Shown: positions 1 through 57,814 of the stretch, piece after piece
Numbering within the stretch: position 1 is the first letter of the stretch
How the letters are laid out: the number at the start of each line of letters is the position of its first letter
Assembly: GCA_013115125.1 (NCBI GenBank)
Contig: JABANN010000171.1
Location: 1 to 57,814 of the forward strand
Source of the DNA: Perkinsus olseni
Taxonomy: Eukaryota
Direction of reading: 5' to 3'
DNA: 57,814 bases
Notes under the pieces: generated by a model
Databases searched by the model: none
What the model was told of the DNA's origin: nothing
What the model saw: the letters and a program-made list of their open reading frames with translations, nothing else
Position numbers and translations under genes: made by a program

Positions 1-20
1 TGTCACTTGTGATAAGTCTG

Positions 21-656
21 TTACGGTTTACTTATCGCTAAGCAAGTCACGCGTCTAAGTTCATTCACGCGCACCGTTCCGGGCTCCAATACCGCCACAA
101 GCACGTCAGAAAACATCGTATGGCGTCCACTTACGCCGAAGAAAACATGGTTTCCAACAGCTGCCATTGCGTTTAACATGCCGCTGGTCGTTGAAGTGCT
201 GTCAAGACCCGTCGTGTACCATTCGCCCAGCAAACTCCTTCCTTGGAGGTCGTATACCAAAATCTTGCTGTCCCACCCTGTGTCATGGTAGGCACCATGA
301 AAGATGACGAGCCGATCTCCAGGGTCGTCGTGGTAGGCCCTTTGGATATGCCGGCCTTGTGGTGCTATCACATGAGGGTCAGAGAGTGAAGGCAGGGTGT
401 TGAGCACAAGATTTTCCTTCTCCTCGAAGACACCTTTGAGCACGCCCTCGTGGAAAAAGATGAACGAAGGTGCTTTAGGCAGCTCAACTTCCTCTGAGCA
501 GAAGGCCAGCGAGTTGGAGACATCATCTAGGAAGGCTGTGATCTCCATCAGGACGTCGGCAACCAAGTCGCAGGACGCATGCTCCTTCCACATGCCGGAT
601 ACATACTGGCACCGCATGGCCACTATACTGCGCAGAGGAGGTACGCTGATATGCAT
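21..656 (-). CDS. Hypothetical protein, single ORF, possible degenerate F-box-like N-terminus
   Basis: 211-aa ORF; DLVADVLMEITAFL loosely resembles an F-box helix and is followed by beta-rich sequence; no confident family. Confidence 0.45.
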   Translation of the reverse strand: MHISVPPLRSIVAMRCQYVSGMWKEHASCDLVADVLMEITAFLDDVSNSLAFCSEEVELPKAPSFIFFHEGVLKGVFEEKENLVLNTLPSLSDPHVIAPQGRHIQRAYHDDPGDRLVIFHGAYHDTGWDSKILVYDLQGRSLLGEWYTTGLDSTSTTSGMLNAMAAVGNHVFFGVSGRHTMFSDVLVAVLEPGTVRVNELRRVTCLAISKP

Positions 657-1503
657 GGGGGATCAATGCAACCTAATAGTGGCGGTGAGTCGAGTCGAAT
701 GATCTCAGACTGTGATTCACAATCCAGAAGCGTTGCGGCTATAGTGCTGCACGTGATGCCTGCTAAGCAGTGCCTGGCACTGAGGACCAGACCCTCTTCG
801 ATGTCCTCGCCGCTGAGGACACACACCCTTCGTGTGTGTATTGATATCCTCCACTGTTAGACGGGATACGGCTCATTCTCCCTGGAGCAGATTCTGTTAG
901 GCGGACACATAGCTGACCACGTATAGAATGGTTGACGGAATGATGAACCTTGAAATGTGATGCCCACGTGTGCCTGCGTACACATTCGCACGCAAGCACA
1001 AGGTATCGACAACACAGGCAGGACCTCTTTATCATGATGGGTCGACGAGCGCGATAAATGCTGAGTCACGGGCGCGCGCGTTTAGGGGCCCCGGAACTTC
1101 TCGGCGTCGCCGTCATCATCATCGCCTTTACAGATTACCAATGGTCATTAACCATCTCTAGCTTCATGCTCACGACTGCATACGTTCTATCACCAGTGTC
1201 TGAAACTCGGCTAACGGAATATCAGTTGGCGCATTTTAACGCCGGACCATGGTCGTGTTACGCGTGGTGTCCTTCGGAATTAGCATTGGCACGGCTCAAG
1301 TCGTCACAGAACTTCCCGGCGAATTCAGTTATTTATTTCAGTCAAGTCATTCCTGCTTCTCTAGTTGAGCCAAAGGCGAGGAAGGGGGGCAGGCATACTA
1401 CAGGTAAGCTAGAAACACGACCGGTACGTCCAGCGCTCCGCCTCGTTAGATCGGGCAGATCCCGAGGTCAGCGCTAGCCTAGTAAGCGCCCTTGGCCTGC
1501 ACC

Positions 1504-3858
1504 ATGACATCCATCACAGATCATCGGATCGCCATGGAGGAGAGGTAGTAATGGAGGGTCCCAGGGTGGAATTACGGATGGACATGCCAGGGAGCCTCTC
1601 TGTCGGACAAGATGAGCCTATGGCTCGGCAGCAAGTGCGAGACCTACTCCATTAGCGTATGCATGCTATGCCTCGGGCTCATGTACGCACTACCTTACGC
1701 CGTGTCTCGAGGTACGGAAGCTGTTCAGGTACTCGGTTCATAACTTGGTCGCTCCGAACATGACATCCATGGCCAAGATGTTCCATTTCAATGCCGTTGA
1801 ACGCGACGAGTAGGCTGCTAGGATACGCTGTACTGTCGTTAGCTGTCATGTAGGTACCTCGGTGGCGAGCTCACTTTGGTGTTCTACGCCCCTGGTATGT
1901 TCGTAGCCCTCCTAGTGGGCCTACTGTCTGCTGTTGTCCCGCGGAAAACACTGCTCACCGCAGTGGTCGCCCTCACAGCCCTGGCAACCATGACCACTTT
2001 TTTCGCCGGTAGATCGTCTTTAGCGTCCGCATGGCGAAGAGTACAATGTGTAGGTACATTTCGTTCCCTCCTGTGGGCTCGAGCCATAGCTGGACTGGGT
2101 ATTGGTGGTGCTTTGCCTGTCGCGTATTCCATGGTTGGCGACTGGTAATGATGCCCCATTTCTCTTCCTCCTCGTTGCTGCAGCATCCGCCCTCCAGGTT
2201 CCCTCCTGACCAGCGAGCGGTCGCGTCTGCAATGATCACCGCAGCCTGTGGGGGGGGCGTGTTCTTGGGGCAAGTAGCTGCAGCATACATAGGGAAGGTA
2301 GTCGTGGTGATGGTTGCCGGGTCCTTCCATATGTTTCTCAGACCATCGACTGGCGCTGGGCTTTCCTCTTGATTCCAATACCAGCCCTCGCAGGAGCGGT
2401 ACTCTGCCAGGTGGGGATCACTGGGTTTACGTGTGAGGTCACCAGGGCACCCCTTAGTGCACACTGATCGAGCCTGAAAGGGGAGCCATGGATGGAGCAG
2501 ACCCTGTTACTGCGGACGATGAGACTGTGGTCGGTGATTGGTACAGTCATTTACATGCTGATTACCTCGTGCAGACACTCATCAGCCGGGGGCCTGAGCC
2601 TTCAGAGTCTGCCGCTCTATCGACAGTCGACACGGAAGGCCCGGCTTTATCTTATAGAGGGGAGGGGCAGTCCAGCCGATCTGCATGGTTTGCTGATAAC
2701 GTGGAGCAACTCAAGCAGGCTTCCTATTCCCGTAACACGATGCCCGTCTTGTTGCCTCTCTCGAGCCCGCTCGATACCAGGTACGAATCTCCTGGTACTG
2801 CTGCAAGCCTTCCCCGGCGGCATACCATGGGGAATCATCATCGTTTACCTTCATGACTTCCTAGTACAAGTGAGTCGATGTTTCAAGCACTGCTACAGCG
2901 GAAGATGCCTTCCAGGACATGGGCTTCTCGATTGAGCTGGCACTTTTCGCCTCGGCCACGATGGGGCTCGCCGGATTCTGTGGGGTCCTCATCGGTGGAT
3001 TTATAGGCGAAAAGCTCTACCGAGCGGACCCGCGGTAGTACCGGGTTCGGGTAACCGCTGCACACGATCGTGGCAGATACTGTGCTTTGTTCTGCTCGGT
3101 CATGTCGTTGCTGAGGGTTATTCCTTTCTTCGCTGTCTTCGGGTGGACCTCCCTCTACAAGGAAGGGCCCAACGAGGTCGACCAGCTGGCAGCTGCAGCT
3201 GTGGGGAAGGCCATGGATGCGGTAGTTGGTCCTTTGCGAGCTCGTTCGCCGAGAGCTGTCTATTCAGGTTGGTGAAACACAAGCCCACATAGTATCCACA
3301 GAGATGTTGCATCTGTCCTTCTTCGGGACACTCTTCATCGGTGGAGTCATTGCTACCACCCCAGCAGCCAACCTAGGTGCCATTCTGTTGAATGTCAATC
3401 CGCCACAGCATCGAGGTGGTGCAGGGGTATGGTGCCAGATCCGTCTCACCTACGAGTGTCAGGTACGGTATTTGCAGTGTATAGCGTGCTTGATGACCTC
3501 TCCAAAGGCGTGGGAACGCTGTTCGTTTCGTTACTGGTAAGAGTAGCGGACCTGACGTTACCTCATGCTGGGACTCTTGTCTCCGCCAGATACCCTATAC
3601 AGGAGGTCGGGCAGTAGCGTACCAGTTCACTCTCGTTGTGTGGTTGGTGTGCGGCCTTCTCCTGATACCAGTGGTCAACAGCCTGCAAGAAGACGAGCTA
3701 TACATGCAACGGACTTTGCGGGAGCAGCAGCATAGGAAAAGGGTAGTCCGTTCAGCAACCTCTCCCATGACAGCCCATCTACTCCGTACAAGGTCAACGA
3801 CATGAGATCAGAAGCTAGCCACCGCATACTCTCCACAACAGCCAAGGCAGCATCGCTA
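1504..3858 (+). CDS. Major facilitator superfamily transporter (Spinster-like), multi-exon; ends approximate
   Basis: Spliced reading gives LCLGLMYSVHNLVAPNMTSMAKMFHFNAVERDEYLGGELTLVFYAPG, ARAIAGLGIGGALPVAYSMVGDW/FPPDQRAVASA, QAFPGGIPWGII, AILLNVNPPQHRG; short GT-AG introns between segments. Confidence 0.85.
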
Positions 3859-4178
3859 GTTTTGCATCGGAGACCGGCCAGTAGCCCTTCGTGACTCTAC
3901 GATTCCCAGGAGTGACATGTTATCAGAGAATGATGTCCGGTCTTTACATCACTGTCGTGTTTACCCGTCGTCCTCGTCAACTCTTGCTGGGGAATATATC
4001 GTCTTCGATTCGTGTCGTGAGTGAGGGCTGATCTTCGTCCGCTCCAGAGCTGACGCCGTCGCTGTTGTGCACAGCAATGCTTTTCGGGTTGGCCCGTGAG
4101 CATCATTGGTTGTGTGGCAGCTGTCTCCCTCGTGATACCAATGATCCGAACGCACCTGACCTTCAGTTTTTTTGGCAA

Positions 4179-6134
4179 ATGGGAGCGTGCACATCGTGCT
4201 TTGAAACACCTACAACTGCCGTGCCTCCGCCAGCAGCGCCACCAGTACAAGTCGTATACAATGTCCAGAAGGAGAATGAAGAGAGCCCGGATGTCACGGT
4301 CTATCACGACACTCTACAGCTGCCGGTCAGCCCGACTACGGTGATGGCTAGCCAGCCGTGTACGGTGACTACCGTGACAACTGAGACTGTGGAGTATCCA
4401 GGCCAGGTTGACGAGATTGTTGTGGAGGATTCTGATGGTGAAGACGTCCCCGATATTGAGGAGGTCTCTGTAGAATCCATCACCTCTGAGGGCGACCATG
4501 AGTCTAGCGGTGACGTTGAAATCACTAGTACGGCCTTCGAGCCCTCGGTTCTACCTGACGAGGTTGATGCTACTGTCGGTGATGATCATGACGGGCGTCC
4601 TGGTCATGATGATGAGGTTGCACCACTCAACAACCCCGTACCTGTCGAGCTCCTCCGCACTGCTGCGGCTTTGAAGGCTGATCAGAATGAGCCGGAACAG
4701 CCGCCACCGCCAACCGCTCATGCTCTGACCGCTGAAGGAGCCTCCTTCGCTCTAGCCGCTTGCTCTGGTATCTCGGCATCCTCTATTGGGAGCCCTGACG
4801 GGTCGGGGGAAGGGTCGCCGGCGGTACCCGCAGTCGCACAGACTATGATGAGTACGACGTCGGGCCTTCAACCCGGGGAGAGCGGTCCTGTGTATCAACC
4901 AGCGGCTTCAGAAGAGGCACCTGTGGCTCAGGGCACACTGGAGCCAGTAGATGCTGGTGTCCTTGGGCAACGCCCACTAGGTCTAGCGGAGGTGTCGGCG
5001 GAATTTGACATTGGTTTGGTACAGCAGCTTCCCCCTCAAACTGATATCGAGGAGGCCGAGGAGGTCACCACTGGTGAGGTTGCTGTTCAAGACGATGTAA
5101 CCGAAGAAACCACGGTTGTTGTTGACGAGGTCGTAGAGACTTCTTCTTCTGCTGCTCTCACTGAGAGGCATTTGCCTTACCTGTACGATACGCAGCCGAG
5201 CCCACCTACTGATAGGAAGTTTCCTTACCTCTACGATCATCCTCAGCTGGGTGCTGATCGAACCGACGGGGAAGCTGCCGTCTCCACTGCTTCGAGGCAG
5301 TTCCCTTACTTGTATGATCATCCCGTCGTTGAGGACAACACCACTGGCGCAGAGGCTTCCTCCGCTGTCACTACGAGGCAGTTCCCTTACTTGTATGATC
5401 ATCCCGTCGTTGAGGACAACACTTCTGACGCTGAGGCTTCGTCCGCTGTCACCTCGAGGAAGTTCCCGTATCTTTATGATCGCCCTCAGTTGCGGGGCGC
5501 TGTAGCTGGATCATCTGAGGGCTCCGCTTCGGCCGGTACTCGGAAATTCCCCTATCTATACGACTCCCCTCTTGGGGTCGCTCCCTTTGTGCAAGCACCT
5601 GTGACTAGCACTTCGACGGGCAGCGCGAATTGTGGTGAAGCAACAGGGAACGGCGATGAGAAGAAGGTGCAACGAGAGTCTATGCCGGCTGTCACAGCAT
5701 CAAAGTTCCCTTACATGTACGACAAGCACTCAATGGCGGATGCCGGGGTCATCAGCGGTTCGTCGTCATCCACAGCGGCTCTTCCAAGCAGCGGTACTGG
5801 TGGCGATAGTCGTGAGGCGGTCAGCGCTGGCCACGGTGAATCGACTGCTGCTACTACTGGCAATGGTCCGGTTGAGGGCAGGGCTTTTCCTTACTTGTAT
5901 GACAAGCATTCCGAGGCTTCCCGAGAAGGGTTTGGACAGCAGCCAACTGAGGGAAGCGCAACAGCAGGGTCCATCGAAGAGCATTCTACTGATAGGAGGT
6001 TCCCTTACCTATATACTGCAGCCAGTTCCGATGCGGGCTCCGGTAGTGTTGCCACCACTGCGACGACGGCAACTACCACGAAAACACAGGCCCCGAGGGT
6101 TACTGGGGTCACCAGTCCTGAGGTGCGAGAGTAG
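4179..6134 (+). CDS. Acidic low-complexity protein with MGAC-type dual acylation motif and 9 [FL]PY[LM]Y repeats
   Basis: Long uninterrupted ORF (4065-6134); ATG at 4179 gives MGACTSC; motif counted 9 times in the translation. Confidence 0.75.
   Translation: MGACTSCFETPTTAVPPPAAPPVQVVYNVQKENEESPDVTVYHDTLQLPVSPTTVMASQPCTVTTVTTETVEYPGQVDEIVVEDSDGEDVPDIEEVSVESITSEGDHESSGDVEITSTAFEPSVLPDEVDATVGDDHDGRPGHDDEVAPLNNPVPVELLRTAAALKADQNEPEQPPPPTAHALTAEGASFALAACSGISASSIGSPDGSGEGSPAVPAVAQTMMSTTSGLQPGESGPVYQPAASEEAPVAQGTLEPVDAGVLGQRPLGLAEVSAEFDIGLVQQLPPQTDIEEAEEVTTGEVAVQDDVTEETTVVVDEVVETSSSAALTERHLPYLYDTQPSPPTDRKFPYLYDHPQLGADRTDGEAAVSTASRQFPYLYDHPVVEDNTTGAEASSAVTTRQFPYLYDHPVVEDNTSDAEASSAVTSRKFPYLYDRPQLRGAVAGSSEGSASAGTRKFPYLYDSPLGVAPFVQAPVTSTSTGSANCGEATGNGDEKKVQRESMPAVTASKFPYMYDKHSMADAGVISGSSSSTAALPSSGTGGDSREAVSAGHGESTAATTGNGPVEGRAFPYLYDKHSEASREGFGQQPTEGSATAGSIEEHSTDRRFPYLYTAASSDAGSGSVATTATTATTTKTQAPRVTGVTSPEVRE
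5281..5470 (+). repeat. 81-bp coding tandem repeat (27-aa unit RQFPYLYDHPVVEDNTxxAEASSAVTx), about 2.3 copies
   Basis: CGAGGCAGTTCCCTTACTTGTATGATCATCCCGTCGTTGAGGACAACAC occurs at 5293 and 5374. Confidence 0.9.
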
Positions 6135-6456
6135 CTCAGGCTACGACCATATTTTAAGGCTGGACGCTAGCTACATTTCCATCAAACCAGATTTTTTCCT
6201 CAACACCCTATGTCTATTTTGGTGGAGCGCGGAAGCTCCATCATTGTATAATCATTAGTATATCTCGTCCACGAGTGAGTAGTACTTCTACTAGCAGTTT
6301 TTCGTTACAGATACTCTGAGTTTCATGAGACAAGTTGTTGCGTTTTCATTCCTGAGCCTTCTAGCGGACGGGATGTGTCTGAGGTATCTTCATCATAGTC
6401 ATGGCCTCCGCTACACTGATTCTCTTGTCAGACGTTGTTGACTTTTCCACGTCCCA

Positions 6457-6738
6457 ATGGGTTGCAACTCTTCTACTGTATCCGAGCCAGTGGCCGCTCC
6501 GGAGGCTTCTGAGCAGGTTGTTGCCACTGGATCGGAGGGTGGTCCAAAGGTTGAGAATGATGTCGCTATGGCGAGCAACGTCACTACCGGCAAACCGTCT
6601 GTTAGTAATGATGAGTTCCCCTACCTGTACGGCTCCATGCAGGATAAGATCTCCGGAGAGTCTAGTCAAGAAGCGACTTCTAAATCTTTCCCCTACATTT
6701 ACCCAGAGGCCTCTGGTAGCACGGAGCCTCAGAATTGA
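6457..6738 (+). CDS. Small protein with MGCNSS dual acylation motif and two FPY[LI]Y motifs
   Basis: 93-aa ORF; EFPYLYG and SFPYIYP share the motif of the upstream gene. Confidence 0.6.
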   Translation: MGCNSSTVSEPVAAPEASEQVVATGSEGGPKVENDVAMASNVTTGKPSVSNDEFPYLYGSMQDKISGESSQEATSKSFPYIYPEASGSTEPQN

Positions 6739-7184
6739 GGATTGTTTATCGAGGGCGTTTATGATGGGATAGGTAGACATTTTTGGTAGACACTTTTTCC
6801 CCGGTATATTAGAGTGGTTGTGGATGCCGCCCCTGCTGCCTGGGCGGTCACATAAGTCCCAGCAAGACGAGAAGTATAAGGCGTCTTTCCGGCGCACTGG
6901 GTACATTATTGTTGAACAGCAGAGACTCTCTGCCAGAGAGGATACTATATTTACGAAGCTGAGTGTTATGTTTCTAGTGAACAAAACCAGTCGTGTGGGA
7001 GCCATGTATCCTGCAAGCTAGTATGATCAGTGCAGTTCAAAGCCGTGCGATTATCGCACTGCGATATCGGCCTTGCTCTTCGACACTGGCGGTTAATTCC
7101 CTGAGAGCAGCGTCAAATGCTCTCGCGTAAAACGGCGACGGTGGGTAACGTTTGTTCGGAGATTTGTGGTTATTTCGATGATAC

Positions 7185-7450
7185 CAGCACTACAGGAGCG
7201 TGAGCTAATTTTCTGCTTGTCGAATGGCGAGGATCGCGTTCGACAGTCGAACTTCGACTATGTACTAGAAGACGCTCCTTGGCTCGCCGTGAAGGGAAGG
7301 TGCCAGTTTTACCGAGGACTGTTAGCGAGATGCACTTCCGTACTCTCTTAGGTGCCAACGGCCGCCGGTGACCGGCGGTAGGCGTGTCCTGTTTCGTAGC
7401 AGCTATCACGGCGAAAAGTGGAGTAGTGGAAGAAAATACCCTGATCTACT
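7185..7450 (+). pseudogene. Truncated, frameshifted copy of the 5' end of the gene starting at 10223
   Basis: Aligns to ~10184-10422 (MARIAFDYVLEDAPWLAVK vs MERIVYDDVLEDIPVLVVK; VSCFVAAITA shared); two 14-nt insertions; GCAAGG donor changed to GGAAGG. Confidence 0.8.
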
Positions 7451-8249
7451 TGCGATAAGGCTGTGATCAGCCGTATCATGCTTGGTACCATCAACGAACT
7501 TGCCTAGGACCCCTCAATAATAGTATTTTTATGATACTCCTCTCAACGGAATGGTTCCTATACAGGGTCAATCAGTCGGCATCTGTTGGGTCATCTGTGA
7601 TAGGTTGCCAGTACGGTCGCAGGAACTTAGCCTAACATTTGTAAGCGGGAAATAAGACCTGATACTCCACCCAGGACTTGACACTCAGGAAATTAGCGGG
7701 AAGTTAGGACCGGGACTGACACTCCACCCAAATCTGGATACTAGACAGTGGCAATGCCGCATTGCCTTAAAGGGATGTCCAGCCGTCGGCGCCTGAGGGA
7801 GCACTCCTGAGTCTGTAAGGGCAACCAATGGGACCTTAGTCATTGACGAGGTATCGTCAATGACATGGGGGAGTTGATCTTCGCAACTCAGGGTGGCCTA
7901 GCTGATGGGGAGCCAGCCTCAGGAAGTGGCTAGGAGCCACCGGACGATCGGACGCCTGATGGCTGATCGGACGCCATCACCCATGTCTCAGGACGCACAT
8001 CTATCTAAACTAGTAGTGAATCCTTCCATTGACCCGGCCTTTAAGGGTGTCCAGATCATCACCCCTGTCTCACTCCATCAAGTAATCAGATAGATCATCA
8101 GGAGCATATTTCTTTACCTCATGTGGGAGTCCCACATCGGTGATCAGCGGAGAACGGTGATATTGTCACACAGTGGGACAATATCACCGTTCTCCGCTAG
8201 GGTGACCCTAGCGAAGAACGGTGATATTGACCCTAGTAGGGTCATAACT

Positions 8250-8535
8250 CTAGGGGTCATGAACTCTAGGATCATACTTCACGAACCAGCCTTGATCCTT
8301 CCATGTCTGGATCTCAGCCTCGTAACCTTTGCGCTCTTCCACAGTCGACAACTTCGTATACTCTCCAACATCGGGAACAATCCTATCTGATGGTGACACA
8401 CCTCCTCTCCATTTCCATTGGAAGAACCAGGAACCACGAGACGGGTCGAAGCTCGACCGTCGAACTCAACGACGAAACCAGAGGGCGAACAGAACCAAAC
8501 CACCGTGACTACCTGTCCCTTCTTCCACGTTAACA
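8250..8535 (-). mobile_element. LTR-retrotransposon pol fragment (region leading into reverse transcriptase), decayed
   Basis: Removing the 14-nt scar gives FVVEFDPSRGSWFFQWKWRGGVSPSDRIVPDVGEYTKLSTVEERKGYEAEIQTWKDQGWFVKYDPRVH, resembling from memory the WxWxW...ExxxWxxxGW segment upstream of RT in a Ty3/gypsy-like group. Confidence 0.6.
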
Positions 8536-9129
8536 TGTCGTGCCAGTTGAGTCGATAAGAAGGGACTCTCAGAGCGCCCTTGTTGTCTCTGAGGGTTTTA
8601 GTCAAGTGGAAGAGGCAACGAGCGGAGTTATAATTTAACACTCAGATAGCATTCAAGTTTGGGTTTACGCTATCATCCCTCGACGAGGGATGAGCTCGGG
8701 CTCGGGTTTTGGGGTGGTGGTTTAATCCATTCACGGATTGCTCGGATCTCAGATCCGACAAGCTCGTTACAAGCAGATCCGGGATCTGCTTGTAACACAA
8801 ATATCTTTAGTTTTCTGCCTTTCTTACCTTGTGACTGTTGAGGTGCATCCAATGGAACGGCTGTGGTTCCTGAATGTTGAAGACTACCAGCCAACGAGCC
8901 GCCTCTCCAATCCTATTCAGTCAGGCTCTTTGGTTGGGGAACATTAAGCGGTTGGCTAGCCACACTCCGAACGGGTTGTGATTATCCAGCTTGGATAGTC
9001 CAGGAACTGAGATCAACAGGTGTATACACTTGATGCGGCTTGTTGGCATCCCTTAAGGATCTGAGTCCGGCCGCTGCAGTCGCTCCCGCCGTCGGAATGC
9101 TCAGTATCTGGGAGTCTGACAATCGAAGC

Positions 9130-9345
9130 TTGTTCTTGGTCGGTGGTCGTTGTTGGTAGTGTGTGGCTGGCCTCAAGGTCCTCTGCACATCAGCCTGATT
9201 AGCGGGTTTGGGAGTTCGGATGTACCAACAGAACACGCCGAACAACCCGAACACGACGTATTTGGGAGGACCTCGCGCCATGCTTCGAGAGCACCTTGAT
9301 GGGCGTCGTGAGCACAGAGGTTCACGATACTCTGAATTGTAGTCT
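9130..9345 (-). mobile_element. Possible decayed integrase H2C2 zinc-binding fragment
   Basis: IVNLCAHDAHQGAL, then after a frameshift SMAR...W...ADVQRTLRPATHYQQ, loosely matching H-x-AHQG...W...DV...CxxCQ. Confidence 0.3.
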
Positions 9346-10222
9346 CACGCATCATTGAGGCTGCCACCAACGTGTGACACGTTACGTGTCTGGGTCAACT
9401 AAGAGATGATGGTGCACGTCAAACCACTTTCCGTTGATGATGGCTCTTATCATGGGCTATCAGCGAAAAAGGAAGGGACGAGGGTATGCCTATATTGGCG
9501 ACTATATATTGAATGTACTCGCGGCACTCTCTCGACTAGGGTGCGTCTCCGACGCGCTCTGCGAGCCGTTGGGATAGGCTGATAACCCGTCCACGCTTTC
9601 CTCTAAGGTGCAATATATGAGATTCGAGCTGATCACTTTACTCGAACGCGACTACCTCAACGAACTCAATCACGCCCGTCAGCAAGCGCCTACTGATGGA
9701 AACCCCACTCTAGTTTGCTCCAGATCCTTCATTATCACGCCTGTTTCATTCTCGGAACGTTTCCGCTGAGCGGTATCCACTCTTTCTGAAACACGTAAGA
9801 CAGCATCTGTAACAGGGAATGTTTGCCACGTGCAGCGGTTTCAGCTGCCTTATCGAATCTCACCCCCCATCGAGAACAGCGACTTGCTTCTCGAAATCAG
9901 TCTAGTGAGAACCCGGTTGTCGCAATGTTGTTCTCAACATCGACAGAGTTATGGCCACTGTCTCTATGGCGGCCAGTGAGTCGTCTTTCCACTCCTCAAG
10001 GTCAGCGATTGGTTTCTCCAGTTGGCGTAGTGAAACGCAGGACCTGATATGCGGTCTCTGCACGGGTACGCTCACCTTCTGAGTTGACCTGGTCCATGAG
10101 TGTCTATATGGTGGTCAATGAGTCGACTCTCCCAAGTTGGGAGTCCCAACCTTGAGGTTTGTTGATTTGCTTTTTTATGACAGCAGCTCTGCAGAAGCGT
10201 GAGCTAATTTTCTGCTTATCGA

Positions 10223-12429
10223 ATGGAGAGGATCGTGTACGACGATGTATTAGAAGACATTCCTGTGCTCGTTGTAAAGGCAAGGTGCCAGCTTTGGAGA
10301 ACACTGCCAGTGGAAATGCACGGCCATACTTCCTCAGGTTCCACCAGGGCTAGGCGTGTCCTGTTTTGTAGCAGCTATCACTGCGGAAGGCGGGATAGTT
10401 GAAAATTTCACCCCTGCTGTACAGAATGTGCTCCGTGAAGTGGTATTAACATATATGCGCGGGGCTGACTGATGTGTTGTAGTCAGCTCGATAGCTGCTG
10501 CGATCACTATGGCCGGGTCGCCATCGATTTAGTGTTCAAAGTCATGAGCGCAGCTCGCAGGAAAGTTCGACAGAAGGTGAGAGCACTCTGGCCTTCTTCA
10601 TAGCAAAAACTTTGCGACTATCAACTACTGCTCATCCCACCGACTACTGGTGGCATGTACAACATCGGCCTCGCCGTTTGTGTTCAGGATCTTCAGTTAT
10701 GGGAAGACCTCTTCGGCGGCTCAACAGCGTGTATAGTGCAGACTACCTTCGAGCAGGGGTTGAGCCATTGGATGAGCGAGTTGGGCATCGACTTCATCGC
10801 TGCAAACGACATGATACGAGTACTTGCGTTATCTCCATATACCCGCTAGTCTCAAAGCTTCAGGCCCTGCTAGGAGTCATTGACCCCTATAGCACTGGCA
10901 TTATTCAGAGAGATGCTTTCGTTGAGTCCATGGGACTTTGCGGAGGTTCTGATCTTCTTTGTGCGGAGAATCTTCCTATCATTCTCTCCTGGGCCGCCGA
11001 GAGAGGGAAGAAAGCCGCAAATCTGCCGTCGTGTCCGGAGCGAAGTCGAGCTCGTTCTCTGTACGTTTCGCTTACACTTCCTTCGCGTCTGTTACACCCT
11101 CAGCTCCAGCATACCTCGCCCGATCCACGCACTCAAGTCGGAGTACCCGGTGGCTGTTGTTCAATCTGAGGTCAGCGAAGTCCCACCTTCCTCACCGGAT
11201 GAGGTTCTCGCGATAAGCTCTTCACGTTATTGCGATGCGACGGAGGAACTAGATTGTTCGCGGAGTTCGAGGTGGGCGTGCGTCCTCCAGGGGTCGTAGC
11301 GGCGATTCTCAACACCGCAGATGCAGGTCGGATCAGTCGCCCGCCGTTCATGCATCTCTCATCGCCCGAGCACTTCGGAGGCCGACGCAACGACGTCTAT
11401 GGTCATCGCTAGTGCGGCTCAGTAGTGGTCCTCGTCTGGATCGTGAGGATGCCGTGCGGGTTCGAGCGATTGTAGGGACTTCTTCCGCAGAGTGCAGCTT
11501 GCACGACGCACTCTTAGGCTAGCTTGCTACGTCTTAGTACCATAAGACGGATTGCATGGGGATTCTCACGTATGCAGACACAAGTGATGGGTCTCAATCT
11601 CGAGCCCCAGTGATAGAAATGAACGGCCAATCAGGTACACGGGGTTAACAGCTCGATCTTGTGCCCTCTGGGTGATCCACCTAGACGATCTTTCTCTTAC
11701 ACGCGATCGCATTTGGAAGTGGTGAGTCACCTTGCGGGGCTTGGTGTCCGTGAGACTAATGACCTTGCGTCAGGCAAGACAGGCGCGCGCACTCACTGCT
11801 GCGATGTTCGCCGCGGCAGCTGCAGTCCGTAGGTCGATCTCTGTCAGATATCAAGCGTTGGCAGACGCAGAGCGGATCTCACGAGCGAAACCGTCTCAAC
11901 GGAGTGTTTCCACGGAGGAGCCTGGTCCGATGTGGGCCTCAAAGCCATTGTGGTTGAATTTGTCTATTTCACTCCTAGGTACGACGTGCGCCCTGAGACG
12001 TCAGAGCACGTTATTGCCCTGCCTTACTCGCCGTTATCCGACCCACCTCGGCCAGGGAGCATTCGTCACGGCTCGATATTGGCCGCTTCGCGTAACCAAC
12101 GAGTTGCGGCGGAAGGACAGACCGACTTGCTAGATCCTCGCACGCCCAAGAAGCCCCATCTGAGGGTGGCCGAGGGAGTGAACACCCCGCGATCCAAGCG
12201 CCGTGATTCCTCCTGGATCGACTCTGCGCCATCTCCCTGCGCGGGGGATGCTGATAGTCCCCACCTTATGGTTTCGTCTGCTCGTGAGGATCACTCTTGT
12301 CTGCGGAGAGCAGGAGTGCTAGGTCCGTTTCCTTCAGGGAACTTCGAGCAGATCTTGGAGCCGCAGCAACAAACTTCAGTTAACAAATGGCGAAAGAAGC
12401 GTCCCAGCACGTTCCATATCTTTGCATGA
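10223..12429 (+). CDS. Hypothetical multi-exon protein, possible EF-hand-like loop
   Basis: Exon-like segments (e.g. LLGVIDPYSTGIIQRDAFVESM) linked by short introns; probable GC-AG first intron; 3' exons uncertain. Confidence 0.55.
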
Positions 12430-12845
12430 CCCAATGCTTGACTCAGAATTTCGTGTCGCGTTTGCCTAGCAAATATCCATGCCGAAGAGGGTTGGTAGAA
12501 ACAAACTTGCATTTCTGTTTCGGTTTGGGAGTGAGTCGCTACGACATCCCAGGGGAGGGAAGGATCATCCGGAGAACGGAAGTGATAGCCTTCTCGTTGT
12601 AGTCTCCATGTTGTTCCTGCAAGCTGCTTGCAATAGTTGGGCTGCAGTGATATTATGTTATATCCATTCTGAGTTCGCTGCAGCGTGTGTTGGAATATGG
12701 TGCCGAGCTTCTTGCTAACGTTTGGGCTAGGGATGTAACGGGAACCTCGGGGAGACTGTTAGTTGATACTCCAGAACAATGGCTCGAGAGAGCGTTGCCG
12801 CAGCACGAAGGAAGAATGACATTGAGGTGGCAGACACTCCCTCGC

Positions 12846-15640
12846 ATGGATTCACGCCATCGATTAAGTGGAATGGGAGGTAGGACAGACGTGAGGTCCA
12901 TCGCGTGTCCCGGGCAACTCGGAAGTCATCCGTGAGCTTGTCTCAGAAAGGGCAGGGTTCTTAGGGCACGACATTCTATGATATTGATGTTATCCTTTTT
13001 CAGGTCGAGACCGGGTAGCCTGGATTACTGCTGCATCGCCTTCTTCTGGTCGTGCGCTCTCACCCAGCTGATCTGTGGCATAGTCATAGCGAGCTCGACG
13101 AACTATACTCACCCTGTCGTTACAGATCCGGTAGGCGCTCTGTATGGGTCGTGAGTCACGTGTCGTTGTTCACTCATTGTCAACAAGCTCCTCAGTATGC
13201 ACTAGGCTACACGTTGGGCTAGCAATGGATCGTCGGCCGCGATGGTGCTCTCCTCAACCTCAACTTCGCCGAGCCGTGTATAGAGTTGAGGGATTCTATT
13301 CAGAGGACTGATAGCGATGTTCTGAAGTTTCGGTTCAGAACATCTTGTGGATCTTCTTCGACTGAGAGCGCCAGCGTGGGCTAGTTCTCGGGCAACGCCG
13401 TGGCAGTAGAGTTCATCTAATTTTATATCTCCATCATTCGTTGTCACGCTAGTTTGTCCATGAGGAATATTATACCGGTTGAACTTCGCTCGCTGAGGAG
13501 ATTCCTGCAGAGCGTCAGGTGGCAGTGAGACGAAAATAACGAAGGCTTGTGAAATATAGGCCTTTCTCTGGATTTTTCGAAGCTGAACACCTTCCGTGTT
13601 GTCGGGGTTGACCATGTTTCAGCATCTGTAATGTGCCCATTTTTCTTCTCAGAGCCAGCTTTGTCCGAGCAATTACAATTTCGCCCTTGCCGACTGTGTC
13701 AGCGAGGGCGCAACCTCACTGCATCCGAGGTAGGGCACCTCCGCAGGGATGCTCCACTCTGTCGAAGGCTGCTGTCGTTCTTTCTTGTGTGGAACTATCT
13801 GAGCGTACTGCTTGAGATCTGATTATCGGTCATACTTGTCTTGGTGCGCTCCATCTCTCTTGCTCAGTCTGCTCGCTTGTGTTGACGCTGGGCTGTGCGA
13901 CTCCATACGTGCCTGCTATCAAGGGGCTGCAACACCATCCACTATGAATGGGTCGAGGATACTGCAAGCCCCGGATGCCGGGGTGAGTTTCCTTCGTTCT
14001 CACTGGCTACTGCCTGAGAGATCCTTCCTTCTACGCAGGTAGCTGCAGACCTGTGGGAGGCTCTCGCGGACTACTGGTACATCCCCACTACTATTTTCCC
14101 CAGTATGGTGCTTGTTGCTGTACTTTGGCTGTTGGCCTCGGAGTACATCCCTAGGGTTCTGATTTGGTCTACACTAGCAACTTCCATAGTATTCCTCATC
14201 GCCCTATGGGCTTTCTGGTGAGCTCCGTGTCACAACCTTCTCGCTCTGAGGTCATTTGTTCGTAGGAACTTCGAGTATGGTTTCAACAACTGGATGCTGC
14301 TCGTCATCGCCGGCCTGGCCACGGTCTCTAGTGCAATTCTTTATAAGTCGATAAATTGTGCGGCGGAAGTCCTGTCGGTCGCAGCCTGTGGGTTACGATG
14401 CACCCCATCGGTCGTGCTGGCAAGTCTGCTTTTGAAGGGAATCTTCGTTGCCTACGTATTACTCTGGACTTTCTTCATGGTGCGATCGGCGCAAACTAAG
14501 GAGCTTGACGAGAGTAATTGCTCTCTGCGCTCGTCCCCAGGGATCGGCTTCGCACGGTTCCTATTCGGTCTTCTCTTTTGGGTATTCACCTACGTATTCC
14601 TTAACATGAAAACGGTGGTCTGTGCTGCGGGTATTGGTGCTTGGTATTTCCCTGGTGGTGATGGAGAGCCGACCATACCAGCACTGAGGGGCCTTCAATG
14701 GGCTTTTACGACCAGCTCTGGGGCTGTCATGTTCGCTGCCACTATCGTGGGTGTCACTAGATTCATTCTGAACCGTATCGGTAACGCATGCCACTGCCTT
14801 CCTTGGTTCTTGACACCGCTTGGCTGTCTATGGAAGTGTCTCACTTGCTGCTGTATGAGCATTCTCGAGGCATTCTCGAAATTTATGATTATCGGCCAAG
14901 TATTCGCCGGCGGAAGCTTCTGTGGCGCTGGACGGAAATCCTTCCGTCTCATAAAGAACCGCCTCGGAAACGCGTTCATCACCGACGGTGTTGGCCATAC
15001 CGTCGTGACTACGGCGACCTATCTTTTCTCCTTCTCTCTGGGCGTGGCATCCTGGCTGTGGCTCGATGCAGCTCAGGAATATCAGACGCTAGCTGAGCTC
15101 AACACCTTCTTATTGATACCCGTACTTCTACTCTTCGCAGCCTTCATTTCTACACCCATTTTCACCATCGTAGTGGTCACCTGGTTGTCGCCTCTGCTGC
15201 ATGGTTTAACATGTGGGGAGGATGGCTGTGACTCTAGCTCCCAGGCCAACGCTCAGAGAGCAATCAACTCTGTTACGGGTGCTCTATTCGTTGGTTCGGT
15301 ATGCTTCGCTTTCTTCCACTTTCTCGCCGATGTAGTCCTATGTTCGATCGACACTGTGTTTTTCTGTTTTGCCATCGAGGCCGATGCTCGGTCGTATCAG
15401 CATAGGCTGGAGGGTCCAGTGTACTCAAAGTTCACGGAGAGCTTAGATCTGAGCGCGTCCTTTAATGACGGCCCAGCTGCGTCACATTGTCAGTCAACTC
15501 CATGCACTTCCTGTGAAGACTCGCACGTTGTCTCGCCGGGATCCACTCCCGTGCAGAGTGGCAGCGACATACCTTCTCCAGCCGACCAAGCCTTGTTCGG
15601 CTACACTGCAGCGGTGCCCGCTCACACTGGCGGTCAATAA
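12846..15640 (+). CDS. Choline transporter-like (SLC44/CTL family) protein, paralog 1
   Basis: Multi-TM ORF 14294-15640 with AGIGAWYF, AFTTSSGAVMFAA, GGSFCGAGRKSF, IDTVFFCFAIE; upstream exons match paralog 2; intron 2 about 13131-13867. Confidence 0.85.
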
Positions 15641-15982
15641 CGTTAATCTTACCGACCGGAACGATGATATTTTGTATGCCAAGCTCTAACTTGGATGTCT
15701 ATCGCCCATTTCTCACCGGTCTACTCTAAGCTATTTGATGGCCCGATGTGGTCAACTCTATTGTTTCATTACTTACTCCGCCCTACTCTGTTGGTAGGCG
15801 AGCATTTGTCGATGACATTGGAACAGGAACTCCGTGTCCATCTTGATTGCCACTTCTAAATTGTTGGGTTGATTAAATGCTCTCCTGGAGCGCTAATGCT
15901 TTCGGTAAAGCGTCACCTCGGGGCTTCACTGTGCCTCACTACTCATCAAGGAGTGCACTCACGGTGCCCAGTTTGGCTACAT

Positions 15983-17527
15983 ATGAGAACGCTGGGCCTT
16001 GTCTCACTGGCTTCGACGGCAGGCTGCTCAAGCTTTGAGCTATCATTCGTGACCTGGAATGCAATGCAATATGCTGACGCGTAGGTGGGACATGCGACCA
16101 TCGCTTTCCCAAGGGCCAGGGCACTATGGTTGTGTGTGGAAGCTGTATCAGAAGCTTATCGTCTAGGTACGATGCACAGTGGGGCACACCCTCTGAAAGC
16201 ATAGTTGCATCGGAGCTGGCAAGAGAGCGTGGCATTCCTCTCAGCGAGGCCCGTGATGTGAGGTCAGCCCTGATCGGACGACAGTCGAAGACATCTTCTG
16301 CAGATACGTTCGAGTTTGAGGTTTCATCGAGAGGCTGAGCGCATCCGAGAGTGGCAGAGTGATCAAGATATTATTGCTCTGCAAGAAGTGGAGTTCACAC
16401 ATGAGCATGCAGTGCGCCTGATTGACAAGTAGGCCACATCGATCTACTAACCGGCAACGCGTCTGAAGCTGCTACCCTCTAGCCACGCTAGAGGATCAGT
16501 ATAGGAAGAGGTATTCACTTCAGGGTCCAATTGGAGACATCAGAGTGGCAGCCGGCATGCCCGCTACCACTGGTGAATGCCACGTCGACCTTTGCGACTC
16601 CCCTGATGTTACGCCGTGACCGTTTCGTCTCTGTTTCACCTCTGAGTAACGGTACCACCGACATACCAGGATGCATCGCTGAGGCTGTGGCGCGTGACGG
16701 TGCGTAGCAGTATGGCAGCAGCACAGCAGTTTCCTACTTCAGGTCCTGTGCTTGTTGTTGGCAGTGTGCACGCCAAGTCAGGGCCGATCAGAGCCGATGC
16801 GCGAAGAACAGTCGAAGCGCTATTGGAACACCTCAACGACGTCGTCGGCAAGCGTTCGGAAGAGTATTTCATCGTTCTTGGTGGGGACTGGAACGCACAC
16901 ATGTGCGGGCTCTCGGCGTGTGTGAACCCCTTGCGGGATTTCCAGGGGCTTCCAGATACGACCTGCTACCAATCTTCAAGTCCTCTTCGAAATCTTGGCA
17001 TGCCTACACCGTTCAGAAGAACAGTACCCTGCCATTGTCCTTGCCGAGGTTTACTACCCAGCATGAACACAACTGGCTCGCTGCATACGATGGATGGTTC
17101 ATCAGAGCTCCTCGAGCAGGGTGAGTGCTGCTACCACCTGTAAACTGTTCGTTGGAACGCTGGGGTCATTTCAGCCCTTCCTATCACGCCTCATCCGTAG
17201 AGATCCGAGAAGGGTTCCTTCCAAAGTACTTGTCCCGAGGAAGCCATAGTAAACATGGGGATAGCCCCTTTTATTTTGATGGTTGCAAACACGGTACGTT
17301 CACTGACGGCCAATATCACCCAAGTTTCCGAGGGGATAGTGTACGCTATGCTTACAGGCCCGGACTCTGGCTCTCGTTGCCGGATGACGGGAGCGTTGAA
17401 CTTGGAGACGCAAGACGAGATCTGGAAGTTCCCTCACTGCCGAGCAACTGCCGGTCTTTCGGACCACATGGCGCTTCAAATGGACTTCCGCTTTGCGACG
17501 AAATTTCTTAGGCTTCAAGTTATTTGA
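15983..17527 (+). CDS. Endonuclease/exonuclease/phosphatase (EEP/DNase I-like) family protein with likely signal peptide, multi-exon
   Basis: Motifs FVTWNA, ILLCKK/QEV region, VGSVHAK, VLGGDWN, AAYDG, GLSDH in canonical order; N-terminus MRTLGLVSLASTAGCSS. Confidence 0.8.
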
Positions 17528-18132
17528 TGCAGTGCCATCATCGACCAGACAAGCTGTGAGGGTTGTCAGCCCGGCTCGGGTCAGAGCTAGCTCGCTGCGC
17601 CCAACTCAAACCGCAGAGAGCTTCCGTAGGATACCGATACTATGTGTTACCCGAAAGAATCATACTGGTATCGTAGCTCCTGTGTTAGTCAGGATGGTGA
17701 GGGTGCCGATTCATCAACGTCCTCGTGTTCTCTACACCGCGCGGAGTGTCTATGCTCAGCTGTGAGGCACAACGGGAGAAGTATGAAAGAATTCTGTGTT
17801 GGCTTCGATAGACGCTGATAATCCGCGCCGAGAGTTATCGATCAGCAAGGCGAGCGCTAAGTCGAGCGACTGTGCGCGAGATCTTTGCTGCGGTCAAAGT
17901 GAGTTGTCGATGGTGCATGCGCATCTTCTAGCCTGTTGGTTTCAATAGAATAAGTCGAAGTGATCGACATGATGATTCTGTGACGGTCGGAGCTTCTTTC
18001 GACTCACGTTCAGAGATCCACCTCTACCATATAGTTGTTGAAGTAGTCCTTAGAAATTAATGGCCATTGCCGAGTTGAATAAGCAACGTATATCAAACAA
18101 GAATGATATGGAACCTGTCTCGGAGCCGTCTC

Positions 18133-20681
18133 ATGGCTTCGCACCGGGGGTTAAATGGCGGAACAGGTAGTGCTTCGGTGCCGAGGGAGGCTTTTGCATA
18201 CGTTAATAGAGGCCTCAACCGCGAGAGTCCTGGTCTCTCCTTCGCACAGCATCGTGATAATGGTGTTACACCAGCGCTCTGGGCTCTTTCAGGTCAGCAC
18301 TCGGTCCGCTCGACTGGATATGTATTGCTCTGTTCTGGGTGTGCATCCTAGCGCAGTTGATAGCGGGATTCGTCATCATTGCATCCCGCAACTATGCCTT
18401 CCCTTATGTGGAAAGCCAAGGGGTGAGTACGCCTAGTTACCTCTATATGTGCACCGGCGAGCTTCGCGGCCATATTCCTCTTTTCGGCCCATCCCACGGT
18501 ACTGTTGGCTAGCTTACGCGTCAACCTGGGCGGCAGCATTGCTTGGGGACTGAAGGCTGAGGTTGGAGTTCGTGTTGTCAGTCCAACGCAGTCTGTCCAT
18601 CCGGATTCGTACTTGCGGCGGAGAAGTGCAAGCTTCAGGGTTCCCGCGTGAACCCATTCGATCCCAAGTAGCGACCCCGCCAGGAAAGTGGTGTTGAACC
18701 TTATCTTTCAGTGCGCTGGGCTGTGTGGATTCTAAGCTATGTGATGACTTGCTGCGGTGTCACGCAAGTTTGAGAGATTCTTCTCTACCTTTTGCCTTCT
18801 TGCAGGCCGAGACAGGCGGCGAGAAGGTGAGCCAATGTGTCGACGTAGGAGTCGTTTTGATATACCTAGTGTCGCCTCAGGCCGCGAACAACCTCTGGGA
18901 AGCTTTCGGAGACTACTGGTACATCCCGACCGTGATATTTCCATCAATGGTGGTACTTGGGGTCCTCTGGCTGCTTGCTATGCAGTACCTGGTGAAGCCA
19001 TTGGTATGGACAACCATTACGGCAGGCGTAGCCTTCCTGATCGGCATGTGGGCATACTGGTAGTAATTGGGAACTCTATTAGGAAAGGTTTTTTCCACTT
19101 TCCGCCTATCCTTGATGCATGGGCTCGCCCGGTAGTGCGTGGTCACTACACTCGTGAGGGGTTTCCTCGGAAGAGCCTTACTCATCAGGTACTTCGTGCA
19201 TGAAGTCAACAATTGGATGCTTTTGGTGGGAGCAGGGATAATCGTCCTAGCCTGCATATTCCTCTTCGGGTCCATCAACCGTGCCTGTAAGGTGATATCG
19301 GTAGCGGCCTACGGGCTCAGGAAGACGCCATGGGTCATCATCACTAGCTTGATGGTGAAGGTCATTTATGTGCTTTATGTGGTTCTTTGGACCATCTTTA
19401 TGATACGTAGTGCGCAAGCGAAGTCTGTGAAAATGTCAAACTGCACGCTAGAGGACGAGAAGTGGATACAAGTTGCCCGTATTATCTACGGTCTTCTCTT
19501 CTGGATATTCACCTACGTATTCCTTAACGTGAAAACGGTTGTCTGTGCTGCGGGTATCGGTGCTTGGTATTTCCCTGGTGGTGATGGAGAGCCGACCATA
19601 CCAGCACTGAGGGGCCTTCAATGGGCCTTTACGACCAGCTCTGGGGCTGTCATGTTCGCTGCCACTATCGTTGGCATCACTAGATTCATAATCAATCGAA
19701 TCAACAGCGCATGTGGCTGCCTGCCGTGGTACCTGTCCCCCATATCGTGTATTTTCCAGTGCTTCGCCAGCTGTTGCCTCGGCGTTCTCGAGATGTTCTC
19801 CAAGTTCATGTTGATAGGCCAGGTAAGGTGATCTGCATGCCCCCTCCATGTCGATAGCTTCACTGCACAGGTTTTCTCTGGAAAAGGTTTGTGCGGAGCT
19901 GGGCGGAAATCATTCGATCTCGTCAAGGACCGCCTGGGTACGGCCTTCATCACTGACGGCGTTGGACATTCTATGGTGAATACCATCATCGGCTAACGTC
20001 ATGATAGGGCACCTTGTTGTTCAGTTGTCGATCTGTACCTATGTCTTCTCCCTTGGTATAGGGATAGCTGCATGGGTATGGCTGGATGAGGCACAGAACT
20101 ACCAGACCCTCACCGAGCTTGGCTGGTATCTCCTAATACCAGTACTGCTGCTCTTCGCAGCCTTCATATCGTGGCCAGTCCTCACCATTGTCCTCATATC
20201 CTGGCTGGCCCCGACCTTTCATGTTTGGGCGTGTGGTAGAGACGGCTGCAATACGGTTAATGAAGTTCATGCCCAGCTGGCCATCAACTCAGTCACAGGC
20301 GCGCTCTTCATCGGCTCCGTCTGCTACTCCTTCTTCCACTTCTTGGCTGATGTCATGCTGTCATGTATCGATACTGTTTTCTTCTGCTTCGCGATCGAAG
20401 CCGACGCTGATGTCTATCAAGGCCGCTTTGAACACTCAGTTTATATGGTCCTCAAAGAGGATATGACCGACGGTCGTGAGGCGCCCATTTATAAGGGAAA
20501 CGCTCGACCTTTAGAAGAATACGAAATGGCGCCTGTAGGAGGCGCGACTCAGCAATCTGCAACAGTCCCGGCTTACTCGCCGGAGTTCACTCACGGTGGA
20601 AGGGCGGATCCGACTGCGCAAGCCACTATTGGTTACCAAGGACCTGTGCGTCCTGGCGGGGACAGGATATCCTACGTGTAG
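18133..20681 (+). CDS. Choline transporter-like (SLC44/CTL family) protein, paralog 2
   Basis: Same motifs as paralog 1; extra introns at about 19823-19870 and 19976-20024. Confidence 0.85.
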
Positions 20682-20979
20682 ATGTTACATGATTCATTAC
20701 CTATGATAGAATGAAGTCTTGCGGATTTGAACATATTTTGGGAGGGGAAGTACTCTTAGCGAGTCGTCCCACTCGCCAGCGACTGCAGCTGTCAGTGTTT
20801 GGTTCCAGTGAAAAAGACAGGGATCATTCGGTCGGACGCAAGCTGCCAATGACCCATCGGATTGGTCGGACAGAATTGTGTCGTTGCGGCTGTTACCAGC
20901 TAGCCTAGCAGTGGTTCCACCATCTTCCTCAGCTTTGTGGGTACTTGCTGTAAATGCGAGTGAACTCACGTAACAGCAG

Positions 20980-22405
20980 GTCATCAAGTACCAGCTCCTC
21001 ACCGAAACGTGCCAGTTTATCGAGGAAAAGATTCGTCCTTCCGGACTCCCATAGAGAGTAACTCGGCCCACCTTAGCGCTCACCGTTATTGCATCACCGT
21101 GCGCAGGTATGATGAAGATGGAGTCTTTAGGAGCTGGTCAGTGTCTCTCAGCAATCCAAAGAATAAGGCAACTTTCGGGAAGAAGTATGTCTGGACTGTG
21201 ATGGTAATATCACGTAATTGTTCTGCTGGTCGTGAGGTGATCGAGAGCGTTCCCAGGTCATCGACCCTGCAGGAGTTGAGTATTCCAGTCGTAAATCCTA
21301 CGGTGACTGCAAGCTGCTCCGCCGTGAGCTGGCCCGGTCCTTTCCGGCGACATTCCTCCCCCCACTTCCGGATAAGCACACCTACTGTGCGCTGGGGAAG
21401 ACCAAGGTCGACTCCGAGTCGATGGTCCTGTCCAAGTTCCTTCAGCGGTGCACTCAGCGCTCCAACATCGGCCGTTCTCAAGTGTTTCTAACCTTCCTGA
21501 GGCGAGATGGTTCCCAGTGGGAGCAGGCCGTGAAGAAGGACTTTTCCACTAGGAGCGTCGCACAGCTGTGCAGACAGTACCGCGACTCCTTTCCGGATCG
21601 AGAGTTGCCAGAGTTTGATCCCGAGAAGGACATCGCCAGGAATGAGGGTGTTGAGGACAGATTGGGGGCAGCAAAGGCCTTCTTGAAGGACCACTCGACA
21701 GCGCTGAAGAAGCTTCTCCACAACATGGAAAGGGCCGACGCCAAACTGAAAGCGGCTTCTAAGGTAGGCGGTTCGGTCTCAAGGGAATGATTTGAAGGTT
21801 CTTTCAGGCTCTCGCGAATGCTGCTTCTGAATCGGAAGAGATCAAGGACAACCAAGGAGGTCGAGTAGATGTGAGGCGGGCGAGCTGTGGTTGGGTCCAT
21901 CAGGTGTACTTCGTCGTAGTTACTAACGACTCCAGTCGGAGCTGGGGTTGTGAACAGGCACCCAGACACATACAACCGTGTGGGCCTGTCGGCTGCCTTG
22001 ATGGGCTGCGAGGGAGAGCCTGGTCTCCTCGGAGCTGATACGCATCTGGGTATGCTCATCCAAGGGGTCCAGGACGAGCTGGCTGACTGTCGGGCGATGG
22101 AGGCTTCGATCGCTCAAACAGAGGATCTGAGGCGAATAGCGCGAAAACTAGAGAGCAAGTTGAACTCTCAGAAGAACAAGAAGGATCGTAAAGTGTCTGT
22201 TGAGGCCCTGCAACTAGAGGCCGCTAGTGCTTTGGATTTTGAGTGGGTTGCCAAGTGCAACGCCGTGGTCTATGAAGTACCCGAGTTCATAAAGAGGAAG
22301 GTACTACCTGGGACGAAACGTCGACTCAGTACTCTGTCTCGTGGAAGTGTCGTCGGTACTGGTGCCGGTGGGGCAGCTACTGGTGACACAAGTGGTGGTA
22401 TGTAA
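20980..22405 (+). CDS. PX-domain protein (sorting nexin-like), multi-exon; start uncertain
   Basis: YGDCKLLRRELARSFPATFLPPLPDKH...LSKFLQRC...SQVFLTFL followed by a helical C-terminus. Confidence 0.75.
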
Positions 22406-23123
22406 CATCAGTCAACACGTCATTCTACCAACGCGCATGGAGATGCCAATGAAACTGTATCATTAGGATGTGGTGGTCAACAGACTCCACTTGCTTCACT
22501 AGCGGCATTCAAGCGCTAATTGGGTTTTCTAATGTGATAGAACTCTTTCTGGTCTGTAAGTGAACATTGAGCCATAGCATTGCCATTAGCTTTTTCAGAT
22601 TGTTATCATGTGCTATTCTCATTTTAATTTCGCACTGACTCGCTGGGTCTCTTGGTGCACTCTTTCACTGGAACTGATGACGATGATCTTAACTGGACCG
22701 TACAGGCGTATCTTCAATTAGGTGGCAGCTTACAACAGAATGGCATTGGAATGGGTTAATACCGTTAGAGGCCCGGAGAGTATCATAACTCGGACACTGA
22801 AGCTAGAAGCCACTGCAAGTCCGAGGAATTCCTTCGATGAAGACGATGATGACGTCGACATTCCAGTGGAAGTGGCTGGAGCTGAAGTCAAATGAACCAC
22901 CCTCTCTGGCCCAGGCGATAGCCCTTCTTCGCCGGTCGGGCATCTATGTCAATGATCACATTGCTTTTTGTATTCCTACCAAAACTACGGGTCCAAGAGT
23001 GTTGTATAGTCGGTTGCTTAGCTGAGTTTCTTACAGATTTACAGTTTCCTCTACCCTTCGATCTTCGCGTTGGTAGCCGCCGTCCTCACCTCGTAGCAGT
23101 GGTGATTTTTGTTTTCTACCGAC

Positions 23124-25119
23124 ATGTTGAATTCGGAAGATGCCTCTTCGTCTCCCAACAACCAGGATCTCAGGTTGCCGGAGATGCACCATCTGAGTCC
23201 TCGCGCCGCCGACTCCGCAGACCTCCGGGAGTCCGCGGATTGGCAGAGTCCCTCGTCCGAATGGAAATCGGCGAGCCTGTCAGATGATGAGGTCGAACGT
23301 ACAACCAAAAGTGATGAAGGCAATTCTCCTATGAATGGCATGACTAGCACTCCCAATGGTGGCGACCTCAACGGTAAGTCCGCTTCTCGCCCCTCTCTCG
23401 TGGCGACATGTCTCTTTGAACAGTTACTGTGACCAGCCACGAATACAACAAGCTTTTCCGATCAGCGTCTATTGATCAGTAAAGTTCTCTCTAGTGTACA
23501 GTCTTTTATAGATGCTTTCCTCAGTAGGGGTCTCAGCTGGTCAGCAGCTGTTGGAGAGCCGGATACTCGAAGGTCTGGCATGCACAAGTATACCACATTC
23601 TCAGTTCGGGTGGGCGAACGCGGCGTTTGCTGTTGTTGTGGTACCTGCTTGGCAGATAACCGACTCGTCCGGCCGAGTCACCTCCGCTACGCGAAAGAGG
23701 TTCACCGACTTCACCGTGTTGAGGCGTGAGCTTGTAGTGTGGGCGTTGGCACCTGATGCCTAAAGTACTGGAGTTTACTGATCAGGTTAAAGCGTATCCG
23801 GGTGCGTTCGTGCCACCCCTGACTTGCAAAAGCCAAATTAAGGTGATGATGAAGACGGCACCCTCGGCTATGATGCAGCACATGAAGCCAGTTGATAACG
23901 TCACTGAAATCAGACGACAGGCTTTGGAGGAGTTCCTCAGCAGGTGAGCAGCGTCCCTTGGCATTCACTCATCTCACGCTCTGCTGCCGTAGGTGTTGCT
24001 CGCGTCTTTTTGTAATGTACTCTCCCATAATGGCTGCGTTTCTGGCCACTCCCGAGAGTACCTACGACGCTCTGAAGAGGGTAGGTTATCTCGTTAGGGT
24101 CGGGCGTGACGGTTGTCTCTCAGGATTTCTCAAACCGTGCTCCCGAGGAAGTATTGGATGAATACAAGATAGCTTTCGCAGCGAAGTCTATCCCCTCGTA
24201 GGTTGCTGTCGATGTACCGGGTTTCCATCATAGTCGATCCCTCAGATTCAGTAGACGTCAAGCATCGTCGAACGGCCCCAATGAAGAGGCCCAGCGACTG
24301 GCTCAAGACGACTCAAGTGATGACGCTTCCCGAGAGAACTCAGTCGACGCTGCCAGCAAGTAGGCCCCTATCCAGCTTCGCGAGCGGTGATGATCTTCTG
24401 TGGTTTTCAGATCCGTAGCTGATGGCTCCGTTAACGTGTCCGAGATGATAGAGACGTCGAAGACCTACCTCAATGATCACTGCAAGGTCCTCAATCAGCT
24501 GCTCACGATGCTCCGTACGGCGGCCTCCAACTTCAAGACTGGCAACGCCGCTCTGAGCACAATTCACTACAAGTTCTCCGACTGCAAGACCATCGATCAG
24601 CAGGGTTCTGGTCACGCTCTGGCTCTTGCGCAAGGTCTGTCTGGTTGTCCCGAGAGGATTGATTTGTCCGATGCATTTTTTGAAGTGAAGAACATCCTCA
24701 GCTCCCCAGCTGACGCCGCTCATTTTGACCTGCTGGCTTCCGTCCTGAGCCGTGAACTCACGGATTGCGGTGCTATGAAGGCCTCCCTCGAGAAGGTCCT
24801 CGAACTCGGCAAACATCGAGACAAAGCCATTGCCAAGCTCAGGTCCGCCAGGAAGCATGGAGGCGCTGGCGGTATCGGAGGCCTCATCCGTGGTACGACG
24901 AAAGAACAGTTGAAGCGGGCGGAGACCAACCGCATGCTGTACGCTGATTTCTACTGGACTGCTGGCTACAATGCGGTGATGAATGAAATGCCAGCTTTCA
25001 TTGAGGGCCGCGCACGAGTATACAACGAGGTTGCTAGAGAGTTTGTCTCGCGATCTGAAGCGACGGATAAGAGCTTAGCTATGACCTGGGCTGCTAAAGT
25101 TAAGAAGGCAACACTGTAG
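23124..25119 (+). CDS. PX-domain sorting nexin with helical (BAR-like) C-terminus
   Basis: KYTTFS...RKRFTDFTVLRRELVKAYPGAFVPPL...RRQALEEFLSR...SPIMAAFL across short introns. Confidence 0.85.
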
Positions 25120-25240
25120 TTTCCACTTGAAGGGTGTGTTTCCCTGTTCCTCTTCGATCATTTATCCTATGGAGCATTAAAGCCACTCGTTTTGTGTTGT
25201 CAATCATCTACTGCCAATCCTGGATCTATTTCTACTGGTG

Positions 25241-26318
25241 ATGATTGTTCACGAGCCCCACGCTCCCCCACTGGCTAACGATGATGAGATCCAGAGGCTG
25301 TACAACTGGGTGAGTCCGCGGCCACGGCGTGATGAGCATCTGCCACCATGGGCCAGCTCCAAGAGTCAGCACTCGTCAGGTGGACGGCATACCTTTATCT
25401 CGGCCCAAGCGTAACATATCTAGAGACTTCGCGGACGGCGTGATGATGGCAGAAACTGTCGCCCATTTCGTGAGCAAAATATAATGCTTCCCTCGCGAGA
25501 AGTTCGATCTGTGAGTTCTCCATCAGGTACCGAAACTTGTCGAGCTGCACAACTACTCCCAGGCCAATGCTCTCACACAGAAGTTGTACAATTGGAATAC
25601 GTTGAATCAAAAAGTAGCGGCGCCGCGGAATTGATGCTTTTCCTCGTAATCGCTTTCAGGTCTTTCGTAGAATGGGCTTTCTCCTGCACACTGATGATGT
25701 GGAAGACTGCGCCAGAGTAGGTCGAGAGCTTCACTCGAGGGGATTTGTCAACGGCTTGGCTCCAGGCTTCACCCGGTTCGATAGAAAGAGTGTTGGCGCT
25801 GATTCGCCCCCGACTGGTGAGCCCCCTGGCTCCTGTTTTCGTCCGAGTTCGGTGAATCAGGTCGAAGCATCGAGTGACAAGGGACGGGGACGGCAGTTTC
25901 GCAGCATCAGTGAGCAGAGATCTCCGAGAACTAGATCAGAAAATTCGTTTCGGGGGGCGCGACCGAACGCTCTGCGGTCGCAGCGGGAGACCAGCCCCAG
26001 AGTAATCAACTCCAGTGACCATGAGGTTTATAGTAACGATGAATGGCAGGTGACGCGTGAACAGGTAGAGGGTAACTTGCCCGATAGAGACAAAGATGCT
26101 CTTATGGCCGAGAAGGACAGGACGATCAGCGAGCTCAGAGAATGCATTGAGCTACTGACTCGAAAGATATCCAAACTCGAGCAACTGGTGACGTTAATGC
26201 TGTTGCGCGCCCCTCTCCAGCCCCGCTTCAGGTGAGAATCAAGGACCAGAAGGTCCTGACTCTGCAGGAACGCCTGGCAGCAGCTCAAGGAACTTCTGCA
26301 TTGCATGCTACTTCGTAA
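25241..26318 (+). CDS. SPEF1: Sperm flagellar protein 1-like (CH domain plus C-terminal coiled coil)
   Basis: LYNWVDGIPLSRPKRNISRDFADGVMMAE...VELHNYSQANALTQKLYNWNTLNQKVF; C-terminal EKDRTISELRECIELL...KLEQLVRIKDQKV. Confidence 0.9.
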
Positions 26319-26874
26319 CTAGATACGTTCATCTGCGAAATGCAGTCGATTCGAACAATGTTGCGTCATACCAGTTCAGTGCCACACCAGGAGAAAAGAA
26401 GACTTCGAGGAAGACACCAGAAATCTAGGAAGCAGCTACTTGACTACCCCGAAGAAAGCTTCTGGCTGATCATGTGAGAGGTCCTGTGATCACTTCTATC
26501 CTGCAGAAGGTCCCAAACCGAGTGGATCGGTAGAAGTACAAGCCGGTAGCACCATGATACGAAATCGCATACACCAGCCACAATACGCCGGAAGGCAACG
26601 AACCGACAAGTGATGGGTAACAGCAGTCTATGGTAGCAATGGATTACGGATGTGGGATGGAGCCCTGGTAAAACTCCTCCCCGCGAGTACTCACTCGGGG
26701 ACGGTGCCAGAAGCCACTCGTGAAGTATTCTACCACACTCAACACTTGGAAATGAATGTCTTTTATTTAGCTCATATTCTGAGTACGATGTTGAGGGGCT
26801 TGAAGCATCCCACGAACGCAACAGAAGTCCGAGCTCAGCGATGCAACAAACATCATGCGTTTGGCACCATCGCT

Positions 26875-29644
26875 CTATTCGTGTGTCTTGGTATGAATTA
26901 CAGCTGCATCATCCAACTCTTCATAAAACTTGAGGCATTTGGGGTTTGCCCTGATGGCCTGTCAGGGTCACAATTGAAAGATTGCGCAGACTGGTATGCT
27001 TACCGTTCTGAAATTATTACTAGCGGAGTTGATGGTGACAGAGTCCAGCGATCGACACCGAGACAACGCGACGTAGGCCTGGCCGTACCTCGGGGAGAAG
27101 AGCGTACAAGCTAGCCAGAATGATCGGGGACGTACTCGAAGATGGTATCCAGTTTGATGACGGCGCAGTCCAAGGTCATACCCTGGCTTTTATGGATACT
27201 CAGAGCCCAGGCAAGTTGCAAAGGAATCTGCCGCCGTCGACCGAGCTCCACCGCTCGTCCGCCGGTTGTTGCCGTACTGTAGAATACCCATTCGTCTAGT
27301 GGGATTGTTATCTGAATCGAACACGCGAAAAGATCGTCCACCCGCCGAGCACCAGCGTTGAGTTGAGATCTTCTGTAACCAGCCAGAATATTTGAGAAGC
27401 TCAGAACTAACTGCTGACCTCCTCGTCTCCAGTTGCGAGGAACTTCACTACGGGCAGACAAGGAGCCTTGGTGAACCTGCGGAGGATGCGATAATCACGC
27501 AACACAGCTGAGCTTCCCCACCGGACTATGATGCCACGGCTGCCATTCACAAGTCGTTTCTGCGGGGAGAAAGTCTTCGTCAGCATGACTTGAGCTCCGA
27601 CCTTGAGTACCACCTGAGAGGGAAGGAGTGCTGAGGGCGGGATTGCAGCGGGTCTACCTTCGGCCGTGCTGAACACATGACATCAAGATTTAGGCTGCTG
27701 GAATCATACACCGTGTCCGCAGCTGTGAAGGTGGTCGGAGGAGTGGACAGCCTCGCTAGTTCCCGCTCGTTGATGGCGTCCACTTCCCTTCTGGTTGGCA
27801 GCAGCTGGGAGGCGACCACACCTCCGGTGAGCGTGGAGTGCTTGCGCTTCGCAACCAGGGACAGGACATCCTGCGTCTCTTGGGAACAGATGCCTCGGCG
27901 GATCTCATTGAGCATCTGGCCATGCCCCGCTCCGTCGGAGCTTGTCACGCTGCTCTTGCCTACTGTAGTGAATATGGCGTCTCCCTCTTGCCTCTTGATC
28001 TCCTTCAGAACCATCGTCTTGTGTATACACTTCCTCCAAGACTTCGCCTGAAGTGGAACTTCCGCTCTCTGGAATACCGCTGTCGACCCACTTCAAAACA
28101 GAAAGAGGCTTCCTCCTTCTTCCCATTAGGTAGAGTCTGACTAACTGGTGGCAACTGTGGAACGCCGTACACGCTCGTTCGCCAGAAGGCTTCACGCTCA
28201 TCGCTCTCACCTGCAAGAAGTCTCCTGTGAGTACCAGCTGGACCCCTCCGAAAGGCCGAGAGTCTTGGCGTACCTAGAGAAAGTTTCTCGGAACGGACCG
28301 TGTGGCCCAACTCACGAGTCTGGCAATCTGCTCTAGCTTGTCGAAGAGCCTTCCATCGAGCATGGATATCTCATCCATTATCAGCGTCTTTACTCGCTTC
28401 CACCGTCCAAGACTGAAGGAACCCGCTTCGACCACCAAGACTGCGGGGGCCTCCTACAGCTCGGGCGAGCGTTTAATCTTCTGAGCGAGAGCGGCTGCAT
28501 CCCTCCCACCAGAACCAATTCCGGCGAAGCTGTGTATCTGCACATGGACTTCAAGTGGCAGCTCCCCGATGACGACGCTCGTTACTGTCTGGCCGCCCAG
28601 ATGTGAAGCAGCGAGCCCTGTAGAGGAAGTGACTGCGGTATGCTCGGGCTTGAGGAGGCGGATGAGCCGGTGGAGGACCTGCTGACGGTGTGCTCAGCGG
28701 AGCGATGTGGAACTCTAACAGATTACGAAGGACTTCCCGGTCCCCGCACCGCCAGTAAAGAACACACTCTTACCGCCCAGTACTGCTTCAACGACCTGAT
28801 GGCGGCCACAGCCTGACTGCACTGATACCCGCCTCAACGAGCTCACTTTTTTCTGCTCTGAAGTCATCCTCGGCCCAACTTTAGCACCGGGGGATTTCCT
28901 GCCGGACCCTGGGATGGGAGGGCGGGCTGGGGTGACCGGTAAGCCGCCTGTGAACAAGAGTCCGGTAATGGCCATACTGAAGCTGCGGACCTCTATGTGG
29001 AGTCCTCCTAAACTTCGGGGCTGTCGGAGGCGACCAACGACTCGGCGATATCCTGTGAGGCGAAGCGAAGCTATTAAGACGTTTCCGATCGGCGGGGTTC
29101 GGCGTGGGGCATACAGCCGCTGTTGGCCGTTGGAGACTGGAGTATGCTGGTGCCGCCTGTGAGGGAGGTATGGTGATCACTCATCAACCTACAGATACTC
29201 ACCCGACTCAGGGCTCGCTTGGCGCATGACCTCTGGCTCTCCTGGATCGCCGCGAAAACACCTTTGGCAACCTCCGGCTGGCCGCGAGAGCTCATCATGA
29301 CGCTAACGCCGGTCTTGACGAAACGTACGGAAAGCAGGCCAACACGCACCTGACTGAGGGGGGCCTCCAGGGAGACAGCAGGCAAGTCGGCGCGGGTGGC
29401 CAGGAAGAATCAGTTTACCTGTGGTGCAGCGTAAAGAAGGCCAGAGAGAAGTCCCGATTCTTATCCCGAAGCTTTTTGTCGCCTGATATGCGGAGTACCT
29501 AAGAAAGCAAACTACAAAGGGGACGCGAGTGTGAACAGAGAAAACGACCCTCTCAGCCACGAGCACGGCCACGGAGGCGTCTGGGTACTTCTCCAATTTC
29601 GGGGGGCCCCGGCCGGCCTGGTGGCGCTCGATTGTGACGGCCAT
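26875..29644 (-). CDS. PIF1: PIF1-family ATP-dependent DNA helicase, multi-exon
   Basis: SVFFTGGAGTGKS, IMDEISM, LVNGSRG, RRQIPLQLAWALSIHKSQGMTLD, GQAYVALSR. Confidence 0.93.
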
Positions 29645-29699
29645 CGGCCCGCCTGATGGGAAGTCTGAGCCTGAATCGAAGCGAGACTCCTACCTCGGG

Positions 29700-32600
29700 T
29701 CAACAGTGGATGGCGGCCTTCACTGTCATGGGGCATAGAATGGGTAAAACTGGGAGAGAGTACCCTCTCGGGTGCCTCCGCACTGACAACACCCCACCTG
29801 TGGACCCCAGTGGAAAGTGTTGTCCACAGAATACTTTTCTGGGGCTCGGTTGAGCTTGTGAGAGCCCTGAGTTCCGAAGCTGCCGAGGTGGTGTTGACTG
29901 TCTCTCCCGTCGATAGCACAACAATGGAAGGGGGAGCCACTGGAAACGTCATCATGCGGCCGAAGGGTTAGCTAATTCTATCATACGCAATCGTACAGAA
30001 TGGGAAACTCAGGCGTCAGCCGCCGTAGCTGCCGGGCAGGGGCATCGACCGAGGCGGAGGGCCGCCTCGCCACACAGCGAGGTCAGTAGGGTAGGGACCA
30101 GCCCAGTTGTACCTGAAAACTGGGCCGTAGTTGGATAAAGCTCATGCCGGGCGCTGACATTCGGGTGACTCCGGGCTGAGGGTCAACTCTCGGGTAGTAG
30201 TAGCAAGGCAATGCTTGGTACTGTTGCTGTGGGTGCGGGTACAGAAGCGAGGGCGGAGGAGGGACGGGGCCGGGCCCCATGTAGAGGGGATGTTGCAGAG
30301 GAGGATGGAAGTAGGGGCTCGGTTGATGCTGCGACCAAGGGTAACTGACAAGGTCTCCAGCTGACTGGATGGTCGTACGGACCGGCAGATGGTACCTCTC
30401 GAAGCCAGCGTGATCTCGCAAGCCTTCATCATCGCTGTTGTCACCAAAGTACTTGCTGGGATCGTAGAGTGGCCGGTCCGAGCTCCCTGAGCTGTGCTCC
30501 TCCGCCACGTCACCGCCAGTCGTCGGAGTTGTCGGCTTCTCCACGCCCTCACGCCGAGAGCCCACTGGCTTGTCTCGACTGTGGCGCGGTGACTCTACAA
30601 TCTCCACCTTGCTCATACTGGTGTACCTGTAACCATACACGGCACACAGGAAGGGCCCGTGGGCCGCTCACTTTCTGATGATGTCCTCGATGGAGGAGCT
30701 TGCCCTAGACGAGGCGCCGGGGGCCACTGCAGGCGGGGGTGCCGCTGCTTCATGGGTGTTCTGCATGAACATGCGGGATGACGGGAGAGAGTCCTCATGC
30801 GTCTGCGTCTGCTGCTGCTGTGACTTGTCGTCGACTGAGCCGTAAGGGAGGGAGAGTCTGGTCTCGCTAGGTTGGAGCGGCTTCGCTTCCAGGCTAGATT
30901 CCTTGGCATCGACGAAGGTTACTGCTCGACGAGAGATTCTGCTGTGCTCAGATTCAGGTCCACAGGACTCCGCTGAATGGCCTAACAGCCGGGCAGGTCT
31001 CCGCGAGATCCCCTCACCCTGCAACCGCCACCTTTGGGCGCACGGGATGAGTCCCACGGGTTGATGAGGTCCGCTGCCGCCAGCGAGGCCTCCTCGGTAG
31101 CCTCTGCTCCCCTATTAGCCGCCTCGAGACTACTGCGTAGGATGCTCTGACTCCAGCTGGTGTATCTGGCAGTGGCAGGGTGTTCCATAGGGACCGTCGT
31201 GACCACGTACTTCCGTGCAAGCTCAGCGCTGCGCCTCTGCCAGCTCTCGTCCTTGTCTAGGGAAGTCTGGTCCCCGACCAGGCATGCTGCTGATGACTCA
31301 TCCCGGGCTAGAGCAGCCAGAAGGGACCCACGGGACTTCCTCGCCGTGCTCAAGAGGCTGGAGCGCTGAATCGGCAGCAGTCCCGCCGCAACTGAGTCCA
31401 CTGACGGCCCACCAGCTCAGCCTCCTTGCTGGTGATGCTAGGCCTATTCTCCGCCTCCTTCCGCTCTGGCGACCCAGAAGGCTTGCCCCCAGCCTCCACC
31501 CGTCTCCCTGGTCTCGACTCAGCGCCTCGAGGACGGTTCCTTGACGCTGAATCCGCTGAGCATGAGCCGACTACTGCAAGAACGAGTCAATTGAAGGTCA
31601 CTACAAGACGGTGGAGGTTCCCGTGATTTCGATCGACCGGGCGGTGCGTCCTTGACTCTTCTCTGCTGTCTTCGCGTCTGTGGTGCAGACCTGCTCCTCT
31701 TCCTCGATCCTCCCCCAGCACGCTTCGGCTGAGGCTTCGCTGCAGCAGCAGCAGGGGACGGGTTAGAGTCGGCCCCAGCTGGAGCGTCGTTCTCAGCAAA
31801 TGTCGAGCCAACGAATGCCTCTAGGGCCGTGTTCTTCGCTCGGTGTCGACGGAAATCAACTGGTTGGCGTCTGGAAGTGAGCCGTGAGTTTGAGAGCAAC
31901 CCGAACAGACGAGCGTCTCCCTTACTTCGTCATGAACACACGCTGGCACACCCTCTCGTGGACTCCGAGCTTATCCGTGGACGCAAACGTCCGGCCGCAG
32001 TGGGGGCACTTGTGGTCCGAGGAAGGCTCCTCGAGAGTCGTCTCGGAGTCCAACTGGCCGCTGCTGGTTTGGGGCATGATCGAGAGGAGCGGCCTTCGAG
32101 ATGCTTTGGGCGAGCGACCGTCCTTGGATGAAAACCATCCCTGGAACTTACCGCCCAGGGGGGATCGAGACTGTACTCTACTGGGGGCCACTTGAGCCGG
32201 CCTGTGGCCGGGCGCACCCACCGGTCCCGTAAGAAGGTCCGGGCATCCACTGGGTTGGTCGAGACTAGCGCGGTGTGGAACAGCAGCAGCAGCAGGTGCC
32301 GTGGTGGTGGAGTGGGGCCTCTCCTCGACCAGAGGCTCGAGCACGCTGAGGTCCTTATGCGACACGTGGTCTATCCGGCTGATAAGGTTGGAGTCGTTGG
32401 AGGTAGGGTCGCGGACAGAGAGCATCATCGAGGTGCAGTTCATCTCCACCGTGCAGCTGGTCGTGGAATCTCGTGCTGGTACGGCGTGATGGTAGTAGCC
32501 CGAGGAGGAGGACCGTCGACTCGCCCAAGCAGCTGCTCGTCGGTCAGTGAGCGGTGGCCGCGTGGAGGAGGTGGTCCCACCGGAGCCAGCAGACGCCTCG

Positions 32601-34500
32601 TTGGTCGCTGAAACAGACTATCAAAGGCCCCGGAAAGAGGCTGCTACCTGTACTGCCCTGCCTCCCTTCAACGCTCGATCTTGATGAGCCGACGCTGGCG
32701 AGGAAGGTCTCTATCTCGGCGTCCCAGTCCACAACCTCGGCCTCAGGGATGGCGGTCATGGAGGGCGGTGAAGCCAGGGCGGGTCGCGAAGGGCTGACCT
32801 TCCTGTGCAGCTGTGCGGCCTTGGCGAGGAAGGCGTCAGTGTTCTCTGCGGACGAGGTCGATGGGGACAGGGATGTCGACGGATCTCGAATGACCTGATG
32901 GGTACTCGTGCTGCTGCTGCTGGGGGCCAACCTACCATCCCAGAGGAGGAGTCAAGGGAGCGATTCGGCCTGCCGAACCCCCGAGGCTTGGCAGGAGACT
33001 CGACCGCTGGTACCTGACGGGCTCCGTCATCCCTTCGATTGTTGGAGGTGTCAGTAAGAGGCATCTTCTCGGCAGCGGTGACCCGCTCGAACGCTTCCAG
33101 GAGGGGGTTGCTAGCTCCTCCCCGCGGCAATGTAGGGACAGCCGTGGTGGTGGCCGGGGTGACGAGCAACGGCACTTGAGGGGTCTCATGCACGAATAAG
33201 GTCTGGCCCCCGGTGCCTGGTGTTGCCTTGGTCCCCGATTCTTGGGGCTGCTGCTGTTGCTGCTGTGGTGGAGCTAGGGCCGGGCCCGGAACCGACTGAA
33301 CGACCAGCCGACTACGGAAGGTCTCTGGACCGCTGGTCCTCACGTGTAGTGACATCGGAGTCCGCATGAGGTCCTCCTCTGCTGTGTCCCCCAAGGCTGG
33401 AGCATCGAGAGCTGGGAGGGAGTCCAGGGATCCATCGTCAGTCCGTGCTGTCAAGAGCGAGCCAGACCGCATGCGGTGTGTACCTAGAGCAGGCAAGCGA
33501 GCGGCAGTGCTGAGGATTGGCAAGCTACAAGTGAGCATGTGGTTCTGGACATCAGCCCTAGTCCGGAAGGCCTTGCCGCAGCGAGGGCATTCCGTCATCG
33601 TCAAGCAGTCGAACCTACGCTGGCAATCAGCAAGGCACAATGGTAGCCGTGGGCCAGTACTGAGTGAGGTCGTTCTCCCTGTGAGGAGTGGGTTTGGGGA
33701 CTTGCGGGGAGGCGTCCCCGAGTAGATCGTCATCTAAGCCCAGCCAACGTGAACGCTGCACGAGAACGGCCTGGCCTACCCGAGTTTGGATTCGACTCGT
33801 TGAGACCAGACGCCGGGCGATGAGCCGGGGTGCTCGCTCCCGCGGTGTCCTCCCCTGACCGAGCACACATCCCACTCAGTAACTCGTACCAAGCCCTACG
33901 GTCGTTGGGATCCCCGCCAGTCAGCTCGACAGCCTGCCCTCCCTTCGGAGACAGGAGCCGCTCCTGGCTGGCCTCCATGGCCGCTGCGAACTCCGCAGTT
34001 GACGAACCCGGCGAGAGTGTCATAAGGGTGTGGTTCCCTCCCCGAGAGACCCTTCTCACGCTCCCCGACGGGGCGCCGGATTTCCGTAGTACTCTGCTTG
34101 GCGTGACCAGATCGCTGCACGTAAGCTGGCTGCCGTCCAGGGAGCCTGGCGCGGGGCTGCTGTGTTTCTGGTCATTGCTGGACTGCGGGAAAGTAGGATG
34201 ATTCGTAACGGACCGCGGCTCGGCCCACCGGTGTCCGCAAGCTCGGGAACGCATCGCCTGGAGTGTCCCTGTTGTGCCGTACATTAGGGGGCGTATTATC
34301 GGCGTCGAAGCCCAGCTTTCGCACCACTGAGTCCGGGGAATCTACGAGGTATTGTCACCGAAATACCCCGTTCTGGTCTCAGCATTACCGTCATTTTCGC
34401 CGCCTCCAGCCGCCTTCCGAGAGCCAGTGACTGCCGCTACAGCCCTCGTGGTCCTCTGGTTGTTTACCTCTGCTCGCGCTGGACCTGAGGCCTCCTTGTG
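29700..34500 (-). CDS. Large low-complexity protein with C2HC-type zinc fingers (ZC2HC1-like); ends approximate
   Basis: CPRCGKAFRTRADVQNHMLTC and CPHCGRTFASTDKLGVHERVCQRVF; S/P/R-rich exons between short introns. Confidence 0.7.
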
Positions 34501-35126
34501 AGAGTACGAGAGGCGCGCTCTGAATGGTGCTGCACACGATTCAAGAGACTAAACCTGCAAACTTTCTATACTGCGAGGCCCGGAAAAACTCTTCAGCAGC
34601 GAGAACAACGAGTTGGAAGGCTCTCGTTTTATGTGGCATAGCGACGATTTACCACTCCAATCGATCGTAAAGCGCAACTTACTACCCCGGCCTACCTGGG
34701 GACGTCCCCATAGCCGTGAAGGGAGAAGCCATGAGCACGCTATCATCATCGAACCTGTGACTTGGCCGTCCCGGTGGACTGGTGGTGTTGGCCAGACTGG
34801 GGCGTGCAGGAGGGGCTTGATGGGGGTGTGCCGCCAGATTGGGTGCCGTCCACGGCGTTGCACTGCGTATGCCAGTAGTAGTGGCTAATGGCCCTGCATG
34901 ATGCACTGGAGTGAAGGACGGCAGTGCCCCTTGAGGTGTGTGCTGCAGCGGCTCTGCCATATCAGACTACACTCAGTAAGGTCTTACTACCACCGTCCTT
35001 GTGCACTAAGGCAGCCTCGATCCCCTCCATGGTCGAATGGTGGAGGCGGCGCTCACATTTACTACTTCATAACACAACAACGCCCTCGGTAGTGAGTACG
35101 ACTGGTATAACATCACATGCATGCAA

Positions 35127-36809
35127 TCAACTACAACATTCAAGTGAACTTGTGACATTTCCCCCCTTCGCGTTGTCCCTTGCCGTCGACAGCTCACTGC
35201 TGGCTCCACCGTCGCTGTCTCTGATGGTCTCCAACAGGCTCTTCTCCCCCTCAGTCATGCCGGCTGCCGGTCGCTCTCGAGGTCGGGGTCGGGGACCAGT
35301 TCCCGAGATCACGGAAGAAGCATCACTGCCGCACCCGTCTCGCAGACCGCCGTGGGTGCCCGCGCTCAAAACTCTCCTACTGGGGAGCCTCGGCCGTCCC
35401 GCAATAGGGGAATCTTGAGAGAATACCCCAATGCCACTACCAGAGCGGGTGCTGGCCCGGCTGGCTGGTCCAAGCTTGGCCGCGTAGTTGTAATGGCTGC
35501 CCGAGGCTATGGACGGCGGCTTCTGACTCGGAGTTGTACCCAGGTACGGCTGCTGTTGGTGCGCTGAATGGCCGCCGCTGTGAGAGCTCAAAATGGCGTT
35601 GCCAATATTGCGGAAAATATTAGCATGGCACTTAACACCGCCGTACTGCTGTTGGGCGGCGATGGCGAGGCGGTCACTCAAGGACGAGCCCGTCCCGAGG
35701 AGATAGCGAGCCCTACTGAGTGGACGCGAGGCACCTTCCACACGGCTCGCCGTGGGATCCCGCTTAGGCAGCCGGTAGAGCCCGGAGAGATCGTCGAAGG
35801 TGCTGCTGCCGATCTGCTCTCGAATCAGACGGAGTGCGTCCGAAGCCGTGTTCTGAAGAGCTATACCTGAAGGAAAGATTCCCAAGCGTACCACCCAGGG
35901 ACCACGGGCCGTACCCAAGTCCCTGGTGTCTGCTGCTTCACAGGCGTCCAGGAGCGCAGGGAGAGCATCATCAGTGATCCAGCTGATGAGCACGGAAGCG
36001 AAGAATGGCTTTGGGAGTCTATTGATAGCGCGGAGGGTATCGAGGATGATATGCACGCCACAGAGACGATCCTCAGGTCCGCCGTGGCAAGCCGCATCAC
36101 AAACCTACAGCAAGGAGACGAGAAGAACTGTAGGACGCACGGGAGTACCGTACCAGCACGGCCTAGGGCGTTCTCACCTTAGAGAGGGCGATGGACCACA
36201 ACTTTTCCATCTTATGATTGGGTGCTTGATTCGAAGTGGTTCCCAATGACACTCGATCGAGCAGCGTGGAGAATATCTTTTGAACCTGCACGAGGGTGAG
36301 AGGTAGGTGACGTCACTAGGGCTCACCTTCCTCCAAGTAATAGTAGAGACCCCGGCTGCCTTGATGAGAGCTGGTACAAGCTGACGAGAGGCTAGGTCTA
36401 CAGTGCCGATGATGTCAAGGTCGGGCCAGTGGTCCAGAAGCCACATGACAACCTGACTTCAGTTGGTGGGTACGGTGTTTGATGGACTGCAACCAACCTC
36501 GAGGCTTCCGACCAAGTCCAGCTCGTTGCCGAATGTGTTGAGGTAGGCATTGGAGCGGATGAGGCGAACGGCCATAGCCACCCCGGCCTTCTCGTCAATC
36601 CGAGTGTATCCAGCACGGGTGCCGAAGGAGCCGCTGCCTGCAGGGCGGCAATGGTAAAGGCCTTCTTTCGGGCATGCCCACTTACCAGTGTCCTTGGCCC
36701 TCGAGGCATACTCGAGAGCATCGTGAACCTCACAGCCGGTGCCCTTCCTCAGCACAGTATTGGGGATCCAAAGGGCTCTGTCTGGGGAAGCATCTGAACT
36801 GTTGAGCAT
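35127..36809 (-). CDS. Hypothetical multi-exon protein
   Basis: ORFs 36459-36821, 36174-36446 and 35127-36056 join through GT-AG introns; no family recognised. Confidence 0.6.
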
Positions 36810-37517
36810 GTCGGAAAACAAACCATGCTAAGCGGCTTGGAGTTGGCACGCGCCAATGAGACTTGTCCAAGTCGGATAGGAGGATCCTTCGTCGACCTCG
36901 CTGAGTTTAACCCGATATCTGCCGAGAAGCTCCAGAAATGTGTGGATGCGCTCGGAAAAGTATTTTGAGGCGCGCGACAGAAAATGACAAAAGAAACTCT
37001 ACTGGTGGGGTTCGAACTGGGATCGCGGACTCCGCATGGGTTTCGGGTTTCCTGCCTCTTGCCGCGAGAGAGAGCTCATTCGGGTTGTTTAGGGAACTAG
37101 TTCTAGAATCGATTTCCACTCCTTGAATGCGATTCCAGAATGGATTCTGAAACTCAGAAGTATTCCTTTGAACAACTCCATTGACTCTGAGACCGGGTTC
37201 ACGTTTTGCTCTGTCCGTGGAGCGGGACAGTTAATCGCTGAGGTGTCCTTACCACAACTCAGGTAAATCACGCAATATGATGCTCTTACTGCTGTCTCAC
37301 TCTTCCCTTCTCCGTTCGAGGCTATCCACTCTACGAGGGCTATCTAGCTAGTTGCCCGACCACTGTCGCTCTAGTAGGGACTATTACCGCCACGGTTGTC
37401 TCCAAACGTGTCCTGGGCTCGTAGAGCGTGACGCGCTGTAGACCGTGCTCATCGTTCGCCGCGTAATTCAGCGTCATCGTCATGCAGGGCAGCAACTCCT
37501 TCAGATTTTTTTGTCCC

Positions 37518-39378
37518 ATGCCTCCTAAGACCCGCAAACCGAGTGACGACTCCAGGTTTTTCCTCTCCACCGGCCTGGACAATCATACCACTAACGGTGT
37601 AGGCCAGTCGTAGCCGTGCTTCTCCTGCTGCTGAACTTCCCCTCTCCAGTCCCCCGCTCTAGCACCGTGTAAGGCACAGCTGCATCTCCCCGATGGCCGC
37701 GTGGACGAGTTGCCCATCCTAGAGGTATGGTTCGGTCCAGTGCAAGTGGTGGTTTCCACGTGAAGTTCTCAGGGCACTCATGGCGATCAATTTATCGACA
37801 TCCGCAACCTCAGCGCTCACACCGGCATGTTCGCCTTCGACCCGGGTTTTTCCTGCACAGCCTCGTGCTCCAGTGCTATCACCTACATAGACGGTCCCAA
37901 AGGTATTTTGCCAAAAGCCAGCATCGAGGTTGGATACTCTCCTGTGTTGCCAGGTATACTGCTGTACCGAGGGTATCGCGCCGCGGATTTGGCTGAGCAC
38001 TCTGACTTTTGTGAGGTCTGCTTCCTACTGCTGAACGGCAATTTACCTACACGTTCTCAGTATAAGAAGTGAGCCTCGTCGTTGTCTCGTTCCCCTTCTC
38101 ATCTTGACCATTTCTTACTCAGATTCGACGCTTCTATGAAAGGGCATATGATGGTGCACGAGAAGTTCAAGGAGTTTTACGGCGGATTTCAGGTAGTGAA
38201 GATTAGACTCGGCTATCCTCAGCCTAAAGAAGCCTTTTCAGTCCTCGGCTCATCCTATGGCTATCATGGTGGCAGTAGTGGGAGCGATGTCCGCCTTCTA
38301 CCACGATAAACTGGACTGGAGGAACCCCGCCCATCGGGACATGGTGGCGCTCCGCATCGTTGGCAAGATGCCAACTCTAGCGGCTATGGCATACAAGACA
38401 GCTATTGGACAGCCCATAGTTTACCCTAAGAAGAAGTACACAGTGGCTGAGAACTTCCTCCACATGATGTTCTCAACTCCTATGGAAGAGTAGGTTGTTG
38501 ACTTAGCCTTGGGGTGCGCGCTGGCCACGGTTAGCGCAGGTACGAGGTCAATCCTGTCTTCGCTAAGGCAATCGACAAGTTCCTGATCTTGCATGCCGAT
38601 CACGAGCAGAATGCCTCTACGGCTACGGTAATAGCGCAGTGGTACAGCGTTCGGGCTTTTGGGGCAGCATTTTAATCCTGCGCAGGTTCGAATCGCGGGG
38701 TCGTCACAAGCCAATCCCTATGCATGCGTCGCGGCAGGCATTGCTTCTCTCTGGGGACCTGCCCACGGTGGAGCGAACGAGGCCGTTATTGATATGCTGG
38801 ATAAGATTGGCATAATCGAGAACATCCCTCAATTCCTCGCGGACGTGAAGGCAAAGAAGGACGGTGTTCGACTCATGGGCTTCGGCCACCGCGTGTACAA
38901 GAACTTCGACCCTCGTGCCACCTACATGAAGAAGCTTACTGGCGAAGTACTAGAGGCCTGCGGTTATCGTGACGACCCTCAGCTGATGCTGGCGGTAGCT
39001 CTGGAAGAGGCAGCTCTGAATGACCCTTACTTCACAGCGAGGAAGCTGTATCCTAACGTTGATTTTTATTCTGGTATAATGCTGAGGGCCATCGGATTCC
39101 CAGTGAGTATGTACACGGTGCTGTTCGCCATGGCCCGATCTATAGGGTGGATCACCCAGTGGAGGGAGATGATTTCTGAAGGTCAGCTCAGAATAGGAAG
39201 ACCGCGGCAGATCTATGTTGGCAGTCGGATGAGGGAGTACATGCCTGACAAGGAAGACCCGGACCACCCTGACTCGGCTAGCGAGGCATCCCTCGAAGGA
39301 GAGGTGGCCTTTGATATTGACAAGTACGTAGAGTTGAAAACTTTTGGAGAATTTACCAGCCCTCGGGAAAGGCGTTGA
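37518..39378 (+). CDS. Citrate synthase, bacterial GltA (type II)-like, multi-exon
   Basis: [74 protein letters not shown]. Confidence 0.95.
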
Positions 39379-39825
39379 CAGCCGTCACTCGGCGATTTTT
39401 CTTTTTTCTGGTCACAGTGACAGTGGGACTTTGACAAGCAGGAGTACCACGGCGACCGGTCCATTTTCCTTTTTATAGTACCTTTTCACGTTGCTCTTTG
39501 AGTTGCGTGTGGCAGGAGAACGCCGCTCGCCGCCGCGCGTGAATTTTACTCGGGTCAATAAAAGACCATTTTTCGCTGGTAAACTCAGTCAGAGCCGTAC
39601 AGGGCTCCTCGCTTTGTTATTTCGCCTTAGTTATTAATCCTCAGATTGAATGAGATCATCTACGAGTCGAGTTGGTAAGGCAAGAGCGACTCCCGCTCAG
39701 GGCTTACATGCTGCTGTGAATGGCACTTTGATCGTTTCTACCCATTGCTGTTGCGTGGGAGGCTTTCAATCAGCGACACTGACGCGCGAATGGAGCCCCA
39801 CCGAGTAGTTGTGCGTCTTGTCGTT

Positions 39826-41893
39826 ATGCCGACTTCGGAGGGTGGCTCCCCATCTCAATCTCCACGGCCTCAGCCGCGTGAAGAAGATCGAATCGAGACT
39901 CCTCCCGAGGAGAAGGAAGACCGCGAGGAGCGTCGTCGTGATGTAGAAGGCGATGGCGAGGGACGTCGTCGTGATGTAGAAGGCGATCGTGAGGAGCGTC
40001 GTCGCAGCGAGGAAGGCCGTCGTGAGGAGCGTCGTCGTAGCGAGGAAGATGATCATGCGGAACATCATCGTCGCGAGGGCGGTCGTGAAGAGCGTCGTCG
40101 CGAGGAAGATGAAGATCGTGAAGTGCGGCGTCGTGAGAGGGAGGACGATCGTGAGATACGACGTCGTGATGCAGAAGGAGATGATCATGAGCGGCGTCGT
40201 GATAGAGATGATGATCGTGAGATCCGCCGTCGTGATGTCGAGGGTGATCGCCATCACCAACAGCCCCGGCATCGTCGAAGAGGCTCTGCTAGTCGCTCCC
40301 GGTCGCGTAGTCGTCCGAGGCGTTCGAGGAGGGAAAGTAGTCGGTCGCCTCCGCCCTCTCACGGTCGTCGGACAAGGCGGTCCAAGGATGAAGAGGAGTA
40401 TCTTAGGTCGCAGAAGAGGGGTAAAGAGGAGGATTCCCGAAGGGAGCATCAGCATCAGAGTCGGTCCCGAGCCTCGCGAACAGTGCTGATAGCACAATTG
40501 GGGATGGACGTTACGGACCGTACGGTGTATCTGATTATGAGCAAGATGGCTGGCAAGGTGAGGGACGTCCAGATCATCAGAGATGGCCGCTCCCAGAGGT
40601 CCAAGGGCATCGCTTACGTAGAATTCGAGGAGCAGGAAAGCGCTATGAAGGCCCTGGGGATAGAGCCCACCTCCTTGTGGACGAAATTGGGGCATGGGGC
40701 GAATATCCAGCCGAGCCAGGCTGAGAAGAATCTCAACTCGACCCAGGCAGTTATCAACCCGTCTGGTGAGAGAGTGAACGAGTGCCGGTAGGACGTCCTG
40801 TGGCATCGGACTGCCCGTTCATCTGCCCCACTCAGACTGTATGTTGGTGGAAGCGCTAATCTCGTGGCCGATCTCAGCGAGGATGACCTACGAGCTCTCT
40901 TCCAGCCTTTCGGTAGTACCGTTGAATTTTTCATTGCCTGGGAGGGTGTGGTGCAGGTCCACTTGACTTCGTCGATCGCCACCCTCGGAACCAGGGTGAA
41001 GGTGGTACCTACGCCTTCGTCCAGTACGGCGACCCGGACCATGCAAGGAGCGCCCTTAAGGGCCTCAGTGGTAGGAGTTCCCCTGCACGAGGCTTTTCGG
41101 TGATGCAACCTCATCAGGGATGATGATTGGAGGCAAGGAGTTGAAGGTGGGCATGGCGACGTCGGCAGCGACAGCAGGAGTCACGTAATGGGGAGGGGGC
41201 CGTGAGGTGGACGAGCAGCTGTTGGTGGGCATCAGGTCCTCGGCGGTCATGGGACCTAACACCGATCTGGATTTGGTCGAGGATAACGACGAGGGCCCTT
41301 CCACGCATACCGGTTTGCTCAAAGACAATCTCTCTCGAGCCCGGCTCATGCGTGCCATGGTCCGAGAGCCTATCACAGAGGGCAGCTCCCTCTTGATGAA
41401 GTCGGCTACGAGGCTCCCGGCATCCAACTTGGCTTCTGCAGCCTCGGGGGCTGCTACTGGTACAGGTAGTCGAGTGCTGATACTACGGAATCTTTGGGCT
41501 GCGGGGGACCAGCTGATGCATGAGGGGGGCCCGGAGAAGTTCTTCAAGGAGATCACAGACGATGTCAAGTAAGGCGGGTGGGTGTGCTTGAGGTTGCGCA
41601 TTCATGCCTGTCCGTCGCCAGATCCGAGGCGAACCGCTTCGGCACGATAGTCGGGTGCTGGCTTGACGAGGCCTCGGAGAATGGAGATTGCTGGTTGAAG
41701 TTCACGACCGGATCAGCAGCCGCTAAGTGCGCCCTAGGCCTCAATAGACGATGGTTTGCAGGGAGACAGCTGGTAGGAACTGGGCAGTAGAACGACTCCC
41801 ATTGAGTTCTCTAGGCCTCCGCTGGAGCACTTTGACTGCGCAGATATCCGTTCGTCCCCGCTATCATGCATTCAGTGGGGCCTTAATTGATTG
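39826..41893 (+). CDS. RBM39/CAPER-like splicing factor (RE/RS-rich N-terminus, two RRMs, UHM)
   Basis: RS/RD/RE repeats; RTVLIAQL...GKVRDVQIIRDGRSQRSKGIAYVEF; RLYVGG...LRALFQPFG; VLILRNL...LNRRWFAGRQL. Confidence 0.88.
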
Positions 41894-42491
41894 AGCCCAC
41901 AGAGGCGCTTTTCTTGTCGTTTCCAATGCGGCCAGTGAATTCGACACCGCTCGGCTCGGGTTGCTTCTTTCTGCAGTAGAGAGCATCACGTCTTCTCTGC
42001 TCCTCTTTTAAGGACTGTCATCGTTCTACGGTCGCCGCAGTTGTACTTTTCGTCAGGTGGCTGTCGTGGTATCGGAAGACAAGTGGGACACAGGCCTCTG
42101 AGATTCATGGGGGCTACAACGATTATCGGACTCGTCAAACTACACTGTATAAAATATCATCTCGGCGGGCTTTGTGGCTTGCGTATCAGGGAAGGTCTGT
42201 TCGCCGCTCGATACAGACTCGCCCTTTCAGTCTTCCATGAAGGATCAATTCTTTCCATGCCTCCTCGTCATCCCTGAAGGGCCTCGTGTCAGCAGCCCCC
42301 ATCTTGAGGAGAGTGCCAAGCTGAAGCCCCCTGTTGATCGTTATTAAAGCCGGAGAGTTTGTGCTAGTGGTCAATTCGCCTGCCGGGGTGCTTCTTTGGT
42401 CCATAGGAATCGAGATGAATTGCCGTCTGTTATACAAGGTAGTACTGGACTAGGGCGTTATCTTAGCGGCTTCTTTTCGAGCCTCCCTCTG

Positions 42492-43499
42492 ATGTCACCG
42501 CCTGGCTCTCCGATGTCGGTTGTGATGGGCTCACCTTTATTAGAAGCCACATACTCACGCTTCCGGGATGGAGACGAAATCATGGAGCGTTCCATCAGCG
42601 GAGGCAAAAGGCTGCGTGGCTTCTTCGAGGCTGAGGCGAGACCAGCGAAAATGGTAAGAAGACTTGGACTCGAGGAGGAGAGAGCGGCGAGGAAAAGAAA
42701 GCGGACTGATGGGGATAGTAGGGGCCCGGTATTGTCTCCGATGGTCAGGAGGCGCCTGGGTTCGCCCATGGGGAAGAGGAGCGCCGCTGGTGGTGATGAT
42801 AACGAGTCATCGAGGAAACACAGGCGCGTGGACCTCGGCCTGATGGAGAATGATGGTCCGAGTCGCAGTGGTGATCATGGGAAGCGGCAAGGAGTGAAGT
42901 CGCCGTTGATGGTGGAGTTGGAGAGGATAGAGAGGTTGCCTAGGTCGGCTACTCCAATGCAAGTACTCGGCCTACCGAGACTACCGAGTAATGTTGGGGA
43001 GGTGAAGAAGAAGCTCCGAGCACTTAGTAAAGTAGTGCACCCCGATAAGACCGCCAATGAGAAGCATCTGAGGGGTAGGGCTGGGGCTGCCTTCCAACGG
43101 ATAAACTCCGCAGCACAGGAGGCTATAAAACTCCTTGAAGAGGCCACCACAGCCCCACCGGGAAGAGTTCAAGAGTTGACTTATCGAATGGAAGGGGAGG
43201 TATTGGTGGTCCAATGGCGGCCACCGGCTGATGTCAATAAGAGGACGGTGAGCTCTTATCGAGTGGTTGCCTCTGCCCCCGGTACCGCTCCAATCGAGCA
43301 AGGTGTTGTTAATGCCCAAGGATCTACTACTGATGATGGCTGGGTGGAATGTGCTATATCCTCCCAAGGGCGGAGGGGTAATGATACCCTATTCTTAAGA
43401 CAACAGTTTCAAGTAACGGTTAATGCAACCAATCCCAGTGGTCATGGACCCGCTGCCCTACTGCATGTATCCCTCAATCCAAGGCCGCCCCGTATGTGA
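42492..43499 (+). CDS. J-domain protein with FN3-like C-terminus, intronless, paralog 1
   Basis: QVLGL...VKKKLRALSKVVHPDK...AFQRINSA; APPGRV...VVQWRPP...SYRV...FQVTVNATNPSGHG. Confidence 0.85.
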   Translation: MSPPGSPMSVVMGSPLLEATYSRFRDGDEIMERSISGGKRLRGFFEAEARPAKMVRRLGLEEERAARKRKRTDGDSRGPVLSPMVRRRLGSPMGKRSAAGGDDNESSRKHRRVDLGLMENDGPSRSGDHGKRQGVKSPLMVELERIERLPRSATPMQVLGLPRLPSNVGEVKKKLRALSKVVHPDKTANEKHLRGRAGAAFQRINSAAQEAIKLLEEATTAPPGRVQELTYRMEGEVLVVQWRPPADVNKRTVSSYRVVASAPGTAPIEQGVVNAQGSTTDDGWVECAISSQGRRGNDTLFLRQQFQVTVNATNPSGHGPAALLHVSLNPRPPRM

Positions 43500-46400
43500 G
43501 GATGTACTACTCAATGAGCAGACACTACCAAGCCAAGGCGGACACGACTCCCCTTCCCATTCGCCTCACCAGCCGGACTGGAGGATACCACGGAGAGGTA
43601 GGCTCGTCTCCTTCATACCGTTTTAGCGTGTTCCCTTGTCTCTTGGTGGCGGGCCAAGGCCCGAGTACTTCAAGACACGCGAATGTATGCTGCTTCCACG
43701 CGGATCCTCTCGTTGTGTTCAATGGAATCGCCGCTACCTCTTAGTCTCTATTTCTATCCATGCCCATATTCGGCCGTCCCTCGAGAAGGTCTCAAACTCC
43801 GAGAAGGCTCGTCGTCGGTGATGGCAGAACTGGTGCCTCGAGGCAGCAGCAGCAGCAAGGAATGCTAGAGCCGTTCCCTGCGAAGGTTTACCACCCGCCA
43901 TCGGAGGTAATCTAGGACGGCTCAGCTGTTTCGCAGCGTGTGTTTTCTGTAGTCGGAGGAGGAGCGTGAGGGAAGGCAGCCGTCCTCCTCGGCGGAATCC
44001 ATCTCCCCAATATCCGACAAGACAGATGGCGTCTATCGCAGAAGAACTACTGTTGACAACGCCATCCATATGAGCGTCCCGCTGCACTACAACAGTATGC
44101 CTTGGACGCCGGAAAGGCCGCCTAATGCCGACGTCAAGCCCTTCCCGCAGTCAAAGGACCACTGGCGGACCCCTGGTAGCTCTGAGTGGATTCACTTCCG
44201 TCCCTCCCTGGGGTGCTGTGTTCAGCCACTACCGCTTCGAGCCCTAGTGGCGTGGCTCTGATCTCTAGTGCTAGTATGGCCTATGAGACCCGTATGGAGG
44301 TGATACCAGGCTGCTGCAAGGCTGTGGTGGGGAGGTTGAGGTGCAGGTCATGGACCCCCGACAATCTCGGCTCTCTCCCTTGGGCGTCATAAGACCACCG
44401 TTTCCAGCCCTGCAGCGAGAGAGCTTCCGTCGTTTGCCGACGGGGGAGTCCTCCTATAGCCCTCTGGGCTACGACACTCAGGACGAGTCACAGGACTATA
44501 GCCCAGCCAATGTGGACCCCCAGTGGATTCCCTTGGGGGCCGCCGTCGCCAGCGGCCATCTCCCACCTCCAGACGATGTAGTGGAGAGCAGGTAGGCCAG
44601 CATCCTGCAGCAGACGCTGCTCTGTGGGATACCAGCACAGTTACCGAAGACCCGTTTCCGTCATGGACCGGGCCTGTCAGACGGAAGAGGTGGAAGCACA
44701 ACATCTCTGCTGCCGTCGACTCACTCGCGACAGCTGGGTCCAGACGACGCCCGTGGAGCCCACGGTGCCAGCGCCTTCAGTCAGGGGACCACTGTCGCCG
44801 GCAGCCAGCCCTATAGAACCTCGTCAGGGTCGGGTGATCAGGTAGAACTCCTGCCGTCCTCGCCTTGCCATTGTCGGTCAGGATAACCAACACGTTCCGT
44901 CGAGGTGACACTAGGATTTACAGGAGCACTCCCTTGCCCCCGTCGATGCCTAGGGCCGACCCTGGGAGGTAGACCCAGCGAAGTTGTTGCAGTGGGCATT
45001 CGATCCCTGCTGTGCCGTATCAGAACGAGAGTCGTCCGCCTATCATCTCCTCCAACACGGATGGTGAATCCTCCTCCGCCTTTGGTGCCTCCCAGAACGC
45101 CACTCGGTCATGCTGCCAACACCTTCTGGTCCTCCACACCTTTGTCGACACCCCTGCCGAGGGGTAGGGGGTCCTCTGTCCGCCTGCCAGCAGGCCCTCC
45201 TCTCGGGCACTCCCACCTGATGCTCTCGCAGCATGTCTACCGCCCTACCTGACTAACACTCTCCTCCCAGTATAAAGTTTGAAGTTGGCGATAGTCCCGT
45301 CTTGAAAGCGGGTCTAGTTCCTTGGCTCTATGGGTATCATCCGGAAGCACCTCCCATGACACTGCATGCATCAGTATTCCTCCCGCTTTGTGCTGCTACC
45401 GCATTATGAAGTTCCATTTCTTTGTAGCTTGGCAAGGGATTGTTGGGTTGGCACTTCCCGATGGACGGGCCCCGCCATTCACCCCTTCAGTCCTCTCGTC
45501 ATCAGTCATTCTGGGAACCATCATTCTGGTTCTGGATAAGGATCCATGGGCCTCGTAGTGTATTGGGGTCGCAGTTTGTTCTCGCTACTCCCTTATGGGT
45601 TTGTTGTTTCTCAGTGTTGAAGCGGCGCTTGCTGCTGCTATGTCCAGTCATGCTCGCCGTAGTTCGGGGAGGCAGACACCGGTCCCGATGGACATCAGCC
45701 CCCCTCCTACCCGACGAAAGAGCGCACGCCTCTCTCCCTTACACCATAACACCTCCACCACTCTGCTGCAGATTCCTCGCCTCAAAGGCCTCAGCCGCTG
45801 CCATAGCCAACCCGTTATCCCTAGTGTAGGGCGACTAGTGCTGAAGCCGGCGAAGAGGAGGAGGGATTCGGTGGAAGATCGACAACAACAGCAGGAGCCA
45901 GGGTCAGCATCCGGGCCCCGGCCCAGGAAGCTCAGGAGGTCGGTTGTCTTGAAGACTCGCCGCAATCCAGTTAAAGTGGCTGCTAGTACCTCTGGGAAGA
46001 AGCGCGGCCGCAAGTCGATGGGAGCTCAGGACACGAGGACCCCGGTGGGCTCGCCGGCGGTAAGACGAAGACTGCTGCCTTCCACTAGTGGCAAGAGATC
46101 ACGTCGAGGCAGCCTGGCGCCGCAGCCAACTCCTGAGGTGTCTCCAAAGGCCAGGCGGCGGGTCCCGCCCACCTCTTCAGGGCGGAAGAGGTCTTTGAAG
46201 GGGAGCGACCTGCCCAAACCTTCTCCGTCTGCCTCGCCACCGTCAAGGAGGAGGCTCGTCCCTCCTACTGCTGGTAAAAGGTCGCTGAAAGGGAGCGGCT
46301 CTCAACAACGACTTTCGTCGCCTAGGAAGAGGCGCAAGTCCGGTCCGGGGCCTGAGAGGAAGCCCTCCCCACCCCCTGCTGGCAGCGGTGCTCGAGGATC

Positions 46401-47259
46401 CACGGGCGGCAGTATAGCTAGGATGACCATCAAGATGCTGAAGGAGGAGCTGACTAAGGAGGGGATTGACTTCTCTCGATGTGTCGAGAAGTCGGAGTTG
46501 GTTGAGAAGTTGAAGCAAGCTCGGCAGGCCGGCGCTTCTCGACGGAAACAGGCCTCTGCTCGAGGCTCCCCAGCTGCCCCTAAGGCTCAGGAGCTCCGTC
46601 CCCCTCGTCGGTCGCTGAGGCTCAGTCAGGCGGCGGCGGCGCTGTCACAACCGAAAGCGGTGTTGAAGTCACCGTTGATGGTGGAGTTGGAGAGGATAGA
46701 GAGGTTGCCTAGGTCTGCTACTCCCATGCAAGTACTCGGCCTACCAAGACTACCGAGTAATGTTGGGGAGGTGAAGAAGAAGCTCCGAGCACTTAGTAAA
46801 GTAGTGCACCCCGATAAGACCGCCAACGAGAAGCATCTGAGGGGTAGGGCTGGGGCTGCCTTCCAACGGATAAACTCTGCGGCACAGGAGGCAATTAAGC
46901 TCCTTGAGGAGGCCACCACAGCCCCACCGGGAAGAGTTCGAGAGTTGACTTATCGAATGGAAGGGGAGGTATTGGTAGTCCAATGGCGGCCACCGACTGA
47001 TGTCAATAAGAGGACGGTGAGCTCTTATCGAGTGGTTGCCTCTGCCCCCGGTACCACTCCAATCGAGCAAGGTATTGTTAATGCCCAGGGATCTACTACT
47101 GATGATGGCTGGGTGGAGTGTGCTATATCCTCTCAAGGGCGGAGGGGTAATGATACCTTATTCTTAAGACAACAGTTTCAAGTAACGGTTAATGCAACCA
47201 ATCCCAGTGGTCAAGGACCCACTGCCCTACTGCATGTATCCCTCAATCGAGGGCCGCCC
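42895..47259 (+). repeat. Near-identical ~596-bp direct repeat, 42895-43490 and 46664-47259
   Basis: Ungapped nucleotide match with scattered substitutions. Confidence 0.95.
44097..45252 (+). CDS. Possible hypothetical multi-exon proline-rich protein
   Basis: Several short ORFs with plausible splice signals; no homology recognised. Confidence 0.3.
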
Positions 47260-48372
47260 TCCAGAATCCCCCCTCCTCCCCTAGAGGGACTGAGACGGGG
47301 CAACACTGGCAGTACCGCCACGGCGAGGACCCATGGCCTTGGAGGACTCCGACGCCATAATACTGTATTCTGAGGCCACGTTAATCTGCAGCTACAATAG
47401 TTAACCTACCTCTGACAATGTAACACTATCATTGACGTTTGCACCAACACTCTGCGGCCCTTGCGCTCGAGTCAATCACGGGAGTGGTCAGTTTAGTATT
47501 CCTCGCGTTGTGATGGATATGTTCCCTGCGATCGTCCAGCTCCGCACTATCGCCTGGCTGCCCTGGGCTTTGGCTGGTGCCATGACCTTCATCGCCGTCA
47601 CGGGTTTCCTCTTCGCCACTTCCAGTGTGGGGAAGGAGAGTCCCCAGCCGCTCGCTGTGAGGCGTAGTGCTCGCTTGAGAGAGCGCAAGGTGGGAAGAGA
47701 ACCTGTCTTCATCGCTCGTCGACCTATTATGCTGTGTTTCCCTCAGGAACTCAGCGGTGACCACGCCGTCCCCGAGGAGAACTCAACCGGCACCAGTACT
47801 ACCCTGTCGTACTCCCACACCTCCTTCGTGCGTCCCTGCTCAGGTAGCAAGAGGACTGCGGCCTATCACGTCGTCATGACCATCCTTCTATCGATATTCA
47901 TGGCGGTGAGAGAGAGCCGCCTCTAATGCATTTGCAGTTGCCAGCTCGTGCTCCCCTTCAGCTGTCCACCCTTCTTGTTCTGGTGACCTCTCCTGAGCTG
48001 ACGGCCGTCCTCAAGCCCCACGTGCAGCTCATCGCGGCCAAGCTTGCTCCACTCTCCCCCTTCGAGACAGCCGCGGAACTGTGAAGAATTAGCGCATGCC
48101 TTGATAGACTTGTCCTCATGGGTTTTTCGTTGGCGAGGGTTGCTGGAATAGCTCCACGTCGAGCAAAGGTGGTCCGATGTCCTATGCCAGCAGGGCCTCC
48201 TCTCGGACACTCCCACCTGATGCTCTCGTAGCACGCGTAGTGCCCCACCTGACTAACGCCCTCCTCTCGGGAAAAATATCGAAGTCGGCGATAGTCCCCT
48301 TTTTGAAAGCTGGGTGAGCTCCCTCGCTCTGACTTCCAACCGGAATCACCACCCACGACAATGCATGCATCA
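45185..48372 (+). repeat. Diverged ~190-bp direct repeat, 45185-45373 and 48185-48372
   Basis: Shared TGCCAGCAGG.CCTCCTCTCGG.CACTCCCACCTGATGCTCTCG, ACCTGACTAAC, GGCGATAGTCCC, TGCATGCATCA. Confidence 0.9.
45595..47373 (+). CDS. J-domain/FN3-like protein with basic N-terminus and SAP/HEH-like motif, intronless, paralog 2
   Basis: 592-aa ORF; MTIKMLKEELTKEGIDFSRCVEKSELVEKL; HPD motif; C-terminal ~200 aa near-identical to paralog 1. Confidence 0.88.
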   Translation: MGLLFLSVEAALAAAMSSHARRSSGRQTPVPMDISPPPTRRKSARLSPLHHNTSTTLLQIPRLKGLSRCHSQPVIPSVGRLVLKPAKRRRDSVEDRQQQQEPGSASGPRPRKLRRSVVLKTRRNPVKVAASTSGKKRGRKSMGAQDTRTPVGSPAVRRRLLPSTSGKRSRRGSLAPQPTPEVSPKARRRVPPTSSGRKRSLKGSDLPKPSPSASPPSRRRLVPPTAGKRSLKGSGSQQRLSSPRKRRKSGPGPERKPSPPPAGSGARGSTGGSIARMTIKMLKEELTKEGIDFSRCVEKSELVEKLKQARQAGASRRKQASARGSPAAPKAQELRPPRRSLRLSQAAAALSQPKAVLKSPLMVELERIERLPRSATPMQVLGLPRLPSNVGEVKKKLRALSKVVHPDKTANEKHLRGRAGAAFQRINSAAQEAIKLLEEATTAPPGRVRELTYRMEGEVLVVQWRPPTDVNKRTVSSYRVVASAPGTTPIEQGIVNAQGSTTDDGWVECAISSQGRRGNDTLFLRQQFQVTVNATNPSGQGPTALLHVSLNRGPPSRIPPPPLEGLRRGNTGSTATARTHGLGGLRRHNTVF

Positions 48373-48401
48373 CTGCTTTCTGTCGTTTTCCCCCTCTTCT
48401 C

Positions 48402-49923
48402 ATGGACTTGTTCTCGTTCGCCGTGTCCGGGTTCAAGGCAGTCCAGACCGTCCACTCCTGCTACACCAAGGCTAAGGAGCTGCACACCTTGGCCACTAAG
48501 GATATTGCCGTCAATGTGGACAAGCTGGCTGCTGCTCTGCAGTGCTTACAGGCTCCCCTACGCCTAGCACAGGTCGGTCAGTGTTAGTGTCCTTCTCCCT
48601 ACTCGTCCCTGTAGTTGCTACATACCAGGATGCCAACAAGCGAGGTTGTCAGTGCAGCGGTCGGGTTGGCTCGCCAGGCTCTGCATGAAGCTGAGGAGCT
48701 CATCGACACTCTAGTGGTAAGCCTGTCTTCAACCCTGACGTTCTGGATTCTCTTTTCTTGACCGCCGTGTCGCTACTTGGTTTGCCTGACCCCCTAGGAT
48801 TCCTCGTCCCCTCAGTCGCTCGAGTGCAACGATGGTGACACTAATGATGCGTCCCCCAAGGAAGAGGTTGGTGTTGGCGTAATCGGGGCGGAGGAGCAGG
48901 CACGGCGGCTGAGGGATGTCATATCGGATGTAAGCAGCGACCGAAGACGCGGCCTAGAGACTCGGCTTCGTAGGTATCCTTGGCAGCACAGATGCTCACG
49001 CTCAGCCTCACTGCAGTCCGGAGTGCATTACCGACCTCAGATGGGATGGAGACCATCATAGGCCGCTGGGACTTCGACCAGCTCGCGTGGGCTCAAGGAG
49101 GCCGGTGCCGGTCCTTAACACAGGGGTGTGCCAGGTTCTCAGAGGCCCTCACTGTGATGAGGCAGTTGGACATGGGGCGAGTGTCAAGTCGTGGGGTACT
49201 TCTGGCTACTGGTCAGCTTTGGAAGTGGCGTCCTGGTGCATCAACAGCTACCAAGTCAGTCGCCGAGATGCCGCATCTTCATTATGGAAATGCTCACTTA
49301 GACACAAGCTCCTCCTAGAGCCGCAGTTCTTCTGCTCTGCCCGCCTAGCATTGGCCGACAAGGACGACACGCTGGTTTCTCTCGTCCTCACGCCAGTGGA
49401 AGGTTCTACTGAACCGGCTGACGGGGCAGATACGGTCCAAGTGGTAAGTAAACAACAACAAGGGAAAATCTCATAGTTGTCCTGAGTAGGTGGTCACCGA
49501 GGACGGCCTTCACGACTTCCGTATACGTCTTCCTGATGTTTCCTCCGGAGCCCTGTCACTGCTCGCCACGGCCGACAACACCACTGACGATGTTCTCGAG
49601 CGATCGTTGTGCTTTATGTGGACGGACGAGGAGAGTAGACCGGCCACTGCCTTCCCACTTCTGGGAGCGTTCGTTGCAGATACATGTCGGTACGCCTTGG
49701 AGTTCGAGTGTTGCGGCTCGGCCAAGATGACAGCGGAAGTGTTCGAGATGGTCCTCTATTTGTCGATGGCCCGCAACTCCATGGAGCATCCTGATCTGGG
49801 CATAGACCAGTGGGAGGAGGAGGAGGAGCTTCGCACCTTCGTTGTGGATCGGTTGAAAGTTGTAGCCCCGCCGGGCCGTAATCGGCGAGGCAGCTTGCTG
49901 CCAGCAGTGACTCCCGCTAAGTA
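48402..49923 (+). CDS. Hypothetical multi-exon protein
   Basis: MDLFSFAVSGFKAVQTVHSC... with exons linked by ~45-55 nt introns, ending ...LLPAVTPAK*. Confidence 0.6.
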
Positions 49924-50103
49924 GAGTTTCTCATCGTGTGGTATGACCGTGGCTAGTGTATCGTAAATCCAGAGGGTGTGAGTAGCTGCGGGCGACACCT
50001 ACTGAAGGCCAGCCCTTAGAACTCTCTGAGCATCGAACATCGCCTTAGTAAAGTTACGAATGGTGCGGTATTCAGATTTTCGAGAAGAGTACTTCTCTTT
50101 GAT

Positions 50104-53100
50104 ATGACATCCTCTATGGATTCGCTGAGCATCAACCTCCTAGTGGGAGGGGCAGCTGCTCCCGTCTTCGTCCACGAGGCTGTACTGGCCTACCGTGTCG
50201 GCAACGTTGTCTGTGTGTGGGATACTGAGACCGAAGAATGCTCGTACTGTCGCATGCCACTGGACCAGGACGGCCCCCAGCAGCTCATCGCCTCTCACTC
50301 TGGACGGCTCATCCTAGCGAGCAAAGCTCTAGACGGTGGCGCAAAGGTGAGGAAGTGCACTGCCGGAAACCACGGAGCGAGGTGGTCACTATAGGTCATG
50401 ATCTATCCTATCGGACCCGAAAGTCTCGAGGCTGCGACTGAAATTACAGTAGCCGTTGATAAGGGCTGCACTGGCCTCACCGCCGTAGCATTGTCTTCAT
50501 GTGCGCCGAGGCTGTTCGCCCTCGCCGGCACGCCTGGGCAGCAGCATTTGGCGGTTTACAGCACAGAGACTCGCGAGGTGATTCTCTTGTACTGGTTTGC
50601 TAGGGGTGAACTCACTATGACAGGCTCTCCCTGGACTAGAGTGGGTCCAGCTACCCTCCGGATGCCCTTCTCAAAGATTCACTCGAATTCTACCGTACCC
50701 GAAGTGAGGGTGAATTGATGCCGACTGTGCAGTGAGCTGTTCTGGTCAGACACAAGGACCTCCAGGCTGTTATCGGAGATCAGGAAGTTGTGGTGGCTTC
50801 CTTGGAAAAAACGTACTGTTCCTTATCTCGTGGCAGAAGCGGCATCATCCTTGACATCATCAACAGGTACGAGACTTTTATGGTCACCAAGTACGCGAGT
50901 GACATCATCACCGACTTGTTGAACACGCATCACACCAAAGGTCCATGGGCTCTGTCAGCAGTTGCTTGGTGCCCTACAGTAAGTACAGGTCAGCTATCTC
51001 CCTCGGGGGCGACCGCGCTGCTCAGGGGCATTTGCTGGTGGCCACATCGACCGGCCTGCTGCTTTGTCTCTCAATAGAACAGCGCAAAGATCCGCTGACT
51101 GAGGAGGAGTCTCGTCGACGGGCTGGGAGTGACTACGAGCTGCTATCGGTGCACTGCGCTATTGGCATGGAGGCTCTAGGGCCGATACGGCACATGTTCT
51201 TCTGTGGGGACAAGACGCTGATCACTGTGCACACCAGCAACCAAATCAACTTCTGGGCATTTCATAAGGACCGCATACCCGAACCGCTGCATCCCGATCA
51301 ACTTGATGCGCAATTGCAGAGCAACGGGGCGACCCAGCGGGCCCTGGTACTGGTGAGAACGTCTTGTCTGTCTGAAGACACGGGGCACGAGGGTGCGCTG
51401 AAATGGGTAGTCACATCGCCAGAAGGCCAAACGCTTTGGGTTTGCACCGATGGCGGTCGCCTTTGGTCGGCTAATATGGCGGTACAGTGCCGTACAATAG
51501 CGGAGGAAGTTGACCGGGCCCAGGGGGATGACGACGCAGTTCACGAAGTTGAGAAGGTCAGTGTAGGATTGCTGGCCATCCTCAAGCCCGTGCTGTTCAG
51601 GTCCCTATCTCCGGTTTGGCCTATCATGGGTCCACCCATTGTGGCGCCTTGGACTGCGTCACCGACATCAAGATCCTCCCCGGCCGGGAAGAGCACCCCA
51701 CCCTCTATCTTGTTGCGATGTCCAGTGGAGCTCTCAGTGTCTTCGGAGCGGAGACAGACAGCCTCCCGCAGATGATGTACCTTCAAGCCAGTCATGCGCC
51801 CATCAATTGCCTCGCGGTATCGCCCAGCAGCCGCCTAGTAGTTGTAGGAAGCGAAAATGGTGTCGTCCAGACGATCGACCTGCGCGATAGTGCCATGAAA
51901 GTCTTGGACGTCTCCCGAGGCCTCGAGAGTTCTGCGATAAAACTCGGTGATGGCCCAGTGGTCGATATCAGCGTCACGAAGATTGCCGGTGGCCGGGAGG
52001 TTTGTTATGCGCATATGATGGGCGGGGATGTATTCCTCCTCACCCTCCGCGAGAAGGCCGGCCTTCTTAGTGTCGTCTCCCACGTAAGCCAGGTAGCCGC
52101 CTACGTGGACGCTGTTGTTGACCGGGAGGTGTGTGCGGTATGCTGGTGTGGCTCTCGACTAGCAGTCGCGATAACTGACGGCCGCGACTCGGCTGTTGTA
52201 ACGGTGTCCTTCGACCTTGATCAGATGGTTGGGGGCCTCCTCGACTCGAGTAAGGTTGGAGTTGCAACGCAGGAGCTCCCCAGCAGCTCCAAGGTCACAG
52301 CGATGATGTCCTGTGGGGAGGGTCTGATCCTCGCCACCATCGCCGGGGAAGTAGCACTGTACTCCCTACCCTCTGACCTGCCCAGCAATGCCACTGAGTT
52401 GCCACTGGTAAAGGTACTCCACCAGGGTAATCGTCCGATCTGCAGGCTCTCAATGGATGGTGATGAGATCGCTGCAGCAGCATCAGACGGCACACTGTAC
52501 GTCCTTTCCCTCCGCAATAGCCACCCGTCGACGGTCGAGCATCTTCATACGACTCACGGTTGTGTCACAGCCGTCGCTGTTTCTGATGGGACCGTGGTCT
52601 CGGGCAGAGGGAACGGCGGTATGTTTATTTGGCAAGTACCGCAGCCCGGCACTGTGGTGGCGCCCTCCGCTGAGTTCACGAGGTTGCCCGAACGCCTGGA
52701 GCAGACACCCCCGGACAACGTACAGGAAGAAGTTGTCAACGACGATGAGTTGGTGGTGTGGAGCTTAAAGGAGCATAAGAGAAAAATGGCAGATGCCGCA
52801 GCAGTGCGGAGGAGCTTGGACGGTCGAGAAGCTCAGAGGATCCAGCTGGTTCAAACTGTGCAGAGGGAGGTGGAACAGCTACGCGCGAGGCTGATGTCGA
52901 TCATCGAGAGCAACCAGTCCGGGCCGGAGGAGGAGATGCTTCAGAGGGACGAGTTCTGCATAGACTTGGAAGCACGCCAAGAGGTCGCTGAGGAGTGCGA
53001 GCGCAGGTCACGTGAACTCAGAGAAAAACTGAAGGTGGGCAGTTCGGCTCTTCAGACGTGGTCACAGAACACTGATTTGGCTCATTGGCTGTTCCGTAGG

Positions 53101-56100
53101 AGGAGATTGCGTCGAGGGCCGTCATCCGAGACCGCCTGGTGAGGGACTTCTGGGACCCGATGGAGGTCCATATGGCACGGCTACACTGTATCGAGGAAGA
53201 AAGAAGTTTGAGCGTGGCCAACTATCCCTTCCGCTCGGGTACTGCTGCTCCGGATAGCTCCAGCCCCCTGCTGAAGAAGCTCAGAGTAGTACCATCACAG
53301 AGATTCCTAGTGATGATCCGATCGCGGGGTTAGGTGCTGCGGGACGTCCAGGCTCGGAAGTCCGTCTGGCTCACCGACGTGGCATGTGGATGCTCCCTCC
53401 CAGTCGAGGACGATGCTTTGAACCCGATCAACATCTGTGGAGGTCAAGAGGACTATCTGATCAACTGGGGGAGGTGCCGCTGGGAGCTGCCCCAGCCGAC
53501 ATCCGGTACGCTCCTTTCGGGCAGCCGCCTGTGATGGGTTTCTGTCCAGGGACTGCTGAATCCACCAAGGCGGCCGAGGACGCCGCGAGGCCTCCAGAAG
53601 CGGAACCCCAGGCCGGTGGGTTGGTTGGCGGCCGATAGTTTCCTCCTTAGCGCTACGCACCTCAGATGCCCGGGCCATGGAGAGGACGGCAAGCTCCTTC
53701 GGAGGGTACATCTCAGCTGACCCGGGACTGGCGCATCCGTGCTTCCCTGCCGGAGACACGACCAGCGCGGATTTCCTGTACGACCCGACGGAGCTGGTCA
53801 GCAGCCCCCGCAGGAGGTACTATCGCGCTAACATCAGTGCATCTGGGGACGTCGACGGGTCAACCAGGAAGCCTCGAAAAATCGCTGCAAATATGGTATC
53901 TATAGCGATGGCTGGTATTTCAATAGCCAGATGCTAATGAACAAGTGGCTAGTATTTGAAATATTAATTGATTCGGCCACCGCTCTCCGACCCTTCCAAA
54001 GACTCGAGGGCAGAATGATCCTTGCCCTATGTCCCACGGTCAACCGTCTACTGTGTGCGCACTTCGTTTGTTAGGATTCAAGTCAACCTGCTTAATGAGA
54101 TGTGCATGGATTACAAGAGGGCTTTTAATACAGTGTTCGATCGAGTGAAGGGCGAGAAGACGAAGGCGGTCGAGGTAGAGTTTGCCACCTCTGTCAAGTC
54201 TGTGGAAGCAGGGGGCGTCCTCTTGTGGTAGCATATCTCGGAACGAGTTCATCGCATCCACGCGATCCTTAAGGAGTTGAAGTCGGAGGAGAGTCCTCCC
54301 GTAGATCCTGCAGTCCGCGAGTTGCCGACTGGAGAGGTGATGGTCATCGGGCAAGCTCGACTGGCTTCCGTGCCTTAGCTTTCAGAATCCCGAGTCCGTC
54401 CTCGAAGTCTCTGATAAGGAAATTGGTGCCGAGAAATGGATCAGCAAGGAGGAGCGAGCGAGGCTGGTGGGTGTGATCCTGGCTGCACAGCAGAGAGGCT
54501 CGGCTCCTACCCACAGGATGCTGAGGCTGCTGCCGAGACCGAACGCCTGCGGAAGCTACAGGAAGACGATGGCGGTCGACAGAAGGCATTGATCACTATG
54601 ATGGGTGGTACTCTGAAAACTAAGAAGGATCTCAGCCCTCTGGAGGTATGAGTACGAACAATCGCTAGTCTCCTGATGGGGACGGTAGGTCCGACTGGAG
54701 CGTGAGGAGTGGATGGACACAGTACCCGAGGACGAAATGGATGAGGAACAGAAGGTAAGGGGCAGCACTAGGACGGGCGATGCCTTCTCGTGTCATCGGC
54801 ACAGCCCTCTTGGACGTCTGCTGTGTAATTCAGGCGGCTTTTGCTGATCAACTCGCTAGAGAGAAAGCACTGGCAGAAGAGCAGGTAAGTCGCTCCCCTT
54901 TACGTCTGCAGAGTGGTCCGGCCTTGGCATGAGTACTCGCGCTGCTGCAGGAGGCCTACCGTACCCGACTGGGAGAGGAGCTAGAACAACTCAAGGCTGA
55001 GATCAAGGAGAGCACCGCTGCCTTTGATGATGGCCTCCTCAAGGAACTCTACCGAACGAGGGTTGAGACTGACTTGAAGATGTACGACAGACCGCCCTCC
55101 TGAGCCCGCGTCAATCGTCCTGTCCCTTCCCTTCAGCCTCACACAGGAGCTCCTGGTCCTGCAGCATCACCTGGCACTACGGCAGTCTCAGGAAGACAAG
55201 GTAGCGGTAGAGAGCCTCAACCAGAGGATAGTCGAAGCCCGGAAGAAAGTCCTGTTCGCTGGCTCGCCGTGCTGGTGGCAGCCTTCTCTCAGGTCGCCGA
55301 GTGCCGGGCGGAGTTTGAGGACTTTAGCCTGATTGTTCGCGACCTCGAGCGAGAGGCTGATGAGATCGTCAGGCAGGAGAGAGATTACGTAAGTTCCACT
55401 GTAGGTGTTTGGTGAGATTCACTGCCGTTATAAGGTGTCCAACTTCAAGCAGCAGTTCTCCTCGGCCAACACCGGTAGCACTGACTTATCAGGGAGTGTC
55501 TCGAGGCTCAACCTCAGGAATCGATACTGAGGACTTCAACCAGCTTTTGGCGCTTTTCCGAACTACACTTCCGGGAGAGGACGCCAATAAGGTAGAGGCC
55601 CTCATCGTGACTCCGCACCATCGCTGTATCAGGACAATACCGCTGCCTCAAACAAGAACGCCTATCACGGGAGGTCCCTTGTGAGTTACCGCTTTCCCTC
55701 TGGATATTGCCGTCTATTTCGTGACAGATGTCTCACAACTTGTTTAATCGGCCCTCCTCTCGTTCCCGGATTGTAGGCGGTCGGAGGCAAGAGGACAATG
55801 AAGGTAAGACCCACACCTCGAACCCGTTGGACTTCACGATTGATCAGAATTTTCTTACTTGGACACTATGGAGGACTACGAGCTCAACACGCCCACCATG
55901 GACGATGTAGCGAGGCCGCGCGAATGGTTGGAAAATTCCCTCCTTTCCAGATTGCTGTCTTCCAGTACCCGGACGATTGCCCCGAAGGGATCGACGAGGA
56001 GCTCTTCGGAAGGGCCATGAGACTCCGCCGGGAGAGGCAAGACCAGGGTTCTCACCGGACCTTGCGAGCTTCTGTTCGCTCCTCAGATGTAAACTGGACC

Positions 56101-57685
56101 TTGAGATACGCCGGATGAACGCACTGCTTGACATCGCTAACAGACGCCAGTGGTGTCATCGGCAACGGTAGCAACGGCAGGCGGCCAATCATAGGAGCCG
56201 CTGCCCTGTGCAGACTGGAGAAGGCGCTCTCGGACGAGAAGATTCTCCTCGACCAGCTGGCGTCCCAGAGGGAGATTATACTCAACGAGAAGTTCGACAC
56301 CGAAGTGGCCATCATGGTTAGACAGGTGGGTTGGTCATTGCAGCCCTCCCTCAGTGAACACTAGCCGGTTCCAGGGACTTCTCAACCTCCCTGAGGCCCC
56401 GGTCGCCACGGATTGCAGCGATGCGATTGTTGTACCAGCGGAAGAGGCGATCGAAATACGGAACAGGTCGAGCTTGTACTTCAGCTCGGGTGGATGCACA
56501 GTGGCCGCCGGCAGGCACATCATCGCTCTGGCGAAGGAGAAGTTGGCGGTGTTGCATAAGATAAAGGAATTCCGAAAGAAGCTGAATCTTGTGGAGTGGG
56601 AACAGGCGGTGCTTGCGTTGGAGAAGGAGGTCTGTAGGCATTAACGCTGACTATTCACCAGTATTGGGATTCTACTCCCAGGACCTAGAGGAGCGGTCGA
56701 GAGACATTCAGATGATGCGGGTTACGAAGGATCTTCAGACGGTTCTTTCGGGTAGTATCTCAGCTCTGCTATGAGACAGCATCGGATGGCAGAATCTAGC
56801 AAGAACCCGGACGGTAAACGGGAGACCAAAAATGTGGAGGACGCGTTGAAGAAACTCATAGAGAAGGTGGAGCAGAGCGGTGCAGAAAAGGAAGCTGCAC
56901 TGATCAAAGAAGTGAGCGGGCTTCGATTCTACCCCCAGGCAACTTGAGAAGTGCAAGAATAGCGATGATGAGGGGTCGGCATTCGCCGGACCTCGGCTGG
57001 GTCTATGGCCACGAGGAGAATGGCTGCCTACGAAGTCTTGGGCTCGCTATCTGTCAGCGTGGAGCCGACTGAAGTAGACGTCTCGTCGTTTTCAGTTGGA
57101 ACTCGTGAAGCGAACTAACGACAGGCAACGGAAGGAAAACGAGGTAGCATGCATCCATGACCGAATCTATCGCGCCGCGCGCGCCCCTTGATCTCAGGAA
57201 CTCAAGCGGAAGGCGGACGAACTGCGTCGAACTGTGGCCCAGCGCGAGTCCATCAGGGCGCTGCAAGATTCGCACACTAGTCAAGGCGCTGAAGGGAGCT
57301 CAGTGTGAGACGCTGTCCAAGCCCTCTTCAGCGAAGGCTCTGGCGTGCCTCCGACGATATGTTTTCACAGTTTCCCATAATCATGTCGTGACCAGGTATC
57401 GCGCAGGGGAGAAGAGGATTCCCATCGGAGGGGGCGGCCGTATTGAGGAAAACGCTCGAGAAATTCGAGAAGCACAAGCACGGTTGGCGGAGAGCAGACT
57501 CCACCGGGAGCAAATCGACATGGCACGCAGCCACACCAAAGAGATACAGAAGTAAAGCTTGAGCTCATTGTGTTTGACGAATTGCACATCCCGTCAGGCT
57601 CCGAGCAGTGCTTGACGGTTACCGTCAACGGACATTCCCAAGCTTTGTCCATGTACATCAGTCGAGGGAAGCCCCAGACGGCTAG
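50104..57685 (+). CDS. CFAP43: Cilia- and flagella-associated protein 43 (WD40 N-terminus, coiled-coil C-terminus), many exons
   Basis: WD-like repeats, then RQKALITMMGGTLKTKKD, VRQGLLNLPEAPVATDCSDAIVV, DIQMMRVTKDLQ, terminal RQRTFPSF. Confidence 0.85.
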
Positions 57686-57814
57686 AAAGTTGTTCTCACT
57701 CTAGTCGTTGTTGGGTTTGAGTTACAGTACAGGGTGTTCCGATTCGATATGCAAATCACAAAAATCAGTCTAATTCAGCACATACTACGTGTTTGAGGCT
57801 GAAACTTGAGTATG

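What the first reader, a model, noticed from the sequence alone, without database searches (positions are those of the whole stretch)
7045..10150. Dense field of stereotyped 22-nt scars, T[1-7]+revcomp(T)+T[2-8]: a probable hAT excision hotspot
Seen, perfect: GTGCGAT-TATCGCAC-TGCGATA (7045-7066), GTTCGAC-AGTCGAAC-TTCGACT (7238-7259), AACGTGT-GACACGTT-ACGTGTC (9369-9390), CTCCCAA-GTTGGGAG-TCCCAAC (10129-10150). One mismatch: 7356-7377 (T=CACCGGCG), 8444-8465 (T=GGTCGAAC). Two mismatches: 8983-9004 (T=TATCCAGG). T differs each time but the geometry is fixed. With 14 constrained bases, chance is about 4^-14 per position, or about 2e-4 perfect hits per 58 kb. Established: hAT transposases (Ac, Tam3, Hermes) make 8-bp target duplications, nick 1 nt into the flank and leave hairpins on the flanks. 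Inference: opening both hairpins and annealing their complementary inverted 8-mers gives exactly this +14 nt product. This implies a mobile 8-bp-TSD element repeatedly entering and leaving this island, plus a homology-driven repair route that yields a fixed scar.
Basis: partly seen in the sequence, partly recalled or inferred. Interest (0 to 1): 0.92.

Follow-up and report, generated by a model that had tools for sequence, protein, structure and literature searches.

The report
Transposon excision scars in Perkinsus
A 3-kb non-coding stretch of the shellfish parasite Perkinsus olseni holds a dozen small palindromic insertions that look like the repair scars left when a cut-and-paste transposon of the hAT type jumps out, and some are present in one strain and absent in another.

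Summary
The form T[1-7]+rc(T)+T[2-8] occurs 5 times perfectly in the 57.8-kb window (a fifth at 6919), only for an 8-base T and a 1-base offset, and 0 times in 10 shuffles. Allowing filler between the two halves gives 10 sites, all within 6919-10150. Hairpins with a single-base centre number 24 against about 3-4 expected, 18 of them in the island. Even palindromes are at chance.

The scars are derived and polymorphic. A paralogous copy lacks exactly 14 nt at two scars. Contigs of another sample lack exactly 14 nt at 7239 and 8445, and lack 38-nt and 50-nt extended scars, leaving one T each. That sample also carries two scars the window lacks.

An 8-bp duplication with palindromes centred on the complement of the base next to the break is the published signature of hAT (Ac/Ds) excision through flank hairpins. 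Here the hairpins were opened at least 8 nt from the tip and mostly annealed.

Not shown: no transposase, terminal-repeat element or filled allele was found, and no genome was available. The window is a Perkinsus olseni contig. This is a new variant of a known kind.

The parts
6919..6940 (.).
   Evidence: An X7 contig spanning 6706-7304 has only one 14-nt gap (at 7239), so this scar is present in that sample too (table 8 record 19).
7045..7066 (.). Compact +14 scar, perfect, T=GTGCGATA
   Evidence: Present in X7 record 19.
7238..7259 (.). Compact +14 scar, perfect, T=GTTCGACT; polymorphic
   Evidence: The paralog at 10177-10403 lacks exactly these 14 nt. An X7 contig has 14 nt left out at 7239, leaving a single T.
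7356..7377 (.). Compact +14 scar, 1 mismatch, T=CACCGGCG
   Evidence: The paralog lacks exactly 14 nt here.
7744..7766 (.). Decayed or one-sided scar: odd palindrome with 8-nt arms (7750-7766), T about GGCATTGC
   Evidence: (2 mismatches). No allele evidence.
8122..8179 (.). Extended scar (+50), T=TGTGGGAC. The left odd palindrome is 8121-8137. The right odd palindrome has about 25-nt arms centred at 8172. Filler lies between them. Polymorphic.
   Evidence: I2. An X7 contig joins 8122 to 8173, and removing 8123-8172 leaves one T.
8197..8243 (.). Extended scar, T=CTAGGGTC. The left P tract of about 26 nt is an inverted copy of the left flank (centre 8204). The right palindrome is 8228-8244.
   Evidence: I1. 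No allele evidence.
8444..8465 (.). Compact +14 scar, 1 mismatch to T=GGTCGAAC; polymorphic. It interrupts a minus-strand ORF.
   Evidence: An X7 contig has 14 nt left out at 8445, leaving one T.
8673..8693 (.). Odd palindrome with 10-nt arms and no partner: candidate one-sided footprint
8743..8788 (.). Extended scar (+38), T=CGGATCTG. The left odd palindrome is 8742-8758. The right odd palindrome is 8766-8796 with 15-nt arms. Polymorphic.
   Evidence: I4. An X7 contig skips 38 nt (8743 to 8782, 6 nt fitting either side), which leaves one T.
8983..9004 (.).
   Evidence: 3 mismatches to the middle-defined T, a stringency at which shuffles also give hits. X1 and X3 contigs have a joint starting at 8988.
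9081..9088 (.). Site unscarred in the window where sample X7 carries a compact scar
   Evidence: The X7 loose end before 9083 printed holds an odd palindrome with 7-nt arms. Read on into the window, it fits the compact form with 1 mismatch (my reading, table 7).
9100..9110 (.). Site unscarred in the window where X7 has 32 extra letters holding a perfect compact scar (T=CTTAGCAT) nested in further alternating copies
   Evidence: table 5c, decoded by eye.
9369..9390 (.). Compact +14 scar, perfect, T=AACGTGTC
   Evidence: An X3 contig that diverges after 9348 shows this T once, unscarred. An X7 joint starts at 9375, the last base of T[1-7]. Both points are suggestive only.
10129..10150 (.). Compact +14 scar, perfect, T=CTCCCAAC
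   Evidence: Present in X7 record 22 (10075-10547, no gaps).
7178..7431 (+). About 250-bp repeat, copy A. Copy B is 10177-10403. Used as an internal outgroup for two scars.
10177..10403 (+). Copy B of the repeat; lacks both 14-nt insertions
702..1155 (.). Three 2-mismatch matches to the compact form (702, 768, 1134): possible old scars, not secure
   Evidence: Shuffles give 0-2 such hits per window.

Best explanation
These are excision footprints of a cut-and-paste DNA transposon that makes 8-bp target-site duplications and leaves the donor flanks as hairpins offset by one nucleotide. That is the chemistry described for hAT elements.

Proposed steps:
1. Insertion duplicates an 8-bp target T.
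2. At excision the transposase nicks one base into each flank. The flank 3'-OH attacks the opposite strand, so each flank ends in a hairpin whose tip is the complement of the base that bordered the element.
3. Host nucleases in Perkinsus olseni open the hairpins far from the tip (8 to about 29 nt), giving long palindromic P tracts.
4. Both tracts contain rc(T) or T, so they usually anneal over these 8 bases, giving T[1-7]+rc(T)+T[2-8], a net +14. When they are joined without that annealing, both palindromes survive with filler between them (+38, +50).

Events recurred in this 3.2-kb non-coding island over time and in different lineages.

Shown: the geometry, its exclusivity to n=8 and offset 1, the derived and polymorphic state, and the variable P-tract lengths.

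Inferred: the transposon itself, the superfamily, the nucleases and the annealing step.
For: - Only n=8, k=1 is enriched: 5 perfect compact scars, and 7 perfect or 8 with <=1 mismatch once extended forms are allowed. Ten shuffles gave 0.
- Perfect hairpins with arms >=7 and a 1-nt centre: 24 observed against 3-4 in shuffles, 18 of the 24 in 6900-10200. With a 0-nt loop there are 3 against 1-3, and with a 2-nt loop 1 against 3-5.
- A paralog lacks exactly 14 nt at 7238 and 7356.
- X7 contigs lack exactly 14 nt at 7239 and 8445, 38 nt at 8744-8781 and 50 nt at 8123-8172. Each removal leaves a single T.
- X7 carries scars the window lacks, at 9081-9088 and at 9103-9107, the latter nested.
- The extended scars have independent left and right palindromes whose centres are the complements of t8 and t1, with arms up to 15, 26 and 29 nt.
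[quoted passage not shown] - Scars hold no sequence other than copies of T and its flanks, apart from short filler.
- The same scars appear in contigs of runs from two studies and, for 6919, 7045 and 10129, in a different sample.
Against: - No element with an 8-bp TSD and terminal inverted repeats stands out. One hit at 54988-57206 lies inside a coiled-coil gene and is at chance level. The relaxed scan gave 1 hit against 0-2 in shuffles.
- No transposase domain appears in any of 113 ORFs >=120 aa or 206 ORFs of 75-119 aa.
- No filled allele was seen among the rows that one search printed. Its tables were cut: 28 loose ends and 9 indels were not shown.
- My literature searches found Dada and Merlin-related elements reported in Perkinsus marinus, but no report of hAT in Perkinsus.
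- The hAT target consensus nTnnnnAn (recalled) is only weakly visible: T at position 2 in 8 of 20 symmetrised sites.
- Short-P footprints typical of plants are at chance level here.
- The allele evidence rests on assembled contigs of public runs, not raw reads.
- Enrichment and the 'hotspot' are measured in one 57.8-kb contig only.
Confidence: 0.75

Rival explanations
1. Same process, different agent. The footprints come from another superfamily with an 8-bp TSD that also leaves flank hairpins: a MULE with 8-bp TSDs, or a family whose chemistry is unknown, such as the Merlin-related elements reported in Perkinsus marinus.
For: MULEs make 8-10-bp TSDs and form hairpins on flanking DNA (PMC5499845, passages). 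Merlin-related ORFs were reported in P. marinus (PMC8101967, passages). No hAT was identified here.
Against: All 10 sites have exactly 8 bp and none has 9 or 10. Muta1 excision in yeast was over 90% precise (PMC5499845). The centre base being the complement of the base next to the element is documented for Ac/Ds (PMC5873905). I saw no statement of the MULE or Merlin nick offset.
Confidence: 0.13
2. No transposon is involved. The insertions arise from replication template switching, or from snap-back synthesis during end joining at ordinary breaks.
For: Inverted local copies are the hallmark of template-switch mutations and of polymerase-theta-type templated insertions (recalled). No element was found.
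Against: A fixed 8-base unit with a 1-base offset, at arbitrary sequences and with nothing at n=6, 7, 9-12, needs a molecular ruler. T is present on both sides of the junction, which requires a prior duplication of T. The centre bases are complements of the original bases, not the originals, as a fold-back copy would keep. The extended scars carry two independent palindromes.
Confidence: 0.07
3. A domesticated hAT-type nuclease acts repeatedly on this island as a programmed or regulated rearrangement, rather than a free transposon.
For: Events are extremely concentrated in 3.2 kb and recur in separate lineages. Domesticated hAT transposases that cut a chromosomal locus are known in yeast mating-type switching (recalled, not checked).
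Against: Break sites differ each time and each needs a fresh 8-bp duplication, which implies insertion before excision. No conserved recognition sequence flanks the scars. No transposase-like gene lies in the contig.
Confidence: 0.04
4. An assembly or amplification artefact, such as chimeric inverted reads.
For: Small inverted duplications can arise in amplified libraries (recalled).
Against: Runs from two studies give identical sequence, though some may be the source of the window. A different sample shares three scars and lacks others exactly. The paralog comparison within the contig agrees.
Confidence: 0.01

Closest known systems
Ac/Ds (hAT) excision footprints in Saccharomyces cerevisiae, Arabidopsis and Candida albicans
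   Same: An 8-bp TSD is retained on both sides. Palindromic P tracts are centred on the complement of the base that bordered the element. Hairpins are opened away from the tip, with arms up to 20 nt in yeast, and joining uses microhomology (PMC5873905 and PMC1978519, passages read).
   Different: Those are laboratory excisions of a known element. Here the element is unknown, the host is a perkinsozoan, and the record is natural polymorphism. Short-P footprints are absent. The dominant product is the full annealing of the two TSD-length palindromes (+14), and arms reach about 29 nt. I did not see this exact +14 product described in the passages I read. Yu et al. 2004 was not held and supplements are closed.
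P nucleotides at V(D)J coding joints; Transib/RAG
   Same: Flank (coding-end) hairpins are opened off-centre, giving palindromic additions.
   Different: For RAG and Transib the nick is at the border, giving even palindromes, and the TSD is 5 bp (recalled). Here even palindromes and n=5 are at chance.
MULE (Muta1) excision
   Same: Flank hairpins, and TSDs of 8-10 bp (PMC5499845).
   Different: Excision there is mostly precise and the TSD length varies. Here the length is strictly 8 bp and the footprints are large.
Short template-switch mutations / quasi-palindrome mutations
   Same: A local inverted copy is inserted next to its source.
   Different: Those have no fixed length, no duplicated target and no complement-centre rule (recalled). 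Here all three hold.

Membership tests
hAT excision footprint | 8-bp target-site duplication kept at the donor site | tested here: met
   T is 8 bases in 10 of 10 sites. There are no hits at n=6, 7 or 9-12.
hAT excision footprint | Palindromic additions centred on the complement of the base that adjoined the element (flank hairpin, 1-nt offset) | tested here: met
   Only offset k=1 is enriched. Odd palindromes number 24 against 3-4, while even ones are at chance. Empty alleles confirm that t8 and t1 are the complements of the centre bases.
hAT excision footprint | An unscarred allele with a single copy of T exists | tested here: met
   X7 contigs show this at 7239, 8445, 8123-8172 and 8744-8781. 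The paralog shows it at 7238 and 7356.
hAT excision footprint | A filled allele or resident element with terminal inverted repeats and an 8-bp TSD | tested here: inconclusive
   No credible element in the window. None among the rows that were printed. The rest of the genome is not available.
hAT excision footprint | A hAT transposase (DDE core with hAT C-terminal dimerisation domain) encoded in the genome | not testable with these tools
   None in 319 window ORFs >=75 aa. No genome is held and I had no permitted hAT query sequence.
hAT excision footprint | Target preference nTnnnnAn (recalled) | tested here: inconclusive
   Symmetrised over 10 sites, T is at position 2 in 8 of 20. A central 4-bp palindrome occurs in 4 of 10 against a 5% background (post hoc).
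MULE footprint | TSD of 8-10 bp, usually 9, and mostly precise excision (PMC5499845) | tested here: inconclusive
   Only 8 bp is seen. Footprints are large rather than precise. The nick offset of MULEs was not found in the passages read.
Transib/RAG-type footprint | 5-bp TSD and a hairpin without offset, giving even palindromes (recalled) | tested here: not met
   n=5 gives 1 hit against 0.6 expected. k=0 gives none. Zero-loop hairpins number 3 against 1-3.
P-element footprint | 8-bp TSD with remnants of the element termini left at the donor site (recalled) | tested here: not met
   Scars share no sequence other than copies of their own T and flanks.
Replication template-switch mutation | Inverted local copy of variable length, with no target duplication | tested here: not met
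   The unit is fixed at 8 bases and T is duplicated on both sides.

The most novel reading that the evidence does not exclude
Perkinsus olseni harbours a still-active hAT-like element, or a hAT-derived nuclease, that keeps returning to this 3-kb island. Each scar triples a partly palindromic preferred target, which would make the hotspot self-reinforcing; the nested scar in sample X7 fits this. The parasite may also lack tip-proximal hairpin opening, so that nearly every excision is resolved at least 8 nt from the tip by annealing of the TSD-derived palindromes. If so, +14 would be a lineage-specific mutational signature that can be counted genome-wide, and a readout of an unusual double-strand-break repair system.
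Probability: 0.2. Interest if true: 0.75.

Novelty: new variant of a known kind. Interest (0 to 1): 0.55.

Why it matters
- It is sequence-level evidence for recent, recurrent cut-and-paste transposition in Perkinsus. In the papers I searched, only Dada and Merlin-related DNA transposons were reported for this lineage.
- The strict 22-nt form has a chance expectation of about 2e-4 per 58 kb. It can therefore be used as a computational probe to map past excisions genome-wide and between strains, which is rarely possible with ordinary short footprints.
- The spectrum (no short P tracts, arms of 8 to about 29 nt, frequent 8-nt annealing) says something testable about hairpin opening and end joining in this parasite. 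That bears on how induced breaks would be repaired in genetic work.
- The events create strain-specific indels and palindromes that could serve as markers.

Tried and rejected
- Own genome: not held, so no genome-wide n-scan and no search for transposases or repair genes.
I replaced it with ORF-wise scans. Ten island ORFs gave 0 families at E<=1. All 113 ORFs >=120 aa and 206 ORFs of 75-119 aa gave no transposase.
- TSD plus terminal-repeat scans. The first script timed out. The strict scan gave one 8-bp hit, 54988-57206, inside a coiled-coil gene, with about 0.3 expected by my estimate. The relaxed scan was at chance.
- Homologues of ORF 8282-8641(-): none.
- A conserved 21-mer of the 250-bp repeat in metagenome contigs: 0 hits.
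- Rfam and tRNA scans of the window: 0, so there is no small-RNA gene that might attract a target-specific element.
- Short-P footprints T[1-7]+a+b+T[2-8] for all a,b: at chance except where a+b=8.
- Run X9 (organism B) has no cover over the island and says nothing either way.
- Yu et al. 2004 was not held. One search had a term-syntax error.
- A search for repair genes of Perkinsus in papers listed nothing about Perkinsus.
TE tables of Perkinsus genome papers may bear on whether hAT is present.
Full report
**Origin.** The window is a complete 57,814-bp contig. Its choline-transporter-like ORF is 100% identical to a protein that the sources name as from Perkinsus olseni, on a contig of that same length. 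Other ORFs are ordinary eukaryotic genes: DnaJ, WD40, RRM, citrate synthase and PX. No whole genome is held for it.

**Observation.** I scanned the window for T[1..n-1]+rc(T)+T[2..n] with n=4-13.
- Perfect matches occur at n=8 (5 sites: 6919, 7045, 7238, 9369, 10129) and otherwise only at n=4 (20 matches) and n=5 (1 match); there are none at n=6, 7 or 9-13. In the gapped scan, counts at n=4 and n=5 were close to the shuffles. The 6919 site is new.
- With <=2 mismatches there are 11 hits against 0, 0, 0, 0, 2 in five Markov-1 shuffles.
- I varied the offset, testing T[1..n-k]+rc(T)+T[k+1..n] for n=6-11 and k=0-3. Only n=8, k=1 stands out.
- I then allowed 0-80 nt between the left half T[1-7]+rc(T) and the right half rc(T)+T[2-8]. 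This gives 7 perfect sites, 8 with <=1 mismatch and 10 with <=2 at n=8. There are none at n=6, 7 or 9-12, and none in ten shuffles at n>=7.
- All 10 sites lie in 6919-10150.
It has 3 mismatches when T is taken from the middle 8-mer, a level at which shuffles also score.

**A broader signature.** I counted perfect hairpins with arms >=7 by loop length and compared them with four shuffles.
- Loop 0: 3 observed against 1-3.
- Loop 1: 24 observed against 3-4.
- Loop 2: 1 observed against 3-5.
- Loops 4-7: at chance.

Of the 24 one-base-centre hairpins, 18 lie in 6900-10200. The 6 outside match the chance expectation. So the island is enriched specifically in odd palindromes, including several that are not part of compact scars (7750, 8121, 8195, 8228, 8673, 8742, 8766).

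**Derived state.** A ~250-bp segment occurs twice (7178-7431 and 10177-10403). In the alignment, copy A has two gaps of exactly 14 columns relative to copy B, at scars 7238 and 7356.

I laid contigs of four public runs on window 1-12000. X1 and X3 may be the source of the window. X7 is another sample of the same organism, holding about half of the sampled words. X9 barely covers the stretch.
- X7 contigs have 14 nt left out at 7239 and at 8445.
- X7 contigs join 8743 to 8782 (38 nt skipped) and 8122 to 8173 (50 nt skipped).
- Removing these stretches from the window leaves exactly one copy of the respective T.
- X7 contigs spanning 6706-7304 and 10075-10547 have no other gaps, so scars 6919, 7045 and 10129 are shared.
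- X7 also has scars that the window lacks. Its loose end before 9083 fits the compact form at window site 9081-9088 with one mismatch. The 32 letters it carries at 9103-9107 contain a perfect compact scar (T=CTTAGCAT) inside further alternating copies, that is, a nested event.

These last two readings are mine, made from the printed letters. The tables were truncated (9 indels and 28 loose ends not shown), and contigs drop rare variants.

**Extended scars.** Three sites keep both halves apart.
- 8743-8788 (T=CGGATCTG): a left odd palindrome with 8-nt arms, a right one with 15-nt arms, and filler between them.
- 8122-8179 (T=TGTGGGAC): left arms of 8 nt, right arms of about 25 nt with one mismatch.
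- 8197-8243 (T=CTAGGGTC): a left tract of about 26 nt that is an inverted copy of the left flank, and right arms of 8 nt.

In each, the centre base of the left palindrome is the complement of t8 and the centre of the right one is the complement of t1. For the two polymorphic sites this is checked against the empty allele.

**Mechanism.** Three features must be explained together. T is present on both sides. Each palindrome is centred on the complement of the base that would have bordered an inserted element. The tract lengths vary.
- Together these require a prior 8-bp duplication, followed by covalent joining of the top strand at t7 to the bottom strand at c(t8), and symmetrically on the right. 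That means flank hairpins with a 1-nt offset.
- This is the model given for Ac/Ds and other hAT elements. [quoted passage not shown] - If both hairpins are nicked at least 8 nt from the tip, the two 3' tails end in rc(T) and T. These are complementary. Annealing, flap removal and fill-in then give exactly T[1-7]+rc(T)+T[2-8]. This step is inference.
- Footprints with shorter P tracts, common in plants, are at chance here. So opening far from the tip seems to be the rule in this organism.

**What is missing.**
- No terminal-repeat element with a 7-10-bp TSD stands out. The single 8-bp hit, 54988-57206, lies within a multi-exon coiled-coil gene and is expected by chance.
- None of 319 ORFs >=75 aa matches a transposase family.
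- No filled allele was visible.
- My paper searches (passages) found Dada (6-7-bp TSD) and Merlin-related sequences reported for Perkinsus marinus, but no report of hAT in Perkinsus. Supplements are closed.
- The assignment to hAT rather than a MULE with 8-bp TSDs or another family therefore rests on the TSD length, the offset and the imprecise footprints. Muta1 excision is over 90% precise in yeast (PMC5499845).
- The target sites fit the recalled hAT consensus only weakly. 4 of 10 have a palindromic central tetranucleotide (post hoc).

**Hotspot.** Within this contig the concentration is extreme: all 10 sites lie in 5.6% of the sequence, with no excess of odd palindromes elsewhere.
- Three scars are shared between samples, at least four are specific to the window allele and two to X7. 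Events therefore happened at different times and in different lineages.
- The island has no Pfam-recognisable gene, no tRNA and no Rfam family, and it contains dispersed-repeat fragments.
- I cannot tell whether the clustering reflects local hopping, a target preference, or simply tolerance of +14 insertions in non-coding DNA.

**Rivals.**
- Template switching or snap-back synthesis cannot explain a fixed 8-base unit, the duplicated T or the complement centres.
- An artefact is excluded by agreement across studies and by exact allele differences.
- A domesticated nuclease is unlikely because the break sites differ and each needs a new duplication.

**Verdict.** This is a real, well-defined cluster of transposon excision footprints of the hAT type in Perkinsus olseni. 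Its repair spectrum is unusually uniform. It is a new variant of a known kind. The agent remains to be found.

Noticed in passing
window 7178-7431 and 10177-10403: Two direct copies of a ~250-bp segment lie 3 kb apart and bracket most of the scar island. BLAST puts them at about 71% identity including the two 14-nt gaps, and 82-85% in the ungapped blocks. They could be long terminal repeats of a decayed retroelement or duplicated promoter segments.
   Followed up: partly
window 8843-9348: Other contigs of runs X1, X3 and X7 match parts of this stretch at about 90% identity and then run on into unrelated sequence (loose ends at 8843, 8952/8956, 9164, 9262, 9348). Depth also rises here. So part of the island belongs to a dispersed repeat family.
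   Followed up: no
window 8250-8641 (minus strand): The scar at 8444-8465 splits a minus-strand ORF into pieces of 120 and 71 aa. Without the 14 nt the frames fuse into one ORF of 125 aa. No Pfam family or homologue was found, so coding status is open.
   Followed up: partly
the ten T sites, window 6919-10150: 4 of the 10 targets have a palindromic central tetranucleotide (TCGA twice, CCGG, GATC) against a 5% background. Positions 1 and 8 are G or C in 16 of 20 symmetrised sites. This is a post hoc hint of a symmetric target preference.
   Followed up: partly
window 9375-9469, 9461-9564, 7841-8019, 8988-9103: Further joints in X7 (and in X1/X3 for 8988-9103) skip 93, 102, 177 and 114 nt. Several start or end at scar sites; for example 9375 is the last base of T[1-7]. 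The letters between the sides are not known, so deletion, alternative repair product and filled allele cannot be told apart.
   Followed up: no
window 5290-5451: A tandem 81-bp repeat (2 copies, 93% identical) lies inside a 700-aa ORF (4032-6134) that has no Pfam family.
   Followed up: no
window 14049-15640 and 18891-19831; 42895-43194 and 46664-46963: Tandem paralogous genes: two choline-transporter-like genes (70-84% identical blocks) and two DnaJ-domain genes (a 96% identical block).
   Followed up: no
window 46108-46128: A single match to a shorter-P form of the footprint (a=4, b=3, T=GGCAGCCA) inside the DnaJ-domain ORF. It is one hit among many forms tested and may be chance.
   Followed up: no
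window, not localised: Weak to moderate matches to the PIF1 helicase and the Pif1 2B domain appear in three of the scanned ORFs. I did not check whether this is a host PIF1 gene or part of a Helitron-like element.
   Followed up: no
window 5203-6939: Run X9, labelled as a different organism, holds low-depth contigs identical to the window here and nowhere else in 1-12000.
   Followed up: no

What the first reader, a model, noticed from the sequence alone, without database searches (positions are those of the whole stretch)
7185..7450. Internal control: pseudogene copy differs from its intact paralog by two exact +14 nt scars
The intact copy reads GATCGTGTACGAC-GATGTATTAGAAGAC (10231-10258). 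The pseudogene reads GATCGCGTTCGAC[AGTCGAACTTCGAC]TATGTACTAGAAGAC. In exon 2, GTTCCA-CCAGGGC-TAGGCGTGTCC corresponds to GTGCCA[ACGGCCGCCGGTGA]CCGGCGG-TAGGCGTGTCC. Both insertions are 14 nt and frameshifting, so the motifs are acquired insertions at a formerly single 8-mer rather than ancestral hairpins.
Basis: seen in the sequence. Interest (0 to 1): 0.75.

Follow-up and report, generated by a model that had tools for sequence, protein, structure and literature searches.

The report
Transposon excision scars in Perkinsus
The two 14-base insertions that break one gene copy are real and look like the scars a cut-and-paste (hAT-type) transposon leaves when it jumps out; about a dozen such scars crowd one 3-kb stretch of this shellfish-parasite contig.

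Summary
Copy A (7178-7431) and copy B (10177-10403) align at about 79% identity, apart from two 14-nt gaps.

Each insertion turns an 8-mer X into a 22-mer: X(1-7) + reverse complement of X (8 nt) + X(2-8). These lie at 7238-7259 (perfect) and 7356-7377 (one mismatch).

The window holds 5 perfect 22-mers of this form, against 0 in 40 shuffles. Only unit length 8 with a 1-nt offset gives hits. A model-based scan finds 11 two-sided scars, 10 of them in 6.9-10.2 kb and none beyond 10.2 kb. Odd palindromes are in excess (24 against 4.1 expected); even ones are not (3 against 3.7).

This is the published signature of hAT (Ac/Ds-type) excision: an 8-bp target-site duplication plus palindromic nucleotides centred on the complement of the base that abutted the element (PMC5873905). 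The compact 22-mer is what I derive if both unfolded flank hairpins anneal across the 8 nt.

The contig is Perkinsus olseni. No transposase or resident element is in the window. Orthologous DNA could not be compared. I file it as a new member of a known kind, of moderate interest.

The parts
7238..7259 (.). Scar 1 of the finding: compact 22-mer footprint, X = GTTCGACT, net +14 nt, in exon 1 of copy A
   Evidence: Perfect X(1-7)+rc(X)+X(2-8). Copy B has a single 8-mer here.
7356..7377 (.). Scar 2 of the finding: compact 22-mer footprint, X = CACCGGCG, one mismatch in the left copy, net +14 nt, in exon 2 of copy A
   Evidence: Copy B has a single 8-mer here.
7178..7431 (+). Copy A: truncated 5' duplicate (exon 1, intron, first part of exon 2) of the copy-B gene. 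It is frameshifted by both scars and has no counterpart of the downstream exon.
   Evidence: GT..AG intron ends are conserved.
10177..10439 (+). Copy B: exon 1 (10177-10284), intron (10285-10337) and exon 2 (10338-10439) of a hypothetical-protein gene. The model continues downstream (about 10.48-10.58 kb).
   Evidence: P0010, 'hypothetical protein FOZ63_013683, partial [Perkinsus olseni]', matches the exon-2 translation at 94% identity over 35 residues.
10129..10150 (.). Compact footprint, X = CTCCCAAC, 27 nt upstream of the copy-B start codon
   Evidence: Perfect 22-mer.
6919..6940 (.). Compact footprint, X = GCAGAGAG
   Evidence: Perfect 22-mer.
7045..7066 (.). Compact footprint, X = GTGCGATA
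   Evidence: Perfect 22-mer.
9369..9390 (.). Compact footprint, X = AACGTGTC
   Evidence: Perfect 22-mer.
8444..8465 (.). Compact footprint, X = GGTCGAAC, two mismatches in the inverted middle copy (older)
1134..1155 (.). Compact footprint, X about ATTACCAT, two mismatches (older)
8122..8179 (.). Long footprint, X = TGTGGGAC, net +50 nt. The left palindromic tract is 9 nt and the right tract about 27 nt (copying the right flank in inverse). An 8-nt filler repeats 7 nt of the right tract.
   Evidence: (pair I2). Decomposition is by reading the sequence.
8197..8243 (.). Long footprint, X = CTAGGGTC, net +39 nt. The left tract copies about 26 nt of the left flank in inverse and the right tract is 8-9 nt.
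   Evidence: (pair I1).
8743..8788 (.). Long footprint, X = CGGATCTG, net +38 nt. The left tract is 9 nt, the filler 7 nt and the right tract 16 nt.
7744..7765 (.). Probable degraded compact footprint (2 mismatches). It contains the odd palindrome 7750-7766.
702..789 (.). Two probable degraded compact footprints (702-723 and 768-789, 2 mismatches each)
   Evidence: 11 hits with up to 2 mismatches against 0.125 expected.
8673..8693 (.). One-sided odd palindrome (10-nt arms, 1-nt centre) without a recognisable second copy of the 8-mer. Possibly a footprint in which one duplication copy was lost.
   Evidence: This is inference only.

Best explanation
The two 14-nt blocks, and at least nine further structures in 1.1-10.2 kb, are excision footprints of a cut-and-paste DNA transposon. 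The element makes 8-bp target-site duplications and leaves hairpin-capped flanks, which makes it most likely a hAT-superfamily element.

Sequence of events:
1. The element inserts and duplicates an 8-mer X. (Inferred.)
2. On excision, each flank strand is nicked 1 nt inside the flank and joined to the opposite strand. Each flank then ends in a hairpin whose tip base is the complement of the duplication base that touched the element. (Inferred from the published hAT model. The odd 1-nt-centred palindromes are shown.)
3. The host opens or unfolds both hairpins at least 8 nt from the tip. The two 3' tails then share the 8-nt reverse complement of X, anneal there, and are trimmed and filled. This gives exactly L-X(1-7)-rc(X)-X(2-8)-R, a net gain of 14 nt. 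(My derivation. The product is shown 8 times.)
4. When the joint does not use that microhomology, longer inverted copies of the flanks and short templated fillers remain, giving net gains of 38-50 nt. (Shown 3 times.)

In copy A, two such events hit the coding part of a young partial gene duplicate and frameshifted it. The clustering of 10 events in 3.3 kb would fit repeated short-range hops of one element, a habit I recall for Ac/Ds, in DNA where scars are tolerated.
For: - Architecture and statistics: 5 perfect and 1 near-perfect 22-mers against 0 and 0.025 expected.
- Only unit length 8 with a 1-nt trim gives hits. Lengths 5-11 with trims 0, 1 and 2 were tested; every other combination was at or near its shuffle expectation (the largest gap: length 5, trim 2, 23 against 15.7).
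- A scan for the general model finds 7 perfect cases, against 0 in each of 20 shuffles. The model is X(1-7), a centre equal to the complement of X8, any filler up to 120 nt, a centre equal to the complement of X1, then X(2-8).
- The relaxed scan finds 11 cases, against 0 in 29 and 1 in 1 of 30 shuffles.
- Odd palindromes with arms of at least 7 nt number 24 against a mean of 4.1 (maximum 8), and 18 of them lie in 6.0-10.2 kb. Even palindromes number 3 against 3.7.
- The scars share no common sequence. All inserted bases are inverse or direct copies of the local flanks (by reading).
- Literature, passages read:
[quoted passage not shown] Arms reach 20 nt and microhomology is frequent in yeast (PMC5873905).
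  - hAT, MULE, Transib and RAG form hairpins on the flanking DNA (PMC5499845).
  - hAT makes 8-bp duplications (PMC10368747; PMC4423477 Table 1; PMC3706591).
Against: - No transposase domain (BED, DDE, hAT dimerisation) appears in any stop-to-stop ORF of the window. ORFs of at least 90 aa were scanned for 1-13.6 kb and of at least 105 aa for 13-57.8 kb.
- No element with inverted ends and an 8-bp duplication lies near the scars.
- The Hermes-type target preference nTnnnnAn is only weakly visible: T at position 2 in 5 of 11 and A at position 7 in 5 of 11. This is my count.
- A density of 10 scars in 3.3 kb with none in the other 47.6 kb is unusual and is explained only by inference.
- No filled site or empty-site polymorphism was seen.
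- The 1-nt offset of the first nick (Hermes) is recalled, not read here.
- Other superfamilies with 8-bp duplications and unknown chemistry are not excluded.
Confidence: 0.75

Rival explanations
1. The scars are footprints of a different flank-hairpin transposon with an 8-bp duplication (for example a Mutator-like element), or of a domesticated transposase acting repeatedly at this locus. The chemistry is the same but the enzyme family differs.
For: Muta1 makes 8-9-bp duplications and forms hairpins on the flanking DNA (PMC5499845). No hAT gene was found in the window.
Against: More than 90% of Muta1 excisions in yeast were precise (PMC5499845). Mutator duplications are typically 9 bp (PMC4423477 Table 1), and unit length 9 gave 0 hits. 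Palindromes centred on the complement of the adjacent base are documented for Ac/Ds.
Confidence: 0.1
2. The structures arose without a transposon, by template switching or fold-back synthesis during replication or break repair (quasi-palindrome formation, snap-back synthesis in alternative end joining).
For: Such processes create inverted copies of adjacent sequence. The 8-nt filler at 8138-8145 repeats 7 nt of a nearby tract, which looks like templated synthesis.
Against: These processes have no reason to give a fixed 8-nt unit with a 1-nt offset at both junctions in 5 of 5 perfect cases. They also do not explain why the long forms keep the same 8-bp direct repeat with complemented centre bases. 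Even palindromes are not enriched.
Confidence: 0.07
3. The long form is ancestral, and copy B lost 14 nt twice by slippage between the 7-nt direct repeats.
For: The direct repeats X(1-7)...X(2-8) would favour a precise 14-nt deletion, and selection on an intact copy B would favour it too.
Against: This needs two gains plus two precise losses. If the scars predated a duplication that is now about 21% diverged, about 4-5 substitutions would be expected in the 44 scar bases. One is seen (my estimate, Poisson P about 0.06). The other-isolate allele of copy B is also short. The 22-mer form recurs at unrelated non-duplicated sites.
Confidence: 0.03
4. The 22-mers are an assembly or library artefact.
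For: Reads were not available. All the structures sit in one lower-GC stretch (0.506-0.508 against 0.51-0.63 in the other 2-kb bins).
Against: Degraded copies with 1-2 substitutions lie beside perfect ones, which suggests real age structure. The form is specific to unit length 8. I know of no artefact that triplicates 8-mers with complemented junction bases (recalled knowledge).
Confidence: 0.03
5. The hairpins are functional: protein-binding or regulatory palindromes, or tiny hairpin-guided non-canonical introns removed from RNA, as in Amoebophrya introner elements.
For: Amoebophrya non-canonical introns carry 8-20-nt inverted repeats and 3-5-nt direct repeats at the boundaries (PMC7789003). 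Apart from the two insertions, the aligned copy-A codons contain no stop.
Against: The scars share no sequence and belong to no repeat family. Fourteen nt is far below any known intron. Most scars lie outside any gene model. No Rfam family matched.
Confidence: 0.02

Closest known systems
Ac/Ds (hAT) excision footprints in plants, S. cerevisiae and Candida albicans
   Same: The 8-bp duplication is retained. Palindromic P-nucleotides are centred on the complement of the base that touched the element. Microhomology is used at the joint, and arms reach 20 nt in yeast (PMC5873905, passages).
   Different: Here 8 of 11 scars are one deterministic product in which the whole 8-mer is inverted between the two copies. 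The experimental series described in that paper are heterogeneous (28 footprint types in 128 Candida revertants, arms of at most 3 nt). These are natural, fixed scars in a perkinsid, with no element seen.
P nucleotides at V(D)J coding joints and Transib/RAG-type hairpin ends
   Same: The flank is sealed as a hairpin, and off-centre opening gives inverted copies of the flank (PMC5499845).
   Different: As I recall, RAG and Transib nick at the boundary (even palindromes) and Transib makes 5-bp duplications. Here the palindromes are odd and the unit is 8. Even palindromes are 3 against 3.7 expected, and unit length 5 gives 1 against 0.9.
Mutator-like element Muta1
   Same: Hairpin on the flanking DNA and 8-9-bp duplications (PMC5499845).
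   Different: Muta1 excision is mostly precise. No footprints of this palindromic type are reported in the passages read.
Introner elements / hairpin non-canonical introns of Amoebophrya (a relative of Perkinsus)
   Same: Short inverted repeats plus flanking direct repeats inserted in genes of a related alveolate (PMC7789003).
   Different: Those are repeated element families that are spliced from RNA. The structures here are 14-50-nt unique sequences templated by their own flanks.
Dada transposons of Perkinsus marinus
   Same: DNA transposons documented in the genus (PMC3706591).
   Different: They make 6-7-bp duplications and target tRNA genes. This does not fit the 8-bp unit or the varied targets here.

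Membership tests
hAT-superfamily excision footprint | Two copies of an 8-bp target-site duplication flank the scar | tested here: met
   11 two-sided cases with 8-mer copies. Only unit length 8 gives hits among lengths 5-11. The 8-bp criterion comes from PMC10368747, PMC4423477 and PMC3706591.
hAT-superfamily excision footprint | [quoted passage not shown] | tested here: met
   Both centre bases are the complements of X8 and X1 in all cases found. Odd palindromes are 24 against 4.1 expected and even ones 3 against 3.7. The criterion is from PMC5873905.
hAT-superfamily excision footprint | No constant element-derived sequence is left behind; inserted bases derive from the flanks | tested here: met
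   By reading the 11 scars: there is no shared motif, and the inserted tracts are inverse or direct copies of local sequence, apart from 7-8-nt fillers that are partly templated.
hAT-superfamily excision footprint | A hAT transposase or non-autonomous hAT element is present in the genome | tested here: inconclusive
   None in the 57.8-kb window (Pfam; TIR plus duplication scans).
hAT-superfamily excision footprint | Target preference nTnnnnAn (Hermes) | tested here: inconclusive
   T at position 2 in 5 of 11 and A at position 7 in 5 of 11 (counted). This is about twice the base frequency but P is about 0.1 each (my estimate). The criterion is from PMC10368747.
hAT-superfamily excision footprint | Filled, empty and scarred alleles of the same site in other isolates or haplotypes | not testable with these tools
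   No DNA of other Perkinsus assemblies was reachable. Only one protein of another isolate was found, and it is the copy-B allele.
Transib/RAG-type footprint | 5-bp duplication and even palindromes (nick at the boundary; recalled) | tested here: not met
   Unit length 5 gives 1 against 0.9 expected. Even palindromes are 3 against 3.7.
Mutator-like footprint | Duplication of 9 bp or more (8-9 in Muta1); excision mostly precise | tested here: inconclusive
   Unit lengths 9-11 give 0 hits. Eight bp lies at the edge of the Muta1 range (PMC5499845).
Introner / hairpin non-canonical intron (Amoebophrya type) | Member of a repeated element family, removed from the transcript | tested here: not met
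   No repeat family: each scar has a unique sequence. Removal from RNA is not testable here.

The most novel reading that the evidence does not exclude
Perkinsus olseni carries a recently very active hAT-like element (or a host-kept transposase) that visited this 3-kb stretch at least ten times. The parasite would repair the hairpin-capped excision breaks almost deterministically (8 of 11) by unfolding both hairpins and annealing across the 8-nt duplication. That would mean little near-tip hairpin opening or classical end joining. The 22-mer 'X, inverted X, X' would then be a countable genome-wide fossil of transposition. It would also be a distinct mutational process that seeds hairpins and +14 frameshifts and helps to kill young gene duplicates.
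Probability: 0.2. Interest if true: 0.65.

Novelty: new member of a known kind. Interest (0 to 1): 0.45.

Why it matters
The finding gives the window's 'hairpin motifs' an ordinary mechanistic explanation. They are most likely mutational scars, not functional elements.

It offers a simple, highly specific sequence signature (X(1-7)+rc(X)+X(2-8), unit 8). That signature could be counted across Perkinsus and other alveolate genomes to measure past DNA-transposon activity, and to read out how these parasites repair hairpin-capped breaks.

It also shows one concrete route by which a young paralog fragment was frameshifted. My three library searches for this topic in Perkinsus returned no paper on such footprints in the genus. 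The library lacks most subscription journals.

Tried and rejected
- **My first gene model was wrong.** I started it at ATG 10223 with an intron at 10274-10337, so the codon-position count used the wrong frame for exon 1. The FOZ63 protein shows the frame starting at 10177, and redid the count.
- **Pfam on the exon-2 peptide and on all long ORFs of 1-13.6 kb.** There was no informative hit for the paralog.
- **Rfam and tRNA scans.** Nothing found, so the conserved 255-bp block is not a known RNA.
- **Homologue searches for the paralog.**
  - The word-based search with the 44-aa exon found no candidate.
  - The exhaustive representative search gave 2 hits. One is the other-isolate allele P0010. 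The other is an unrelated 1770-aa repeat protein, P0011 (E = 3.3e-4, 43% identity), which I did not pursue.
  - The search with P0010 found only itself.
  - Longer and shorter length classes were not searched.
- **Search for a resident element** (8-bp direct repeat plus inverted ends).
  - One exact candidate lies at 54996-57198, with 12 of 14 matching end bases. It sits inside exons of a coiled-coil gene and is probably chance; my estimate is about 0.02-0.3 expected.
  - A second, weaker candidate lies at 43955-49010.
- **Literature.**
  - The search for Ascobolus footprints found 0 papers.
  - Lazarow 2012, Yu 2004, Huefner 2011 and Coen 1986 were seen only as citations in PMC5873905.
  - Zhou 2004 (Hermes hairpin, 1-nt offset), Colot 1998 (Ascot-1) and the P. 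olseni genome paper are recalled only.
  - No supplementary files were consulted.
  - The listing of cluster members could not be run.
  - Genome contigs holds only bacteria and archaea and was not used.
  - DNA of other Perkinsus assemblies therefore stayed unchecked.

Full report
**Observation**

A MAFFT alignment of 7100-7520 with 10100-10500 shows one homologous block. BLASTN places it at 7178-7431 against 10177-10403 and finds no other duplicated block when 6.0-10.2 kb is compared with the whole window.

Within the block there are exactly two gaps of 14 columns, both extra sequence in the 7.2-kb copy (copy A). Outside the gaps, 182 of 231 aligned bases are identical.

**Anatomy of the two insertions**

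Read with their flanks, both insertions have the same form. An 8-mer X present once in copy B is represented in copy A by 22 nt: X(1-7), then the full reverse complement of X, then X(2-8).
- At 7238-7259, X = GTTCGACT and the form is perfect.
- At 7356-7377, X = CACCGGCG and there is one mismatch.

Each 22-mer is two overlapping odd palindromes with 7-nt arms. Their single centre bases are the complements of X8 and X1.

**Is it more than chance?**

- A scan of the whole window for this 22-mer form finds 5 perfect cases (6919, 7045, 7238, 9369, 10129). It finds 6 with up to one mismatch and 11 with up to two. Forty first-order Markov shuffles gave means of 0, 0.025 and 0.125.
- I varied the unit length from 5 to 11 and the junction trim from 0 to 2. 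Only length 8 with a 1-nt trim gives hits (5 against 0). All other combinations are at or near their shuffle expectation; the largest departure is length 5 with trim 2 (23 against 15.7).
- A scan for the general model looks for X(1-7), a centre complementary to X8, any filler up to 120 nt, a centre complementary to X1, then X(2-8). It finds 7 perfect cases, against 0 in each of 20 shuffles.
- With relaxed matching the general scan finds 11 cases, against 0 in 29 and 1 in 1 of 30 shuffles.
- Eight of the 11 are the compact 22-mer (net +14 nt).
- Three are long forms (8122-8179, 8197-8243, 8743-8788; net +50, +39 and +38 nt). In these the inverted tracts run on into inverse copies of the left or right flank (arms up to 26-29 nt) and are joined through short fillers.
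- Ten of the 11 lie in 6.9-10.2 kb, one lies at 1.1 kb, and none lies in 10.2-57.8 kb.
- Odd palindromes with arms of at least 7 nt number 24 against 4.1 expected (maximum 8 in 30 shuffles), and 18 of them lie in 6.0-10.2 kb. Even palindromes number 3 against 3.7.

**What the surroundings are**

The window is a eukaryotic contig. ORF 14294-15640 is 100% identical to 'hypothetical protein FOZ61_002408 [Perkinsus olseni]', recorded on a contig of 57,814 nt. Pfam finds choline-transporter-like, PX, citrate synthase, RRM, DnaJ, WD40 and C2H2 domains, but no transposase domain in any long ORF. Rfam and tRNA scans are empty.

Copy B corresponds to an automatic gene model. The exhaustive representative search with the exon-2 peptide returned a 100-aa protein (P0010, 94% identity over 35 residues). 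It was later named 'hypothetical protein FOZ63_013683, partial [Perkinsus olseni]'. Its sequence defines exon 1 at 10177-10284, an intron at 10285-10337, exon 2 at 10338-10439 and a further exon downstream.

In that frame, the differences between copies A and B fall 8, 6 and 17 on codon positions 1, 2 and 3. Codon changes are 14 synonymous and 14 non-synonymous, and no aligned copy-A codon is a stop. The family is therefore, or was, coding. The bias could come from the copy-B lineage alone.

Copy A has only the first 255 bp or so of the gene. It is a gene fragment that the two scars additionally frameshift. No relative outside P. olseni was found (other length classes were not searched).

**Polarity**

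Four points favour gain in copy A over loss in copy B.
1. The same rigid form occurs at unrelated, non-duplicated sites.
2. The two scars carry 0 and 1 mismatch in 44 nt, although the duplicate around them is about 21% diverged. If they were as old as the duplication I would expect about 4-5 changes (my estimate, Poisson P about 0.06).
3. All three copies of each 8-mer in copy A share the same two differences from copy B's 8-mer.
4. The copy-B allele of another isolate is also short.

**Mechanism**

The signature matches what is published for hAT elements.
[quoted passage not shown] They are explained by hairpin formation on the flanks. In yeast, palindrome arms reach 20 nt and microhomology is frequent at the joints.
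- PMC5499845 states that hAT, Mutator-like, Transib and RAG reactions form the hairpin on the flanking DNA.
- Eight-bp duplications are the hAT hallmark.

I derive the compact product as follows.
1. If the first nick lies 1 nt inside the flank, the unfolded left flank reads L-X(1-7)-rc(X)-rc(L). The 1-nt offset is recalled for Hermes and was not read here.
2. The unfolded right flank, in top-strand sense, reads rc(R)-rc(X)-X(2-8)-R.
3. The only sequence the two share is the 8-nt rc(X).
4. Annealing there, with trimming of the non-matching tails, gives L-X(1-7)-rc(X)-X(2-8)-R. This is exactly the 22-mer.

This explains why one product recurs. It suggests that in this organism the hairpins are opened far from the tip and joined by microhomology. 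That last point is inference.

The three long forms are joints that did not use this microhomology. In 8122-8179 the 8-nt filler repeats 7 nt of the adjacent inverted tract, which looks like templated repair synthesis.

**What is not shown**

- No element or transposase is in the window.
- The nTnnnnAn target preference is weak: 5 of 11 at each key position, counted.
- The clustering is explained only by analogy with the short-range reinsertion I recall for Ac/Ds.
- A Mutator-like element or a domesticated transposase with the same chemistry remains possible.

**Rivals**

- Transposon-independent template switching does not predict a fixed 8-nt unit with complemented junction bases.
- An ancestral long form needs two precise losses and conflicts with the near-perfection of the scars.
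- An assembly artefact cannot be excluded without reads, but degraded and perfect scars coexist.
- A functional or RNA-removed hairpin, as in the Amoebophrya introners (PMC7789003), is unlikely. The scars share no sequence and are only 14 nt.

**Comparison and novelty**

This is a known kind of feature, the transposon excision footprint of the hairpin type, in an organism where I found no published description. Library searches returned nothing on it. PMC3706591 documents only Dada elements with 6-7-bp duplications in P. marinus. PMC8062965 mentions transposable-element-dependent integration in P. marinus.

The unusual aspects are the dominance of one deterministic product and the density of ten events in 3.3 kb. 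I rate it a new member of a known kind, with moderate interest.

Noticed in passing
window 4032-6131 (+), repeats at 5158-6013: A 700-codon open frame without any Pfam match contains 81-nt tandem units (5290-5370 and 5371-5451, 93% identical) and five copies of a 28-nt motif. It is probably a repeat-bearing orphan protein.
   Followed up: no
window 14222-15637 (+) and 19136-19828 (+): Two choline-transporter-like genes lie 5 kb apart in the same orientation. P. chesapeaki also has two on one contig (FOL47_010631 and FOL47_010637), suggesting a conserved tandem pair.
   Followed up: partly
window 42348-43496 (+) and 45559-47370 (+): Two neighbouring ORFs each carry a weak DnaJ domain match at the same profile positions (E about 2e-5, just below the Pfam cut-off). 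They are possibly a tandem duplicate.
   Followed up: no
window 27908-28273 (-): There is a short, sub-threshold match to the PIF1-like helicase family (E = 1.3e-4, 32 residues). It could be a fragment of a helicase gene or of a Helitron-type element.
   Followed up: no
window 54988-57206: An exact 8-bp direct repeat (AACTCAAG) brackets 2203 bp whose ends are inverted repeats in 12 of 14 positions. The ends lie in what read as exons of a coiled-coil gene, so this is probably chance rather than a resident element.
   Followed up: partly
window 7839-7864 and 8673-8693: Two further strong palindromes (11-nt arms with a 4-nt loop; 10-nt arms with a 1-nt centre) do not fit the two-sided footprint model. 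They may be footprints that lost one duplication copy, or something else.
   Followed up: partly
window 6001-10000: The scar-rich stretch has the lowest GC of the contig (0.506-0.508 against 0.51-0.63 in the other 2-kb bins), and no ORF of at least 90 codons there had a Pfam match with E of 1 or better. It looks like a gene-poor island between an MFS-like gene region (1.8-3.8 kb) and the choline-transporter genes.
   Followed up: partly
window 1843-2145 (+): A fragmentary Major Facilitator Superfamily match (E = 3.3e-5) suggests an intron-split transporter gene at about 1.8-3.8 kb.
   Followed up: no
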